The position numbers and the translations under genes are program-made. A model generated the notes under the pieces. It did not search any database. It saw only the letters and a list, made by a program, of their open reading frames with translations, and had not been told where the DNA came from. Positions 1 to 64,000 of a stretch of 64,000 bases of DNA are shown one piece after another; the first letter of the stretch is position 1, and each line of letters opens with the position of its first letter. Source of the stretch: Planctomycetota bacterium (GTDB lineage Bacteria; Planctomycetota; MHYJ01; JACQXL01); NCBI GenBank assembly GCA_038059695.1, contig JBBTIZ010000023.1, positions 13,427-77,426 on the forward strand. Direction: 5' to 3'.

Positions 1-127
1 CCTTAGTGGCACAAAAGATATGGATTTCATTGCCTTCCTTGGTCAGGTAGCGGGCTAAATCATAGGCGTATCGCTCCACCCCGCCCTTGGATTCAGACCA
101 ATTGTAGATAACGAAGGCAATCTTCAT
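1..127 (-). CDS. Partial CDS (N-terminus only, continues beyond window start): putative GT4-type glycosyltransferase
   Basis: Minus-strand ATG at about 125-127 overlaps the stop of the downstream GT2 gene (ATGA). Its translation MKIAFVIYNWSESKGGVERYAYDLARYL resembles a GT4 N-terminal motif. Lies in the LPS-core cluster. Confidence 0.35.
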   Translation of the reverse strand, partial: MKIAFVIYNWSESKGGVERYAYDLARYLTKEGNEIHIFCATK

Positions 128-897
128 ACCTTCTTTTTCTTCTCCCACATCTTGGCATATTTAATAAAGACATAGAAAGCGGAGGCAACGGAGATAATCA
201 ATCCAGGCAGGCCGTCCAGAAATCCTAACTTGAAAAGATAGGTCTCGATGAACTTTACCGGCGGCCTAAAGAGCAGGTTACACAGGCAGAAGGTCTGGCC
301 TGCATTCATGAGCGCCTCGGACGAGGCGTCTGAAAAACGGTCTATGGTCTTTATCTGATGCGCCAGATTTTTATAGGTGTAGTGAACGATATCATTATTC
401 AGTTTCCCGGTGCTTGAGCCCTGTTCCATTATGATACGATCGTGCGGGTCCATCCCGCCCCATTTGGACTTACTCTTGCGGGCCAGCCGAATCTTATAAT
501 CAGGATACCAACCGCCGTGATTTATCCATTGGCCCAGGTAAAAGGTGTGCCGCTTCATCCAGTAGGCGTCTTTATTTTCATAACCGCCCTTGGCCCATTC
601 GGATATTATCTCATCCCGTAATTGGTCGGAAATCACCTCGTCGGCATCCACGGACAGGACCCATTCGTTCTGAGCCAAAGACAGAGCATGATTTTTCTGA
701 TTGACAAACCCGGGCCATTTGTTCTGGAAAACCTTATCCGTATATTCCCTGACAATCCCCAGGGTTTTATCCGTGCTGAATGAATCAACGATAACTATTT
801 CACCGCCCCTATCTTTCACCCATTTGACCGATTCCAAGCATCGGCGGATATTGTCTTCCTCGTTAAAACAGATTATACAAACGCTAATCTTTTCCAT
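124..897 (-). CDS. Family 2 glycosyltransferase (LPS core biosynthesis, KdtX/WaaE-like)
   Basis: ORF-track protein has ICFNEEDNIRRCLESV and a DxD-like SVDADE motif typical of the GT2 fold. Operon context with heptosyltransferases. Confidence 0.7.
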   Translation of the reverse strand: MEKISVCIICFNEEDNIRRCLESVKWVKDRGGEIVIVDSFSTDKTLGIVREYTDKVFQNKWPGFVNQKNHALSLAQNEWVLSVDADEVISDQLRDEIISEWAKGGYENKDAYWMKRHTFYLGQWINHGGWYPDYKIRLARKSKSKWGGMDPHDRIIMEQGSSTGKLNNDIVHYTYKNLAHQIKTIDRFSDASSEALMNAGQTFCLCNLLFRPPVKFIETYLFKLGFLDGLPGLIISVASAFYVFIKYAKMWEKKKKV

Positions 898-903
898 AAT
901 TTC

Positions 904-1914
904 TTATAAGTACTTTTCGCACTCCTCATAAACATCCTCAACCGAAATACGCGTCATACAGCGATGGTCAGTCGGACAGATCCGTTTCAGGCATGGACTG
1001 CAGGCCACCTCCTTGCGGACAATAGTATGATTATTCCCAAAAGGCGGCGTGGTAATATGATCGGTCGGCCCGAAAATCGCCACCACCGGAGTATTTACTG
1101 CCGCAGCCACATGCATTGTGCCAGTATCGTTAGTAACTAATAATTTACATGCTGACAACAACCCGGCCATCTGGGTAATAGAGGTCTGGCCGGTAAAATC
1201 AAGCACCTGATGGTGCTTAATTTGAGATGCGATAGCTGAATTAAGTTTTTCCTCAGCCGGGCTGCCAAATATTATCACCCAGACCTTTTTCTTATTAATT
1301 AACTCCCTGGCTAACCAGGCATATCGTTCAGCCGGCCAGCATTTGGCGCTGCCATAAGCCGCGCCCGGATTCAAGCCCACTACCGCGTGTCCTTTAACAT
1401 AGGCCAATTTATCTGTGACCCAATCCCTGATTGCCTTAGAGATGGTGATTCTCGGCGCAGAGAACGCCACCGGCCGACCTATCATATTCAGAAGATTCAG
1501 GAAATAATAAACCCGATTTTGCGCGAGGGCTTCTTTGTCGCGAGGCAAACTCTGGGTCAATAACTTACCGCGCGAATCGGCTGAATAACCAATCCGGTTG
1601 GGTATCTTGCTAAGAAATCCAATCAGCGCGGAATGAAACGAACGCGGTAAAATCAGGGCCAGGTCAAACCCTTTGGATTTCACCTCTTTGATTAGTTTAT
1701 ATTCCGAACTGAGCCGTTTTAATCCCTTTCTGGATTCGTAACTGATAACCTCGTTGATGTCCGGATCATGTTGGAACAGGTCAGCCAATTCGGATTTTAC
1801 CAGGACGGCCAGGTGGCTGGCCGGGAACAAGGCCCGCATACCTTTGATAGTCGGCAAAGCCATAACCGCATCGCCCAGCCAGTTCGGCGCCTTAACCAGA
1901 ATTCTCTTATACAT
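904..1914 (-). CDS. ADP-heptose:LPS heptosyltransferase (GT9 family, WaaC/WaaF-like)
   Basis: GT9 signatures LVKAPNWLGDAVMALP and NDTGTMHVAAAVNTPVVAIFGPTD. Confidence 0.75.
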   Translation of the reverse strand: MYKRILVKAPNWLGDAVMALPTIKGMRALFPASHLAVLVKSELADLFQHDPDINEVISYESRKGLKRLSSEYKLIKEVKSKGFDLALILPRSFHSALIGFLSKIPNRIGYSADSRGKLLTQSLPRDKEALAQNRVYYFLNLLNMIGRPVAFSAPRITISKAIRDWVTDKLAYVKGHAVVGLNPGAAYGSAKCWPAERYAWLARELINKKKVWVIIFGSPAEEKLNSAIASQIKHHQVLDFTGQTSITQMAGLLSACKLLVTNDTGTMHVAAAVNTPVVAIFGPTDHITTPPFGNNHTIVRKEVACSPCLKRICPTDHRCMTRISVEDVYEECEKYL

Positions 1915-1927
1915 AACTATTATAATA

Positions 1928-3004
1928 TCAAATAAACAAGCGGGGGTAAATCAATTTCCACCACCATTTATGCAGTCCGGCTTGTTGAAGGCATTTGTTT
2001 ATAATCACCTGCTTTTGGGCCCGGTTTGATCCCTCGCCCTGAAAATATAACTCAAAAAGACGCAGGCGGTCTGTATGACTGATGACTACCTTGAGGGAAG
2101 ACCCGGTCTTAAACAGCATCTTGTCTAAGGAACGGTTCAATCGTATCAGGTTATCAATCCTTTTATCAAGAGAAAGTCCTGTCTTGCTGAGCTCATAAGC
2201 GGACTTGTCCAGGTCTATGATATAAGCCGTAAAATCTATTCCTGATTGTTTAATTAGGATATTGCGGATATTCAAATCGCGATGGTTCATCCCGGCATTA
2301 TGGAGTTGCCTGATGGCCTTGACCAACGAAGCAATCAGATTGATTTTCTTGAGGTATAAGACAGGCCCCATTCTGTCATTGCGAGCGATCGAAGGGAGCG
2401 GGGCAATCTCTGTTTCCCGTACTGGTAAGATTGCTTCGTCGCTCCGCTCCTCGCAATGACACTTTTGGGACAGCATAAAACTATCTTGGCGATGCTCGTT
2501 TTCCTTGGCGAGGGAAAATATCGTTTCCTCCAACGTCACCGCATCGGGTATCTTTTTAACAACTATCTTGGCCCGGTAGAAAAACGGCAGGACCCATTTT
2601 ATCTGCAGGCCCAGGATTTCCGGCAATGGCACCCCGCCGGCGCGCCCCTTTTCGGTCAGGACCAGTTCATTCAGAGGCCGCCTGGCATCATTAAATATAT
2701 CCGGCAATACCAAGCCGGCCAGCCCGCCCCGCCGGTAAACCCGGACAATAACCTCAGATTCTTTTCCGGTTGATGATTTTATCCGGGCCACCGGATAATC
2801 ACCCCGGCCTTGGACCCGTCTGGTGCCGTTGGCGCCATCCGGGCAGGCCGTTTCGGAATTAGCCGTACCGTGTCCTTCATCCAGGAGTGAATCAATTGCG
2901 GATTCATAATCAACGTGGATGATACGCCATTCACCGGCTGATTCCTTGACCCGAAAATACGCCGGGATAACCAAATCCGGATAACTGTCATTAATGGTCA
3001 ACAT
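1928..3004 (-). CDS. Lipopolysaccharide kinase family protein (Kdo/WaaP-type), carrying an in-frame palindromic insertion
   Basis: Catalytic loop HRDLNIRNILIK followed by IIDLDKS (PF06293-like). About 33 residues in the middle of the protein are encoded by a palindromic repeat at 2352-2462. Confidence 0.6.
   Translation of the reverse strand: MLTINDSYPDLVIPAYFRVKESAGEWRIIHVDYESAIDSLLDEGHGTANSETACPDGANGTRRVQGRGDYPVARIKSSTGKESEVIVRVYRRGGLAGLVLPDIFNDARRPLNELVLTEKGRAGGVPLPEILGLQIKWVLPFFYRAKIVVKKIPDAVTLEETIFSLAKENEHRQDSFMLSQKCHCEERSDEAILPVRETEIAPLPSIARNDRMGPVLYLKKINLIASLVKAIRQLHNAGMNHRDLNIRNILIKQSGIDFTAYIIDLDKSAYELSKTGLSLDKRIDNLIRLNRSLDKMLFKTGSSLKVVISHTDRLRLFELYFQGEGSNRAQKQVIINKCLQQAGLHKWWWKLIYPRLFI
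2352..2462. repeat. Imperfect palindromic element of tgtcattgcgagcg...cgctcctcgcaatgaca type, located inside a CDS
   Basis: Left arm gtcattgcgagcgatcgaagggagcggggcaatctc and right arm aagattgcttcgtcgctccgctcctcgcaatgac are reverse complements apart from a few mismatches. A related element lies at 53295-53363. Confidence 0.7.
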
Positions 3005-3088
3005 TGCTTTACTTTCCTAAATAAGTTGATAAGATTGTTAAGAAAGTCCTCCAAAGTGTTTGGCGCCAATAGCGCCACCATAAATCCT

Positions 3089-3114
3089 GGATTCCCGCCT
3101 ACGCGGGAATGACA
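3089..3114. repeat. 25-nt palindromic REP-like element ggattcccgcctacgcgggaatgac (copy 1)
   Basis: Identical 25-mer at 56012-56036. Hairpin attcccgc/gcgggaat. Intergenic. Confidence 0.7.
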
Positions 3115-3156
3115 GAAGGGGCGTTTCGCAAGAGTTCAGATATAAACTAAAAAGAG

Positions 3157-4233
3157 ATGGAATTCAATAAAATTCTGATAGTTCGGCTGAGCGCCATCGG
3201 CGATGTGATTAACACCATCCCGACCCTGATGGCCTTGAGGCAGAATTTCCCGAAGTGTCTTATCGGCTGGGTGGTTGAGGACAAAGCCAAGGATTTGCTG
3301 ACCGACCTGTCTGCCGCGCCGGGTACGGCACAGGCAGGTCTCCCGCTTCTTGATAAGGTCTTCGTCTGGCACAGGCGCGGCAACCAGAAAATAACCGATA
3401 CACTCGGCCTTATCCAGGAATTACGCCGGCATAAGTTTGATATAGCCATTGATTTCCAAGGGAATCTTAAGAGCGGGCTGATTACCTCATTAAGCGGCGC
3501 CAAGACCCGGGTCGGAATGAAACCGGCCAAGGAAGGCAACACGCTTTTTACTAATCTCAAGGTGGCCCTGCCTGATAAAAAGATAAACCGGGTGGAACGG
3601 AATCTTTATATCCTTAACCAACTCGGCATAAATACGGACATTCTTGACTGGAAGAAAACCCCGGCCCTATCCGGCCCGGCCGATGAATCATATATTGATA
3701 AATTCCTGGCCGCCCACAATTCGTCCAAAAGACCCGTAATCATCCTGCATCCGGGCACGAGTGAATTCGGTTTATTCAAACGTTGGGCGCCGGCCAAATA
3801 CGCCCAATTGGCTGACCGGCTGGCCGAAGAACTCAAAGCCATTTGCATCATCTCCTGGGCCGGTAAGGAGAAATCACTGGCTGAATCCATTGCCAAGCAG
3901 ATGAGTCATAAACCATTGATTTTCCCTGAACAGTTATCGCTCAATAAATTAGCGGCTTTAATAAAACGTTCCAGGTTATTTATCGGCAGTGATTCCGCGC
4001 CTCTGCATCTGGCCAACCTGCTGGGAGTTAATGTGCTGGGGCTTTACGGACCCAAAGACCCGGCTGTTTACAGCCCTTTTCTGCCTCCTAATGCCGCGCA
4101 CCAGGCCGTAATCATCAGGAAGGATTTACCCTGCAGTCCCTGCCAAAAGCGGAGATGCGATAAACCCGTGTGTATGGAATCAATCACCGTGGAAGATGTG
4201 TTCCAGAAATCCATTCAGATGATGGGAAAGTAA
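3157..4233 (+). CDS. ADP-heptose:LPS heptosyltransferase (GT9 family)
   Basis: ILIVRLSAIGDVINTIPTL at the N-terminus and GSDSAPLHLANLLGVNVLGLYGP near the C-terminus are GT9 hallmarks. Confidence 0.75.
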   Translation: MEFNKILIVRLSAIGDVINTIPTLMALRQNFPKCLIGWVVEDKAKDLLTDLSAAPGTAQAGLPLLDKVFVWHRRGNQKITDTLGLIQELRRHKFDIAIDFQGNLKSGLITSLSGAKTRVGMKPAKEGNTLFTNLKVALPDKKINRVERNLYILNQLGINTDILDWKKTPALSGPADESYIDKFLAAHNSSKRPVIILHPGTSEFGLFKRWAPAKYAQLADRLAEELKAICIISWAGKEKSLAESIAKQMSHKPLIFPEQLSLNKLAALIKRSRLFIGSDSAPLHLANLLGVNVLGLYGPKDPAVYSPFLPPNAAHQAVIIRKDLPCSPCQKRRCDKPVCMESITVEDVFQKSIQMMGK

Positions 4234-4357
4234 CAAGTGGGAATCCGCCATATCAACAGGGACTTTAAGAGACATTTACGAGACGAAATACCTAAAAACA
4301 TAATGAATTAATTTCTTACAGGTCTCGTTTAAGTTCCTGTGAGAATAGTTTTTATTT

Positions 4358-5059
4358 TCACGCAGAGGCATGTTGAATAAACGCCCTAAATAGATTAACC
4401 TGTTCCTGGCTGTCCATCATCCGCTCCGGATGCCATTGAATCCCCAGGCAAAATCCGTCCGGAGATTCTACACCCTCAATTATGGTATCTTCAGCCCGGG
4501 CATTGATAATCAGGTTCTTACCCAACGTTTTAATGGACTGGTGATGCGTGGAATTGGTAATGATGGATTTCCGGCCGAGGATGCGGTGCAAAAGCGTCCC
4601 TTCGCAGAGATACACCTTATGGTAACTCTTTCGGTGACCGATGGCGGATTTAATCTGGCTGGCGATATCCTGAAAGAGAGCGCCGCCTAAAGCCACATTG
4701 ATTAACTGGGCTCCGTAGCAGGTTCCCAGAATCGGCATTTTCAGTTTAAGGGCTGATTTAACCAGCGCTAGGTCAAACCTTTGTTTTAACTCGGGCAGTA
4801 AAATCACCTTATTATTGATTACTTTTTCACCGTAAAAACGCGGCGATAAATCGTGCCCGCCGCTCAAGAGAAGCCCGTCTATTCTATCAAGAATGCGTTC
4901 CAACATCCCACCCGCCCGACTGCCTGCCAGCGGCAAGGACGGCAGTATAACAGGAATGCCTCCGGCCTTCAGCACCGCGCGGCTATATTCCTGGCTGAGT
5001 TTGGCATATCGCCCGTCCTTGGTCAGGTTGCCGTTAATGCCAATAATAGGTTTTTTCAT
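4358..5059 (-). CDS. Class I glutamine amidotransferase-like gamma-glutamyl hydrolase (peptidase C26, PuuD-like)
   Basis: GTCYGAQLINVALGG (Cys nucleophile) and a WHPE motif (IQWHPER) characteristic of the C26 family; catalytic His inferred, not explicitly seen. Confidence 0.65.
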   Translation of the reverse strand: MKKPIIGINGNLTKDGRYAKLSQEYSRAVLKAGGIPVILPSLPLAGSRAGGMLERILDRIDGLLLSGGHDLSPRFYGEKVINNKVILLPELKQRFDLALVKSALKLKMPILGTCYGAQLINVALGGALFQDIASQIKSAIGHRKSYHKVYLCEGTLLHRILGRKSIITNSTHHQSIKTLGKNLIINARAEDTIIEGVESPDGFCLGIQWHPERMMDSQEQVNLFRAFIQHASA

Positions 5060-5107
5060 CTTTTTCTTGCTAAACCCCTTATCATATATTATTTAAAGCA
5101 ATCCGAT

Positions 5108-5181
5108 TGCGGGATCGTCTAACGGTAGGACACAAGACTCTGAATCTTGTTGTTTAGGTTCGAATCCTAATCCCGCAACCA
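5108..5181 (+). tRNA. tRNA-Gln (anticodon CTG)
   Basis: Cloverleaf folds by hand: acceptor tgcggga/tcccgca, U8, anticodon stem caaga/tcttg with loop cuCUGaa, T-arm ttagg-TTCGAAT-cctaa, encoded CCA. Confidence 0.8.
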
Positions 5182-5183
5182 AC

Positions 5184-5256
5184 GCCCCCATCGTCTAGTG
5201 GTCTAGGATATGAGATTCTCAGTCTCAGGACCAGGGTTCGAATCCCTGTGGGGGTA
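5184..5256 (+). tRNA. tRNA-Glu (anticodon CTC)
   Basis: Layout is close to E. coli tRNA-Glu: acceptor gccccca/tgggggt (G1-U72), anticodon loop ttCTCag, T-arm caggg-TTCGAAT-ccctg. No encoded CCA. Confidence 0.8.
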
Positions 5257-5289
5257 TTTTTATATCATTACTTACCGAGAGTCAATTTA

Positions 5290-6474
5290 ATGGCGCTAAA
5301 AAACATCAAGGCCGAGCGGCTGGTACAATTACCGCCCTATATGTTCGCTGACTTTGACCACAAGAGAGACCTGGTCAAAGCCCAATGCAATGACCTGATA
5401 GATCTCTCGGTGGGCGACCCGGATATCCCGCCTTCGGCCCGTCTTAAAGGATATTTCAGGGAGGCGTTGAACGAGCCCAATATCCACCGTTACCCGCCGT
5501 ATAAAGGCACGCGCGCTTTCTGCCGGGCCATCTCCGGCTGGCATAAACAAAAAGGCATTTCTATTAACCCGGATAATGAGGTCTGGTCTCTGCTCGGTTC
5601 CAAAGAAGGCCTGGTCCATCTGATTATGGCGCTGGTTAATCCCGGCGAAGCGGTTCTGCTGCCCAATCCTTATTTTCCCTGTTATCTCTCGGCTATAATT
5701 ATGGCCGGCGGAGTCCCGGTGGATATGCCACTGCTCAGGGAAAACAATTTCCTGCCGGACCTCAAATCCATTAAGCCATCCGTGGCCAAAAGAACCAAGT
5801 TGATGCTCCTGAATTACCCAAACAATCCCACCTCGGCTGATGCGCCCAGAGAATTTTACGAGGAAGCAGTCCGGTTTGCTAGGAAATACAACATCGTCAT
5901 CTGCCAGGATGCGGCTTACAGCGAGATGTATTTCAATAAGCCGGCGGTTTCCATACTTTCTATAAAAGGCGCCAAGGATGTGGCTGTGGAGATGAATTCA
6001 TTCAGCAAGATGTTAAATATCGCCGGCTGGCGCATCGGCTGGGCCGCCGGAAATCAACAGGTAATCAGAGCGCTCGGGCAGATAAAGATGAATATCGACT
6101 CCGGCGCCTTTCTGGCCATCCAGCGGGCCGTTACCAGAATGCTTACGGAAAATACCGGACAGACCCAAAAAGAAGTAACCCAAATCAGGGAGACCTATAA
6201 ACGCCGGCAGGATATTATGGTAAAAGGCCTGACCCGAATCGGACTTGACCCGATAGTCCCGGATGCCACCTGCTTTATCTGGCTGCCCCTGCCCAAGGGC
6301 TGGAAGTCCTCAATGGAATTCTGCGAATATCTCCTGACCAAACTCCATATCCATACCAATCCGGGCATTGGCTTCGGCAAATACGGCGAGGGCTATATCA
6401 GGATTTCCCTGACATCACCGGAATCCGTTTTACTCCAGGCCATTAAAAGATTCAGTTATGCGAATCCTCAGTAA
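5290..6474 (+). CDS. PLP-dependent class I/II aminotransferase, LL-diaminopimelate aminotransferase (DapL)-like
   Basis: ATG at 5290. The track start at 5248 is a GTG inside tRNA-Glu. LSVGDPDIPP motif and PLP-lysine region SFSKMLNIAGWRIGW. About 394 aa. Confidence 0.6.
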   Translation: MALKNIKAERLVQLPPYMFADFDHKRDLVKAQCNDLIDLSVGDPDIPPSARLKGYFREALNEPNIHRYPPYKGTRAFCRAISGWHKQKGISINPDNEVWSLLGSKEGLVHLIMALVNPGEAVLLPNPYFPCYLSAIIMAGGVPVDMPLLRENNFLPDLKSIKPSVAKRTKLMLLNYPNNPTSADAPREFYEEAVRFARKYNIVICQDAAYSEMYFNKPAVSILSIKGAKDVAVEMNSFSKMLNIAGWRIGWAAGNQQVIRALGQIKMNIDSGAFLAIQRAVTRMLTENTGQTQKEVTQIRETYKRRQDIMVKGLTRIGLDPIVPDATCFIWLPLPKGWKSSMEFCEYLLTKLHIHTNPGIGFGKYGEGYIRISLTSPESVLLQAIKRFSYANPQ

Positions 6475-6979
6475 CGAAAAGGTCTATTCCGGCAAGGTAT
6501 TCAATCTCTATAAAACTAATCTCAAAGATAATGACGGTTCCAGGATGCTGCGCGAAACCGTGGTCCATCCGGGCGCAGTGGCCATTATCCCGCTTATCTC
6601 CAAAAATAAGGTCATCCTGGTCCGGCAATACCGTTATGCCACAGGCAAATACATCTGGGAATTACCAGCCGGCACGTTGGGCAAGCGCGAGCCGCCCCTG
6701 GCCTGCGCCAAAAGGGAATTAGAAGAAGAAACGGGATTTGCGGCCGGCCGGATAAAAAAGATTATGGAATTCTATACCTGTCCGGGTTTCTGCACCGAAA
6801 AGATGCACTTATATCTGGCTGAAAATCTCAGGCCGACAGCCCAAAAACTTGACCCTGACGAGAAAATAACCTATAAGGCATTCAGTCGTTCAGAGATTAG
6901 ACACCTTGTTAAAATCAACAAAATAATAGACGCAAAGAGTTTAATTGGATTAATCTTATGGCTTCAAAAGAAGATTTAG
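6458..6979 (+). CDS. NUDIX hydrolase (ADP-ribose pyrophosphatase-like)
   Basis: Nudix box GTLGKREPPLACAKRELEEETGF. Confidence 0.7.
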   Translation: MRILSNEKVYSGKVFNLYKTNLKDNDGSRMLRETVVHPGAVAIIPLISKNKVILVRQYRYATGKYIWELPAGTLGKREPPLACAKRELEEETGFAAGRIKKIMEFYTCPGFCTEKMHLYLAENLRPTAQKLDPDEKITYKAFSRSEIRHLVKINKIIDAKSLIGLILWLQKKI

Positions 6980-7494
6980 CATTCGGTGAGATTGCGGTAA
7001 AATCACGTTTGATTACCCAGGAACAGTTGGAAGAATGCCTGAATGAACAGAGAAACAACCCCAACTGGAAATCCCTGGGCGAACTCCTGATAGCCAAGCA
7101 GTATCTGGCGCCCCACCAATTGCAATTCCTGATAGACGTCCAGAAAAGAAACCTGGAACTCAAGGCCAACCAATCCCGCAGGATTAAACAGGATAACCTC
7201 TTCGGCCGGTTACTGATGCGCCTCGGATTTGCCACCGATAAGCAGGTGGAGGAAAGTTTGGGAATGCAATTGATGATAAATGACACCCATTTCCTGCGGC
7301 TGGGCGAGATTATGGTCAAAAAAGGGTTTATCAGCGACGACCAGCTGAAAAAGGTGGTTGATTTCCAGGCCCTGCGCCAGATTATCTGCACCGGCTGCGG
7401 GCAGAAATATAATATGGTCCTGTTCAACGAGGGCTCAAGAATCCCCTGCTATAATTGCAACAACGAAATCCTGGTTACCGCTTCGCCAAAATAG
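6958..7494 (+). CDS. Protein with three T2SSE_N/MshEN-like repeats and a C-terminal CxxC...CxxC zinc ribbon
   Basis: Three copies of the pattern (F/L)GE(I/L)xVxxxxItxeQLeexLxxQ, then CTGCGQKYN...CYNCNNE. Confidence 0.45.
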   Translation: MASKEDLAFGEIAVKSRLITQEQLEECLNEQRNNPNWKSLGELLIAKQYLAPHQLQFLIDVQKRNLELKANQSRRIKQDNLFGRLLMRLGFATDKQVEESLGMQLMINDTHFLRLGEIMVKKGFISDDQLKKVVDFQALRQIICTGCGQKYNMVLFNEGSRIPCYNCNNEILVTASPK

Positions 7495-7513
7495 CATTGC
7501 CTGAGATATAAAT

Positions 7514-8002
7514 ATGCCTCGTTTTGCGATTCAGAAACACCTGAAAAGAAAGACGCATCACTTTGACCTGATGCTGGAAAAAGACGGCGTCTTGAAGACC
7601 TGGTCTCTGGAGAAATTGCCCGGTATATACCGTTCCAGGTTATCATATCAGCCAATAAAATTACTGCCGGACCATCGGATGGCTTACCTTACTTATGAAG
7701 GCAGAATTCCCCGCAACCGGGGCAGGGTAAAAATCTGGGATAAAGGGATTTACCAACGCGTTATCTGGAATGACAAATTTAAGGTAATTGCAATTCAGGG
7801 GCAAAAGGTAGCGGGCTATTTTATTATTCTGTCTCTTCCTCCTCGTTCTCGGCTTCGTCTGCTTCCGCTAATTCACTTTCAACGAACTCGTTATATTCGT
7901 CGTGGGAAATCAAAATCTCCACCTCGGCCGGGTCCGAAAGTTTTATCCGCATCAACCAGCCCTCGTCATAATTATCCTCTAATAACAACTGGTGATTCTT
8001 GA
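7514..8002 (+). CDS. Stand-alone DNA ligase D 3'-phosphoesterase (LigD-PE) domain protein; C-terminal tail of the ORF is probably non-genuine
   Basis: FAIQKHLKRKTHHFDLMLEKDGVLKTWSLEKLP...YEGRIP...VKIWDKGIY matches the LigD PE consensus (fvvQkHdAsrLHYDfRLE..GVLkSWavPkGP...EG.IP...v.iWD.GtY). The last ~50 codons are low-complexity and overlap the minus-strand gene 7824-8261. Confidence 0.5.
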   Translation: MPRFAIQKHLKRKTHHFDLMLEKDGVLKTWSLEKLPGIYRSRLSYQPIKLLPDHRMAYLTYEGRIPRNRGRVKIWDKGIYQRVIWNDKFKVIAIQGQKVAGYFIILSLPPRSRLRLLPLIHFQRTRYIRRGKSKSPPRPGPKVLSASTSPRHNYPLITTGDS

Positions 8003-8261
8003 GCAGGTCATTATTAACGTTCAATATCTTGCCGCTGACCGGCGATATCAAGGTAGTTAACCCCTCATCCGTATCAATCTCGCAAAAGAAAGCATCCTGC
8101 TCAATCTCGGTTTTGGCCTTGGGCAGTTTAATGGAATTTATCGTTTCCATATTCCTGATAAGATAATCAGTCACGCCGAGAACCACCTCGTTCTTTTCCT
8201 CTAATTTCAGCCAGAGGTGCGCTTCCGAATAATACAAATCCTTCGGTCTTTTCACTCTCAT
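7824..8261 (-). CDS. GcvH-like protein (glycine-cleavage H-protein fold) lacking the lipoyl-lysine, with an acidic C-terminal tail
   Basis: Aligns to GcvH (HLWLK..GVTDY, ISPVSGKI, EGWLMRIKLSD), but the ESVK lysine position reads CEIDTDEG. Tail EADEAENEEEETE. The canonical gcvH is at 37041-37427. Confidence 0.55.
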   Translation of the reverse strand: MRVKRPKDLYYSEAHLWLKLEEKNEVVLGVTDYLIRNMETINSIKLPKAKTEIEQDAFFCEIDTDEGLTTLISPVSGKILNVNNDLLKNHQLLLEDNYDEGWLMRIKLSDPAEVEILISHDEYNEFVESELAEADEAENEEEETE

Positions 8262-8321
8262 ATTTTAATGCTCGTATAAAATATTTTAAACCGGGTCAAG
8301 GTTTTTTATATTATTATATGA

Positions 8322-8867
8322 TTAAGAATACTTAATCTGCATGTTGCCGGACCGAGCCGGGATAATCTCAAATTCTATGCTTTTGAGGATGCGCCCCTGC
8401 TCATCCACAATATCCACCCTGGATGGCCCGGAGGCCTTGGGGTCAATATTCCTGGGGCACCAGGCCCGGAAACGGTTGCTGGTAATATTCAGCCAGTTGC
8501 TGGCCGAGACCTTTTCGCCGATATACCAGATGTAGCGGACCTTTTTACCCTCGCCGTTGATAAAGATTGACCAGCAGAAAATCTTTCCGGCATTGGAACT
8601 GATGCGCTGGCATTCCTGAACCGGTAGGCGGTCCTTGATATCCAGGCAAACCGACGCCTTGTCCACAATAATGTAATTATGGCCGGCTGAGGACTCCTTA
8701 ACATCGGAAAATCCGAGTTCCAGCATATTATTTTCCCTGACCGATGATGAACCAGGCAGGCCGGGAATGGATTGAAGATTAGAGGTCCGGGCTATGACTA
8801 AATAAGAAAAAGTGAATATTATGGCCACAGATATAACGACTACCAAAGTTTTTCTATTTCGAATCAT
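8322..8867 (-). CDS. Hypothetical exported protein (N-terminal signal/TM)
   Basis: N-terminal hydrophobic segment LVVVISVAIIFTFSYLVIA. No recognised domain. Confidence 0.4.
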   Translation of the reverse strand: MIRNRKTLVVVISVAIIFTFSYLVIARTSNLQSIPGLPGSSSVRENNMLELGFSDVKESSAGHNYIIVDKASVCLDIKDRLPVQECQRISSNAGKIFCWSIFINGEGKKVRYIWYIGEKVSASNWLNITSNRFRAWCPRNIDPKASGPSRVDIVDEQGRILKSIEFEIIPARSGNMQIKYS

Positions 8868-8970
8868 AGACGTATTCCTTTCGCGTTAACTCTCTTAACA
8901 TCGGCAAATTAACCTGAAAACTTTACTTGACAATGTTCCCCCGGCATGATAAAAAACGCAATAACGAATT

Positions 8971-10005
8971 ATGCGATACCCGATTATACTATTTATATTA
9001 ATGGACGCTCTGGCGGCGGTCTGCCTGCCCCCCGAAAATATCTGGGTTCGGGCGGACCTGTCTGAGCCGGAAGCGCCGCCCTCTCCGGCCGCCGGCGCCA
9101 AAATCGTAGCCCGGGTCAACGAAAGTTTTATTACCCTGCGCGATGTAGTCCGCCGGGCCACAATTATGGGCGCTAATAATCCCGCCGCGCTCCAGACCCT
9201 GATTGAAGACAAAGTTCTGGCTAACCAAGCCGTCAAGGAAAATATTAAAATCACCGACGAGGAAGGACAAAAGATTGTCAAGGAACGCCTTATCCATTTC
9301 ACCTCTATGGAGGAATTCGCCAAGAATATCCTCACCCCCCTGGGTATGAGCATTGAAGAATATACCGCCGATATGAAGGAACAGTTATTGCGGGAAAAAT
9401 ATATCCAGAGCAAAATCGGCGCCCATCGGCTGGCAGGTAAAAATCCGCCCGAATTTGTCATTGACACCTATGTTTCGCCCAGGGAAATCAAGGAGTTCTT
9501 TGAAGTCAATAAGAAGAAGTTCAACCAGCCCGAAAAGATCAAGGCCCGCCAGATTATCCTCAAGTTCGCGGATGGCGAGGAACGGATAAAAAAGGAATCC
9601 CTGGCCGAGAAAATACTGGCCCGCCTACAAAAGGACGAGGATTTTGCGGCCCTAGCCAAGGAGTATTCAGAGGTCAAGGCCGAGTCAGGCGGCGACTGGG
9701 ATTGGACCGCCAAAGACACCTTTGCCGAGGAGGTGGAACAGGTGCTTTTCTCCCTGAAAGTCGGCGAAATCAGTCCGGTTATCCCAACCGAAAGAAGTTT
9801 CATTATCGCCAAGGTGGAAGACAAGACCGAGTTTAAGCCCGCCTTTGACACCCCGGAGATTCAGGAAGAAATCCGCCGGACCCTGGCCAACCAGAAATTC
9901 GTCCGCGGCGCCCGGGCTATCAAGGACAAACTCCTTAAAGAAGCCAGTATCTACGTGGACCCGGATTTCATAGCGAAACCACAGATTAACACAGATGGAC
10001 ACTGA
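8971..10005 (+). CDS. SurA/PrsA-like periplasmic chaperone with parvulin-type PPIase domain
   Basis: Signal-like N-terminus, SurA_N-like region, parvulin-like segment KARQIILKF...SGGDWDW...FSLKVGEISPVIPTERSFIIAKVED. Confidence 0.6.
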   Translation: MRYPIILFILMDALAAVCLPPENIWVRADLSEPEAPPSPAAGAKIVARVNESFITLRDVVRRATIMGANNPAALQTLIEDKVLANQAVKENIKITDEEGQKIVKERLIHFTSMEEFAKNILTPLGMSIEEYTADMKEQLLREKYIQSKIGAHRLAGKNPPEFVIDTYVSPREIKEFFEVNKKKFNQPEKIKARQIILKFADGEERIKKESLAEKILARLQKDEDFAALAKEYSEVKAESGGDWDWTAKDTFAEEVEQVLFSLKVGEISPVIPTERSFIIAKVEDKTEFKPAFDTPEIQEEIRRTLANQKFVRGARAIKDKLLKEASIYVDPDFIAKPQINTDGH

Positions 10006-10010
10006 TGTTT

Positions 10011-10047
10011 AAAATCCCCTCTAATAAGAGGGATTTAGGGGTGTGTT
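10011..10047. repeat. Hairpin REP-like element aaatcccctctaataagagggatttaggggtgtgtta (copy 1)
   Basis: Near-identical copy at 23058-23093. Stem cccctct/agagggg. Confidence 0.65.
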
Positions 10048-11194
10048 ATCAATCCGCTTACTCCAAAATATGGAAAAGTTCGTCCTCAAACAATTTACCT
10101 GTAAGCCATGGAACGAATTCATTATGTTCCCCTGGAAATCCGGGATTTATAAGAACGACTCTTACTGGGTCCCGCCTTTAATCAGTGAGGACAAGAAACT
10201 ATTCAATCCGGCGGTTTACCCTTTCCACAAGAATGCCGAGGTAAAACTGTTTCTACTCTACGCTAACGGCAAACCAGTCAGCCGGGTAGCTGCGATTATC
10301 AACCACAACCACAATAAATTCCATAATGAGAAGACCGGATTCTTCGGGTTCTTTGAGTGTGTCAATTCGCCTGAGGCAGCCAAATACATCCTGGATGCGG
10401 CCAGCCGATTCTGCCAGGAAAAAGGAATGGAACGCATGCGCGGGCCGATGAATTTCTCCACCAACGACACCTGCGGTATATTGATTGAGGGCTTTGATTC
10501 CCCACCCCTGATTATGATGCCTTACAACCCTGCCTACTATATCGACCTGATGGAAAAGAGCGGGTTTGCCAAGGCCAAGGACCTCTACGCCTACTTTGCG
10601 GACTATCGTATCAAAGAGCAGATTCCCCGTATGGAGCGCCTGGCCCAGAGAGTTACAAAATCCAGCGATGTCGTTATTCGCAACATCAATTTTAAGAATA
10701 TTACCAACGACATCAGGGTCATCAAGCATATCTACAACAACGCCTGGGACAAGAACTGGGGATTCGTGCCCATGACAGACGGGGAATTTGATTATATGGC
10801 GTCTGATATGAAAAAGGTAGTTGACCCTGACCTAGCGCTGATAGCCGAGATAGGCGGCAACCCGGCCGGATTCTCCCTGGCCCTGCCCGATTATAACCAG
10901 ATAATCAAGAAATGCAACGGCCGTCTTTTCCCGTTCGGGTTCCTGCATTTCCTGTTCGGCAAATCAAGCATTGACGCGGTCCGGCTCCTGACCATGGGCG
11001 TGGTCCACCAATACCGCCAAAAAGGATTAGACGTGGTCTTTTACCTGGAATCCATAAAAAGGACATTTGCCAAGGGATACCGGGGTGGCGAACTATCCTG
11101 GATACTGGAGGACAACGTCATGATGAACCGCATCCTTGAATCTATCGGCACAAAGGTCTATAAAAAATACCGCATCTACGAAAGGCCTATTTAG
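10043..11194 (+). CDS. Hypothetical protein, possibly GNAT-fold acyltransferase-like (FemAB/BioF2-like)
   Basis: Long ORF with good coding appearance. Weak resemblance only. Start may be the MEKFVLK Met 9 codons in. Confidence 0.3.
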   Translation: MLSIRLLQNMEKFVLKQFTCKPWNEFIMFPWKSGIYKNDSYWVPPLISEDKKLFNPAVYPFHKNAEVKLFLLYANGKPVSRVAAIINHNHNKFHNEKTGFFGFFECVNSPEAAKYILDAASRFCQEKGMERMRGPMNFSTNDTCGILIEGFDSPPLIMMPYNPAYYIDLMEKSGFAKAKDLYAYFADYRIKEQIPRMERLAQRVTKSSDVVIRNINFKNITNDIRVIKHIYNNAWDKNWGFVPMTDGEFDYMASDMKKVVDPDLALIAEIGGNPAGFSLALPDYNQIIKKCNGRLFPFGFLHFLFGKSSIDAVRLLTMGVVHQYRQKGLDVVFYLESIKRTFAKGYRGGELSWILEDNVMMNRILESIGTKVYKKYRIYERPI

Positions 11195-12188
11195 ATTTTT
11201 CCACTTCGTGTTTGGTGAAAACGACATTAACCGGATTAGGTTCGTTGCGGCGCACCAGTGTTTTGCCATCCCTGTCAAGACGCGTTATCTGGAGGTTTGA
11301 AATAACCATCACTTTTTCAATCGGATGCGCATAAGTAAATGATACTTTGGCCCGGTCCTTGAACGCAAAGGACGGCGGCGGAAAGGGCTCGCTTGAGTCC
11401 TCCCCGCCTGAACGGTCGTCAGGTCGGGCAGGTTTTTCAGGCCGGGTAACCTTATAAGTGGTGATGTCCAGTTGGCCGACATTCCACATCTTGATGTATT
11501 TGACCGGCGTTAAAACCCCGACTATTTTTTCCTTGTAGCCGCGTATTTCAAGGCGGGTTATCTGGTTATCGGCGTTAAGCCAAACCGTGATATTATCCGG
11601 CAGTTTCTCTTCATTAGAACTGTCTTCTTCCTTGGAGCGGTCCGTTTTCCGGTGGCGTCTCCTGGTTTTTTCGCTATCTTTGATAGTCAATTCTATCTTC
11701 TGTAATTTGCCGTCCGGGGTGGAGGTGATTTCATAACGTTCGGTTTTTTGCAGGGTATTTACCTGTTTAACCACCTCGTTAACCGGGTCGGTAAACTTGA
11801 AGAACTCCTGGAGTTGGGCGGCCATAGCCTTGGCATATAGTTCAGATTCGCTCTTGGCTTCCCAGCCAAAATAGGCCGGGATGTCCCTGGGTTTTACGGT
11901 CAGTGATTTGTCCTGCTCCCAAATCATCTCGTAATCCACTTTTTCCAGGATATACCTGGAGCGGTATTCCTGGGACTTGAATATTTCAGGCGCCTGGACA
12001 AAACAGGCAATTCGGGTAACCTTGGCTTTTTCCTGTGTATAAAAAGTATCAGCGCATTTGTTGAGTTGCTCCAAGGCAACCGCTGCGGAAGATAACGGTT
12101 TATCCTCATCCGCGCCGTAGATACAGAAAAACCCTCCGGCGATTAAAATAATGCCTGCCACAGCCGGCGCTAATATTCTATGATTCAT
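11187..12188 (-). CDS. Hypothetical membrane-anchored/exported protein
   Basis: N-terminal TM APAVAGIILIAGGFFCIYGA, charged K/E-rich mid region. Confidence 0.4.
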   Translation of the reverse strand: MNHRILAPAVAGIILIAGGFFCIYGADEDKPLSSAAVALEQLNKCADTFYTQEKAKVTRIACFVQAPEIFKSQEYRSRYILEKVDYEMIWEQDKSLTVKPRDIPAYFGWEAKSESELYAKAMAAQLQEFFKFTDPVNEVVKQVNTLQKTERYEITSTPDGKLQKIELTIKDSEKTRRRHRKTDRSKEEDSSNEEKLPDNITVWLNADNQITRLEIRGYKEKIVGVLTPVKYIKMWNVGQLDITTYKVTRPEKPARPDDRSGGEDSSEPFPPPSFAFKDRAKVSFTYAHPIEKVMVISNLQITRLDRDGKTLVRRNEPNPVNVVFTKHEVEKSK

Positions 12189-12273
12189 AATATTAATCCT
12201 ACTAAAAAATCATTACAAGTCAAAGAAATATATGGAATAGTTTTAAGGCAATGGTATAATAACCGTCAGCATT

Positions 12274-13260
12274 ATGAGTTATTATAAAACACTATTCATT
12301 CTGGTTTTCATCCCCCTTGCCGTTCTGGTCTTAATAGGCGACCCCTTACCCCTACGGGACTTCCTTCGGTCGCAGGACAAAGAGAAAGAAGCCAGCCCGC
12401 CGCCTTTGGCAGGCCTCCCGCCATTAGTCCCGCCGAAGCGGGATGCGGGCGACACCCTTCGGGACGGGAATAATACTGATGCAACCGCTGCCGAAAAGAA
12501 AACCCTAAAGGCAGTAGCCGAATCCCGTGAGGGAAAAGATAAGATAGTTGTAGGCCAGTGGGTTAAATACCGGGTCAAGCGATACCGTAAGGGCGCGGCC
12601 GAAGACACCGTTAACGCCCTTTCAGAAACGGATATCAAAATCAGCATCGTAGCTAAGGAAACCGTGATAGAGAACGAATATCTCTGGGTGGAATTTGACA
12701 TCAACGAAAATAAAGAAGAACAGCGGATTGTAAAATTAATGATAGATAAAGACGGTATTCCCCAGGCCGAGAGGTTAGTATTAAAATACGGCAAACTGCC
12801 GGCCGTGGAGATACACCTGAAAATCTGGGAGGTCAAGACCAGAATCACCCGCGAGATGCTCTTTGACGAGATGACCTCTGAACTCAATATCATTCCGTTT
12901 ACCCGGATGCTGGCACCGGAGACCTTTGACGAAAGTTCGGTCAGTTACGAAACCCTACCCATCAAAATAGGCAACAAGGAAAACGCGCTGAATTGCACCC
13001 GGGTATTATTAAAACAGGACGAGTCCGACAAAATGGACATATTCGCTCCGTCTGCTGCCACAGGATATATCTGGTATTCCGACAAGGTGCCGTTAGCCGG
13101 GCTGGTAAAGCTGATGTTCGCAGAGGATAAATACAGAACAATGATTCTCATCTCGGATTATGGCCATACCAACGCCCAATCGCTCATTACGGAAACACCG
13201 AGCAAACTAGATTTCAGAGAAAAAGAAATAGAACCACAGATAGACACAGATAAACGCTGA
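12274..13260 (+). CDS. Hypothetical exported protein, translationally coupled to the giant OM protein gene
   Basis: Signal-like LFILVFIPLAVLVLIG. Stop overlaps the next start (TGATG at 13258-13262). Confidence 0.4.
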   Translation: MSYYKTLFILVFIPLAVLVLIGDPLPLRDFLRSQDKEKEASPPPLAGLPPLVPPKRDAGDTLRDGNNTDATAAEKKTLKAVAESREGKDKIVVGQWVKYRVKRYRKGAAEDTVNALSETDIKISIVAKETVIENEYLWVEFDINENKEEQRIVKLMIDKDGIPQAERLVLKYGKLPAVEIHLKIWEVKTRITREMLFDEMTSELNIIPFTRMLAPETFDESSVSYETLPIKIGNKENALNCTRVLLKQDESDKMDIFAPSAATGYIWYSDKVPLAGLVKLMFAEDKYRTMILISDYGHTNAQSLITETPSKLDFREKEIEPQIDTDKR

Positions 13261-16200
13261 TGAAATACATATTTTATCCACAAAAAGTTATTATTTTGTT
13301 TCTGTTATTTCTTTCTGCAACTTTGTCTTATACCGATGTCCCGTCGGGTCGCCCAGCGGACGACAAAACGGAAGAGGCGGAAAACGAGGCCTCAATAAAG
13401 CCGGAAATAATATTTGAGGAGGAATTGCCAACCGATGTAGGGAAACTCATCGAGGTGATCTATCGGTGGAAAGAGCCTCAGAGCAGCGTTGACGAGATTG
13501 TCTATAAGCGCCTGATTAAGGTCCAGGGCGAACGGCTGGGTTGTTATTACTATTCAATGTATGCCCGCTGCAAGGATGATATCCTGGTGGAAAAAACGTC
13601 TTCACCCAATGCCTGGACGCCTGAACGCGTTTTAATAAGCGGAAAGAATGTTTCTGTCGCCGCATATAAAGGAGTGATTGAGCGGAGTGAGAGCAAAAAC
13701 TTCAGGATTATTTATTACCAGCAAACGCCCTTTGGTTTGTTGAGATTGGGCGAAGTTAGACGTTCAAGCGATGAGTTTATTGCGGAGATTAAGTTTGTCA
13801 GGTGTATCGCCTCTGAAGTTGGCAAAGATACTCCGCCTACTTTATGGCATATCAGCGCTTTTGTGTCCGGGTCCCTGGCGCTCTTTGATTATTTCAATCC
13901 CAAAGAGGAAAAGAAGAATCACGCGCCGGTTGCGGACTTTCGCGCCATCCCAATTACCGGCACCGTTAATACCAGTTTCTATTTTGACGCCTCAATATCA
14001 ACCGATGCGGATGAGCCGAGTTCAGCCGGGCTCTTGGTCCGCTGGGATTTGGACGGCGACAGCAACTGGGACAACGTATTTACCTTTGACAAGATTACCA
14101 CCACCTCGTTTGCCCTCTCTGGGTCTCATGCCATCGGTATCCAGGTACGCGACCGACAGGGCGCGTTTTCCACTATTACCAAGACCGTTACGACCATCGC
14201 AGTCGGTCCCGCCTTGGCGGGATCAACGCCCCATCCGATGTTCCGTAATACCATCACTCATACCGGTGTTTCTATTTATAACGGGCCGGTGGTTACTACC
14301 ACGAAATGGACGACGCTGACCGGCGAACGGATAGAGTCATCGCCTTCTATCGCCTCGGACGGGACCATCTATATCGGCTCTTATGACGGCGGTCTATACG
14401 CCCTGAGCCCGACTACCGGAAGCACTCTCTGGACCAGTCCTTTGGCCGGCGTGATACATTCATCCGCTGCCATTGCCACAGACGGCACGATTTATACCGG
14501 CGCAGGCAATAACCTCTATGCAATTAACCCGGTAAACGGCAACCAATATTGGTCATACGATACGGGCAGTTTAGTTCGTTCGTCGCCGGTGATTGACTCG
14601 GACGGAACGATTTATATCGGCTCGGTTAATAACAATCTTTATGCGGTCAATCCGGACGGCAGTTTCAAGTGGTCATTTGCCACCGGCGGGCAAATCTGGT
14701 CATCACCGGCCATCGGGCCCGACGGCACCATCTACGTTGGTTCCCTGGATAATAAACTCTATGCCATAAACCAGAACAGCACCCTTAAATGGAGTTTTGC
14801 CACCGGCGGCGGGATTTATTCATCTCCGGCGGTGGATAATTCCAGCGTGGTTTATGTGGGCAGTTGGGACGGTTCGTTCTACGCCATAAATTCCAACGGC
14901 ACTCTGAAATGGAGTATTCCAACCGGCGGGCAAATCTGGTCTTCAGCGGCATTGGACGCAGGAAATGTTTATTTCGGTTCGGACGACGATAAGTTGTATT
15001 GCCGCAATGCCTCAGATGGTACGCCTCAATGGAGTGCGACCTGCGGTAGCAATGTCCGCTCTTCGCCCACCATAGATGCAGGAGGACAGATTTATTTCGG
15101 GACTGATGACGGTAAACTCTACGGCCTGAATTCCGCAGGCGGTAACCTGTCTGCGGATTGGCCCATTGACTTATCAGGCGCCATCACACCGATTCGCTCC
15201 TCGGTTGCGATTGCCAATGCCGTAACGCCGACTCTGTATGTCGGTTCTTATGACCGTAAAATCTATGCCATAGGCGCCGCAACGGTTGACCCGGCTGACC
15301 TGACCATTCAAAAATATGCCAACAAGACACAGGTATCTATCGGCGAAGTAGTAACCTACAAGATTGTGATTACCAACCGGGGCGTGGACCCGACCTCGTC
15401 AACCGCCACCACGGTCATAGACAGCATTCCGGCCGGATTCAAATATCTCAAGGGCTCAAGCAGATTGTCCGGCGTGGCCCAACCAGACCCGATTGGCAGC
15501 GACGCCTTAACATTTGATGTCGGGCATTTCACACCCGGGCTTTCCAAAACCCTGACTTACCAACTGATAGTGGGAAGTGGCGTTGCTCCAGGCCGCTATG
15601 TCAACCGGGCATACGCTCGATATTATTATGACAAGCCGCCGGTGACCGAAGCCGTTACGGCCATTGCCAAGAGCGAGGTCTGGGTTGTGCCTGACCCGCT
15701 ATTCGACCTGGGCACAATTATCGGCAAGGTCTTTTGGGATAAGAACGCCAACGGCATGCAGGATAAAGGCGAAGACGGTTACAACGTGGTCCAAATTATA
15801 ATGGAGGACGGCACTTTAATCACTACGGATAAAAACGGTAGTTATCATATTCCGGGCGTGAGACCGGGCGCCCATATCCTGCATCTCAAGGATATACCCG
15901 CATCCTGGATAACCACTGATAGTCCGTGTCTGGTGCGGGTAACACCGGGATTATTAGTCAAAGCGAATTTCGGAATAAAGCCGATGGACCAGGAGCCGCC
16001 GGATTCACCATTCCCGTTCTTTAACGATTTAACCTTTGTTTTATTGGGCGAAGGCACAATAGACAGCGTTTCCACCAACGGACGCGATGCAAGTAAACAG
16101 GATAAGAACGTCAAGGAGGGCAACCGTTTAAATGGACGAGTGGCCTACTATCTTACCGGCAAGATAGAAAATAAGTTCACGATTGTCTCATCGCTGGATA

Positions 16201-18731
16201 CCCAGCGCACCCAGCCCCTGCTCGCAGGGGCTGGGTTCCGCTACATTGACCCGGATAAGTATTATACTGAATACGGCGATAACTCTTCCGTGTCATTCGA
16301 TGCCGCCAACACCGCCGGCCCGTTTTACCTGAGGATAGAATCCTTACCCGAGGCGAATCTGGGCAAATCCAGCTTGCTTTATGGCTCATATAATTCTGGT
16401 ATCAACAAAACCGAATTGGCCGCCTATCAGAGAACACTGGCCGGCGTGAAATTAGACGCCGCACAAGTGCCTGTCTACAAGAATAACCATCTGAATATAA
16501 AGGCATCAGGCACGATTTTCGCCTCTTCCCAAGGGACGAGAGCCGAACAGATTCCAGCCCATAACGAATTCCGGGCCACCGGCGGCTCGGTTTATTATCT
16601 TAAGAACAAGGATGTCGTGCAGGGGTCGGAGCATATTACCATTGAGACACGAGATAAACTCAACAACCTGCTGCTGGCTACCCGGCAATTAATGCGGGAC
16701 AGCGATTACGAAATAGATTATTCCAACGGGCGCATTATATTCAGGCAGCCGCCGCTGATGGTTGATACTTCAACATACATCACTTCGAATAATATCCTCG
16801 GAGGCAATCCGGTTTATATCGTGGCGGATTACGAATATGCGCCGGCCGGGACCAGGGGCCTTAATGACGGCCCCTACGGCGGCAGATTGTCGGGCGAATT
16901 GTCCGACGACCGCAACAATAAAATGCAATTAGGCGGCACATATATTGCAGAAAAGGACGACAGCGCCTATGAGTTAAAAGGCGTTGACTTCTCGCTGGCC
17001 GAGTCAACCAAGTTCATCACGCCGGTGAGATTATCCCTGTCTGCCGAATACGCTGAATCAACCTCCCGAAGCATGGATGGTTATATTTCCACAAACGGCG
17101 GCCTGGGATTTAACACTGTAGCCGGAAATAATAACAGCCAGGGAACCGCCTACAAAATCAAGGGTGGTCTACAGCCGGCCGAATGGTTTTCGCTTGATTC
17201 ATACTATCAGAAGGTAGAGCCCGGATTTATATCTTCCTCGTCATATAATTATCAGGGCTCGCTGCGATATGGTTATTTAATCCAATATGACGCCTCAAAA
17301 GAACTGAAGATAAACCTCCGCTATGATAATCAGGAATTATTGAGGAATGCCGGTATTACGTCCCAGGGCAAGATCGGCGCGGCCAGGACCGAAACCGGCG
17401 CCCTGCAGGGGATTTATCGCAAAGACCAATGGACCCTCACCAACGAATACCGCTATCAGGAAGCAACCGGCCGGGTTGACAGTATTCAGACCGAGACCAA
17501 TCAAGACCTGATATTAGACGCGCTTAAGGTTGACTATGCCTTCAGCCAAAGGAGCAATCTTTACCTGATTCAGCAGTCCACCCTCAAAGGTGACGCCAAC
17601 TCCCAGACCACGCTCGGGACATCCTTTGGCTATAGCGAAAATATAGCGGTCAACCTTCAGGCCACCAACGGCACTAATGGCCAGGCGTTCTTAGCCGGTA
17701 TTAATAAAAAGGTGTCCGACAAAACCGAAACCTTTTCCAATGTCAGCATCAGCAATGATAAATCTTCCAGCACCCTGCAGACCTCTAATGGGGCTTCGCA
17801 CCAGTTAACGCCGGCAACGCGCATAAACGCCCAACAGGACTATGCGACCAAGAATACCCAGGCCACAGACACTACCCAACGTTCAACCGGTACTACTCTG
17901 GGCCAAGAAACCAAGCTTTCGGACCGCTGGCAATTCTGGGCCAGCGCCCAGCAGGGAATCGTTAATGACTACAACGGGACAACAAACATCGAAACCATTA
18001 GGGAATCCGGCTCGCTTCGTTTCAGGTATGCGGACAAAAACAAGACCGCATTTGATACCAAACTCGAAGCCCGGTTTGACGAAGGCGACGTGGACAAGCA
18101 TCAATACCTAACCGCCAATACCCTCAGGCATAAAATTACCGAGGATATCACGGTTTCATTGAGAGAGAATTATTCCCGGACAGAGAACCGGACCACTGAC
18201 AAGACCGAGGCGCTCTTCAACGAAACCGGATTGGGCCTGGCCTTGCGTCCGGTCAAATGGGACAAATGGCATCTGCTGGCTAAATATACCTATCTCAAGG
18301 ACATCTATCCGGTCGCTCAGGTAGATACAAGCATTGGCCCGACCAGGACCCGGTCCGATATCTACGCATTAGAAACCGCTTATGACTTATCCGAATATTT
18401 ACAGTTAGTGGAAAAATACGCCTTAAAGGATATGAAAGAAACCGTGGCCGGCTATGACGAAACCGATAACCAGGTTTCCCTCTGGATAACCCGGATTAAT
18501 TACAATGTCATCAAACAATGGTATGCGGCCGTGGAATACCGCATACTCAGGCAGACCCTGGGCGAAGACAAAAAGAGCGGATTCCTAATTGAGGCCATGC
18601 ACAAGGTCAACCAGAATATCCAGTTAGGGGTCGGTTATAATTTCACTGATTTCTCGGACGACCTCAGGCGTAACAACGATTACTCCAGCACCGGATTCTT
18701 TATCAGGATTAATACCATGTTTGAGTATTAA
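13260..18731 (+). CDS. Giant (1823 aa) surface/outer-membrane protein: signal peptide, PKD domain, PQQ-type beta-propeller repeats, DUF11 repeat, SdrD-B/Cna-B-like domain, large C-terminal beta-barrel-like region ending in an aromatic residue
   Basis: PKD-like segment ADFRAIPITGTVNTSFYFDASISTDADEP...VRWDLDGD. At least eight GTIY(I/V)GS..(N/G)LYAIN propeller blades. DUF11-like VTYKIVITNRGVDPTSS. GKVFWDKNANGMQDKGEDGYN. Ends ...FFIRINTMFEY. Confidence 0.6.
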   Translation: MKYIFYPQKVIILFLLFLSATLSYTDVPSGRPADDKTEEAENEASIKPEIIFEEELPTDVGKLIEVIYRWKEPQSSVDEIVYKRLIKVQGERLGCYYYSMYARCKDDILVEKTSSPNAWTPERVLISGKNVSVAAYKGVIERSESKNFRIIYYQQTPFGLLRLGEVRRSSDEFIAEIKFVRCIASEVGKDTPPTLWHISAFVSGSLALFDYFNPKEEKKNHAPVADFRAIPITGTVNTSFYFDASISTDADEPSSAGLLVRWDLDGDSNWDNVFTFDKITTTSFALSGSHAIGIQVRDRQGAFSTITKTVTTIAVGPALAGSTPHPMFRNTITHTGVSIYNGPVVTTTKWTTLTGERIESSPSIASDGTIYIGSYDGGLYALSPTTGSTLWTSPLAGVIHSSAAIATDGTIYTGAGNNLYAINPVNGNQYWSYDTGSLVRSSPVIDSDGTIYIGSVNNNLYAVNPDGSFKWSFATGGQIWSSPAIGPDGTIYVGSLDNKLYAINQNSTLKWSFATGGGIYSSPAVDNSSVVYVGSWDGSFYAINSNGTLKWSIPTGGQIWSSAALDAGNVYFGSDDDKLYCRNASDGTPQWSATCGSNVRSSPTIDAGGQIYFGTDDGKLYGLNSAGGNLSADWPIDLSGAITPIRSSVAIANAVTPTLYVGSYDRKIYAIGAATVDPADLTIQKYANKTQVSIGEVVTYKIVITNRGVDPTSSTATTVIDSIPAGFKYLKGSSRLSGVAQPDPIGSDALTFDVGHFTPGLSKTLTYQLIVGSGVAPGRYVNRAYARYYYDKPPVTEAVTAIAKSEVWVVPDPLFDLGTIIGKVFWDKNANGMQDKGEDGYNVVQIIMEDGTLITTDKNGSYHIPGVRPGAHILHLKDIPASWITTDSPCLVRVTPGLLVKANFGIKPMDQEPPDSPFPFFNDLTFVLLGEGTIDSVSTNGRDASKQDKNVKEGNRLNGRVAYYLTGKIENKFTIVSSLDTQRTQPLLAGAGFRYIDPDKYYTEYGDNSSVSFDAANTAGPFYLRIESLPEANLGKSSLLYGSYNSGINKTELAAYQRTLAGVKLDAAQVPVYKNNHLNIKASGTIFASSQGTRAEQIPAHNEFRATGGSVYYLKNKDVVQGSEHITIETRDKLNNLLLATRQLMRDSDYEIDYSNGRIIFRQPPLMVDTSTYITSNNILGGNPVYIVADYEYAPAGTRGLNDGPYGGRLSGELSDDRNNKMQLGGTYIAEKDDSAYELKGVDFSLAESTKFITPVRLSLSAEYAESTSRSMDGYISTNGGLGFNTVAGNNNSQGTAYKIKGGLQPAEWFSLDSYYQKVEPGFISSSSYNYQGSLRYGYLIQYDASKELKINLRYDNQELLRNAGITSQGKIGAARTETGALQGIYRKDQWTLTNEYRYQEATGRVDSIQTETNQDLILDALKVDYAFSQRSNLYLIQQSTLKGDANSQTTLGTSFGYSENIAVNLQATNGTNGQAFLAGINKKVSDKTETFSNVSISNDKSSSTLQTSNGASHQLTPATRINAQQDYATKNTQATDTTQRSTGTTLGQETKLSDRWQFWASAQQGIVNDYNGTTNIETIRESGSLRFRYADKNKTAFDTKLEARFDEGDVDKHQYLTANTLRHKITEDITVSLRENYSRTENRTTDKTEALFNETGLGLALRPVKWDKWHLLAKYTYLKDIYPVAQVDTSIGPTRTRSDIYALETAYDLSEYLQLVEKYALKDMKETVAGYDETDNQVSLWITRINYNVIKQWYAAVEYRILRQTLGEDKKSGFLIEAMHKVNQNIQLGVGYNFTDFSDDLRRNNDYSSTGFFIRINTMFEY

Positions 18732-18955
18732 CCTTTTCGTGTTTCTTTAATTATCTGAAGCGCCTTATCCGCATCGGATTCCCGCACCTGTAATTTAACG
18801 CTGAACTCACCTCCAGGAAAAGGTAAGACAAAGAATACATTGGTATTTTCATCTGTAATAAAGCACTCTATTTCTTCTTCCTCAAGGCGTATTCTAGCCA
18901 TATGGGCTGCTGTGGGCGATTCAAATTCAGCTATAGTTACCAATTTTTCTGACAT
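18728..18955 (-). CDS. Small DUF2007-like protein (putative signal-transducing protein)
   Basis: Start taken at the internal Met (MSEKLVTIAEF) so as not to overlap tsaD. Resembles DUF2007. Confidence 0.4.
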   Translation of the reverse strand: MSEKLVTIAEFESPTAAHMARIRLEEEEIECFITDENTNVFFVLPFPGGEFSVKLQVRESDADKALQIIKETRKG

Positions 18956-18960
18956 ATATT

Positions 18961-20010
18961 TTATTGCGCCGTGGAATAGGCGTCCAGCTGCAATTGTTTC
19001 GCCGAGGGGTTCCGCCATTCAGATGAAGCTCGGTATTGGGCGTGGGCCATAGTCGCCACCATGACCGCATTGTCCGTACAGAGTTTCTTGGCCGGCAGAT
19101 AGAGTTTGACACCTTCTTTATTAGCCAATGACTGAAATCTATTGCGCAATGCCTCGTTGCAGGCCACGCCGCCGCCTAAGACAATGGCTTTGGCCTTTTT
19201 AAGGCGCGCCGCCTGGAAGGCCTTGGCTGTCAACGTATCAACCACCGCCGCCTGAAATGAGGCGCAAATATCCGGGATATTCAATCCCTTCTTAATCGGC
19301 GTTTTGGCCGAGGCATTCTGGCCCTTGCAATGATACAACACCGCGGTTTTTAATCCGCTGAAACTGAAATCCAACGACCCTTCTGATGCAATGCCTCTGG
19401 GGAATTTAATCGCGCTGGGATTGCCCTGGCGGGCCATCTTCTCAATAAGCGGGCCGCCCGGATAACCCAGTCCCAACATCTTAGCCACCTTGTCAAATGA
19501 TTCCCCGGCCGCATCATCCCGGGTCCGGCCCAGCACGCGATAACTAACCGGAGATTTAACATAAAACAAGGTCGTGTGCCCGCCTGAAACCACTAACCCC
19601 ACATAAGGATACACTAAATCCTCAACTAAATTATTAACATAGAGATGCGCCTCAATATGATTAATCGGAATCAGCGGTTTATTCAGAACCCAGGCCAGTG
19701 TCTTGGCTGTGGACAACCCGACCAATAATGCCCCGATTAAACCCGGCCGATTGGTCACAGCCACGGCAGAAATATCATTCAACTCAACGCGGGCATCCTT
19801 TAACGCCTTTTTCATAATCGGCAGGATTGTCTCGATATGCGCCCGGCAGGCAATCTCCGGAACCACGCCTCCATAGACGCTGTGTATGTCAATCTGGGAC
19901 AGGACCACATCAGCCAGAACCTCTTTCCCGTCTCTAACAATACTTGCTGCGGTCTCGTCGCAGGATGTCTCAATACCCAGACAGATAAAGGATTTGATTT
20001 TATTTCCCAT
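18961..20010 (-). CDS. tsaD: tRNA N6-adenosine threonylcarbamoyltransferase TsaD (Kae1/Gcp)
   Basis: LGIETSCDETAASIV and the GGV..N region are typical of TsaD. Confidence 0.85.
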   Translation of the reverse strand: MGNKIKSFICLGIETSCDETAASIVRDGKEVLADVVLSQIDIHSVYGGVVPEIACRAHIETILPIMKKALKDARVELNDISAVAVTNRPGLIGALLVGLSTAKTLAWVLNKPLIPINHIEAHLYVNNLVEDLVYPYVGLVVSGGHTTLFYVKSPVSYRVLGRTRDDAAGESFDKVAKMLGLGYPGGPLIEKMARQGNPSAIKFPRGIASEGSLDFSFSGLKTAVLYHCKGQNASAKTPIKKGLNIPDICASFQAAVVDTLTAKAFQAARLKKAKAIVLGGGVACNEALRNRFQSLANKEGVKLYLPAKKLCTDNAVMVATMAHAQYRASSEWRNPSAKQLQLDAYSTAQ

Positions 20011-20107
20011 TTCGTATTCTTATCCTGTTTGTCATTCCGTGCTTGAGCCACTGGCTCCCTGTGGGACACGGAATCCAGTATTTAAGATATTGCGCTAGAT
20101 TCCTGCT

Positions 20108-20119
20108 GGAGTTTATCCC
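20108..20119. repeat. Core of dispersed repeat family ggataaactcc (copy in reverse orientation)
   Basis: 11-mer core shared with 42123-42133, 45283-45293 and 47465-47475, all intergenic or at 5' ends. Confidence 0.55.
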
Positions 20120-20167
20120 AGTGGGGCAGGACTGACATCTTTGAGTAACTCGCTTGTGTTCCCCGGC

Positions 20168-21496
20168 CTATTTTCCCTCTTGCAGGAACTTTATGGCCCG
20201 CTCCAGTTGGACATCCGTAAAATCATCCGTACCATCGTCCGGGTCGCCTGCCCGTTCGTCAGTCGGGTCAGCGGCCTTTGAGGCCGGATTCAATCTGGTC
20301 TTGAGCAGTTTGGCCTCTTCCTGGGGCGACATCTCCACCAGGATATCCGGCTCCAGTCCGAAATCCTTAACGCCCTTGTCGCGCTCCAGGCACCGGCCCG
20401 AAGGCGTATAATAACGGGCCGTGGTCAGTTTCACCGCGCCGGTCACATTCTTCTTGGCATCCCGGATGGTAAAGACGGACTGGACCGAACCTTTGCCGTA
20501 GGTATGCGAGCCGATTAACGTGGCCCGGCGATGGTCTTTCAGGGCGCCGGCCAGAATCTCCGAAGCGCTGGCCGAACTGCCGTTAACCAGAATCACAATC
20601 GGCGTTGCCGTAATGGCCTTGTCGCCCGAATCCGCCTTGATTTCCTCATTCATGGTCTTGCCCTTGAGCGAAATCAGGATTCCGGACGGAATAAAGCGGT
20701 TAGCCATCTTGAGCGCGGCATCCATCAGCCCGCCGCCGTTGAATCGCAAATCAACAATCAGCGAATTCATCTGCTTGTCCTGGAGTTTCTGTAAGGCCTG
20801 GTCGAATAAATCAGCTGTATCCTCTTGGAAAGCCGTGATTCTGAGATAACCGATGCGCGCCTTCCGGTCCACAATCCTGATATCCTTGACGCTCTTCATA
20901 TTGATGACTTCCCGAACCAACGTGATATCCACTGTAGTTTCATCTTTATGCAATATCTTTAAGGTGACCGAGGTGCCGGGCTTACCCCTGACTTTCTTGG
21001 AGCAATCAGAAATAGACAGACCTTCGGTTGTCTCGCCGTTGATTTCCAGAATCTTATCGCCGGGCAGGATGCCGGCCCTGAAGGCCGGGGTATCCTCGAA
21101 CGGAGCGATTATGGTGATAATCCCGTCTTCCACGGAGATTTCCACGCCGATGCCGCCGTATTCGCCCTTGGTTTCCGAGATAAAAGAGTTGTATTCATCA
21201 GCATTCATATACTGGCTGTAGGGGTCCAGCCCGCTGACCATGCCCTTGATGGCGCTCTCAAACACCGCATCCTTGTCTGGCTCCTTGAAAAAATTATCCT
21301 TGATGAGATGGTAGATATTTTCTATGTCCTGAAGTGTTTTCTGGTTATTCTGGGGAGCGCTCGTTGTCGTTGCCGCCGTTGCCCCGGCGTAGAAATTCCT
21401 GCCCTCCAGGATGGTCTTGCCGACCAGAAAGGTCATGGCCAGCAGAACGATTAGGAATACGACGTTGAGCCATTTTTGATAAGTAATTGATTTCAT
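20168..21496 (-). CDS. ctpA: Carboxyl-terminal processing protease (S41 family, CtpA/Prc)
   Basis: PDZ segment (GILPGDKILEINGE) and S41 catalytic region VILVNGSSASASEILAGALKD...GKGSVQ. Confidence 0.8.
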   Translation of the reverse strand: MKSITYQKWLNVVFLIVLLAMTFLVGKTILEGRNFYAGATAATTTSAPQNNQKTLQDIENIYHLIKDNFFKEPDKDAVFESAIKGMVSGLDPYSQYMNADEYNSFISETKGEYGGIGVEISVEDGIITIIAPFEDTPAFRAGILPGDKILEINGETTEGLSISDCSKKVRGKPGTSVTLKILHKDETTVDITLVREVINMKSVKDIRIVDRKARIGYLRITAFQEDTADLFDQALQKLQDKQMNSLIVDLRFNGGGLMDAALKMANRFIPSGILISLKGKTMNEEIKADSGDKAITATPIVILVNGSSASASEILAGALKDHRRATLIGSHTYGKGSVQSVFTIRDAKKNVTGAVKLTTARYYTPSGRCLERDKGVKDFGLEPDILVEMSPQEEAKLLKTRLNPASKAADPTDERAGDPDDGTDDFTDVQLERAIKFLQEGK

Positions 21497-21581
21497 CTGT
21501 GAATCTCCTTAGTAATTAACAACGGGATTTAACGGATTGAATAGATTAAACAATCAGATAAATCCTGCTTAATCCTGTTGT

Positions 21582-22928
21582 TTAAAGTTTACTTAATCTG
21601 GCCGCCACGGCTTGGGCCGCAATCATCACCGGTTCCCAGACATCGGTCACCGGCGGCGAGTAACAGAAATCGCTCTTTAAGATATCGGCTATTGTCATCT
21701 TATTCTGAATAGCCAGTGAAATCATATTTACCCGCAGGGCCGCTCCGGATTTACAGAGCACCTGGCCGCCGATAATCCGTTTGGTTTCCTTGTCCGCTAT
21801 AAGTTTAATATGCACGTCCGTCCCGCCCGGATAATAATGCGGTAACGAAGGGTACTTTATCAGAGCCGAAACCGGGTCAATCCCGAATCCCGTATCCCGA
21901 ATCCCGTATTCTGTCATCCCCACACTACCAATTTCAAGGTCCAGCAGTTTCAGGACCGAGGCGTTTAATATAGCCGGCCCGGTCTCGTCTTTGCCCGTTG
22001 CATTGACTCCGGCCACTACGCCCTGCCGGGCCGCAATCGTGCCCAGTCCGATGACTATGGGCTGGCCGGTCAGGTCAGAGATGCTCTCGGCGCAATCACC
22101 AACCGCATAGACCTCAGGCAGGTTGGTCCTGAGGGCCTTATCAACCTTTATTCCGCCGGTCACGCCGATAGTCACGCCCATGTCCTTGGCTAATTTCACG
22201 GACGGCCTGACACCGGTGGAAATAACCACCAGAGAATCTTTATATTCATTCAAATCCGAAATGCTCTTGTCTTCTATTAACTTTATTCCCTCGGCGATGA
22301 GTCGCTGCCGGGCCATCTGGCTGATTTCCTTATCCAGCATCCGCCAGAGCAGGTATTTCTGTTCTATGACCGTGACATCTAATCCCAGATGTTTTAATGC
22401 CTCGGCGGTTTCGAGACCGATGAAACTGGCGCCGACAGTAACCGCTGATTTAGCGGATTTTGCAGATTCCATTATTCTTTTGGCGTCATCAATCGTGCGC
22501 AGGACACAGACATTCTTGCCATCAATTCCGGCAATGGGCGGCTTGGCCGGCGTGGAACCCGTGGCGAATATCAGAGCGTCGTATCCAACTGTGTCTGTTT
22601 TATCTGTAAGCACATTACGGTAGGTAACCTCGTGCGCTTGATGGTTTATCCCGGTTACCTCTGTAGCCAGTTTCTGGGTGATTTTCTGCGATGCAAATAT
22701 CTTTGGTGGAAACACCACCAGGTTTTCTATGGGACTAATCGTACCCTTGATGGCAAAGGGCAGTCCGCACCGGGAATAGGTGGAATGCGACTCCTTATCA
22801 ATGATGGTGATTTCTGTCATGCCTTCGGCAGATCCGCCGTGGCGGACAGTCCGGTCGGTCTTGCGGGCCGAGAATGCGGCCGAGGCGCCGGCTGTCCCGC
22901 CCCCGATTATCACGATTCTCTTTGGCAT
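21582..22928 (-). CDS. FAD-dependent pyridine nucleotide-disulfide oxidoreductase (CoA-disulfide reductase/NADH oxidase family)
   Basis: N-terminal FAD Rossmann IVIIGGGTAGASAA, second Rossmann VTVGASFIGLETAEAL, and GDCA motif. Confidence 0.7.
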   Translation of the reverse strand: MPKRIVIIGGGTAGASAAFSARKTDRTVRHGGSAEGMTEITIIDKESHSTYSRCGLPFAIKGTISPIENLVVFPPKIFASQKITQKLATEVTGINHQAHEVTYRNVLTDKTDTVGYDALIFATGSTPAKPPIAGIDGKNVCVLRTIDDAKRIMESAKSAKSAVTVGASFIGLETAEALKHLGLDVTVIEQKYLLWRMLDKEISQMARQRLIAEGIKLIEDKSISDLNEYKDSLVVISTGVRPSVKLAKDMGVTIGVTGGIKVDKALRTNLPEVYAVGDCAESISDLTGQPIVIGLGTIAARQGVVAGVNATGKDETGPAILNASVLKLLDLEIGSVGMTEYGIRDTGFGIDPVSALIKYPSLPHYYPGGTDVHIKLIADKETKRIIGGQVLCKSGAALRVNMISLAIQNKMTIADILKSDFCYSPPVTDVWEPVMIAAQAVAARLSKL

Positions 22929-22998
22929 ATTCCAAGATTAACCTATGGGAATTGTAAAATCAATAAATATCCGCATAAAATGCAACCACAGATGCACA

Positions 22999-23056
22999 CA
23001 GATATACACAGATAAATGCGAACACGAATGGCACGAATAGAACGAATATCACGAAT
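22999..23056. repeat. Array of short direct repeats (cacagat x3, then NNcgaat x4), one of the CACGAAT-family arrays
   Basis: cacagatgcacacagatatacacagataaatgcgaacacgaatggcacgaatagaacgaatatcacgaat. Related arrays at 25871-25966, 35522-35640 and 52663-52722. Confidence 0.6.
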
Positions 23057-23057
23057 T

Positions 23058-23093
23058 AAATCCCCTCTATTAAGAGGGGTAAGGGGTGTGTTA
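23058..23093. repeat. Hairpin REP-like element aaatcccctctattaagaggggtaaggggtgtgtta (copy 2)
   Basis: Matches 10011-10047. Confidence 0.65.
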
Positions 23094-23146
23094 ATTACAT
23101 TACTTGCCTCTTGACAATAGTACCCTAATTTAGTAGTAAATCAACT

Positions 23147-23707
23147 ATGTCTCGTACCATTCTTATTGTTATCGGTATCCTCTGTGCCGTGATTACCGCC
23201 GCTGGCTCCATTTACCTTCTAACTTATGACCCGGAATACCAGCATAAGGAAGTTCTATCCGTCACAACTTATGTGCTACCCACAGCCAATAAATTAGATG
23301 AATGTTTATTCTCAACCCATGACGAATCTGCCCCGCCTATAACACTGACTGATAATAATAACCCCATTACGCCTTTTATTATCCCGGGCGAAATTACTAT
23401 GGATGAATCTGTTAATGCTATGAATATACAGGAGGCAAAAAATCTGGAAAAACTAGTGTTGGAACGCATAAATAAAATCATGCGTTTGAAAGACAGACAA
23501 GAAGGCGTAAAAGCCAGGGCCGAAATAAGATTTTTCCCTAATCAGAAATTAGTCAACTATCAATTATACATATACAAAGATCTATATAGCGGTAGTTTTT
23601 ATGATATAAAATGCCGGAAAGATAGTAACAAGTGGATTATTATCGATGACGGCAACGGTTCAATAGGATCTTTCCAGATGACTCACTGTTTCCAGGGTCG
23701 TTACTAA
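23147..23707 (+). CDS. Hypothetical membrane-anchored protein
   Basis: N-terminal TM ILIVIGILCAVITAAGSIYLL. No recognised domains. Confidence 0.35.
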   Translation: MSRTILIVIGILCAVITAAGSIYLLTYDPEYQHKEVLSVTTYVLPTANKLDECLFSTHDESAPPITLTDNNNPITPFIIPGEITMDESVNAMNIQEAKNLEKLVLERINKIMRLKDRQEGVKARAEIRFFPNQKLVNYQLYIYKDLYSGSFYDIKCRKDSNKWIIIDDGNGSIGSFQMTHCFQGRY

Positions 23708-23864
23708 TTCAACCGCCTGAAAATAATTTTCTATAAGGAATCCAGGAGACCCGAATGCTGCCCCTGCATTCCTGGCCTCCTTATAAATATTCTCTGCGTA
23801 ATCTGCGTTTATCTGCGTCCAAATACTCTCCGTGCCCTCTGTGTCTCTGTGGTAAAAATGTATT

Positions 23865-23890
23865 GACATTTATGGTATCGCGTGGTAAAA
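23865..23890 (+). promoter_or_regulatory. Sigma70-like promoter TTGACA-17 nt-TAAAAT upstream of or overlapping the arsM-like start
   Basis: ttgacatttatggtatcgcgtggtaaaat. The -10 box abuts the ATG at 23890, so the real start may be the Met at 23899 (leaderless) or transcription may initiate further upstream. Confidence 0.3.
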
Positions 23891-24837
23891 TGGAATCTAT
23901 GAAGAAATCAGACATAAAGAAAATCGTGCGCAAGGGCTATGGCCAAATCGCCACCAAGAGTTCATCCTGTTGCGGACCGGCTGTTTCGAAATGCGGTTGC
24001 CCGCCCTCTGGGCGAGGCCTCGCTGCGGCGGGTGGATGTAATACCAAGGCATCAAGTATATCCCTGAGCAAGGCCATGGGTTATTCGGATAAGGAAATGG
24101 CATCCGTGCCCCAGGAGGCCAATCTCGGACTAGGCTGCGGCAACCCCATTGCCCTGGCGTCCCTGAAGCCGGGCGAAACCGTGCTGGACCTGGGTTCGGG
24201 TCCGGGCCTGGACTGCTTCCTGGCCGCCAATAGGGTCGGCCCAACCGGTAAGGTCATCGGCATAGATATGACCCCGGAGATGATAGCCAAGGCGTCCGCC
24301 CTAAAGGCGAGACCTCGCTTCGGCGGGCGTAATAATACTAAGAAGAAATATACTAATGTCGAATTCCGTTTAGGCGAGATAGAAAAACTGCCTGTCGCGG
24401 ACAATTCGGTTGACGTCATCATTTCCAATTGCGTCATTAACCTCTCGCCGGACAAACCGGCCGTATTCAAAGAGGCGTTCCGGGTCTTAAAGCCGGGCGG
24501 CCGGCTGATGGTCTCGGACGTGGTCACCACCAACCAGTTGCCGGATGCGCTCAAGGAATCCATCGGCGCCTATGTCGGGTGCTTAAGCGGCGCGATAATG
24601 AAGGGCCAGTATCTCGGCACTATCAAGAAGGTCGGATTCAAGGATGTCCGGATTCTGGACGAAGCCAAATTCCCCATCAAGTTCATGCTCAACGACCTGT
24701 CTGCGTGCGACGCACAGGCAGGCCCGACCGCCAAAGCCCTGGCTGACACCATCAACCTGTCCTCAAAATCGCTCAAAGGCATCGGCGATGCGGTTGAAAG
24801 CATCAAGGTCGCGGCGGTTAAACCGGGTAGAAAATAA
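23890..24837 (+). CDS. SAM-dependent methyltransferase, arsenite methyltransferase (ArsM)-like
   Basis: Start at the MESMKK Met. Cys-rich SSSCCGPAVSKCGCP. Motif I VLDLGSGPGLD, then ...VDVIISNCVINL...VLKPGGRLMVSD. Confidence 0.6.
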   Translation: MESMKKSDIKKIVRKGYGQIATKSSSCCGPAVSKCGCPPSGRGLAAAGGCNTKASSISLSKAMGYSDKEMASVPQEANLGLGCGNPIALASLKPGETVLDLGSGPGLDCFLAANRVGPTGKVIGIDMTPEMIAKASALKARPRFGGRNNTKKKYTNVEFRLGEIEKLPVADNSVDVIISNCVINLSPDKPAVFKEAFRVLKPGGRLMVSDVVTTNQLPDALKESIGAYVGCLSGAIMKGQYLGTIKKVGFKDVRILDEAKFPIKFMLNDLSACDAQAGPTAKALADTINLSSKSLKGIGDAVESIKVAAVKPGRK

Positions 24838-24842
24838 AATAA

Positions 24843-24890
24843 GCCCCTCCCCGACATCACATCGGAGAGGGGCTATTTCTTTCTTAGAGT
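24843..24890 (+). terminator. Rho-independent terminator downstream of the arsM-like gene
   Basis: GC-rich hairpin gcccctccccgacatcacatcggagaggggc followed by tatttctttctt. Confidence 0.6.
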
Positions 24891-24940
24891 CAGTTTAAGC
24901 ATAGCGAATTACTGACTATTAGATCCGCCTCTGGCGGATA
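24887..24940. repeat. Direct repeat A (double-hairpin element) flanking the 24.9-26.9 kb cassette
   Basis: agtcagtttaagcatagcgaattactgact hairpin plus ccgcctctggcgg hairpin. About 75% identical to repeat B at 26844-26900 in the same orientation. Confidence 0.6.
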
Positions 24941-25867
24941 CTATATTACATACCCCACCACATACGGATTGAAGGTGACACTCATATTTCCGTTGGCATC
25001 AGTGAACGCATATTGGAACGAGCCAGCGATTATGGGCACAATAACCTGACCGCCGTAGACCTGATTGACATTACGCGCCTCTACGCCGATAGCGTAACAT
25101 TCAGGTTGTGTTGCATCGCGCCTGAGACGGCAATTGAGCCAACCCTGGGGCGGCGGGGCAATGCTCTGCTGCACCAATTCAATCTGCAAGATTAATGCCG
25201 TGGCCTCTGGCGGAATACTCGGATTCGGAGCCGAGGGCATCCAATCTTGGTTGCCCATCACCATCAAACTGGTCAACTGTATCCGGGTCGGCAGGAAGGT
25301 GATTCTGCTTCCCCCGCCCGCGCCGGGCGCGAGTTTCTCGGCCGTCACCGCGCCGTTGGCGATTTCGCTCGTTCCCACTGCGTTAGCCGCAATCTCGGAA
25401 GCGCCGACCGAATTGGGCGCCAGTTTGGATGCGGTTATGGCATTATCCGCTATCTTGGCATTAGTCACGGCGCTGGACGCCAGTTTTCCGCTGGTTACAT
25501 TCAGGTCCTTGATATTATCGCTCTCCACCGCATTAACCGCTATCTTGGCTCTGGTAATCGCCCCGTCTTTGATTTCCGAGCTCTCCACTTGCGGCGTAAT
25601 CGGCCTGATAAGCGGCGATGGCGGAACGATTGGCAGAACCAATTTATCCTGGGTAATCGTCCGGTCCGCAATCTTGTCGTTGGTTACGCACAGGTCAGCC
25701 AGTTTATTGGTGGTGACGCACTCCTCCTGCAACTTAGCGCTGTTGACAGCGCCGTCGGCTATCTTATCGGTCGTGACCGCGCTCTTGGCAATCTTGGATG
25801 TCGTGATTGCATAGGTCGCGATGTTTGAGGTCTTTACTTCGTTAGGTTTTAACATATAAATCTCCAA
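24941..25867 (-). CDS. Tandem nonapeptide-repeat protein (x-A-V-T-x-x-K-I/L-A periodicity) with a C-terminal globular domain of about 130 aa; fibre/surface-type
   Basis: Roughly 18 consecutive 9-residue units, e.g. SAVTTDKIADGAVNSAKLQEECVTTNKLADLCVTNDKIADRTITQDKL... The repetition is also visible at the DNA level. C-terminus from RITFLPTRIQ... is non-repetitive. Confidence 0.5.
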   Translation of the reverse strand: MEIYMLKPNEVKTSNIATYAITTSKIAKSAVTTDKIADGAVNSAKLQEECVTTNKLADLCVTNDKIADRTITQDKLVLPIVPPSPLIRPITPQVESSEIKDGAITRAKIAVNAVESDNIKDLNVTSGKLASSAVTNAKIADNAITASKLAPNSVGASEIAANAVGTSEIANGAVTAEKLAPGAGGGSRITFLPTRIQLTSLMVMGNQDWMPSAPNPSIPPEATALILQIELVQQSIAPPPQGWLNCRLRRDATQPECYAIGVEARNVNQVYGGQVIVPIIAGSFQYAFTDANGNMSVTFNPYVVGYVI

Positions 25868-25870
25868 TCT

Positions 25871-25966
25871 TTAACACGAATCACACGAATCCGGCGAATC
25901 GCACGAATAATCCATTAATTCATTCGTGTCATTCGTTCCCATTCGTCCCATTCGTGTTCGTATTTT
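25871..25966. repeat. CACGAAT-family array with palindromic arrangement (4 forward, then about 4 inverted copies)
   Basis: cacgaatcacacgaatccggcgaatcgcacgaat ... attcgtgtcattcgttcccattcgtcccattcgtg, in the intergenic region between the two cassette genes. Confidence 0.6.
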
Positions 25967-26031
25967 GTTTTAATTAAAGGGAAGCGGGGCACGGTTAATT
26001 CCGCACCCCGCATTCCACATTTCCCGTTTGG

Positions 26032-26826
26032 TTACGGTGTTGCCACCTTTATCTCCAGGTATTTCCGGCCGTCTATCAAAATCCAATCGCAATGCGAGAC
26101 CCCGGCCGTGGCAAAAGCCACATAAGCCACGTTCTGCAAAGAGGCAATCAGATTATTGATATGGTCGTTCTCCTGAGTCATGACAGTCGGGTCCCAATCC
26201 GCGCTAATCAGCGTCTTGCCTGACTGCACGATTCGGTTAACCACTGCCGACTTCAGGGCCGTTCTCATATCCGGCATCACCCGGGCCACGTTGATGGGCC
26301 CGCCCAGGCCGACCTGGTCGTCGCCCCTGAGCAGCCGTTCGGTCTTGATATCGCCGGTCAGCCACATGGCCGCTATCGGCGCCATACCTATACCAATCTC
26401 CCGTGAGCCGGTAAAAGGCAGGACGCTCCGGGCCACATGCTGTCCATAGACCTCGGCTGAGGCGTCAATCGCCTCCTTATACCGCTTGCAGGGTTCGCCA
26501 TCCACGGTCTCGAACGCCTGGGCCAGTGAACCGCGGTAGTTCTCATAACCATTGGCGATATTATCCGCCTGCTTGCGGACAATCCGGTTACGGTCCAGAC
26601 CTGAACGGGACACATAAGCCGGATTCATAGTCGGCGCGTATGCCGTGGCCGCCGGCAAAGCCATTTTGGACTTATAATCGGACTCATTGCCGATGGCCTG
26701 TTGCATCTGCTGATAGGTCAGGTCAGCGTTATTCTTGGTCCCGCGCTTCCAGCGCTCCACCTGGACCTCCCCGGCCTCTGCCAAATCCAGCAACACGGCC
26801 AGTTTTACCTCACTGATTGTTCCCAT
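26032..26826 (-). CDS. Hypothetical protein (264 aa), no recognisable domain; first gene of the cassette
   Basis: Long ORF with a balanced composition. No motif I can assign. Confidence 0.45.
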   Translation of the reverse strand: MGTISEVKLAVLLDLAEAGEVQVERWKRGTKNNADLTYQQMQQAIGNESDYKSKMALPAATAYAPTMNPAYVSRSGLDRNRIVRKQADNIANGYENYRGSLAQAFETVDGEPCKRYKEAIDASAEVYGQHVARSVLPFTGSREIGIGMAPIAAMWLTGDIKTERLLRGDDQVGLGGPINVARVMPDMRTALKSAVVNRIVQSGKTLISADWDPTVMTQENDHINNLIASLQNVAYVAFATAGVSHCDWILIDGRKYLEIKVATP

Positions 26827-26843
26827 AATCTAATCTCCTTTTC

Positions 26844-26900
26844 TTACTGACCGTTTGAGCAAAGCAAATTACGGTCAGTTAGACCCGCCTCTGGCGGGTT
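26844..26900. repeat. Direct repeat B (double-hairpin element)
   Basis: ctgaccgtttgagcaaagcaaattacggtcag hairpin plus cccgcctctggcggg hairpin. See repeat A. Confidence 0.6.
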
Positions 26901-26968
26901 ATCGTTTTAGAATCAGCCGGTTGGGCTACCGGTTCACGATAGCCCGAACCCGGCTGAGACAGATGAAG

Positions 26969-27052
26969 TTATTTCTTCACCTTATCGCGAATCACCGTAA
27001 GAACGATTTCCAAGACCGTCCTGATGATGCGCCTCCAAAAACTCTTTTTCAT
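26969..27052 (-). CDS. Candidate small ORF (27 aa), basic/hydrophobic peptide MKKSFWRRIIRTVLEIVLTVIRDKVKK
   Basis: Strong RBS AGGTGGA 7 nt upstream of the ATG. A stable hairpin (26913-26958, agccggttgggcta/tagcccgaacccggct) lies immediately downstream. Not in the ORF track because it is under 60 aa. Confidence 0.3.
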   Translation of the reverse strand: MKKSFWRRIIRTVLEIVLTVIRDKVKK

Positions 27053-27330
27053 AGTTGTTTCCACCTATTTTGTTATTTAAATGACTAACTGCCAAACAGG
27101 CATCAAGCAGATACTCATAGAAGACAAGCCGGGGCCGGGGCAAGCGGCATGACTCACCTGCGCCCGATCATGCGCCCTGGTCTTGTGTCCTGCTAATAAC
27201 ATACCGAATAGTAAGGAACTCTTCAAAGAGGGACGAACGATTACAGATTGTTTAAGATTGGCTGTTGCAACCGATTGTATTCTAAGGAGTTATGCGAGAC
27301 GGTCAAAATGAACGAAAATGAAATATGAAA

Positions 27331-28473
27331 TTATTCATCCGTAGATGGATGCGTATTGAGAGATTCCTTCAATCTATTAATATTCGGGCGGGCTTTACCA
27401 GAAGATGTTGGAGCAACGATTTCAATATCCTTTAAAAATATCGGGCATAGATAACCCTTTTTACTATCAAGACGTCCGATTTCTGGTAATCCGGCTGATA
27501 CTAATACCTTGTTTATTTTGCTGATTGCCCCGCTGATACGGTTTTTATAGTTTTCCGGCTCAAGCTTATAATCCTCCATTTTCCAGCCACACGCCTTGAC
27601 AATATCTTCTAAAGAAATATAAGTATTCTTGGTCTTGCCGGAAACCTTATCAAGTATTCTTAATAGGATTTTATGCGTCTGGTTTATTAATCCTATTAGC
27701 TGTTTATCCTTGTATTGGAATACGCTTTTGGTCAGGTTTATTTTTGATTTCTTTGCCTTGCTGAACGAAATGATTTTCTCCTTCTGGCTGATTTTAGTAA
27801 GGATATCCTGGCTGATAACCCAATTCTTATCGCCGAAAGCGTCTGCAAAATTGACATAATGAATATTCCTATCCTCTAATATCCGGCGAGTATTTTGGCT
27901 AATCTTATCAAAGAAAGGCATCAGGACAATCCCTGCCTGGTATCTCGCTATTTGGGATGGTATGCTCAAAAGCAGTGTCCCGGCTGTCTTGGGATTACTG
28001 CACAGGGCCAGAATAATCGCGGTTGACTTTCCCCTGACATTCAAAACGCCGATAAAATAAAGCCGGTCGTCAAGTTTGTCATAGTTACCAGCCAGATTAT
28101 TATCATTACGGATTAGTTCTACGAATGCCCTAATATTAAAGGAATACCTGCATAGGTCGTTTTTATCAATAGAAACCATCCCTTCAGATGGATGTATCAT
28201 ACAAAATGCCTCAAGGTTTCCGTCCTGTTTTTTGACGGATAATGTGCAACCGTGTGGACAGCGGGGGGATTTAATATTTTCGATTACACCATCGGAATGG
28301 TTAATATAACTTAAAATATTCTTCTTGGTCAAATCGGCACAGTTTGATGGAGAAATGGCGAGCAGTTCTTTTTTGCTAAATAAGGAATTAGGGCTTTTCT
28401 CTATCTGCTTTAAAAGGAACTTTATCATTTTCTTTAATGCCGATATCTTCCAGGTACTTATTGATAATTTCAT
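27331..28473 (-). CDS. Hypothetical protein (380 aa) in the Type III R-M island, last gene of the co-oriented operon
   Basis: AT-rich codon usage matching the island. Cys/His cluster SPRCPHGCTL...AFCMIHP. Degenerate P-loop-like GVLNVRGKST. Real start possibly the internal Met MIKFLL. Confidence 0.45.
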   Translation of the reverse strand: MKLSISTWKISALKKMIKFLLKQIEKSPNSLFSKKELLAISPSNCADLTKKNILSYINHSDGVIENIKSPRCPHGCTLSVKKQDGNLEAFCMIHPSEGMVSIDKNDLCRYSFNIRAFVELIRNDNNLAGNYDKLDDRLYFIGVLNVRGKSTAIILALCSNPKTAGTLLLSIPSQIARYQAGIVLMPFFDKISQNTRRILEDRNIHYVNFADAFGDKNWVISQDILTKISQKEKIISFSKAKKSKINLTKSVFQYKDKQLIGLINQTHKILLRILDKVSGKTKNTYISLEDIVKACGWKMEDYKLEPENYKNRISGAISKINKVLVSAGLPEIGRLDSKKGYLCPIFLKDIEIVAPTSSGKARPNINRLKESLNTHPSTDE

Positions 28474-29545
28474 TATATTTTTTGCTTCCCAAGTCAGTAC
28501 TGCTGGGCGGGGTTATTTCAAAACTCACTTCTATTGCTTTTCCATTAACCTGTAATATAAATAGAAATTTAGCCGAAGTCAATTCGCCTGAATCTATCCC
28601 TAATCCGGCAATGTCATTATTAAATGTCTGGTTAATATCAGTTGAATCTATGCGAATAGTCGGTTTTGTAGAACCATTTAGGACCATAGTTACGGCAGTT
28701 AATTTAACCGACCGTATTGTCTCATTGACGGGGAAACTAAAATCATCTTCTTGAAGTGGTTTTAGGATATAGGTGTCATCTCTATCAGGGCGCATCGCTT
28801 GACTTTTGTCACAGATAATAATATCGGCAAAAACATCAATATATTTTTCTCTGTCTTTTCGAAGTGAAGTATGTACGGAAAAAGATGTTTTCCCGTCGTA
28901 TTGCAGAATATCCTCATAAGCGGGTCTAAAAATAATGGTTTCTGTATTTACCTCTTTGTCTTCATCTTTCAAGACCAATTGATGCTTTTTATTTTTCCCG
29001 CGTATTACTGCAATAATCAATTTGCCATTTTCCTCATAATGCCTGATAATACAATCCTTCCCTTGACGCCTGTCTTTAAACCATGCTTTAATCTGCGCCT
29101 TGAACTGTTCCATTTTTCCTGGCGTTATTGTAAAGCTGGTACATTCCATTTTATGTCGGCTCAATTTATTGCCTGAGCCATAAAGCAGGTAATAATCGCT
29201 GAGATGGTTATAGGCCGGTTTACTCTTCAGGAATATACCGAGTATCAATTGGTGTTGGTTTTCTTTCCCCGTGGACGCAATATGATATTTCTGGATTACA
29301 TCCGGGATAAAACCAGTCATCGTTTTAGCAATATCATAAAGACGTGCTATTTCTTCTTCAATCGTATCTTTCAGGTCGGTATCCGTGAGATTATCTAAAT
29401 ATGCTATAACCGTGCTAAAAGGCGCCGTTGATTCTTTTAAGTTAAGCGTAATATGATACTTCCTAAAATATTCCTCTAGAATGTCTGGAGTTGATATTGC
29501 CGCATCCAAAAACTCAGTTACCTTGGTAGAACGAAACTTACCCAT
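28388..29545 (-). CDS. Hypothetical protein (385 aa) immediately downstream of res, same strand
   Basis: No recognisable motif. Tightly packed after res (res ends 29565). Confidence 0.45.
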   Translation of the reverse strand: MGKFRSTKVTEFLDAAISTPDILEEYFRKYHITLNLKESTAPFSTVIAYLDNLTDTDLKDTIEEEIARLYDIAKTMTGFIPDVIQKYHIASTGKENQHQLILGIFLKSKPAYNHLSDYYLLYGSGNKLSRHKMECTSFTITPGKMEQFKAQIKAWFKDRRQGKDCIIRHYEENGKLIIAVIRGKNKKHQLVLKDEDKEVNTETIIFRPAYEDILQYDGKTSFSVHTSLRKDREKYIDVFADIIICDKSQAMRPDRDDTYILKPLQEDDFSFPVNETIRSVKLTAVTMVLNGSTKPTIRIDSTDINQTFNNDIAGLGIDSGELTSAKFLFILQVNGKAIEVSFEITPPSSTDLGSKKYNEIINKYLEDIGIKENDKVPFKADREKP

Positions 29546-29564
29546 TTTAGGCCCCCTTTATAAC

Positions 29565-31946
29565 TCAACCTAATCTTAATTCTTCCCAATCGCTCCAGTC
29601 ATTCCGCAAGCATTTTTCCCAATCGTATTGTGCTTTTTGGTTGATTTTCCAAATGCCATTTACCGGAACGACTATTCCGCCGAAGAGTTTCTTACCCTTT
29701 TTAGTCTGTTCTTTGATATACTCCTGCAATCGTTCTGATTTTGCCTTGGTATAACTGCTACCCCCCCAGTCGCCCATATCCTTTGTCTCAAAAACGCCTA
29801 TTCTTCCATCCGCAAACCGGACTAAATAATCAGGATAGAATGTATGGACCACTCCGGTTGGATATTCATATTTAATGCCGAAATAATCCTTCTTGTTTTC
29901 GCCGTTCTTCCACCACCAAACGATGTTTTTAGCATTCGTTTTATCCTCTAAAAACCTCTCGAATTCCCTTTCGGGATTAGTGCGGTCAATATTCAAATAG
30001 CAATTATCATAGACATAGTTTTTAACCTTGAGCAATTCGTCGGTATGCGCGTTATAAAAACTCTCGTTTGGTATCTCGAAATCATAAATCTGTTCGCTCT
30101 CCTCAACACGCTTGGCAATCTCTTTCTCCCGAACAGTTTTATACTCCTCAACCGCTTTTAACAGAATACGCTCAAAGATATCCCTATTGCCGTTATGGAC
30201 AAAGATTTTCTGTATCATCATCGCTTCTTCATCCCAATCCTTAGCGCCCAGATGTCGCATAAACCAGACGTAAATCGTATTCTTGACCTTCGGCACCGAC
30301 CGCTTAATATTTTTGAATGAGCCAAGATGCTCCTTAATAATCTGCACAAATACCGCATCCAGATCGTTACCGGCAATATTCAAACTGGCTTTCTGGGCAG
30401 AATCTATTTCGCCCTCTAATTCGTCAAAAGTCTTGCCATCAATCTTTGCATCTCGGATAATTTCCTGCTGGTATTTCTTTAAATCAACAACAATACCTTT
30501 TTTCTCAAGCAGTTTCTTATTCTGGTCAAAGAATTCCCTTTGTTTAATGCCAAACTCCGCGCAGGCAACCTTCTCAAACACCGGGTCAAAACTCGAGGTG
30601 ATATCTCCGTAATCAGCCCGCGATTTATAGTAGGAGCTAAGCTTTATATCCTTATAACAATCTTTAAGCGTCCCCTTTAGATGCTTGATGATATTCGGAT
30701 TATATTCTTCCTTTTTGACAATAATGCTCTGGACGTTGGTGTATATATATCCGGTATTCAGGGCTTCGCTTGGGTAATGCCTTAATTCCGGCATCCGCAG
30801 TATCCGGCCCACGGTCTGGATTTCAAAGGTCTCGCTGTGTGATTCCCGGAATTTGACCAGAATATGCGCCCGGGGACAATCCCATCCCGTATCAACTACT
30901 TGCTTGAATACAAAAAATTCTATTATATTATCCGGTTCGGCAATCGATTCTATTTCTTCTATTGCTGGATAGCCATGAATTCGAATTGCTAATTTCTTAT
31001 TTGCTTCAGCAATACCTTTCTTCGCCAAAAATTCTTCAACAGCTTTTTTCTTGTCATCTCCGGCGTCGGCATTCGGTATCTGTATTAAAGCCAGCGGATT
31101 AATATTTGCCCCCTCCGCCTCAAATAATCTCTTTAATTCCAACCTCTTCCGATATGCTGCCTCTAAAACTACTTCCTGCGAATCGGTTTCATTATTGGCA
31201 ATTTTATCTATCTTCTCATTAATGATTATTTCTTTCTTTATTATACCTGCATCAATGACATCTTTCGGCTCTACACAAACATACCCGGCAATCCCCCGCT
31301 TTTCATCTCTGCGGTCAGGAATAAGTTTTGGCGTGGCGCTCATTTCCAGAATAATATCGGCGTTTATCTCGTCCCGCAATTCGTTGGTTCGTTCAGCCGT
31401 GGCGCCGATATGGCTTTCGTCTATAATCATTATTACCTTCCGTTGTTCCCGTGTTCTGGTAAGGACATCCCTGAAATTTATCTTTTCTCCGTCCTTCATC
31501 AGGATGTTTTTCCAATCGCCGGTTTCCTTATCTTTACTCCGTAATTTCTCCCAGTTAACCACTACAACCTCGTTACGGACAATCCGTTCCCTGCCGCCGG
31601 AAAATTCATCCTCAACCAAAGACACCCTCGGCGCTCCGCCGTAAATCTTTTCTAAAGCGCGTTTACTCTGAAGATGTAATTCGCCCTTACCAATACTCAC
31701 CCAAAGAAAACAAATATCCTCATCTGGTAATTCTTTAATAATCTCCTCAATAAACTTAGCTGTCATCAGGGTCTTGCCGCTTCCGGTCGGGGCCTGGAAA
31801 ACACAGACCTTTTTCATTCCCTCGTTAGCCAGCAGTTTCTTAACGGCGGTAAGCAATTGCTCAATGGCTGTTTCCTGATACGGCTTAAGGTCAATATTCA
31901 TAAATATCCTCGTATATATCCAGAATCTTCTGCGGAATCGGCTCAA
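29565..31946 (-). CDS. res: Type III restriction enzyme Res subunit (SF2 helicase plus C-terminal PD-(D/E)xK nuclease)
   Basis: Walker A QAPTGSGKT, DEAH-like IIDESH, helicase motif VI region, C-terminal nuclease motif PDYLVRF...GVFETKD. Probable start at the MNIDLK Met. Confidence 0.8.
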   Translation of the reverse strand: MSRFRRRFWIYTRIFMNIDLKPYQETAIEQLLTAVKKLLANEGMKKVCVFQAPTGSGKTLMTAKFIEEIIKELPDEDICFLWVSIGKGELHLQSKRALEKIYGGAPRVSLVEDEFSGGRERIVRNEVVVVNWEKLRSKDKETGDWKNILMKDGEKINFRDVLTRTREQRKVIMIIDESHIGATAERTNELRDEINADIILEMSATPKLIPDRRDEKRGIAGYVCVEPKDVIDAGIIKKEIIINEKIDKIANNETDSQEVVLEAAYRKRLELKRLFEAEGANINPLALIQIPNADAGDDKKKAVEEFLAKKGIAEANKKLAIRIHGYPAIEEIESIAEPDNIIEFFVFKQVVDTGWDCPRAHILVKFRESHSETFEIQTVGRILRMPELRHYPSEALNTGYIYTNVQSIIVKKEEYNPNIIKHLKGTLKDCYKDIKLSSYYKSRADYGDITSSFDPVFEKVACAEFGIKQREFFDQNKKLLEKKGIVVDLKKYQQEIIRDAKIDGKTFDELEGEIDSAQKASLNIAGNDLDAVFVQIIKEHLGSFKNIKRSVPKVKNTIYVWFMRHLGAKDWDEEAMMIQKIFVHNGNRDIFERILLKAVEEYKTVREKEIAKRVEESEQIYDFEIPNESFYNAHTDELLKVKNYVYDNCYLNIDRTNPEREFERFLEDKTNAKNIVWWWKNGENKKDYFGIKYEYPTGVVHTFYPDYLVRFADGRIGVFETKDMGDWGGSSYTKAKSERLQEYIKEQTKKGKKLFGGIVVPVNGIWKINQKAQYDWEKCLRNDWSDWEELRLG

Positions 31947-33405
31947 GTGTTACACCTTTCCAATCATGAAAATCATTTTTATCCAGCCCGAACGGGTCAA
32001 GTTCAAAGCAATAGAGAGTTTTCTCGCCTGTCATTTTATCTAATTCTTTCTTGAGTGATTTTAATTCAGTCCGGTCAGGCGAATAATATACTGCCATAAT
32101 ACGCTCACCCTGCTCAAAGATACGGTAATCGTCCGTCTTCTTCTTCTCCTCAAAAATACCCTCTCTGAGGCAAAGCATCTCAGTGCATTCCTTGGTAATA
32201 CGGATTTTCAGGGTGTCCTTGCTAAAAGTCCGCTTCACAAAGGCGGTCTTGAAATATTTAAGTTCATCACTATGATCAGAAAGGCGAGGGTAGCCACTCA
32301 TGCATTTTTTTATTCGTGGATAGCATACTTCTTCGGCAATTTCATTTTCATTATTTGTACACAATATAAATTTTCTATTTCCCCCATCTTTTCTATTAAG
32401 TTCTAAAACCGCATGACCAGTTGTCCCTGAACCAGCGAAAAAATCTAAAACTATCGCTTCTTTATTATCATCTATACATATTTGTAATGTATCAAAAACC
32501 GCGTATAGCGATTTGGGATAATCAAAAGACCTTGATTTTCCAAGTATTTTTTGTAGCAATATTGTTCCATGAGATGAAGCATCATATTTTGGATCAGCCC
32601 ATACCGTTTTCGGCTTTCTGCCACCCTTTATCCTATCTTTTGCGAAAACTGTATACTTGCCATTATTCTCTTTAATAACAATTTCAGTTTCAGCTTTCTC
32701 CGTAAAACTCACCTTACCCCACCGCCAAACCCTTTTTCCATCATGTGAATCAATCGGTAAAATTTTAACCAAATCTTTATTCTTTTCTTCTTCTACTGAA
32801 ACTCGTTTTGTTTTTTTATTGTAATATATCGGATAGAAAAGATTAGGCCTTTTATCGGGAGTTGAATTAGACCCTGTTCTTTTTAGGGGTAGTAATCGGT
32901 AAAAAGATATTTCGTCTTCTAATGGAAAACCCTCGACCTGTTCTTCTGTTAGCTTTAATTTATTAGTTTTAGTAACCTGGGTATTTAGTCCATAGAAAAG
33001 AGCGTATTCGTGAGAGGTTGCAAAATATTTATCGTCGCTTCTTCCTCGAGGGTTGTGCATGATAGTAACCACCCCAAGTTTATTACCCTCCCCAAAAATT
33101 TCGTTCATCAATAAATTGAGATTTCCAATTTCATAGTCATCAATAGTTACAATTATTATTCCTTCGTCTTTTAATAAATTTTTAGCAAGGCGCAAGCGTT
33201 TGCTCATAAACGAAAGCCATTTGCTGTGCTTATAGGTGTCATCTTTTTCTACATACTGATTGTTGTATTTCCAGCTCTTATTACCCGTATTGTATGGTGG
33301 GTCAATATAGATAACATCAATCTTGCCTTGATGGGTATAGTTCAAAACAGATAAGGCGTGGTAATTATCGCCTTCTATACAGGATGTTAACTGGTTTAGA
33401 GTCAC
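31891..33405 (-). CDS. mod: Type III DNA methyltransferase Mod (beta-class N6A/N4C MTase), main reading frame
   Basis: Motif IV DPPY (YIDPPYNTG) precedes motif I FDFFAGSGTTGHAV, which is the beta-class order. This frame begins at a GTG immediately after a C9 homopolymer. Confidence 0.8.
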   Translation of the reverse strand: MTLNQLTSCIEGDNYHALSVLNYTHQGKIDVIYIDPPYNTGNKSWKYNNQYVEKDDTYKHSKWLSFMSKRLRLAKNLLKDEGIIIVTIDDYEIGNLNLLMNEIFGEGNKLGVVTIMHNPRGRSDDKYFATSHEYALFYGLNTQVTKTNKLKLTEEQVEGFPLEDEISFYRLLPLKRTGSNSTPDKRPNLFYPIYYNKKTKRVSVEEEKNKDLVKILPIDSHDGKRVWRWGKVSFTEKAETEIVIKENNGKYTVFAKDRIKGGRKPKTVWADPKYDASSHGTILLQKILGKSRSFDYPKSLYAVFDTLQICIDDNKEAIVLDFFAGSGTTGHAVLELNRKDGGNRKFILCTNNENEIAEEVCYPRIKKCMSGYPRLSDHSDELKYFKTAFVKRTFSKDTLKIRITKECTEMLCLREGIFEEKKKTDDYRIFEQGERIMAVYYSPDRTELKSLKKELDKMTGEKTLYCFELDPFGLDKNDFHDWKGVTLEPIPQKILDIYEDIYEY

Positions 33406-33596
33406 TGGGGGGGGGCGGTAATGGCTTTGTTCTTTACTTCCTTAAGAATCGGCAGGGCGTTTTCTGAATCTTTCTCAAACTGTTCCTTGGTATGTTCCTC
33501 ATCCCAGACCAAGCCGTATTTTTTGCGGCTTTCTAATTTCTCTATTCTCTTAATTAATTCTTTCTTATCCCAATCCTGATAGGTATTCTTCGGCAT
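33402..33596 (-). CDS. mod: N-terminal fragment of Mod (64 aa), separated from the main mod frame by a homopolymer frameshift
   Basis: Peptide ...YGLVWDEEH... resembles Type III Mod N-termini. Ends ...AITAPPQ-stop, reading through the C9 tract. One extra C fuses it in-frame to MTLNQL... Confidence 0.6.
   Translation of the reverse strand: MPKNTYQDWDKKELIKRIEKLESRKKYGLVWDEEHTKEQFEKDSENALPILKEVKNKAITAPPQ
33407..33415. repeat. Homopolymeric G9 (C9 on the coding strand) tract at the mod frameshift site
   Basis: gtcactgggggggggcggtaatgg. C10 (or C7) would give one continuous mod ORF of about 568 aa. Confidence 0.85.
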
Positions 33597-33764
33597 AAAT
33601 ATTAATAATAAACATCTTTTTCAGGAAAGCAACAAATAACCTGCGTTTTTAAGTAGGGTATAGGATTAATACACACCAGCACACCATATCATAAACACTA
33701 TATGATGGCGCGCTATGGGGTAGGTATGGTTATTGTTTACACCATACGGCCAAGCCCTGTATTA

Positions 33765-33874
33765 TACATCAGCCGCGCATAATCTGTATATCAGCCGTGC
33801 GCATGTTATATATCAGCCGGTGACAAGTTATATATCAGCCGTGCGTATAGTGTATATCAGCCGTGGGCGTAGTG
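33765..33874. repeat. Five tandem 22-bp direct repeats (consensus TATCAGCCGTGCGyaTaGTgTA) in the mod-operon upstream region
   Basis: tacatcagccgcgcataatctgta / tatcagccgtgcgcatgttata / tatcagccggtgacaagttata / tatcagccgtgcgtatagtgta / tatcagccgtgggcgtagtgta. Confidence 0.8.
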
Positions 33875-34066
33875 TACACGATTATTGCGCTTACTCTATA
33901 TAAGCTAAGCGGTTACTGTATATGGCTCATGCCCTCACCACCAGTCAGGGAGTCTTGAGGGGTACTACCCCCCACCCTCCCCCCTCCCCCTGTTGGGAAA
34001 GTGAAAAGATGAGAGTGGAAAGATGAAAGCTTGAGAAAATCAGGAAACACGGATTGCGCAGGTGTT

Positions 34067-35518
34067 TTAAGGCTTCTTCCAACAGACCCTTAGTTCTCGC
34101 GCTGCCTTGACCTCATCCAGCCGGCCGACGGGGGTAGTTGTTGGCGCGGACTTGACCACATCGGGTGTGGTTTCGGCCTCTTTGGCGATAGCAATCATGA
34201 CCTTGATGAATTCGTCCAGGGTCTCTTTGCTTTCGGTCTCGGTCGGTTCTATCATCAATGCCTCGTGAACGATGAGCGGGAAATAAATCGTGGGTGGATG
34301 GTATCCGTAGTCCAACAGCCGCTTGGCTATGTCCAAAGTCCTGACCCCGAATTTCTTTAACTGAATCGTCGCGTCCAGGACACATTCGTGCATGCAGTGC
34401 CGGTCATACTGGAGATGGTAGTGTTGCTTGAGTTGGGCCATGACGTAGTTGGCATTTAAGACGGCCATCTGGCTGGCCTTTTTCAGGCCGGCTGGCCCCA
34501 TCATCCGGATATAGACATAGGCCCGAATCAGGACCGCGATGTTGCCGAAGAATCCCTTGATTTGGCCGATAGAATCGGGACGGTCATAGTCCAGCGAGTA
34601 TTCGTCGTTGTTCTTGACGACAATCGGCACGGGCAGGTAAGGCGTGAGTTTGGCTGTGACCGCAATCGGGCCCGCACCCGGACCGCCGCAGCCGTGCGGC
34701 GTGGAAAAGGTCTTGTGGAGATTAAAGTGCAGGACATCGGCGCCGGCCAGGGCCGGAGTGGTGATGCCCATAATGGAATTGAAATTGGCGCCGTCCATAT
34801 AAATAAATCCGCCGCTGTCGTGGACTATCTTGCAAATCTCCACAATGTGCTCGTCAAACAGGCCGAGCGTATTGGGGATAGTCAGCATCAGGCAGGCCAC
34901 TTCATTGTTCATCTTGGCCTTCAGGTCCGGGATATCGACATTGCCGTGCGCATCGGACTTGACCTCGACGGCATGGAATCCGCACAGGGCGCCAGAAGCC
35001 GGGTTGGTGCCGTGCGCCGAATCCGGGATAAGGACCTTGGTTCTCTTATCATTATGTTTCTTGAAATACTGATGGATGACTTTTAGGCCGGTGTATTCGC
35101 CGTGCGCGCCGGCCGCCGGGGTCAGCGACACGCCGTCAAAACCGGAGATTTCCTTCAAGAACTCGCCCAGTTCATACATTATCCGCAGGATGCCCTGAAC
35201 CGTTGAGGCCGGCTGGTAGGGATGGAGCTGGGCAAAGCCGGTCAGGCCGCACAGGGTCTCGTTGACCTTGGGATTGTATTTCATGGTGCAGGAACCGAGC
35301 GGATAGAAACCGGTATCAACGCCGAAGTTCTTGCGGGCCAGATTGGTATAATGGCGCACCAGGGTGAGTTCGTCCACCTCAGGCAGGTCTGCCAGCGTCG
35401 GCCTTAAGGCGGCGGACGGCAATAATTTATTTATATCCTGGGCCGGCACGTCCAGGGCCGGCAAGGCGCAGGCGCTCCGGCCCGGACGGGATTCTTCAAA
35501 GATAAGCTTGTCGTTCAT
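34067..35518 (-). CDS. gcvPB: Glycine dehydrogenase (decarboxylating) subunit 2
   Basis: Typical GcvPB sequence throughout, e.g. [16 protein letters not shown]. Confidence 0.85.
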
Positions 35519-35521
35519 AAA

Positions 35522-35640
35522 ACTAATTCTAACACGAATGTCACGAATAGAGCGAATGGCACGAATAAATTCGTGTGATTAGTCGCATTCGCTTCGCGGT
35601 CTCTTCGAGTTCGTGTGATTCGTGTTCTATACTTAATCCT
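35522..35640. repeat. CACGAAT-family array with palindromic arrangement between gcvPA and gcvPB
   Basis: cacgaatgtcacgaatagagcgaatggcacgaataaattcgtgtgatt...gagttcgtgtgattcgtgtt. Confidence 0.6.
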
Positions 35641-37003
35641 TAATTGTGTTTACGAGTTTATCAATCTCCTCTTTCGTGTTCATTTCGGTCACACACAGGA
35701 GCATGGCGTTCTTTAGTTTGGGATAAAATCTCTTTAAGGCCAGGCCGCCGATGATATTGCTTTTCAATAGTTTCTTGTTAATCTGCTCCGGATTCCTGGG
35801 ACATTCGATAACGAATTCGTTGAAATACGGGCCGCTGAACAGGAGTTTGAAGCCCGGGATTTTGGATATCTGGTCAGCCGCGCAGTGCGCCTTTTGTAGA
35901 TTGAGTTCAGCCACCTGCTTCAGGCCGGTCTTGCCCACGGCGGACAGGTAGATGGCCGTCCGGATGGCGCAGAGGGCCTGGTTGGAACAGATGTTGGACG
36001 TGGCCTTTTCCCGCCTGATATGCTGTTCCCGGGTGGACAGGGTCAGGACGAACCCGCGCCGGCCTTTGGCGTCTGTGGTCTCGCCGACTATCCGGCCGGG
36101 CATCTTGCGGATATGGGCCATCTTGGTAGCCATAAAACCCAGATGCGGGCCGCCGAATGACATCCGGTTGCCTAACGGCTGGGCATCGCCCACAACTATG
36201 TCAACTCCGTAATCGCCGGGCGGCTTGAGCAATCCTAAGGAAATCGGATTGACCACCGCTATCAAAACAACCCCCTTATATTCCCCCTTTGTTAAGGGGG
36301 ATTGAGGGGGTTGTCTCCGGATGATTTCAGCAATTTTATCCGCCGGTTCGATGATGCCGAAGAAATTGGGCGATTGATAAGCCACGCAGGCCGTATTGCT
36401 ATCTAATACTTTTTCTAATGCCTCTACTGAGGTGACGCCATCGGAGAAATCTATTTCTATGATATTGATATCCAAGTCCTCCAGCCAGGCCTTGACCGTA
36501 GCCCGGTATTCCGGATGGATGGTCTTGGAGATAATGACCTTCTTTTTGTTGGTGGTGTGGAGCGCCATGAGGATGGCCTCGGCCAAAGCGGTCGCGCCGT
36601 CATAGAGCGATGCGTTGGACACCTCCATGCCGGTCAGCTGGCACATCATGGTCTGGTATTCAAAAATAGTGGTCAGCGCGCCCTGGCTGGTCTCGGGCTG
36701 GTACGGGGTATAGGCCGTATAGAATTCGCTCCGAGCAGCCAGGTGGTCCACCACGGCCGGGATAAAGTGGTTGTAACAGCCCGCGCCCAGGAAAGACGGG
36801 GTGTTGGCGACATTGGTATTTTTGTCTGCCAGTTCGGCCAGTAGTTTGGTGGCTTCCATCTCGCTTAGCGGGGCCGGCAGGGCCAGGGGTTTAGTCAGAT
36901 GTAATTCTTTGGGGATGCTGGAAAACAGGTCTTCCAGGTTGGCCACATTGGCCGCGGCCAGCATTTCCCGGATGTCAGTATCAGTATGCGGAATATAGGG
37001 CAT
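35633..37003 (-). CDS. gcvPA: Glycine dehydrogenase (decarboxylating) subunit 1
   Basis: Typical GcvPA sequence (ISLGLLKPPGDYGVDIVVGDAQPLG). Contains a short hairpin-encoding insertion near 36271-36320. Confidence 0.85.
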   Translation of the reverse strand: MPYIPHTDTDIREMLAAANVANLEDLFSSIPKELHLTKPLALPAPLSEMEATKLLAELADKNTNVANTPSFLGAGCYNHFIPAVVDHLAARSEFYTAYTPYQPETSQGALTTIFEYQTMMCQLTGMEVSNASLYDGATALAEAILMALHTTNKKKVIISKTIHPEYRATVKAWLEDLDINIIEIDFSDGVTSVEALEKVLDSNTACVAYQSPNFFGIIEPADKIAEIIRRQPPQSPLTKGEYKGVVLIAVVNPISLGLLKPPGDYGVDIVVGDAQPLGNRMSFGGPHLGFMATKMAHIRKMPGRIVGETTDAKGRRGFVLTLSTREQHIRREKATSNICSNQALCAIRTAIYLSAVGKTGLKQVAELNLQKAHCAADQISKIPGFKLLFSGPYFNEFVIECPRNPEQINKKLLKSNIIGGLALKRFYPKLKNAMLLCVTEMNTKEEIDKLVNTIKD

Positions 37004-37040
37004 AGCAGTTAGGTTATTGGGTTATTAGGCCATAAGGTTA

Positions 37041-37427
37041 TCAATGGCTCGCTGATTCCGTTTCACAAAGTTTCTGATATGCCTCTTTGGTCAGGAGATT
37101 CTTGAGTTCCCCGCTGTCCGATAATTTAATCTTAACCAGCCAGCCGGCATTGAAAGAGTCGGTGCTGATCAGGTTAAGGTTGGAGACGACCGGTTCGTTG
37201 ACCTCAATAACCTGGCCGCTCAAAGGGCTGTTGATGTCCACCACGGTTTTGACTGATTCCACCTCGCCCATGGGTTCGGCCTGTTTTACCGCCTGCTTAA
37301 GCTTGGGCAGGTTGATAAAAATCAGGTCGCTCAGCTGCTGAGCGGCGAAATCAGTGATGCCGATTGTAGCCGTCGCGCCGTCCACCTTGGCCCATTCATG
37401 CGTTTGCGAATAATATAACTCTGCCAT
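37041..37427 (-). CDS. gcvH: Glycine cleavage system H protein (canonical, lipoyl-lysine present)
   Basis: Start at the MAELYYSQTHEWAKV Met. Lipoyl motif EVESVKTV. The upstream part of the track ORF is translated repeat sequence. Confidence 0.8.
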   Translation of the reverse strand: MAELYYSQTHEWAKVDGATATIGITDFAAQQLSDLIFINLPKLKQAVKQAEPMGEVESVKTVVDINSPLSGQVIEVNEPVVSNLNLISTDSFNAGWLVKIKLSDSGELKNLLTKEAYQKLCETESASH

Positions 37428-37480
37428 ACACGCGCTACTTTCTATGAAGAACAATAAATCCTTGAAACTTCTGCCACTGA

Positions 37481-37514
37481 GCGCCATAAGGGCGCCATGG
37501 CGCTTCGGCGCCAG
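37481..37514. repeat. 34-nt repeat gcgccataagggcgccatggcgcttcggcgccag (copy 1), contains the palindrome ggcgccatggcgcc
   Basis: Identical 34-mer at 52746-52779. Confidence 0.75.
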
Positions 37515-37557
37515 AAGGCACAAAGACACTAAGAAGAAATTAACTGGTCGTTTTCTT

Positions 37558-37586
37558 CGTGCCTTAGTGTCTTGGTGGCTAAATTT
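37558..37586. repeat. 29-nt repeat cgtgccttagtgtcttggtggctaaattt (copy 1); forms a hairpin with upstream aaggcacaaagacactaag
   Basis: Identical 29-mer at 53366-53394. Confidence 0.75.
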
Positions 37587-37660
37587 TATACCTTCCTGCA
37601 CCTTACATTATGTTATGTTATTAAAAAGGGCAAATAAAATCAGATAAAATACAAATAAGG

Positions 37661-37741
37661 TTGACCTCGCACATAAATTTATTATACTTATATTTATAGT
37701 TGGCTGTATAAACGCGATATAAATTTATGTGCGGGGTTGAC
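37661..37741. promoter_or_regulatory. Inverted repeat (cgcacataaattta / taaatttatgtgcg) with TTGAC boxes in the gcvH-htrA divergent intergenic region; likely operator/promoter
   Basis: 14-bp arms about 38 bp apart. A TTGACA at the right end sits about 45 nt upstream of the htrA ATG, with a possible -10 TATCTA and RBS GGAGGTG. Confidence 0.35.
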
Positions 37742-37785
37742 AGAATTACTCGGGCTTATTATCTAACTTATGGAGGTGTACTCAT

Positions 37786-38922
37786 ATGAGAAAAAGAATT
37801 GCGCTAATCGGGGTATGCATTATTGGAGCGTTATGTCTAACGGCGAATATTTATCCCCAGACATCCAAGCCATCGTCAAGCGGGGCGGGCGACAGCCAGA
37901 CAATAACCAGGAATACATTCATCCAGATTGCCCAAAAAGTTTCTCCATCTGTGGTAAACGTTTTTAATTTTATTGAGTACGGCGCTTTCAAAACACGCGT
38001 TAAAGCTTCATTGGGCACAGGCTTTATTATTGATTGCAAAAAAGGCATTGTTTTAACCAATCATCACGTCGTAGAAGGCGCGAAAGAACTGATGGTGGCG
38101 CTGCAAGATAAGCGAGTTCTTAAAACAAAACTACTGGGAAGCGACCCGATGTACGATGTAGCGGTGTTAGAAATACAGAACCCGCCGGCAGACCTAAAAC
38201 AAGCCAATGTAGGAAATTCGGCTAAGCTCGCTCAAGGCGAACTTGTTGTCGCCATCGGCCAGCCGCGCGGTTATGAATATACAGTCACTACCGGAATTAT
38301 TTGCGGATTCGGAAGAGAAATAAGAATCGGCAAAACCCAATGGTCCACTGTAGAATACACCCCGTCTTATTTGCAAATAGACGCCATAATAGACGCGGGG
38401 AACAGCGGCGGCCCTTTATTTAACCTGAACGGCGAGGTGGTGGGGATTAACACAGTCGGTTTTTATAAGTACGGCGGCTCCATACCTATCAATACAGCCA
38501 TGCAGGTAAAAGAGGAAATCGTAAAAAACGGGCGCGTTATCAGGGCATACTTAGGCTTAAGGGGCAGCGATTTTAATGATGAACTCGCCTGGAGATTTAA
38601 CTCCACCATAGAAGATTTAACCAGGGAACTGGGATTAAAAACAGCCAAGGGTATTTTTATACAGGGATGCGAGGAGGGTTCTCCGGCGGAATTAGTCGGC
38701 CTGGCAGAATCTGACGTGCTAATTGAACTGTCCGACAAGAAAGTCGACAACCTGAATGATTATCGCGCAATAATAAAAACCTTAAAACCTGAGACCGAAG
38801 TTAAGATAAAGTATATCCGTAAGGGTAAGGAAGAAGTGGCTACAGTAAAATTGGCGGAAATGAAAACAGGCAAAAAACCCAATGACAAACAGCCATCCGA
38901 GGGAGGCGACGAGGACGAATAA
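37786..38922 (+). CDS. htrA: HtrA/DegP-family periplasmic serine protease with PDZ domain
   Basis: Catalytic His (LTNHHVV), Ser motif GNSGGPLFN, and a PDZ region. Confidence 0.8.
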   Translation: MRKRIALIGVCIIGALCLTANIYPQTSKPSSSGAGDSQTITRNTFIQIAQKVSPSVVNVFNFIEYGAFKTRVKASLGTGFIIDCKKGIVLTNHHVVEGAKELMVALQDKRVLKTKLLGSDPMYDVAVLEIQNPPADLKQANVGNSAKLAQGELVVAIGQPRGYEYTVTTGIICGFGREIRIGKTQWSTVEYTPSYLQIDAIIDAGNSGGPLFNLNGEVVGINTVGFYKYGGSIPINTAMQVKEEIVKNGRVIRAYLGLRGSDFNDELAWRFNSTIEDLTRELGLKTAKGIFIQGCEEGSPAELVGLAESDVLIELSDKKVDNLNDYRAIIKTLKPETEVKIKYIRKGKEEVATVKLAEMKTGKKPNDKQPSEGGDEDE

Positions 38923-38949
38923 TAAAAGAGTAATCGGAGGCATTTATTT

Positions 38950-40710
38950 ATGGAAAACATCATATTTTGCGGGGGATGCGGGACGTTTATTTCAGCCAAT
39001 GAAATCTCAGCCGGCAAGGCATCCAAAATAAACAATATCTACTATTGCCAAAAATGCTCAAGCGGGACGCAATCAGCACCGGCCCGCCCGGCATCTGTTC
39101 CTCAAGCATCCCGTCCGGGCGGGATTCAGGCCAGTCCCACGGCTATGCCACCAAAACAACCCGTCCAGGCCGCGAGACCGGCTGCTGTTCCTGTTCAGCC
39201 AAGGCCTAACCCGGTTGCGCCTACAGCAAAGCAACCCATACCAGCTACTTCGGCATCAAGACCTCAGGCGCAAAAACCACTGCCGGCAAAACCCACCGTT
39301 CCCGAAGGTCAGATACGCGCCGTAACTCCGGCTGGCCCGCCCGCCCGCCCAGCCGTGGGTCAGGCAAAACCATCGCCACTGCATCAAACGCAAAAGGCGG
39401 CGCATCCGCAACCGCCGCCGAGGCCAGCGCAGACCTCGCGTCTTAGGCCGGCAGTAAAAGAAGAGGATATTGAAGAAGAAGCCGTTCCGTCCCGGCATCA
39501 TTTCGGACAGGCAAAGACCGCCAAGGGCGGGATAAAGAAAATCTATCTTATCGCTGGGGCGGCCGCGGTTATAATCATTGTGGTGATAATGATAATAACC
39601 AGCATGTCAAACGCGGCAAACCAGAAGGCAGAGGAAACCCGGCAGAAGACCCTTAAGGGCTATTTTAGCGAGATAAAAGACGCCGAAAATGATTATCCGA
39701 ATGAACCCCAAAAGGTTATTGACCAGATAAAGAAAAGGGCGGATGCGTTAAAAGGCACTGCGTACGAAAAAGATATAGATGAAATGGAGAGAAACGCCAA
39801 GGCGCGGATAGAAATTGCCGATAAAATTAAAGAACTGGAAAAACCGGTTGATACGGCAGAAGAGGTTGATAAGAGATTAAAAGATATCAGCGCGCTGAAA
39901 AGCAATCCGGCCGTTAACGACTCGCTCGGAAGCAAACTCAAGGGCCTGCTGAGCGACTTCACGAAACAGAAAAAGAAATTGGCCGAGGAGGAAAAGAAGG
40001 CCCGCGAGGGGCAGGAAGCGGCCGAGAAAAAGGCATACGAGGATTTCAAGACAAAGGTAGAGGGCTTAAAGAACAAGAAGGAATGGAAAGCAATGCTCAG
40101 GGAATGCGACGTTCTTTTAGGGCGGCCCAATACCTTACAATACCAGGAGGAAGTGGATAAAATCAAGGAGGAAGCTAAAACAGCCCTGGAAGAACAGCAG
40201 GAAAAGACAAAGAAGCGCAAGGAATGGCAGATTCTTAACGATGATATCTCCAAGTGGGATAGAAATGGCGATTCCAAATCGGAGATTTATGTTGACGAGG
40301 ATAAAATACTGCTGAAAAATCCTAATTCATCTGCTAACCGCGGGGCAATAACCACCATTACAAATAATAATGAAAAAGATGGTTGGAAGGATTTTACCCT
40401 AACAATAGAATTCAAGGTGTTAAGCGGCGCCTTGGATATATCTCTGCGGGGCGGGTTGCAAGTTTTAAATTATCAAGGGTTCCAATACCAGATATTTACC
40501 GGGATACCGGTAAAGTTCCCGAGAAGTTTCAAGGATGAGTGGCAGAAATATACCATAGAAGTAAAGGGCAAGAAGTTAACCATCAGCGGGACCGGTTTAC
40601 CAGAGCCAGCAATTAGTGATATCCCTGAAGGATCTGGTGAAATCGGAATAAACGTAAAAGGCGGCGATAATATAATTGTCAAGGAATTGAAAGTAAAGGT
40701 GATAGAATAG
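38950..40710 (+). CDS. Hypothetical membrane protein: N-terminal zinc ribbon, Pro-rich linker, TM helix, K/E-rich coiled coil, C-terminal beta-rich domain
   Basis: CGGCGTF...YYCQKCSSG, then a Pro/Ala/Gln-rich linker, IYLIAGAAAVIIIVVIMIITSM, a long K/E-rich segment, and a C-terminal domain of about 170 aa. Confidence 0.4.
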   Translation: MENIIFCGGCGTFISANEISAGKASKINNIYYCQKCSSGTQSAPARPASVPQASRPGGIQASPTAMPPKQPVQAARPAAVPVQPRPNPVAPTAKQPIPATSASRPQAQKPLPAKPTVPEGQIRAVTPAGPPARPAVGQAKPSPLHQTQKAAHPQPPPRPAQTSRLRPAVKEEDIEEEAVPSRHHFGQAKTAKGGIKKIYLIAGAAAVIIIVVIMIITSMSNAANQKAEETRQKTLKGYFSEIKDAENDYPNEPQKVIDQIKKRADALKGTAYEKDIDEMERNAKARIEIADKIKELEKPVDTAEEVDKRLKDISALKSNPAVNDSLGSKLKGLLSDFTKQKKKLAEEEKKAREGQEAAEKKAYEDFKTKVEGLKNKKEWKAMLRECDVLLGRPNTLQYQEEVDKIKEEAKTALEEQQEKTKKRKEWQILNDDISKWDRNGDSKSEIYVDEDKILLKNPNSSANRGAITTITNNNEKDGWKDFTLTIEFKVLSGALDISLRGGLQVLNYQGFQYQIFTGIPVKFPRSFKDEWQKYTIEVKGKKLTISGTGLPEPAISDIPEGSGEIGINVKGGDNIIVKELKVKVIE

Positions 40711-40713
40711 TTT

Positions 40714-41058
40714 ATGAGCGATATAATAAAAGAAGTTACAGACCAGACGTTCGGGAATGAGGTGTTAAAATCAAGCAATCCGGTCTTGGTGGATTTCTGG
40801 GCGCCCTGGTGCGGGCCCTGCCGGATGCTGACGCCCATTTTAACCAAACTGGCCTCTCAATATCAGGGAAAACTGAAGGTGGTAAAATTGAATACCGACG
40901 AGAACCCTGATACGGCTACCACCTATAATATTTCGGCCATTCCCACCCTGCTGTTCTTCAATGGCGGGCAAATGGTAAACCAGATTATCGGGGTGAAACC
41001 ACCCGATGAGTTGAAAAAGATAATTGACGAGGTGCTACCCCTGCGGGATAGCAATTAG
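40714..41058 (+). CDS. trxA: Thioredoxin
   Basis: Active site WAPWCGPCRM. Confidence 0.85.
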   Translation: MSDIIKEVTDQTFGNEVLKSSNPVLVDFWAPWCGPCRMLTPILTKLASQYQGKLKVVKLNTDENPDTATTYNISAIPTLLFFNGGQMVNQIIGVKPPDELKKIIDEVLPLRDSN

Positions 41059-41075
41059 ATAGGATACCGTTAGGT

Positions 41076-42041
41076 ATGAAATATTTAATTACGGGCGGGG
41101 CCGGATTCATCGGCTCCCATTTAGCCGAAACCCTGCTCAACCAGAATGACGAAGTCTGGATTATTGACAACCTCTCCACCGGCAGCATCAATAATATAGA
41201 GCATCTCAAATCCAATCCTAGATTCCATTACACGATTGACACTATATTCAATGAACCGCGGTTAGCGGAATTGATAGATAATTGCGATATCGTGTTCCAT
41301 CTGGCCGCGGCTGTGGGCGTCCGGCTTATTGTGGAAAGCCCGGTTAACACCATCGAAACCAACATCGCCGGGACCGAGAGCGTTCTCAAACTGGCAAACA
41401 AGAAGAACAAGATTGTCCTGATTGCCTCAAGTTCCGAGGTCTACGGCAAGAGCACTAAAATTCCATTCAATGAAGATGACGATACGATTATGGGCCCAAC
41501 TGTCAAATCACGCTGGAGTTATGCCTGTTCCAAGGCGATAGATGAATTCCTGGCGCTGGCTTACTGGCGGGAGAAGAAATTGCCCACTATCGTAGTCCGG
41601 CTCTTTAATACGGTCGGGCCGAGGCAATCAGGCCGGTACGGAATGGTGATTCCCCGCTTTGTCCAGCAGGCGCTGGCCGGAGAGCCATTTACGGTTTACG
41701 GAACGGGCAAACAATCACGATGCTTTACGGATGTGAGCGACGTGGTCGGCGCATTAATAAAAGTGGTCACTCATCCCAAGTCAATCGGCCAGGTCTTTAA
41801 TGTCGGCAGTGAGCAGGAAATTACCATTGAGACGCTGGCATCCAAGATAAAAGAAAAGACAAAGAGTTCATCAAAGATAAAATATATTCCTTATGACGAA
41901 GCATACGAGAGCGGGTTTGAGGATATGCTCAGGCGCGTTCCGGACCTGACCAAGATAGGAAAACTTATCAATTACCAGCCAACCCAGAATATCGACCAGA
42001 TACTGGATAAAATAATCAGGTATTTCAGAGAACAGAAATAA
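41076..42041 (+). CDS. NAD-dependent epimerase/dehydratase (extended SDR; UDP-sugar epimerase/decarboxylase-like)
   Basis: ITGGAGFIGSHL Rossmann motif and a YxxxK region (YACSKAIDE). Confidence 0.75.
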   Translation: MKYLITGGAGFIGSHLAETLLNQNDEVWIIDNLSTGSINNIEHLKSNPRFHYTIDTIFNEPRLAELIDNCDIVFHLAAAVGVRLIVESPVNTIETNIAGTESVLKLANKKNKIVLIASSSEVYGKSTKIPFNEDDDTIMGPTVKSRWSYACSKAIDEFLALAYWREKKLPTIVVRLFNTVGPRQSGRYGMVIPRFVQQALAGEPFTVYGTGKQSRCFTDVSDVVGALIKVVTHPKSIGQVFNVGSEQEITIETLASKIKEKTKSSSKIKYIPYDEAYESGFEDMLRRVPDLTKIGKLINYQPTQNIDQILDKIIRYFREQK

Positions 42042-42179
42042 CAAAAGTAAATCCCGCCATCTCCGTCCCGTAGAGCGGTAGCGGAGCGGGGTCGGCGGGA
42101 CATAACGAGGCTGTAACGCTCCGGAGTTTATCCTGAGTATAACAAAGGGTCGCTAACAGCCTCTAATGGGAGAATAAAA

Positions 42180-42635
42180 ATGATTAGCGGCGTTAAAATA
42201 AAGAGGTTGAATCCGATTTCTGATGAAAGAGGCCGGGTGATGGAAATCCTGAGATGTGATGATGAAATCTTCAGGAAATTCGGGCAGGTTTATGTTACTA
42301 CGGCCTATCCGGGCGTGGTCAAGGCCTGGCATTACCATAAAAAGCAGACCGATTCTTTTACGGTACTGCACGGAATGGTTAAGATGGTGCTTTACGATGA
42401 CCGCAAGAATTCCTCAACCAAAGGGGATGTCAACGAATTCTTTATAGGCCTGCATAATCCGATTCTGCTCCAGATTCCGCCTGAGGTCTATCACGGATTC
42501 AAGTGTATCAGCGAATACGAGTCCATAATGCTCAATTGCCCCAACGAATCCTATAACCGCAAGCAACCCGACGAATACCGGATTCCGGCTCATACCAAAA
42601 AGATACCGTATAGCTGGGCGCGAAAAGACGGCTAA
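42180..42635 (+). CDS. RmlC-like cupin (dTDP-4-dehydrorhamnose 3,5-epimerase/sugar 3,4-ketoisomerase-like)
   Basis: About 150 aa cupin with a conserved His pair (KAWHYHK). Lies next to a nucleotide-sugar epimerase. Confidence 0.5.
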   Translation: MISGVKIKRLNPISDERGRVMEILRCDDEIFRKFGQVYVTTAYPGVVKAWHYHKKQTDSFTVLHGMVKMVLYDDRKNSSTKGDVNEFFIGLHNPILLQIPPEVYHGFKCISEYESIMLNCPNESYNRKQPDEYRIPAHTKKIPYSWARKDG

Positions 42636-42660
42636 ATTACAACCCGGCCAAGCAGTATTT

Positions 42661-43512
42661 ATGAATATAAACGGCATCGATGTTTATCTCGTCAGCGACG
42701 GTTCTTTCCGGCTGGACGGCGGGGCAATGTTCGGCGTGGTGCCGCGTCTGCTCTGGGAAAAACGCGCTCCCCCGGACGATAAAAACCGCATTAAAATGGG
42801 ACTCTGGTGCCTGCTTATCAGGACAAATAATAAAAACATCCTTATTAATACCGGCATCGGCGATAAATTTAACAGCCGTTATCAGGATATCTTTGAGGTT
42901 CAACACCCGCCATCTCTTATATCTTCTCTGGCTGAATATGCTGTTAAGCCGGCTGATATAGACGTCGTGATTCTGACCCATCTGCATTTTGACCACTGTG
43001 GCGGCAATACCAGCCAATTGCGAAATACGAAAGGCGAATTGCAAGTTGTTCCGACATTTCCCAAGGCCAGGTATATTGTGCAGAAAACGGAATGGGAAAA
43101 ATCCGTCAATCCGAATGAACGCACCAGGGCCAGTTATATAAAGGATAATCTTATTCCCATCAAAGAGGCAAACCAGATGGAACTGATTGACGGCGATAAG
43201 GAAATCCTGCCCGGGATATCTGTCCGGGTTACCGGCGGCCATACCCGCGGCCATCAGATTGTTTTTATTGAATCCGGCAATAAAAAGGCGGTTTATTGGA
43301 GCGACCTGATTCCCACCACGGCACACATTGACCTGCCTTATATTATGAGTTATGACCTCTACCCTGAGGAAACCCTGGAAGAGAAAAGACGGCTGGTTGA
43401 ACAGGCGATAAAAGAAGAATGGATTTGTTTCTGGGAGCACGACCCAATGATAAATTGCGGGTACATCCGCAAAGATACCAACGGCAAGTTAACGGTTGAA
43501 CCATTATCATAA
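42661..43512 (+). CDS. MBL-fold metallo-hydrolase
   Basis: HxHxDH motif ILTHLHFDHCGG. Confidence 0.7.
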   Translation: MNINGIDVYLVSDGSFRLDGGAMFGVVPRLLWEKRAPPDDKNRIKMGLWCLLIRTNNKNILINTGIGDKFNSRYQDIFEVQHPPSLISSLAEYAVKPADIDVVILTHLHFDHCGGNTSQLRNTKGELQVVPTFPKARYIVQKTEWEKSVNPNERTRASYIKDNLIPIKEANQMELIDGDKEILPGISVRVTGGHTRGHQIVFIESGNKKAVYWSDLIPTTAHIDLPYIMSYDLYPEETLEEKRRLVEQAIKEEWICFWEHDPMINCGYIRKDTNGKLTVEPLS

Positions 43513-43683
43513 ATTAGCCCCTTCACCCTTCCCTCTCCCCTATGGGGAGAGGATAGATGAGGGGGAACTGGCATTGAAATTCCATACGATAAAATACTTG
43601 ACATATCGGTGAATAGAGATATAATCTTTTAATAGTAATATCAGGAATGGACGCCCAAAGGCGTCAAGAGGAGGAGGGTCTTT

Positions 43684-44388
43684 ATGGTAAAAACGCTATT
43701 TATCGGAACAACGGCAGGAATAATTCTTGCCTTGGCTGGTTGCGGAATGAGTCGGGTGTCTTCAACCTATTCGGTTGATACCACACCGGTAAAGACATAT
43801 ACACCGCCTCCGGCGACAATCAAGGTAAAAACTATCGCGATCCTGCCCTTTAAGGACAAAACCACCAACAGCCCGATTAAAGGAGATGTGGGCAGTATGG
43901 CCGTGGACCAGCTAACCACACTTCTGGTGAATTCTGAACGTTTCAGTGTTATTGAACGTGAACGTCTGGATGCGGTCCTGGCCGAACAAGGCCTGGCCGG
44001 AAAAGGCATCGTGGATTCCGCAACCGCGGCTCAGGTCGGCAAGGTTTTAGGCGTTGACCTAATATTTACCGGCGCCGTCACCAACTGGGAGGTCAAGGAG
44101 TCAAAATCAGCCACCTTTGTGCTGATTGGCGGCGGGTCTGAAAGAGCCCTTGATATTGACATGGCAGTAGACGGCCGGATTATTGATACGACCACCGGCC
44201 AGATTTTCTTTGCCGACTCCGGCGAGGTAAAACGGACGGAAAGCGTCTCTAAATCTGCCATCTTAAGTTTCGCTCCGGATGGCTATATTAAATTGGACCA
44301 GTCAGTGGCCGGCAAACAACTGCGCCTGGTACTGGATAATATGCTTTCCAAAATAATTCCGAAGGTGGATGCCAAGTTCAGCAGATAA
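43684..44388 (+). CDS. CsgG-family lipoprotein (paralog 1)
   Basis: Lipobox LALAGCG, then IAILPFKDKT...ERFSVIERERLDAVLAEQGL...GKVLGVDLIFTGAVT. Confidence 0.55.
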   Translation: MVKTLFIGTTAGIILALAGCGMSRVSSTYSVDTTPVKTYTPPPATIKVKTIAILPFKDKTTNSPIKGDVGSMAVDQLTTLLVNSERFSVIERERLDAVLAEQGLAGKGIVDSATAAQVGKVLGVDLIFTGAVTNWEVKESKSATFVLIGGGSERALDIDMAVDGRIIDTTTGQIFFADSGEVKRTESVSKSAILSFAPDGYIKLDQSVAGKQLRLVLDNMLSKIIPKVDAKFSR

Positions 44389-44432
44389 TACCCGCTCCGC
44401 CCGTACGGGCGCCAGGGCCCAAAGAGTAAAGT

Positions 44433-45242
44433 ATGCGGTATACATTATGCAAAATAATAAAAGGCGGGCTACTACTTTTTACCATTTGCTTATTACTTAC
44501 TCCTTTTATATCGGGATGTGCGGCCGCCAGGGTTAATACCACCTATCAGGATGATGACAGTAAGTGCGGGATTTATCCGCCTCCGCCGGCTAATTTCGTC
44601 AGGAAGCGGATAGCCATAATCCCACTTAAGGACAAGACCAACCAGCAATACACCAAAACCGACCTGGGTTCCCAGGCCGTGGATATCGGCATAACGTTAT
44701 TGCTGAATGCCGAGCGGTTTGACGTAGTGGAGCGGGAACGGCTGGATGCCCTGTTAGCCGAGCAGAAACTGGTCGGAATAGTTGACCCGGAAACCGCGGC
44801 CAAGGCCGGCAAGATTTTAGGCGTTGATTTGATATTTACCGGAGCCATAACTAACTTTGAAATAGAACGTTCCAAAACCGGCGGTAATTTTGGATTGCCC
44901 CGCATCGGCAAGATGCCGGCTTTTGCTGTTCAAAAACAGACCTCTATTATGGCGATTTCGTTAGCCATTGACGGCCGGGTAATTGAGGTGGAAACCGGCC
45001 GGGTTCTCTTTGCCGGTTCCGGCGAGATTAAGCGGGAGGAGAGAGCGGATAACTGGGGTGTCTGGCTGGAAAGCGGAGCCCATGTTTCATCCAAAGAGAA
45101 AATAAAGATAGACCAGAATGCAGCCGGCAAGCAACTCCGTTTTGCGCTGGACGCCCTGATTAAGAAACTTATTCCCAAGATTGACGCGACCTATGGCGTA
45201 ATAACGCCTGCGCCGGAAAAACAAACAGAGAATGAACCCTGA
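44433..45242 (+). CDS. CsgG-family lipoprotein (paralog 2)
   Basis: Lipobox FISGCAA, then IAIIPLKDKT...ERFDVVERERLDALLAEQKL...GKILGVDLIFTGAIT. Confidence 0.55.
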   Translation: MRYTLCKIIKGGLLLFTICLLLTPFISGCAAARVNTTYQDDDSKCGIYPPPPANFVRKRIAIIPLKDKTNQQYTKTDLGSQAVDIGITLLLNAERFDVVERERLDALLAEQKLVGIVDPETAAKAGKILGVDLIFTGAITNFEIERSKTGGNFGLPRIGKMPAFAVQKQTSIMAISLAIDGRVIEVETGRVLFAGSGEIKREERADNWGVWLESGAHVSSKEKIKIDQNAAGKQLRFALDALIKKLIPKIDATYGVITPAPEKQTENEP

Positions 45243-45412
45243 CTCTGATTGTCTTACGACATATTTGAGCCCCGTTAAAGCGGGATAAACTCCGCGAATT
45301 ATCCGCCGAAGGCGGATCCGCCTTTGGCGGACAGGCCGTAAGACCCCGCCGGGAATTTATTGTCGGCGGGCAACCTAATCAATAAAAAGGGGTAAATAGA
45401 ATAGGATGCATT

Positions 45413-45886
45413 ATGGAAAAGACATTAGTAATTATCAAGCCCGATGGAGTCCAGCGGAAATTAATAGGCGAGATTATCAACCGTTTTGAGAACAAGGGCC
45501 TGAAAATCGTGGCGCTAAAAATGCTCAAGGTCTCGCCCAAACAGGCCGAAACCCTTTACGCCGTGCATAAAAAGAAGCCGTTTTACCAGGGACTGCTTAA
45601 ATTCATCACGGCCGGACCGGTAGTAACTATGGTCATAGAGGCAATTAGCGCGGTGAATATCTGCCGCAAGTTGCTCGGGGCAACCTTCGGCCCTGATGCC
45701 GAAGCCGGCACCATCCGCGGCGATTTCGGAGCCAGTATCAGTTATAACCTGATTCACGCCTCGGATTCGCCCGAAGCCGCCGGTAACGAAATTGCCATCT
45801 TCTTTAAGGATACCGAAATCCTGGCTTACCACCTGGATAACCTTAAATGGGTTTATCATCCTTCCGAAGAAGAAGAGATGAATTAA
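45413..45886 (+). CDS. ndk: Nucleoside diphosphate kinase
   Basis: IIKPDGVQR and active-site NLIHASDS. Confidence 0.85.
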   Translation: MEKTLVIIKPDGVQRKLIGEIINRFENKGLKIVALKMLKVSPKQAETLYAVHKKKPFYQGLLKFITAGPVVTMVIEAISAVNICRKLLGATFGPDAEAGTIRGDFGASISYNLIHASDSPEAAGNEIAIFFKDTEILAYHLDNLKWVYHPSEEEEMN

Positions 45887-45916
45887 TCTTATACCTTAAT
45901 ACGAATGGAGGGTTCC

Positions 45917-46342
45917 ATGAACAACAGAAATAACCGCGGATTCACGCTGATAGAACTGATGATGGTCGTGATTATCATCGGAATACTGGCGGCCATTGTA
46001 GTGCCTAAGTTTACCGGCCAAGTCGGAAGGGCGCGAATAGCCGCGGCGAAATTAGAAATCAGGAATATCGACATGGCCTTGGAGAGATACGAGATGGAAA
46101 ACGGCTCATTCCCTACCACCGAACAGGGTCTAAGGGCCCTGAGGGAAAAGCCCACTTCTTCTCCGGTACCCCGGGATTGGAGCGGTCCTTATCTGAAGGA
46201 TGACCCCAAAGACCCCTGGCAACAACCCTATCAATACCGCCGCCCTTCACAAAATAACCTTGATTATGACATCTGGTCTATTGGCGATGATGGCAAGGAT
46301 GGAACCGAAGATGATATCGCAAATTGGAAGAAAGATAAATAA
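45917..46342 (+). CDS. gspG: Type II secretion system major pseudopilin GspG
   Basis: Prepilin leader plus GFTLIELMMVVIIIGILAAIVVP. GspG-type DPWQQPYQY. Start at the second ATG with GGAGGG RBS. Confidence 0.75.
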   Translation: MNNRNNRGFTLIELMMVVIIIGILAAIVVPKFTGQVGRARIAAAKLEIRNIDMALERYEMENGSFPTTEQGLRALREKPTSSPVPRDWSGPYLKDDPKDPWQQPYQYRRPSQNNLDYDIWSIGDDGKDGTEDDIANWKKDK

Positions 46343-46724
46343 ATCTTCTGCTGACAATCCCGCCTCATTATCAGCCGGGATAACCCTTTTGGAGGTCCTG
46401 ATTGCTATTTCTATTCTGGCAATCTGCATCGTGGCTATTTTTACTGTCTTTATCAGTTGCTTTGATGCCCAGTTAAGGGCGGAAAACCACTCTAAAGCCG
46501 CGCTTATCGCAATGGATGCCCTGGAATATGCCAATGAATTCCCCATCCCTTTAAGTTCGCAGGAATTAAACGAGGATGTCCGTAAGTTTACCTGGGAGTT
46601 CAGCCAGAATGATATTGAGGAATATCCTAAACTAAAGGAAATTATTATTGATATTATCTGGGAACAGGGTAAAAGACAGGGTAAATTTTCTCTGACTACA
46701 TACTGTTGGAACCCCCAGAAATAA
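46311..46724 (+). CDS. Minor pseudopilin (GspH/GspI-like); start uncertain
   Basis: Prepilin-like N-terminal helix GITLLEVLIAISILAICIVAIF. Track ORF starts at 46200 inside gspG; the true start is probably near or after the gspG stop. Confidence 0.45.
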   Translation: MISQIGRKINKSSADNPASLSAGITLLEVLIAISILAICIVAIFTVFISCFDAQLRAENHSKAALIAMDALEYANEFPIPLSSQELNEDVRKFTWEFSQNDIEEYPKLKEIIIDIIWEQGKRQGKFSLTTYCWNPQK

Positions 46725-46731
46725 TAACCTT

Positions 46732-47406
46732 ATGCCGAAGATTAGATTATCGGGTTTTACCCTGATAGAGTTAATGATTGCCAGCGTATTAATGGCCCTG
46801 GCCGGCTTGGCCGCATACCATTCTTATAGCCAGGGAATCCTGGTCTGGAAAAAAGGGCAGGAGAATTCCAACCAGGATAAGGCCCTGCTAACAATGGAAA
46901 GGATTAATCGCGACCTCAAGAACACCTTTTCCTTTAGTCCGGTTGGCTTCAACGGCGAGGAGACGAAAATCTCCTTTCCCTACCTTACCCTAAAATACGA
47001 CTGGACTCGGCCGGAAGAGAACGGCGAAACAGAAGACATATCTGCCGCCACAGAATCGTCCGTCCCCCTGCCGCTTATTACCAAGATGACCTATGAATAT
47101 AACCAGAGCGAGGGAAAACTCTCCCGCCTCTCGGAGATATACGCCTATCCCAATCTTGATGAATTAAAGGTCAATCCCGACGATACGAAAAAGGAGTCCT
47201 CCCGCGTTCTCCTTGAAGACGTAGAAATACTAAAATTCTCCTATGCGATAACCAAAACCCCGGAACTTAGTTTCTCTAATAATGCCATTAACTCCGGCAT
47301 ACCCTATGCAATAAAGATAGAGTTAAAGTTAAAGAGCATGAAGAATGCCCTAACGCGCACGATAATTATCCCTATTATTAAGCCGCCCCGAAACGAGGGC
47401 AAATGA
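46732..47406 (+). CDS. Minor pseudopilin (GspJ-like)
   Basis: GFTLIELMIASVLMALAGLAAY prepilin N-terminus. Confidence 0.5.
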   Translation: MPKIRLSGFTLIELMIASVLMALAGLAAYHSYSQGILVWKKGQENSNQDKALLTMERINRDLKNTFSFSPVGFNGEETKISFPYLTLKYDWTRPEENGETEDISAATESSVPLPLITKMTYEYNQSEGKLSRLSEIYAYPNLDELKVNPDDTKKESSRVLLEDVEILKFSYAITKTPELSFSNNAINSGIPYAIKIELKLKSMKNALTRTIIIPIIKPPRNEGK

Positions 47407-47414
47407 GATAAAGT

Positions 47415-48545
47415 ATGTTTTTATCCCGTAAAAATGGCGGAGTCGCAACCCCAATCTTCAGTCGGGATAAACTCCGTCCCGCCTGTCCCGACAAATGTCG
47501 GGAATTGTTTCGGGGCAGTGTCCTGATAATTGTCCTCTGGGTAATAATCATCCTCACCATCCTGGCCGTGAGTGTCAGCGTGGTCGCCTCGTCCCAGGTG
47601 TTTTCTGCCAGGCGATACCGCAATCAAGTAACGGCTTATTTCATTGCCCGGTCCGGCATTGCTTTATGCCTTGCCGAATTAAACCGCGACAAGGAAACCA
47701 ACACCTATGACGCCTTAAAAGAGACGTGGAGCAATAAAGCCGAATTGTTTAACGACAAACCGGTGGGCAGCGGATTCCTGGGCGTGGCCTATGAATACTC
47801 CAATCAAATCAAGACCGTTTCCAGCGAAGGCGAATCAACCGTAACCAACACCTTTTACGGAATGATTGACGAAGAACGCAAGATAAACATCAATACCGCC
47901 AGCGCCGCGGTTCTTGAAACGTTATTCCAGGACCGGGCATCTCTCAGCCCGGGCCAGGCAAAGGAAATAGCGGACAGCATTGTTGACTGGCGCGACACCG
48001 ACGACACCAGAAGGGATAACGGCGCCGAAACCGGCTATTACCAGAGTTTGTCATCACCATACCCCTGCAAGAATAATAAGTTTGATATACTTGAAGAAGT
48101 GATACTGGTCAAAGGAATGCGGCCTGAAATCTTCCAGACCGTCCGGGATTTTATCACCGTTTACGGCGACGGCCGGGTCAATATTAATACCGCCCCTTTC
48201 CCGGTCTTGCATGCCCTGGGACCGTCTGAAATTCTGGCCGAGAAAATCATCCGCTGCCGGTCCGGCTCAGATGAAATAGACGGCACCGAAGACGACGAGG
48301 TCTTTACCCAGCCGTCCGCTATTATCAGCGCCCTCAACAAGAAACAAACCCTCACCCAGGAAGAAACCAATCAGATAAATAACCTGATTACCACCAACGC
48401 CATCGGCGTAAAATCAACCTACTTTCAGATTATCTCTTCCGGCTATCTTGCCGATATAAACACGGGCGAAAAGGACCCTAAAAATAGTAAGAGAATTACT
48501 TGTATTATCACCCGAAATGGTAAGATAGTACTCTGGCAGGAGTAA
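47415..48545 (+). CDS. gspK: T2SS minor pseudopilin GspK; real start probably about 47505 (TTG) after the repeat elements
   Basis: RGSVLIIVLWVIIILTILAV N-terminal helix and the GspK hallmark ININTASAAVLETL. The first ~30 codons of the track ORF are translated repeat sequence (ggataaactcc core plus the tcccgacaaatgtcggga hairpin). Confidence 0.6.
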   Translation: MFLSRKNGGVATPIFSRDKLRPACPDKCRELFRGSVLIIVLWVIIILTILAVSVSVVASSQVFSARRYRNQVTAYFIARSGIALCLAELNRDKETNTYDALKETWSNKAELFNDKPVGSGFLGVAYEYSNQIKTVSSEGESTVTNTFYGMIDEERKININTASAAVLETLFQDRASLSPGQAKEIADSIVDWRDTDDTRRDNGAETGYYQSLSSPYPCKNNKFDILEEVILVKGMRPEIFQTVRDFITVYGDGRVNINTAPFPVLHALGPSEILAEKIIRCRSGSDEIDGTEDDEVFTQPSAIISALNKKQTLTQEETNQINNLITTNAIGVKSTYFQIISSGYLADINTGEKDPKNSKRITCIITRNGKIVLWQE

Positions 48546-48583
48546 TCAGGTGCTTCATAATTAATAATTCGTAATTACAAATA

Positions 48584-50050
48584 ATGTTTGGCTCTAAAGA
48601 TTTGCTTGGTATTGAAATAGGCGGCCAGTATCTCAAAATTATCCACCTTAATAATAAGCAGGAGATACTGAACTGGGTTTCCACCGATATCCGGACGTTA
48701 AATGATGACGGTATCGTGGATTTCATCCGCAATTATCTCCGGGAAAAGAACATTAAGACCGTAGATGTGATTAATCCGGTCCCGGCCCGATATACCATCA
48801 GTAAAAACATTGAATTGCCCTCCACCAATCCGGCGGAAATCAAGCAGATTATCAAACTCCAGGCCGGCCACCATTCGCCTTATTCGCCGGAAGAGATTGT
48901 TATTGATTATATTCCCATCGGCGTCTTCCGGGGCGGCTATACCAGGATATTCCTGATAATTGTTAACCGCGATAACGTCAAACGTAACTTTGATATCATC
49001 GAGCGCTCCGGCCTGAGATTGAAGAAGATGGTCCTGTCCCTGGAGACCATGGTCCTCTGGTATAAAGACCGTTCCCCGTCCAATTCCCTGGGCATACTTC
49101 ACCTGGATGCCGACAACACCGATTTTCTGGTGATTAAAGAGCAGAAACCTATATTCCTGCGTAATATTCCGGTCGGCGTAGAGCAGTTATTATATGACCG
49201 CGATAAATATGTCCCGCAGTTATTGGAAGAAATTAATCATTCGCTTGAGGCATATCAGACCGAGCAGATGGAATCGCTCTCAAAAATAGTTGCCTGCGGC
49301 GCCACCTCAAAAGCCGCTGAATTCCTGCGCCAGATACCGGAAAAGAGCAATATCACGGTTGATATTGAAGACAATCTTGAGGGGCTAAAACTCGCCCCCG
49401 GCGCGCCGGATATTAAAGGCGCGGCTTCAGACCTGTCGGTTATCGGCCTAGCCGCCGGCGTGGTTAAATATAACAAGACCCATCTGGACCTGACGCCGGA
49501 AGAGGTGAAACTGCGCGAGTCCGTGGCTGAAAAGAGCCGCGACATTATCTGGCTCGGCACCTTGATGTTCTTTATTCTGATACTCTTTCTTTCCATCTTC
49601 GCCCAGAAAATCTGGATGAAGAATAGGATGGTAAAAGTCCTGGAGAGCGAAAGCCAGAAATACCAAAAAGAAGCCGCCGGGTTAAAAGGCACCAAGCGCA
49701 AGATTGGACTGGTCAAAACCCATTTCCTGCGCCGGAATTTCGCCCTGGACGCCCTGACCGAAATTCATAAGTGTATGACCCCGGAGATTTACCTGACCAG
49801 ATTGCTTATTGACGACCAGCAAAATAGCGGCCGCGACCAGCAGAATACGACACGGTTTGTATTGCACGGAACTGCCAATACTACGGCAGATGTTCATCAG
49901 ATGGCGGATAGATTGGGAAAATCTGATTATTTTAAGGATGTCAAGGCGCCGCCGACTACGCCCCGGACTGAAATCAATCGCGATACCAGAATCAAAAGAG
50001 AAGTGGTTGACTTTGAAATAAGCGGCAAACTGGAGCTGGAGTTAAAATAA
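48584..50050 (+). CDS. GspL-like assembly protein (PilM-like cytoplasmic actin-fold domain + TM + PilN-like periplasmic domain)
   Basis: N-terminal LLGIEIGGQYLKI is PilM/GspL-like. TM WLGTLMFFILILFLSIFAQ. Position in the operon. Confidence 0.5.
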   Translation: MFGSKDLLGIEIGGQYLKIIHLNNKQEILNWVSTDIRTLNDDGIVDFIRNYLREKNIKTVDVINPVPARYTISKNIELPSTNPAEIKQIIKLQAGHHSPYSPEEIVIDYIPIGVFRGGYTRIFLIIVNRDNVKRNFDIIERSGLRLKKMVLSLETMVLWYKDRSPSNSLGILHLDADNTDFLVIKEQKPIFLRNIPVGVEQLLYDRDKYVPQLLEEINHSLEAYQTEQMESLSKIVACGATSKAAEFLRQIPEKSNITVDIEDNLEGLKLAPGAPDIKGAASDLSVIGLAAGVVKYNKTHLDLTPEEVKLRESVAEKSRDIIWLGTLMFFILILFLSIFAQKIWMKNRMVKVLESESQKYQKEAAGLKGTKRKIGLVKTHFLRRNFALDALTEIHKCMTPEIYLTRLLIDDQQNSGRDQQNTTRFVLHGTANTTADVHQMADRLGKSDYFKDVKAPPTTPRTEINRDTRIKREVVDFEISGKLELELK

Positions 50051-50052
50051 TT

Positions 50053-50571
50053 ATGAAATTTATTTCCAAACTGTCTCAGCGAGAACGGATGTACTTTTAC
50101 ATTACCGCGGTGATTATTACCCTCTTTCTGGTGGACCGTTTTATCTTCGGCATGATGCTCGGACAGATTAACCAACTGGATGAACGGATATCTACCCTGA
50201 AAGATGAACTGGCTAATGATAAAAAGATTATCTCTTCTAAAGATAACATCAACAAGGAAAGCGAACTCTACGGCAAATACCTGGCCAAAGAAGAAAACCC
50301 TGACCGTGAATTGCCGAAAATAATAAACACCCTGGCTATCCAGTCCGAATTGATTAACTCTGAATTAAAGCCCATTCCATCAAAAGATGGGAATAGATAT
50401 CTGGTGGAACTAAACGCCGAGGGCAAGATGAAGAATATAGTTAGCTTTATGTATAACCTGAATATGGGGCATTCACTGCTCAAGGTGGAAAAAATAGACC
50501 TCTCGCCCAAAGCGGCAAAATCGGAAACCCTTAAGATATATATCTTAATCTCCAAGGCCGTGGTGCAATAG
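50053..50571 (+). CDS. GspM/PilO-like bitopic protein
   Basis: Single TM YFYITAVIITLFLV. Size and position after gspL. Confidence 0.4.
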   Translation: MKFISKLSQRERMYFYITAVIITLFLVDRFIFGMMLGQINQLDERISTLKDELANDKKIISSKDNINKESELYGKYLAKEENPDRELPKIINTLAIQSELINSELKPIPSKDGNRYLVELNAEGKMKNIVSFMYNLNMGHSLLKVEKIDLSPKAAKSETLKIYILISKAVVQ

Positions 50572-50598
50572 CCATTATAGTAAGGCAGTCTGCCAAAT

Positions 50599-52662
50599 AT
50601 GATTCCTCAAGAAAGAGAAATCTACTGGTATATCCCCCGCATCCTGATCGTGGTTCATTACGGCCTGTTCATTATCGCTTCAATCATATTTTTCTACGGC
50701 GTCCTTAAACACTTCCGGCTCATTCGCCTGGGCAAGAAAGACAACCGCCTTTCGTCTCTGCCCCAGCGCCTTTTTCATCTGGTTTATTACGGGCTGTTCC
50801 AGCGCCGTATCCTGGAACGGCTCTATCAGGGCGCTACCCACACCGGCATCTTCTACGGCCTGGGCCTCCTCTATATCGGCACCCTCGTAGTCCTGGTCCA
50901 GTCCGACCTGGGCATCATCATACTGACCGGCGCATTCTATCAATACTTTTCACTGGCTATGGATTTAGCCGGCGCAGCGCTTTTAATCGCCCTGTTATTC
51001 GTCATTATCCGGCGCTATATCATCAGGCCGGTTGAATTAGACAACCAATGGGACGACCTGCTGGTTATCTTGTTCCTGGGCGCTCTTGTCATCACCGGAT
51101 TCCTCCTGGAAGGCAGCCGGATGGCAATAACCGAGATACCTCAACAATTCGCCATTCGCTATTTCTCGCCGCTCGGGCTCCTGGCCGGAAAATTAATTAT
51201 CGCTTTGGGCATAACCGAATCCGCGGTCCGGATTTATTATCCCATCTGCTGGTTCACCCATTCCACTGTGCTGGTGGCTCTTATTGCTTATTTTCCCTGG
51301 TCCAAACTGATGCACATATTCACCGCGCCATTGAATATATTCTTCCGTGATTTGGAACATCCGGGCACGCTGGTCAACCTGGACCTGGAAACATCAGAAG
51401 AATTCGGCATCACCAAGATAACCGACTTCACCTGGAAACACCTGCTGGACCTGGATGCCTGCACCAGATGCGGACGCTGTAACACCGGCTGTCCCACCAA
51501 CCTGAGCAATAAATCGTTGAAGCCCAAACAACTGATTCAGAACCTCAAAAACCACCTGTTCGCCCAGCCCCTGCGCGCAGGAACGGGGTTCAACAAGGTA
51601 TCTGTCAAGGGGCAGTTGCCCAATCTGGCGCCCGAGACCGTTTCCTATGACGAAATCTGGGATTGCACCACCTGCGGATTCTGTAAGTCCAATTGCCCGG
51701 TCTTTATCGACCATCCACCCAAACTGTTGGAATTCCGGCGCCATCTGGTCCTGGCTGAAAGCAATTTCCCGCCTGAGGTCAAGACCATGTTCAAGAATAT
51801 GGAAACCAACGGCAACCCCTGGCCAATCAGCTGGGACAAACGCAGTGATTGGGTTAAAGCGGAGCCCGCTACCGCGGGCGGAGTCCCGACGAATGTCGGG
51901 AACTTGAGAATCCTAAACGAGGGCGATAAAACCGATATCCTGCTCTGGGTGGGTTGCGCCGGCGCCACCGATGACCGCAATACCCGGGTAGCCCGGGCCC
52001 TGGTCAAGGTGCTCCAAAAAGCCGGAGTGGATTTCGCCATTCTCGGCAATGCCGAACGCTGTTGCGGCGACCCGGCCCGGCGCATCGGCAACGAATATCT
52101 CTACCAGCAACTGGCCGATGAAAATATCCAGACCCTCAAGAAATATAAATTCTCCCGGATTCTGACCTATTGCCCGCATTGCCATAACACCCTCAAGAAC
52201 GAATACCACCAGATGGACGCTAATTTCAACGTCCTGCATCACAGCGAATTCATCTGGGAACTAATCCAATCAGGTAAATTATCAGTTTCGCAATCAGCCA
52301 TTGCCAATCTGCAATCGGTCACGTATCACGACTCCTGTTATCTGGGCCGGTATAACGACATCTACAATGCGCCCCGGCAGATTCTAAAATCCATACCCGG
52401 CGTGGAATTTAAGGAGATGCCCCGCAACCACAAAAAGAGTTTCTGTTGCGGCGCCGGCGGCGGACGGATGTGGATGGAGGAAAAACGAGGCGACCGGATT
52501 AACCAGATTCGCATCCAGGAAGCGCTTGGTACAGTCAAGCAGGGAACGGTTATCACGGCCTGTCCCTACTGCCTGACTATGTTAGGGGATGGCATCAAGG
52601 AAAAAGGCATTACCGACCAACTCAAAGCGCTGGATATCGTTGAGATACTAAGCAATTCTTAA
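50599..52662 (+). CDS. Fused membrane oxidoreductase: NarI/DsrM/HdrE-like heme-b TM domain + two [4Fe-4S] ferredoxin motifs + two CCG domains (HdrD/DsrK-like)
   Basis: About 6 TM helices with conserved His residues, CTRCGRCNTGCP and CTTCGFCKSNCP, and CCG motifs CCGDPA and CCGAGGG. Confidence 0.6.
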   Translation: MIPQEREIYWYIPRILIVVHYGLFIIASIIFFYGVLKHFRLIRLGKKDNRLSSLPQRLFHLVYYGLFQRRILERLYQGATHTGIFYGLGLLYIGTLVVLVQSDLGIIILTGAFYQYFSLAMDLAGAALLIALLFVIIRRYIIRPVELDNQWDDLLVILFLGALVITGFLLEGSRMAITEIPQQFAIRYFSPLGLLAGKLIIALGITESAVRIYYPICWFTHSTVLVALIAYFPWSKLMHIFTAPLNIFFRDLEHPGTLVNLDLETSEEFGITKITDFTWKHLLDLDACTRCGRCNTGCPTNLSNKSLKPKQLIQNLKNHLFAQPLRAGTGFNKVSVKGQLPNLAPETVSYDEIWDCTTCGFCKSNCPVFIDHPPKLLEFRRHLVLAESNFPPEVKTMFKNMETNGNPWPISWDKRSDWVKAEPATAGGVPTNVGNLRILNEGDKTDILLWVGCAGATDDRNTRVARALVKVLQKAGVDFAILGNAERCCGDPARRIGNEYLYQQLADENIQTLKKYKFSRILTYCPHCHNTLKNEYHQMDANFNVLHHSEFIWELIQSGKLSVSQSAIANLQSVTYHDSCYLGRYNDIYNAPRQILKSIPGVEFKEMPRNHKKSFCCGAGGGRMWMEEKRGDRINQIRIQEALGTVKQGTVITACPYCLTMLGDGIKEKGITDQLKALDIVEILSNS

Positions 52663-52722
52663 ACACGAATCCCTCGACTATTCGTGTCCATTCACTTCTA
52701 TTCGTGTCATTCGTGTTCTCTT
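52663..52722. repeat. CACGAAT-family array (1 forward, 3 inverted copies)
   Basis: cacgaatccctcgactattcgtgtccattcacttctattcgtgtcattcgtg. Confidence 0.55.
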
Positions 52723-52745
52723 CTTTATGCCTTTGCGTCCTTTTG

Positions 52746-52779
52746 GCGCCATAAGGGCGCCATGGCGCTTCGGCGCCAG
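52746..52779. repeat. 34-nt repeat gcgccataagggcgccatggcgcttcggcgccag (copy 2)
   Basis: Identical to 37481-37514. Confidence 0.75.
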
Positions 52780-52788
52780 TGGCAAAAT

Positions 52789-53223
52789 CTATTTCAAATA
52801 AATCAACCCATCCAGGAACAGCATCCCGCCGCCCATAATCATAAACAGAATCCCCAGGTCCGGCTTGACCTCGGCCAATTTGAGAAAAAGATACACATCG
52901 CTGGTCTCTATCCGGCCCCAGACATAAAACCCCAGGGCTGCCGCGAGAATGCCGGCCAAAAGAATCAAGACGCCATAGATAGATTTGGAGGGGACAACCA
53001 GCGAGATAAACCCTGAGAAAAAGGCAAAGGCAATAATGGCGATAAGAATTCTGAATGCCAAATAGAGTTTCGGCTCGCTATATGCGTAGGCGGTTTGATT
53101 AATCAGCCCAAATGTGCCCTTACCTGTTGCCCAGGGCGTATAAAGCGACCAGATTAACAGCCCCAGCCCGGCCGACAGCAGGAAGAAATGCAATACCCAT
53201 AACAGGAAAGTTGGCTTTTTCAT
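52789..53223 (-). CDS. Hypothetical polytopic membrane protein (4 predicted TM helices), flanked by the 34-nt and 29-nt repeats
   Basis: Four hydrophobic helices, no motif. Confidence 0.4.
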   Translation of the reverse strand: MKKPTFLLWVLHFFLLSAGLGLLIWSLYTPWATGKGTFGLINQTAYAYSEPKLYLAFRILIAIIAFAFFSGFISLVVPSKSIYGVLILLAGILAAALGFYVWGRIETSDVYLFLKLAEVKPDLGILFMIMGGGMLFLDGLIYLK

Positions 53224-53294
53224 CTTCTTCTACTGATACTTGGCATCCCTAATCTGGTCAAGAAATTTCACTACAAAGAGCACCAAATAACCCT

Positions 53295-53394
53295 TGTCAC
53301 CCTGAGCGGAGCGAAGGGTCTCGTTAATAATTAGATTCTTCGCCTGAGGCTCAGAATGACACCTTCGTGCCTTAGTGTCTTGGTGGCTAAATTT
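53295..53394. repeat. Composite repeat: tgtcaccctgagcggagcgaagg...cttcgcctgaggctcagaatgaca palindrome (related to the 2352-2462 element) followed by copy 2 of the 29-nt cgtgccttagtgtcttggtggctaaattt repeat
   Basis: Inverted arms tgtcaccctgagcgg / cctgaggctcagaatgaca. The 29-mer at 53366-53394 is identical to 37558-37586. Confidence 0.7.
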
Positions 53395-53547
53395 AAACTC
53401 TCCTGTACTATAAAAAATCCCCCTTGACCCCGTTAGAGATAGGGCATCTTTCTCTGACGACCGTCCTGGCGTAAAACCGCGCGGAATCCACGAAACACCC
53501 AAATAATGATGTTTTATCTTATAATGAACAAAATATCTCTAACGGGG

Positions 53548-53576
53548 TTGACAAAACCGGGGATATCTGCTATAAT
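53548..53576 (+). promoter_or_regulatory. Consensus sigma70 promoter TTGACA-17-TATAAT
   Basis: ttgacaaaaccggggatatctgctataat lies about 50 nt upstream of the 3D-domain gene, which has RBS AGGGAGG. Confidence 0.5.
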
Positions 53577-53628
53577 TACTGGAGTATTGGCCGGCTAAAA
53601 GCAAGCGAATACAAGGGAGGTAAGACAG

Positions 53629-54069
53629 ATGAAAGGGATAATAATCACGGTGGCGATACTGGCGGTCATCCTGGGGCCGGGCTGGTATCTCATAAACCTA
53701 AATGCGGAACGGAACGCCCAAGCCGCTCCTAAATACGCCTGGAAACCGGTTCAGGCCAGGGTCACTCATTACAGTTGCAATGAAAAAGCCGAGCGGAGAT
53801 GGAAGGGCAAGACCTCGCTCAACAAATCAGCCCGTAATAATGACGGCGTGGCAGTTGACCCCAGGATAATCCCTTATGGCTCAGTTATTCACATCCCGGG
53901 CATCGGCACCAGGGTTGCCGACGACACCGGCGGCAAGTGCCGGCAGTATGGCAGGAATAACCAGGTGCTGGTTGACGTGCGCTGGAATGACAAAACCCGG
54001 CAGGAAATGCTGGATATGGGCTCGGAATGGCAGACCGTTTACATCCTTCAAAAGGTCAGCAACGATTAG
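53629..54069 (+). CDS. 3D-domain protein (MltA/YuiC-like peptidoglycan-binding/lytic domain) with N-terminal TM anchor
   Basis: N-terminal TM helix. 3D-domain motif GVAVDPRIIPYGSVIHIPGIG...ADDTGG. Confidence 0.55.
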   Translation: MKGIIITVAILAVILGPGWYLINLNAERNAQAAPKYAWKPVQARVTHYSCNEKAERRWKGKTSLNKSARNNDGVAVDPRIIPYGSVIHIPGIGTRVADDTGGKCRQYGRNNQVLVDVRWNDKTRQEMLDMGSEWQTVYILQKVSND

Positions 54070-54913
54070 CCAGGAAAACACGCGGAATGCGGTTGTAATC
54101 CTTGAGGATTTTTATATCACGGAAACATTCCGATGCCTTTATGATTCTGAGCACGGATTTTGCCTGCCCTTGTCCTATTTCCAGCAGGAGCCAACCGCCG
54201 GGCTTGAGATAATCCGGCGCCTGGGTGATTATCTTTTCAATATAAGCCAGGCCCTTTTTGCCGGCCCATAATGCCTTGGACGGTTCATATCTCAGTCCGG
54301 CCTGCCACCTGGATTTCTCGGCCCTGTCAACATAGGGCGGGTTGGAGACGATTATGTCCGCTTTAATGCCTTTGAACGGCTCAAATAAATCGCCATAGCA
54401 AAACCTAATATATTTACCAACTTGATGACGTTTAACATTGAGCCGGGCGATGCGCAGCGCCTTTTTAGATATATCAGACGCAAAGATACGCAGGTTTTTA
54501 ACGCCGCTCTGCTTGGCGATTGATACGGCGATATTGCCTGAGCCCGTGCCGAGGTCCATAACGTATAGCGTAGAGCGTAGAGCGCTATGCGTTAAGACAT
54601 TGATACATTTTAGCGTTTGCTCCACCAGCAGTTCGGTTTCGGGCCTGGGAATCAGAACCGCCGGCGTGACCACAAAGTCCAGGGACATAAATTCTTTGTG
54701 TCCGGTCAGATATGCCATTGGATACCCCCTGTTATATTTCCTGAGCAGTTTTCGGAAACGAGAGTATTGCGCCGGGGTGATAATCTTCTGAGGGTCTTTG
54801 TATAAATCAATCCGTTCACATTTCAGGATATGGGCCAGTAAAATTTCTGTATCAGAACGTAACAAGGGTGAAAGGTATGAACCATCTTTCATCTTTCCAC
54901 TTTTATCTTTCAT
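54056..54913 (-). CDS. prmC: Release factor glutamine N5-methyltransferase PrmC/HemK
   Basis: NPPY motif (IIVSNPPYV) and SAM motif VMDLGTGSGNIA. Immediately downstream of prfA. The first few track codons may be repeat-derived (gtggaaagatgaaag repeat). Confidence 0.75.
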   Translation of the reverse strand: MKDKSGKMKDGSYLSPLLRSDTEILLAHILKCERIDLYKDPQKIITPAQYSRFRKLLRKYNRGYPMAYLTGHKEFMSLDFVVTPAVLIPRPETELLVEQTLKCINVLTHSALRSTLYVMDLGTGSGNIAVSIAKQSGVKNLRIFASDISKKALRIARLNVKRHQVGKYIRFCYGDLFEPFKGIKADIIVSNPPYVDRAEKSRWQAGLRYEPSKALWAGKKGLAYIEKIITQAPDYLKPGGWLLLEIGQGQAKSVLRIIKASECFRDIKILKDYNRIPRVFLANRC

Positions 54914-54915
54914 CT

Positions 54916-55995
54916 TTACTTAGAGGCCGAGATATTCTGGATTTTGAGCTTGCGGTCTTCTTCCATGAGTTTATTAATCATCTCATCCAATTCGCCTTCC
55001 ATCACAACCGGCAGGTTATGGAGCGAGAAATTGATGCGATGGTCGGTAACCCGGCTTTGGGGAAAGTTGTAGGTGCGGATTTTCTCGCTCCGGTCGCCGG
55101 AGCCAATCTGGGTCTTGCGCATCTTATCCCGGACCTCTTTAGTTTTAGAGGCCAGATTTTCGTAGATGCGGCTTCTCAGGAGGCGCATGGCCAAATCCTT
55201 ATTGCGGTGCTGGGAACGTTCCACCTGGCAGGCCACGACCGTGTTGGTCGGAAGATGGGTGATGCGCACGGCCGAGGCGGTTTTATTGACGTGCTGTCCG
55301 CCCGGACCGCCGGCTGAATAGGTGTCAATCTTGAGGTCTTCTGACCTAATTTCCACTTCTACTTCTTCGGCTTCGGGCAGGACCGCCACCGTGCAGGCCG
55401 AGGTATGAATCCGGCCGCTGGCCTCGGTGTGCGGGACCCGCTGGACCCGATGTCCGCCGCTTTCAAATCTCAGGTGCTTGTAAACGCTCTCGCCTTCTAT
55501 GGAAAAGGTGACATCCTTGAATCCGCCCAGTCCGGTCGGGCTGGAATCCATCAGCAGGCACTTCCATCCTTTCCTGTCGGCATACTTGGTGTACATCCGG
55601 AAAAGTTCGGCGGCAAACAGGGCCGATTCTTCGCCGCCGGTGCCGGCCCGGATTTCCATAATCACATTCCGGTCGCCATGTTCTTCGTCAGTCAGGAACA
55701 TCTCTTCCATTTCGCCTAAAATCTTCTTTTCTTTTTCGGCTAATGTATTGAGCTCCTCGGTGGTCATCTCAATAAAATCCTTATCGTTTTTGTGCTGCTG
55801 GATTAACTCCTGGGTGTCCTTCTTTTCCTTGCGGATTTCCCCCAGCGCCTTGATGCGGGTTACGAATTTGGTGAGTGCGCCGCGTTCTTTCATCAGTGAA
55901 GCATAACGGGACTGATTGCCGATTATCTCCGGCTGGACAATGAGCGTCTCTATCTCCTCGTATCGTCTCAATATTTCGGCAAGTTTATTTTCCAT
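54916..55995 (-). CDS. prfA: Peptide chain release factor 1
   Basis: Start at the MENKLAEIL Met. GGQ motif [15 protein letters not shown]1-type tripeptide region RVQRVPHTE. Confidence 0.85.
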
Positions 55996-56011
55996 AATCA
56001 ATGGTTTTGCT

Positions 56012-56036
56012 GGATTCCCGCCTACGCGGGAATGAC
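56012..56036. repeat. 25-nt palindromic REP-like element ggattcccgcctacgcgggaatgac (copy 2), between the dehydrogenase gene and prfA
   Basis: Identical to 3089-3113. It is translated artefactually as the 5' extension of the prfA track ORF. Confidence 0.7.
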
Positions 56037-56050
56037 GCAAACGGAAATAT

Positions 56051-57364
56051 TTACGCCCGGACGATACGTTCGCTGAAACCGGCAACATTTTTGGCGGCGT
56101 TCCGGGTGTCAATAACCAGCCGGCTATGCTGGACCAACCACTGATAGTCATAAGCCGTATGGTCAGTGGAAATAACCACCACGTCCTGTTTCTTGAGCAT
56201 CTCTGCTGAAAGCGGGGTTGATTTCAGCGGCGGGAATTTATAGTGCCTCAGGTGCGGCAGTTTCGGGATAAAGGGGTCGTTATAAATTACTTTAGCGCCC
56301 TGCTCCTGGAATAACTCCATCAGTTTCAGGGACGGCGACTCCCTAATGTCATCTACATCCTTTTTATAAGCCATCCCCAATATGAGGATGCGGGAATTCT
56401 TTACTGATTTAGAACGTTTATTCAACGCTTCTATTGTCCTGGCCACGACATAATAAGGCATAGAGATGTTTATTTCACCGGCCAGTTCAATGAATCTGGT
56501 GGTCATCTCATATTGCCGCGCCTTCCAGGAAAGATAAAACGGGTCTATGGGAATGCAGTGGCCGCCCAGGCCCGGACCAGGATAAAAACTCTGGAATCCG
56601 AATGGCTTGGTGGCCGCGGCAGAAATCACCTCCCAGATATTGATGCCCATTTTGTCAAAGAGCATCTTGAGTTCGTTAACCAAAGCGATATTGACACAGC
56701 GATAGATATTCTCCATCAGTTTGGTGGACTCAGCCACCCGGGCCGAAGAGACCCGAATAACCTTGGCCACCGCCTTTTCATAGAGCATAACTGCAATATC
56801 CGTGGCGACCTTATCTACCCCGCCGACCACCTTGGGAATTTTCTCGGTAGAATATTTGGGATTGCCCGGGTCTTCGCGTTCAGGCGAAAATGCCAGATAA
56901 AAGTCCCGGCCGCATTTCAGGCCGGTTTTTTCCAGGATGGGCTTAACCACTTCATCTGTCGTGCCCGGATAGGTAGTGCTTTCCAGAACGATTAACTGTC
57001 CTTTTCTCAAATTGGCGGCGATACTTCGGGCGGTATTTTCAATGTATGACATATCCGGGTCGCGCATAACGGTCAAGGGTGTCGGAACGCAGATAATAAT
57101 CGCGTCCATGGCCTTAAGTTCCTTGAAATTGTCCGTGGCGTGAAAATGGTATTTCCGGCGCATCTCCTGGATGAGCGATGCCGGAATATGCTTGATATAC
57201 GATTTGCCCTGCTTTAAGGCCTTTATCTTAACCTGGTCAATATCAAATCCGGTTACCGGGAATCCCTTATAAGAAAAGACCTTGGCCAGGGGGAGTCCGA
57301 CATAGCCCATTCCAATAATGCCGACCTTTGCCTTGTGCGCCTTGATAAGCTCTGCAATCTTCAT
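56051..57364 (-). CDS. Nucleotide-sugar dehydrogenase (UDP-N-acetyl-D-mannosamine/glucosamine dehydrogenase-like)
   Basis: N-terminal Rossmann [15 protein letters not shown], catalytic-Cys region, about 437 aa. Confidence 0.75.
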
Positions 57365-57552
57365 AATTATGTTTACCCGTCCGGCCTATATTAGATGTCT
57401 TCTGCAAACGCTTTATTTATACTGATGTGCAGGATAGTTAATTCTGCGGATAAGTCAATAATTCAATGCCGTCTTTTTCTTGCCTTATTCAACAAGATTT
57501 AGTAGAAGAAATCCTTGATTAATTATTAGTTTAAGAAAGAAGGGGTTTAACT

Positions 57553-57717
57553 ATGCAAAGCACATACAGGCCATCAAAAACAAAACGGCGCCGCAAGGGC
57601 GGTTTCAGGGCCAGAATGAAAACCAGGGGCGGCCGCAAGGTGTTATCGCGCCGCCGGGCCAGAGGTTGCTGGAAACTAACGGTCAGCGACGAGCCGACAC
57701 TGAAGAATCGGAAGTAA
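57553..57717 (+). CDS. rpmH: 50S ribosomal protein L34 (with about 10-aa C-terminal extension); absent from the ORF track
   Basis: Translates to [54 protein letters not shown]. The first 44 aa match the L34 consensus (..P...KR.R.HGFRARM.T..GR.VL..RR.KGR..LTV). RBS GAAGGGG. Confidence 0.6.
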
Positions 57718-57731
57718 TCCCTGCGCCATGG

Positions 57732-58220
57732 TTACTTGCGGTACAGTTTCTTTTTAAGAGCATCCTGGATTTCGGCCGGAACAAACAACCTCATATCCGC
57801 ACCCAACGAAATCGCTTCTTTCAGCAGGTGGGACGAAATATAAGAATATTTCTCGCAGGTCATCACAAAGACCGTTTCTATGTCCGGCGCAATGGCCCGG
57901 TTGGTTAGGGCCATCTGGAATTCATATTCAAAATCTGAAATTGTCCTGATACCGCGCAGGATAATATTGGTCTTCTGCCGGCGGACATAATCAATTAACA
58001 GCCCCTTGAACGAATCTACTTTGACATTAGAATATTTAACCGCTACCTTTTTTATATGCTTGACCCGCTCCTGCCTGGAGAAAATGGGATTTTTGGCGGG
58101 ATTGTCAGCCACAGCCACAATCAGCTCGCTGAATATCTTGGCGCCGCGTTCAATCACATCAATATGCCCTTTGGTCAACGGGTCAAAGGTTCCGGCATAA
58201 ATGGCTTTACTCATAATCAA
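57732..58220 (-). CDS. coaD: Phosphopantetheine adenylyltransferase
   Basis: IYAGTFDPLTKGHIDVIERG. Confidence 0.85.
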   Translation of the reverse strand: MIMSKAIYAGTFDPLTKGHIDVIERGAKIFSELIVAVADNPAKNPIFSRQERVKHIKKVAVKYSNVKVDSFKGLLIDYVRRQKTNIILRGIRTISDFEYEFQMALTNRAIAPDIETVFVMTCEKYSYISSHLLKEAISLGADMRLFVPAEIQDALKKKLYRK

Positions 58221-59515
58221 CTCCTCCCGATTCCATAATAAATAAATCCCTGTTGTTTCATACCGGCCGGTTCAAAGATATTGCGTCCATCAAGAATGAC
58301 GGGCCGGCGCATCAGTTTCTTTATTCTGGCTAAATCAACCTGTCTGAATTCATCCCATTCGGTGGCAATGAACAGGCAGTCGCTTTTCTGAACCGCCTCG
58401 TAAGGATTGGAACAATAATGAACGGCCGGCAATAGTGTACGGGTTTCTTTCATTGCCTGCGGATCGTAGGCCTTGATATACGCCTTCTCGCGGAGTAACT
58501 GCTCTATGATATAAATTGACGGCGATTCCCGGATATCATCGGTATTGGGCTTGAAGGAAAGCCCCCAGACCGCGATATGCTTACCCTTGAGATTCCCGCC
58601 CAGCGCCTTTTTAATCTTATTAATAACCATTTCGCGTTGATGAAGATTAACCTTTTGAACGGCTTTGAGTATGCCAAAGTCATAGCCCAATTTTCTTGAT
58701 ATATGGATAAAGGCGGCTACATCCTTGGGGAAACAGAAGCCGCCATATCCGATACCTGCATTAAGGAAATGCGGATTGATTCTCTTGTCCAGGCCGATGC
58801 CGTGGGTCACCATTTTTATATCGGCGCCGCTCTGTTCGCAAATATTGGCCAGGGAGTTGGCATAGGATATTTTCAGCGCCAGGAACGAATTAGCCGCATG
58901 TTTGATAAGTTCGGCGCTTTTGATGTCGGTAACCAGTATTTCGGAGCGGAATGAACCAAAAACCCGGCGCATTACCCTTTCGGCCGCTTTGCTTTTAACT
59001 CCAAGCACGATGCGGTCCGGGTAAAGAGTGGTTTTGATGGCCGAGCCCTCCTGCAGGAACTCCGGGTTTGAGACGATATCAAAACTGGCATTTTTAGGGG
59101 CGTGCAGTTTGATGATGCGCTCCATTTCTTCGGCCGTGCCGACCGGCACCGTGCTCTTTTCCACGATAATCTTATATTGGCAATTAAGGTTTACCGCTAT
59201 TTCTTTTGATACGCGGCGGATTTGCGAGAGGTTGGCGCCGCCCCACTTGCCCAGCGGAGTGCCGACCGCAATGAATATAACCTCAGCAAACCGCACGGCT
59301 TCTTTGACGTCGGTTGAGAAACTCAGCCGTCTATTGGCATAATGGCGCTTAATCAGTTTTTCCAGGCCCGGCTCATAAAAAGGCGTAATTCGTTTTCGGA
59401 GCGTCTCTATTTTCCTACGGTCGCTGTCAACGCAGATAATCTTATGTTTCTTTTCAGCCAGACACACGCCTGTAACTAAACCCACATGGCCCGAGCCGAT
59501 AATGGCAATTTTCAT
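58217..59515 (-). CDS. ugd: UDP-glucose 6-dehydrogenase
   Basis: KIAIIGSGHVGLVTGVCLAE and the GGFCFPKD catalytic-Cys motif. Confidence 0.8.
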   Translation of the reverse strand: MKIAIIGSGHVGLVTGVCLAEKKHKIICVDSDRRKIETLRKRITPFYEPGLEKLIKRHYANRRLSFSTDVKEAVRFAEVIFIAVGTPLGKWGGANLSQIRRVSKEIAVNLNCQYKIIVEKSTVPVGTAEEMERIIKLHAPKNASFDIVSNPEFLQEGSAIKTTLYPDRIVLGVKSKAAERVMRRVFGSFRSEILVTDIKSAELIKHAANSFLALKISYANSLANICEQSGADIKMVTHGIGLDKRINPHFLNAGIGYGGFCFPKDVAAFIHISRKLGYDFGILKAVQKVNLHQREMVINKIKKALGGNLKGKHIAVWGLSFKPNTDDIRESPSIYIIEQLLREKAYIKAYDPQAMKETRTLLPAVHYCSNPYEAVQKSDCLFIATEWDEFRQVDLARIKKLMRRPVILDGRNIFEPAGMKQQGFIYYGIGRS

Positions 59516-59517
59516 AT

Positions 59518-61914
59518 TTATTTAATTCCCATAATACCTTCCCCAATGCCCTTGGGTGAAAGCATAATATTGAAATTCTTCTCATCTTTGCCCTTGTCTA
59601 TTATTACGGCAAATTCAAGGAAGAATTCATGCAAGTCCCGGCGCAGGGAATAACGCCGGTTGATAAAATCACCGGCCTGGAAATCATATTGGTCCGCAAC
59701 GGATAATTCCCACTTTTCCAGCGGAGAACAGGTCAGGTTCAGGCCGTAGGTATCGGTGCGGTCCAGGATATAATTGCCGTACAAAGAAACCAGCCACTGG
59801 GAATAAGGCACGAAATTAACATTAAAATACCAGACCTCGCCCTGATGAGTATTGGTATTATACTGCCAAACTGTTCTGAATGAAAACGGCGCCGCCGGGG
59901 TAAGCAGAACATCCAGATTAAGGTCGGAGATTTTCCGTTCGGGAAAATCATTGCTTTCCACCGGCGGAATCGTCAGCGAACTCATCGGGTAAAGATAGTT
60001 TGATGCGGTATTGGTAATCGGCTTGGAATAACGCTCGATGGACAGGCCGATATTCAGGAATTCATTATAAGCGCCGTTATGCTCCGACTTGAAACGGTTC
60101 CTGATTTCAAAGAACCATTCACCAAATTCATCGTACCGGTCGGTATTATCAAAAAAGTATAAGTCCGAAGACGGGGCGCTAACGTAACTGTTATTGGTAT
60201 AGCGGACATCAAAAGACACTGTGTGCACGGGCTTGGAAATGCCCAACGGTTTCTCTTTAAGGTCAAAAGCGCGGTAAAACTGGGTGAACACTCTGGCGCC
60301 TTCCGAGCCGACAAACCGAACGGTATAATTATTATCCTGCGGTGTTTTGTTGTACCCGGTCCACCGGCCCAAGACAAACGGGGTAAATTTAATAAAACTC
60401 ATTTCTAACGGAACGGATATTTCGTTAAAACTGTCTATGCGGTTGGCTTGATAGCCGGGAATTTCAGGCAGGTCATCCCGTTCTCTCTGCATACTGGAAA
60501 TCTCCATAGTTCCCGAATAGTATAAAAACGGTATCGAACCGGAAAAGACCAGCGGCTCATTCATCAGATACGCTTTGAGGCGCGGCTGATAATCTGTTTT
60601 ATTGCGGAAACTGTTAAGGGTCGGCTGTTCAAGCAGAACCATTGCTTTATTATATCGCAGGTAACGCAAATACACATAAGATTCTGGCGGCTTTTGTTCC
60701 TTATACTCATCGTTAAAGAATTCCGGCAGGAAGTAGCGGTCCGAAAGATAATACATCTCCACATCGCCGCGCAGGTTAGGGGTAACATTTTGCCGGTGGA
60801 ACACCTGCAGCCGGCCCCTTTCCTCGTTAGTTACCGTAGCCATTTCCTGGGGCGTTTTGTATAATAAGGTGTTGTATTTCAAATCAGGGTCAGGGCCTTT
60901 ATCCTGGATATAATAACCCTTGGTAAAACCCTCATAGTTCCGCCAGTCGTATTCCAGTTTCGGTTCCGAGGCCCAGCCGCGTTTCTCGTAAATATGTTCA
61001 TCCAGCGTCAGGTCGCCCCATAATTTAGTTTTATAATAACCGTCCCGGTCCTTCATAATCTCCCCTTTTTCGTCACGGACATATTTGGTGATATTCAGCC
61101 CTAATTTTATGTCCGTGCTCTGGCCCAGTCGGGTAGATTTGGAAAAGCGGGCGGTCCTTAAAATAGAATCCTCGCCCAGCGTTTTCTTGTAATAAGGAAT
61201 ATAAAAAACCGGGATGCCGACTATATGCGGCACCAGATGGTTAATAATAATATGCTTGCCGGACTCATCCTTGATAAAAGACACCTGATGCGCCCAAAAA
61301 TAATAATGCGGCTGGCCATGCGGGCAGGTGGTGACCGAAGCATTGCGGGCAATTATCGTGCTTTTATTTACCTGGTAGGCAATGTTTGCCCTGATGACAA
61401 CGGTAAGTTCCTGCCCGCGGTTATCCCGGCTCGAGGTTCTGATTTCCAGGTTGATAATAATCGCCGTATCGTTGATAAAATTATAGTAAAAACGGTCCGC
61501 GGATAAAATGTCGTTCTCGCTAATGACCTTGACATTCTCTTCGGCATAAACCTCATCAAATATAAGATCCTTGCCCGTCATCATATTTTCCTGCTTGGTT
61601 TTATTACGCGCGATAAGCGTTTCGGCTTTTAGTATCTTACCGGCCTGGTATAATTCCACCTTATTGGTAAAAGCCGTAATCTGGACGCTGTCCTCCTTGC
61701 GGATTTCCATCTGCCCGTAACGGACATAGGCCGAGGGCTCGGATTTCTGCGGGGCAGATTCGGCCGGCCCAACAGTTTTGGCAGGCGCCGGCGACGTTGC
61801 GGTATCTTTACCGTTCTTTTCCTGGGCAAAAGAAGCAAAAGGCGCATTGCCAAGCACTCCCAGGCCGCATACGAATAGTATCTTCCAAAACTGTTTCATA
61901 ACACCTATCTTCAT
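59518..61914 (-). CDS. lptD: LPS-assembly outer-membrane protein LptD/OstA-like
   Basis: Signal peptide, OstA-like N-terminal domain, beta-strand-rich C-terminal region of about 550 aa. Size is about 800 aa. Confidence 0.5.
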   Translation of the reverse strand: MKIGVMKQFWKILFVCGLGVLGNAPFASFAQEKNGKDTATSPAPAKTVGPAESAPQKSEPSAYVRYGQMEIRKEDSVQITAFTNKVELYQAGKILKAETLIARNKTKQENMMTGKDLIFDEVYAEENVKVISENDILSADRFYYNFINDTAIIINLEIRTSSRDNRGQELTVVIRANIAYQVNKSTIIARNASVTTCPHGQPHYYFWAHQVSFIKDESGKHIIINHLVPHIVGIPVFYIPYYKKTLGEDSILRTARFSKSTRLGQSTDIKLGLNITKYVRDEKGEIMKDRDGYYKTKLWGDLTLDEHIYEKRGWASEPKLEYDWRNYEGFTKGYYIQDKGPDPDLKYNTLLYKTPQEMATVTNEERGRLQVFHRQNVTPNLRGDVEMYYLSDRYFLPEFFNDEYKEQKPPESYVYLRYLRYNKAMVLLEQPTLNSFRNKTDYQPRLKAYLMNEPLVFSGSIPFLYYSGTMEISSMQRERDDLPEIPGYQANRIDSFNEISVPLEMSFIKFTPFVLGRWTGYNKTPQDNNYTVRFVGSEGARVFTQFYRAFDLKEKPLGISKPVHTVSFDVRYTNNSYVSAPSSDLYFFDNTDRYDEFGEWFFEIRNRFKSEHNGAYNEFLNIGLSIERYSKPITNTASNYLYPMSSLTIPPVESNDFPERKISDLNLDVLLTPAAPFSFRTVWQYNTNTHQGEVWYFNVNFVPYSQWLVSLYGNYILDRTDTYGLNLTCSPLEKWELSVADQYDFQAGDFINRRYSLRRDLHEFFLEFAVIIDKGKDEKNFNIMLSPKGIGEGIMGIK

Positions 61915-62045
61915 AATTTATAATCAGGCAAAGTCAAACAAAACCACCCAAAACTTGACCCCGCACTTATTCCGATGTAGTATTTATAATCGCGCTGGGC
62001 TAAGCGCGGACGCCGGGCATAAATGGATACCCCGCGCCTTTTGAT

Positions 62046-62118
62046 GCTCCCGTAGTTCAATTGGATAGAGCACTGGCCTCCGAAGCCAGGAGTACAGGTT
62101 CGAGTCCTGTCGGGAGTA
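62046..62118 (+). tRNA. tRNA-Arg (anticodon CCG)
   Basis: Acceptor gctcccg/cgggagt (G1-U72), U8, anticodon stem ctggc/gccag with loop cuCCGaa, T-arm with GTTCGAG. No encoded CCA. Confidence 0.75.
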
Positions 62119-62241
62119 ATAAAAGGTGCGGGGGCGGAACCGTAAAATAAAATGAACATTTTCTTGATTTATAGACGGATATATGCTAAATTACTTTATA
62201 GATAATCCGCGTAATAATCTATTACAGGGGAGGATATTTTT

Positions 62242-62718
62242 ATGCCAACTATTGTAGAATGTCCGCTTTGCGATACCAAGTATGATATTGCCTCTCTCAA
62301 AGACGGGATGAAATTAAAATGCACCCGCTGCCATAAAGTAGTCGGCACAATCAGCGGCGGCGATTTGCTGCCCATTTTAGAGACCATTAAAGCCCCGATA
62401 TCTCCAAAGAAAATCGCACCGCCACCGCCGCGCCGTGTTGTTGAGGAGGTTTCTGAGGACGGCGAGGGCGAATACGAAGAAGTTATCGTCCGAAAAAGAA
62501 TCCCGAAAAGCGGAGCGCGTCCCAGATTAGAAATGGCTCCCAGAATACCCAGGGAAAAACCGCCGGCCATGCTGGTGCTGGCCGGATTAACCGGCCTGGC
62601 GGCTCTGGTGGCTGTTATTTATGTTACGGTGCTCCTGTATCAACCGCAGGAAATATTCAAGGCGCCCAAAAAACATGATGCTAAAACCACGGCGGCCGAT
62701 ACCAACTCCGATAAATAA
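62242..62718 (+). CDS. Hypothetical zinc-ribbon protein with C-terminal TM helix
   Basis: CPLCDTKY...CTRCHK, Pro/Glu-rich middle, TM MLVLAGLTGLAALVAVIYV. Confidence 0.4.
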   Translation: MPTIVECPLCDTKYDIASLKDGMKLKCTRCHKVVGTISGGDLLPILETIKAPISPKKIAPPPPRRVVEEVSEDGEGEYEEVIVRKRIPKSGARPRLEMAPRIPREKPPAMLVLAGLTGLAALVAVIYVTVLLYQPQEIFKAPKKHDAKTTAADTNSDK

Positions 62719-62730
62719 CGGAATAGTAAA

Positions 62731-64000
62731 ATGGGAAATGCCTTGTGGCTAAACCTGGGCGAAATGCTCAGGGTAAATTCCGTAAAATATCCCCACAAAA
62801 CCGCATTCAAGGATAAATCCTCAGCCCAAACCTTCAGCCAATTAAACCGGCGGGTCAATAAACTCTCGCATCTCCTGCTCGGTCTCGGCCTGCAAAAAGG
62901 AGATAAGATTTCCTGTTTCCTGGAAAACTGCCTGGAGATTGTTGAGTTATATCTGGCCTGCGCCAAAACCGGCATAATAATAAATCCCATAAATTTCCGC
63001 CTGAACGGCTCTGACGTGTCTTATATCATCAATAACGCCGACAGCAAAGCCCTTTTCGTCCACAGCGAATTTACGCCGCTTATCGAATCAATCAGGAATT
63101 CCCTGGCTCAGGTAAAACATTATTTTATTATCCCCTGTGCGGAGCATCGGTCGGGAGCACCCATCCCCGATGGACATCGGGATGGTCGGGAGCGCACCGG
63201 AGCGCACCGGGAACATAATTCTCCCGGCATTCCGGCCGATATTGCGCCGGCCCTGCGCCGGAAATACGGAGATTATGAACTGTCCCTAAAAGAAATGCCG
63301 GATGCCGAACCAAACTGCCCCGTAAAGCCGGATGATATCTGGGTGCTATTATACACCTCGGGCACGACCGGCCAGCCCAAGGGCGTACTGCGCTCCCACG
63401 AATCTTATATCGCTTTCTATCTTATCAATGCCGGCGACTTCGGGTTTATGCCGGGCGATATCTGCCTAAATGTAATGCCCTTATGCCACGTCAATACCAC
63501 CTTTTTCTCCTTCGCTATCACCTATATGGGCGGCAGTGTTTACGTCCATCCGGCCCGGCGCTTCGACCCAAATGAAATACTCCAGGTTATCGAAAGGGAA
63601 AAAATAACCTTTATTTCGCTGATACCCACGCACTATCATCTCCTCTTGAATCTGCCCGAGGATATCCGCGGGAAATATAATGTCAGTTCCATAAAGAAAC
63701 TGCTTTGCTCCTCGGCGCCGGCCCGCGGTAATATCAAAAAACAGGTAATGGATTATTTTAAGGGCGTGGAATTGTATGAAGGATACGGCTCCACCGAAGC
63801 CGGCATTGTCACGGTCTTAAGGCCCGAAGAACAACTGGCCAAGGCCGGCTCCATCGGCCGGGAATCATCGGGCACCGATTGCATAAAACTGCTGGACAGC
63901 AAGCGCCGGGAGGTTGCCAACGGCCAGGTCGGCGAATTGTATTCCCGCGGCCCGATGCTCTTCAGTGGTTATTACAAATTGCCGGCCAAGACCCAATCGG
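62731..64000 (+). CDS. AMP-dependent synthetase/ligase (acyl-CoA synthetase-like), 3'-partial, with an in-frame low-complexity insertion
   Basis: AMP-binding motif LLYTSGTTGQPKGV, then GYGSTE and LFSGYY. Not in the ORF track because it runs off the window. Insertion ~AEHRSGAPIPDGHRDGRERTGAHREHNSPGIP encoded by hairpin/tandem 9-mers. Confidence 0.6.
   Translation, partial: MGNALWLNLGEMLRVNSVKYPHKTAFKDKSSAQTFSQLNRRVNKLSHLLLGLGLQKGDKISCFLENCLEIVELYLACAKTGIIINPINFRLNGSDVSYIINNADSKALFVHSEFTPLIESIRNSLAQVKHYFIIPCAEHRSGAPIPDGHRDGRERTGAHREHNSPGIPADIAPALRRKYGDYELSLKEMPDAEPNCPVKPDDIWVLLYTSGTTGQPKGVLRSHESYIAFYLINAGDFGFMPGDICLNVMPLCHVNTTFFSFAITYMGGSVYVHPARRFDPNEILQVIEREKITFISLIPTHYHLLLNLPEDIRGKYNVSSIKKLLCSSAPARGNIKKQVMDYFKGVELYEGYGSTEAGIVTVLRPEEQLAKAGSIGRESSGTDCIKLLDSKRREVANGQVGELYSRGPMLFSGYYKLPAKTQS

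Follow-up and report, generated by a model that had tools for sequence, protein, structure and literature searches.

A multi-copy non-coding module with a phased array of 22-bp, putatively protein-binding repeats at the head of defence islands in a Planctomycetota lineage

Here, we examined a tandem repeat array in a 64-kb stretch of planctomycetal DNA (hereafter, the window), the sequence of which originates from metagenomes of Hainich groundwater well H41 and from a Planctomycetota MAG. In the window, the genes gcvH, gcvPA and gcvPB (37601..34067) are followed by a 470-bp intergenic region that contains the array, and then by an island the first cargo of which is a Type III restriction-modification (R-M) system. 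In the direction of these genes, the locus is organized as follows:

34067..35518, minus strand: gcvPB, a core gene the 3′ end of which precedes the module described below (Pfam and synteny in sister genomes)
33991..34036: gcvPB-proximal end of the module, GTTGGGAAAGTGAAAAGATGAGAGTGGAAAGATGAAAG (multiple alignment)
33968..33990, minus strand: G-rich tract GGGGGAGGGGGGAGGGTGGGGGG, labelled G-quadruplex-capable because it contains four or more G-runs
33959..33971: small GC hairpin GGGGTACTACCCC, overlapping the start of the C/G tract and kept in all copies of the module
33875..33940: three degenerate units in the same 22-bp register, TACACGATTATT.., TATATAAGCTAAGCGG.. and TATATGGCTCATGC..
33765..33874: five well-conserved 22-bp units, each consisting, on the plus strand, of TATATCAGCCG and an 11-nt tail; on the minus strand, that is, in the gene direction, the unit reads CAACATACGCACGGCTGATATA
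33616..33764: mod-proximal conserved flank with in-register degenerate units and the ATTTGTTG motif (multiple and three-species alignments, BLAST edges)
31891..33596, minus strand: Type III mod, the first cargo gene, present as 64-aa and 504-aa open reading frames (ORFs)
29565..31946, minus strand: Type III res, with a ResIII helicase domain (Pfam)
27331..29545, minus strand: two cargo ORFs of 385 aa and 380 aa, with no family match
24941..26826, minus strand: distal conserved pair, encoding a 264-aa all-alpha protein and a 308-aa protein with phage tail-fibre-type repeats

The G-rich strand of the tract is the sense strand of gcvPB. A homopolymer at 33407-33415 (9 G on the plus strand, C9 in the gene direction) divides mod into the two ORFs, and a tract of 7 or 10 C would yield an intact 568-aa Mod. 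The AlphaFold2 model of the 380-aa protein (pLDDT 77) gave weak matches only, to PD-(D/E)xK nucleases, and its C-terminal 135 aa are common to the proteins found at the same position in other islands. The 264-aa protein, the model of which (pLDDT 85) has no structural match in the PDB, is 100% identical at a second locus; the gene is 99.9-100% identical between loci, whereas the adjoining segments are 77% identical. The islands are homologous to one another up to the stop codon of the gene for the 308-aa protein (24942). The block from mod to the gene for the 380-aa protein has a GC content of 39%, compared to 49-50% in the flanks.

Five head-to-tail 22-bp direct repeats had been predicted from the sequence at 33765-33874, and Tandem Repeats Finder, the spacing of the units and a shuffle control all confirm that they are real. 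Tandem Repeats Finder reported period-22 arrays at 33761-33863 (4.7 copies) and 33785-33876 (4.2 copies, score 96); the units start at 33765, 33787, 33809, 33831 and 33853, and a repeat search gave start-to-start spacings of 22, 22, 22, 22 and then 44, with a sixth copy at 33897-33923 that shares 74% identity with the reference copy. The 11-mer TATATCAGCCG, with at most one mismatch, occurs 7 times in the 64-kb window against 1.55 expected, a count reached in none of 100 shuffles, and 5 of the 7 matches are the array itself, in exact 22-bp steps from 33765 to 33853. With the weaker in-register units included, the periodic zone extends over 33699-33940, or approximately 11 units, as also found by autocorrelation, and an autocorrelation scan showed this to be the sole 22-bp-periodic stretch of the window. 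No second or inverted copy of the core or of any other part of the module was found within the 64-kb window. The array is non-coding because 22 is not a multiple of 3, and it lies 169-278 bp upstream of the mod start codon (ATG at 33596, minus strand), in agreement with the predicted distance of about 170-280 bp. The exclusion of CRISPR, made originally on the grounds that the repeats have no spacers, is borne out as well: the units are contiguous with a period of 22, a unit totals 22 bp as opposed to the required 23-50-bp repeats with unique spacers, and the variable 9 nt are point variants of one consensus.

The repeat unit is bipartite, with a 13-nt core, T-R-TATATCAGCCG, that is nearly invariant and a 9-nt linker that carries approximately 1 bit per position. 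In the window array, 2 of the 13 core positions but all 9 linker positions are variable (Fisher p = 2e-4), and, in pairwise comparisons of the units, the linkers differ at 55 of 90 positions (61%). The same holds across seven paralogous copies, in which 4 of 65 core columns vary compared to 22 of 45 linker columns (p = 3e-7). Given that slippage or homogenization would affect the whole unit equally, this contrast points to selection on the core, and, judging from these substitution patterns, we conclude that the 13-nt core is under purifying selection. The core of array type T1, TRTATATCAGCCG, is asymmetric, and every unit is in direct orientation.

Alignment of ten copies shows that the array is part of a conserved non-coding module of approximately 420 bp (window 33616-34036). 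In the direction of the upstream gene, the module consists of hairpins, the G-tract, degenerate and then good units, and a conserved flank of approximately 130 bp that terminates in ..ATTTGTTG..; homology among the paralogous copies ends at approximately 33616-33627, 20-30 nt before the ATG of mod. The small hairpin, which reads GGGGTAnTACCCC in the gene direction, overlaps the G-rich tract. The consensus of this tract in the ten-copy alignment is GGGGGGWGGGGG(G)TAKGGTGGGGGGTA, and no other part of the module is as well conserved across array types T1 to T4. Moreover, the module tract is the only long G/C tract in the window, and, in 252 kb of related loci, long G-tracts are almost confined to modules. 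Other copies contain two or three REP-like or terminator-like hairpins inserted at the gcvPB-proximal end, which are absent in the window copy.

The module is present in multiple copies. BLAST searches detected at least 4 copies with 85-97% identity in one Hainich Planctomycetota MAG, the assignment to the same MAG being based on the origin of two of the contigs (L003 and L135) from GCA_964356845.1 and on the AAB038 locus-tag prefix shared by P0004 and P0009. A scan of the metagenomes from the same Hainich samples yielded additional copies on L096, on L106/L114/L122 and on L112/L120, in contigs with a coverage of 58-66x, equal to that of the window contig. The original prediction called for a genome-wide search for the 22-mer, on the premise that a generic repeat scattered at random would speak against a function; the repeat is indeed found elsewhere in the genome, but its placement is non-random, at junctions between core genes and defence islands. 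The claim that did not survive this search is the association with mod: the same module adjoins unrelated genes at other loci, so that the array is not mod-specific. The repetition of the module also accounts for two contigs (L001 and L003) that end at 33682, a position that could be taken for a strain-specific island boundary and is better explained by 55-nt overlaps in the assembly graph, which arise because the module is repeated. Other contig breaks are located at approximately 33736 (start of L129), approximately 27158 (its end) and 27212 (start of L125).

A pattern scan of reference genomes identified two true homologues of the module in other Planctomycetota MAGs (L082 and L044), both resembling the window copy on both sides of the array. 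The number of units is approximately 8 in L082 and 10-11 in L044, compared to 5 in the Hainich copies; the L044 array is built of 44-bp higher-order repeats, and L082 contains two modules in tandem, flanked by convergent genes. The orientation of the units relative to the G-tract varies, as in the first module of L082 and in L139. The 90 genome matches of the ATCAGCCG core were picked by that same 8-mer in a single scan that included no control pattern, and accordingly, no cross-phylum conclusion is drawn for ATCAGCCG.

In 9 of 10 loci, L044 being the exception, the module lies behind a co-oriented gene and in the same orientation, so that its position and orientation are fixed. The upstream genes are gcvPB, SMC, an ABC-type gene (ABC_tran_2), GGDEF and DUF2007; it is a core gene (gcvPB, SMC, ABC), never an integrase, that adjoins the module on the upstream side. 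On the other side, the defence cargo differs by locus at 6 or more module loci. The window carries the Type III R-M system, the SMC locus (L122/L133) carries MmeI/Eco57I-like methylases and a T5orf172-ResIII protein, and the same SMC locus in another strain (L106/L114) encodes a 220-aa protein, a PIN protein and others. The cargo of L044 is a Type IIG enzyme and that of L096 a Schlafen/AlbA_2 protein, and in L082 there is no cargo beyond the module edge. The start codons of the first cargo genes are located 20-40 nt past the end of the module homology. Cargo is inserted exactly at the distal edge of the module: two contigs of the SMC locus (L114 and L122) are 99.8% identical over 6965 bp, comprising SMC and the module, and unrelated from the exact module edge on. 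In a second subtype of island (L134, L135-137), the G-tract is the same and is followed by approximately 13-16 units with GGAGTATATTC-like cores at exact 22-bp multiples. After the array come a sigma-70 promoter, a LexA-like protein with a MAD1-like HTH and R-M genes, and the islands end in a distal trio that consists of a member of the ~380-aa family, the 264-aa protein and a ~320-aa tail-fibre-like protein. No sequence was found to recur at the distal ends of the cargo, and no integrase, transposase or recombinase family was detected in or beside the islands of the same lineage; a Phage_integrase fragment occurs only in a distant relative (L139).

Comparison with three sister genomes, in which gcvPB is 88-89% identical and synteny is kept on both sides, reveals the same site in the unoccupied state. 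In these genomes, a convergent methyltransferase gene (window 23755-24837) follows gcvPB at a distance of 400-530 bp, and relative to them the window contains 9.26 kb of extra DNA (24,825-34,085). The intergenic region after gcvPB in two of these relatives (L140 and L141) harbours a solo module with the same G-tract and with 13-15 units of exactly 22 bp, GGCGCTACAAAGGTATATTCCA in L140 and CCCCGCTGTGCCATACCGAATA in L141; the L140 module ends in the distal-edge sequence of the Hainich modules. Both solo modules lie between convergent genes, with no downstream gene. In more distant relatives, G-tracts and an array of 13 x 22 bp accompany homologues of the 264/310 gene pair. The exact 22-bp register is thus seen in five array types, T1 to T5, while the sequence of the unit is not conserved among them. 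Given that the G-tract and the period are kept while the unit sequence differs, position and geometry are what is conserved. A search for a motif common to T1-T5 gave only a loose G[AT]TAT[AT]/TATA-like element, which is unconvincing, and the ATAC-N3-ATAC pattern shared by T1 and T4 was judged to be a coincidence.

Promoter-like sequences accompany some of the modules. Those of the second type have an 11/12 match to the sigma-70 consensus, TTGACA-N17-TATATT, between the array and the LexA-like first cargo gene, and, just before the Type IIG gene of L044, a TGGACA-N17-TATTAA sequence is recognizable by eye that a strict promoter scan did not list. The promoter-like matches of the window copy are weak and not above the frequency in shuffled sequences, with the proviso that planctomycetal promoters are poorly known. 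On the plus strand, a promoter-like TTTACA-N18-TATTAT sequence (33736-33765) reads into the array and is partly kept in other copies. The fold scores are z = -2.6 for the minus strand and z = -1.1 for the plus strand; Rfam contained no match for the module, and RNAalifold detected no covariation (term +0.92, with a two-sided change in 1 of 24 pairs).

The reading that we tentatively favour, and to which we assign somewhat less than an even chance, is that the array is a phased binding site for a DNA-binding protein within a boundary or control module that heads defence islands. In general terms, a docking platform for a protein is more likely than a plasmid origin or a mod-specific switch. A sequence-specific protein would bind the 13-bp core once per 22 bp; with 22 bp corresponding to two helical turns, all sites would face the same side of the helix, so that 5 to 11 protomers or dimers could assemble cooperatively into a nucleoprotein array. 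Together with the G-tract, the bound array would then serve both as a boundary and as a control element where the island begins. In this Planctomycetota lineage, such a module would separate a core gene from the leading gene of a defence island acquired by horizontal transfer, insulating the R-M and other toxic cargo from read-through from the core gene. By setting the activity of the island-proximal promoter, the bound array may also determine the expression of the cargo; both the binding to the core and the control or insulation of this promoter are what we infer from sequence patterns. Several points weigh against this proposal: the evidence is comparative throughout, no cognate binder was found, the solo modules of L140 and L141 have no downstream gene to regulate, the promoter of the window copy is weak, and the differing unit sequences would call for several cognate proteins or for a single one that reads a short shared motif. 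The 380-aa protein was considered as the binder, via an OmpR-like winged helix guessed by eye at its C-terminus, but this assignment received no support from Pfam, NCBIfam, PDB or Foldseek, and the pattern of similarity within the family does not track the array type.

The main rival to the boundary or control element is a recombination landing pad, in which the array, as a set of accessory binding sites, and the G-tract form an att-like platform where defence cassettes are inserted and swapped at the distal edge, driven either by a recombinase acting in trans or by recombination induced by the G-quadruplex or by fork stalling. Such a platform is consistent with the contrast between the 9.26-kb island in the window and the solo module in three sister genomes, with the unrelated cargo that begins at the module edge after 99.8% identity (L114/L106 versus L122), and with the different defence genes at 6 or more module loci. 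Furthermore, paralogues within the MAG are 85-97% identical whereas the unit sequences of orthologues differ, a pattern suggestive of gene conversion or copying tied to the movement of the islands, and the identity between loci is 99.9-100% for the 264-aa gene but 77% for the segments beside it. However, no recombinase family is encoded in or beside the islands of the same lineage, neither a second end nor an inverted copy nor a target duplication was found, and the exchange of cargo could be ordinary homologous recombination via the module and the 264/310 pair. We rank this possibility second to the boundary or control reading because of the lack of a linked recombinase and consider it rather unlikely. 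Certain features of the module (22-bp sites, TGTACA at the edge, location behind a conserved gene) bring to mind a Tn7/Mu-type transposon end, a candidate that was rejected given the lack of an inverted second end and of a DDE transposase (tnsA/B/C-like); furthermore, the degenerate units run past the TGT ‘terminus’. Functionless satellite DNA, generated and homogenized by slippage or unequal exchange beside a G-quadruplex fork barrier in a module that hitch-hikes with the islands, would fit the rapid turnover of unit sequences between species (T1 to T5), the degeneracy of the edge units and the 44-bp higher-order repeats of L044, which imply recent amplification; dispersed non-coding satellite families, moreover, exist in a few prokaryotes (PMC6749651). 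Nevertheless, we regard this explanation as improbable: without selection, the contrast in substitutions between core and linker is not expected, the exact 22-bp period recurs in five unrelated unit sequences, position and orientation are kept across species, and the number of units is stable at five in all Hainich copies.

For a role at the RNA level, the array would be transcribed, either as a long 5′ leader or non-coding RNA that starts from the plus-strand promoter-like site or as the 3′ UTR of gcvPB; an RNA-binding protein or a small RNA would recognize the repeated core, and Rho would load at the C-rich tract. Such a role draws on the partly conserved promoter-like site that reads into the array, on the fold score of the minus strand (z = -2.6) and on the C-rich, G-poor tract that follows the array on the plus strand. 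The lack of an Rfam match and of covariation, the score of the plus strand (z = -1.1) and the inconstant orientation of the units relative to the G-tract (first module of L082, L139) all count against it, and we consider such a role quite improbable. Among the explanations raised in the original prediction, a phase-variable repeat in the mod promoter, where the number of units would alter the spacing or strength of the promoter and provide a second switch beside the mod homopolymer, was suggested by the array preceding, at a distance of 169-278 bp, a mod gene that contains a homopolymer and could draw on the variation of unit number between species (5, ~8, 10-11). Within the Hainich set, no copy-number variation was found between strains or copies: four independent assemblies, each from a different sample, have the same consensus sequence of the array, and all 7 of 7 paralogous copies have five good units. 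Furthermore, the same module precedes unrelated genes or none, and the divergence of linkers between units makes slippage inefficient. Tuning of the mod promoter by unit number is accordingly very unlikely. The other suggestion, an iteron-like protein-binding array, is retained as to form, namely the conserved 13-nt core and the 22-bp period, and rejected as to replication, there being no Rep, DnaA box or plasmid. A reading as replication iterons, or as the centromere-like partition site of a plasmid or ICE that has integrated, is suggested by the formal likeness to origins that contain four to seven iterons of 22 bp, such as that of the Chlamydia plasmid (PMC7143637), by the AT-rich stretch at 33597-33700 beside the array, which is the 5′ region of mod, and by the cumulative GC-skew minimum at 33-34 kb. 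However, no Rep is encoded nearby, as judged by searches with Pfam, PHROGs, PADLOC and NCBIfam of all ORFs at 24.9-35.5 kb and of the neighbours of the other copies, and Par or conjugation genes are equally missing from the searched island ORFs and these neighbours. The DnaA box TTATCCACA, allowing at most one mismatch, does not occur at 19717-35178 and is no more frequent than expected by chance in the window as a whole; no similarity to plasmid or phage DNA was found. An origin with one array per replicon is further contradicted by the at least 4 near-identical arrays on contigs of equal coverage in the same MAG, as well as by the solo copies between core genes. A chromosomal oriC was also rejected, despite the skew minimum, given the lack of DnaA boxes and the multiple copies of the module; with genes of mixed orientation in the window, this minimum is local. 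The replicon reading is largely refuted, and we consider it extremely unlikely.

The siting of defence-island hotspots is an open question, and most hotspots are defined by their flanking core genes alone. The hotspot described here has, in addition, a conserved non-coding signature, namely, a G-quadruplex-capable tract followed by a 22-bp-phased array with a selected 13-bp core. This signature is present at several loci per genome, and in occupied and empty states in sister species, which makes the question testable. Whether such modules are dedicated chromosomal landing pads, several per genome behind core genes, that, through a factor acting in trans on the array or through fork stalling at the G-quadruplex or the array, direct the insertion and swapping of whole defence systems to a defined point and supply them with a ready-made control region is a proposition that we consider doubtful. 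The results also call for caution in annotation, since an array that resembles iterons may be one of several copies of a dispersed element and not a regulator of the gene that it adjoins.

Among known systems, the form of the array is closest to that of iterons in a 22-bp register, such as those of RK2, R6K and pPS10, which are spaced at 22 bp. Both are made of head-to-tail direct repeats with a conserved core, in 4-11 copies, and the five units of the window conform to the usual description of iterons, in which direct repeats 17-22 bp long recur approximately every 22 bp; cooperative binding of protein on one face of the helix, as in iterons, is also the likely mode here, as far as the sequence allows one to tell. 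Indeed, the physical logic of a phased core, by analogy, may be the same in iterons, centromere arrays and the end-sites of transposases. Within the PVC group, the origin of the Chlamydia trachomatis plasmid contains four 22-bp repeats (PMC7143637). Unlike iterons, however, the module is chromosomal, with several near-identical copies per genome and without Rep, DnaA boxes or plasmid context, is coupled to a G-rich tract, and has its unit sequence replaced between sister species while the period is kept; apart from the form of the array, it shows none of the features that define an origin.

The integron platform combines attI, with the accessory IntI-binding direct repeats DR1 and DR2, and the Pc promoter. 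Like this platform, the module is a fixed non-coding element with direct repeats upstream of a constant point at which exchangeable, seemingly promoter-less cargo is found. By contrast, the module has no adjacent integrase or recognized attC, its cargo consists of several genes rather than single-ORF cassettes, there are many platforms per genome, and the repeats are far more numerous. If the landing-pad reading is correct, this would be an integron-like system for multi-gene immune islands without a linked integrase. REP/BIME elements are 20-40-bp palindromes in mosaic orientation, presumably bound by architectural proteins and with a presumed influence on termination or supercoiling. They share with the module a dispersed, multi-copy, non-coding nature and a location just after the 3′ ends of genes, often between convergent genes, whereas the units of the module are non-palindromic direct repeats in a strict 22-bp register, accompanied by a G-quadruplex-capable tract and associated with defence islands. 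In Neisseria, the pilE G-quadruplex initiates recombination and acts with a cis sRNA on one expression locus; here, too, a conserved tract capable of forming a G-quadruplex lies in non-coding DNA upstream of a locus that exchanges its content, but pilE has no tandem array, and the G-quadruplex of the module is a prediction. The module belongs to none of these three classes, and a literature search found no description of such a module. Finally, dispersed non-coding satellite families are reported to be rare in prokaryotes, with examples described in Leptospira interrogans and Methanocella conradii (PMC6749651). As in these families, related non-coding tandem repeats are scattered here over the chromosome, whereas no fixed partner motif, constant period across families or link to defence islands has been described for the satellites in that survey (PMC6749651). 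In the light of these comparisons, the array is best viewed as a probable phased protein-binding repeat array.

Read in the direction of the genes, the 22-bp units of the multi-copy module resemble a promoter in their geometry, in that TATACA of one unit stands 18 nt from TACAAT or TATAAT of the next. This spacing gives rise both to the ladder of sigma-70-like matches in a homologous array from another planctomycetote MAG (L044, positions 1771-1976; 8 matches observed against 2.0 expected) and to the single match that the repeat units form in the window (33761-33790, minus strand). The module also coincides with the minimum that the cumulative GC skew has within the window (33000-34000). A replication origin at this minimum was considered and rejected: because gene orientation is mixed and a low-GC island adjoins, we take the skew, examined over 64 kb only, as a local effect.

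The Type III mod gene at the head of the island is interrupted by a homopolymer tract of 9 nt (33407-33415; the gene is on the minus strand, and the tract reads C9 in its direction). An intact Mod of 568 aa is predicted if the tract has 7 or 10 nt. Given that the 9-nt tract breaks the frame, that either of these lengths would restore Mod, and that 9 nt is the consensus state in five independent assemblies, mod is a classic candidate for phase variation, OFF at present in the bulk population.

At its other end, the island is bounded by a pair of genes, for a 264-aa and a 308-aa protein, which is found again at several loci and in distant Planctomycetota. Comparing the island at the gcvPB locus with that at the SMC locus, the two copies of the 264-aa gene share 99.9-100% identity (window 26032-26826 versus L124 1422-2216), whereas the DNA directly upstream of it shows only 77% identity (window 27126-27758 versus L124 701-1332), and the approximately 300 bp between the gene and this segment fail to align. 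Such an abrupt step in identity suggests gene conversion or recent exchange among island copies. The 308-aa protein (24941-25867, minus strand) is made up of tail-fibre-type repeats and matches phrog_892 (E = 5e-36), as well as the PADLOC model PD-Lambda-5_A (E = 1e-9); the GC content of its gene (0.55) exceeds that of the cargo (0.39).

The gap between these two genes, that between gcvPA and gcvPB, and other sites harbor a second dispersed family of intergenic repeats, namely, short arrays of 3-4 copies of the 9-bp unit CACGAATNG or its complement, and BLAST connects these sites with one another and with other contigs.

Arrays of the 9-bp repeat
22987-23014, window
23023-23056, window
25874-25955, window
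35533-35566, window
10366-10504, L137 (type-2 island)
13804-13837, L141 (sister species)

Directly past the distal edge of two other copies of the module, both from Hainich groundwater, lie long tandem arrays with a period of 21 bp (or 42 bp).

Arrays of the 21/42-bp period
1168-1813, L120 (= L112 330-980)
2765-3254, L096

They comprise three distinct sub-arrays of about 10 units each, CCATACATAGCAGTGTATAAC, TCATCCACCAGCCCTGGTCAG and CAGTCATTCGGGAGACCTCCC, and every unit contains a short palindrome. Since the period is divisible by 3 and ORFs run across the arrays, these may encode heptad-repeat proteins.

Wider scans brought up further repeat families. An uncultured MAG of the Lentisphaeraceae, which belong, as do the Planctomycetota, to the PVC superphylum, carries at least 22 intergenic loci (contigs CASEMS01..., L008-L090) with 3-15 units of the 22-bp repeat TGGATCAGCCGCYGAGCCGAGG, which typically have a terminator hairpin on one side and, on the other, a site resembling a promoter, TGCTATACT or TATGCT. 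Dispersed GCTATCAGCCGTTCGGCGAACC arrays occur in several Bacteroidaceae MAGs. Both sets were picked up through the 8-mer ATCAGCCG, itself the scan pattern, so that any kinship with the window array is unproven. The scan of metagenomes brought up two unrelated families: 11-bp arrays, GGATATCAGCC(G), bordered by conserved TTGTACACCGGATATCA..GTCACCCCTTGG, and a dispersed 44-bp element in which the palindrome CGGCGGCTGATATCAGCCGCCG occurs twice.

Unrelated repeat families in metagenomes
L099, L100, L102, L107, L113, L115, L117: 11-bp arrays, Ga0058701 metagenome
L094, L097, L098, L103, L104, L108, L109, L116, L119, L121: 44-bp palindrome element, microbial-mat metagenomes

In the type-2 islands, the leading gene (L134 5436-6011) encodes a LexA-like S24 autopeptidase (TIGR00498, E = 2e-40) and is followed by a gene for an AccI-like endonuclease and one for an Eco57I-type methylase. 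The N-terminal HTH of the LexA-like protein scores 79.4 bits, under the 80-bit cut-off, against the MAD1 model for the methylation-associated defence system.
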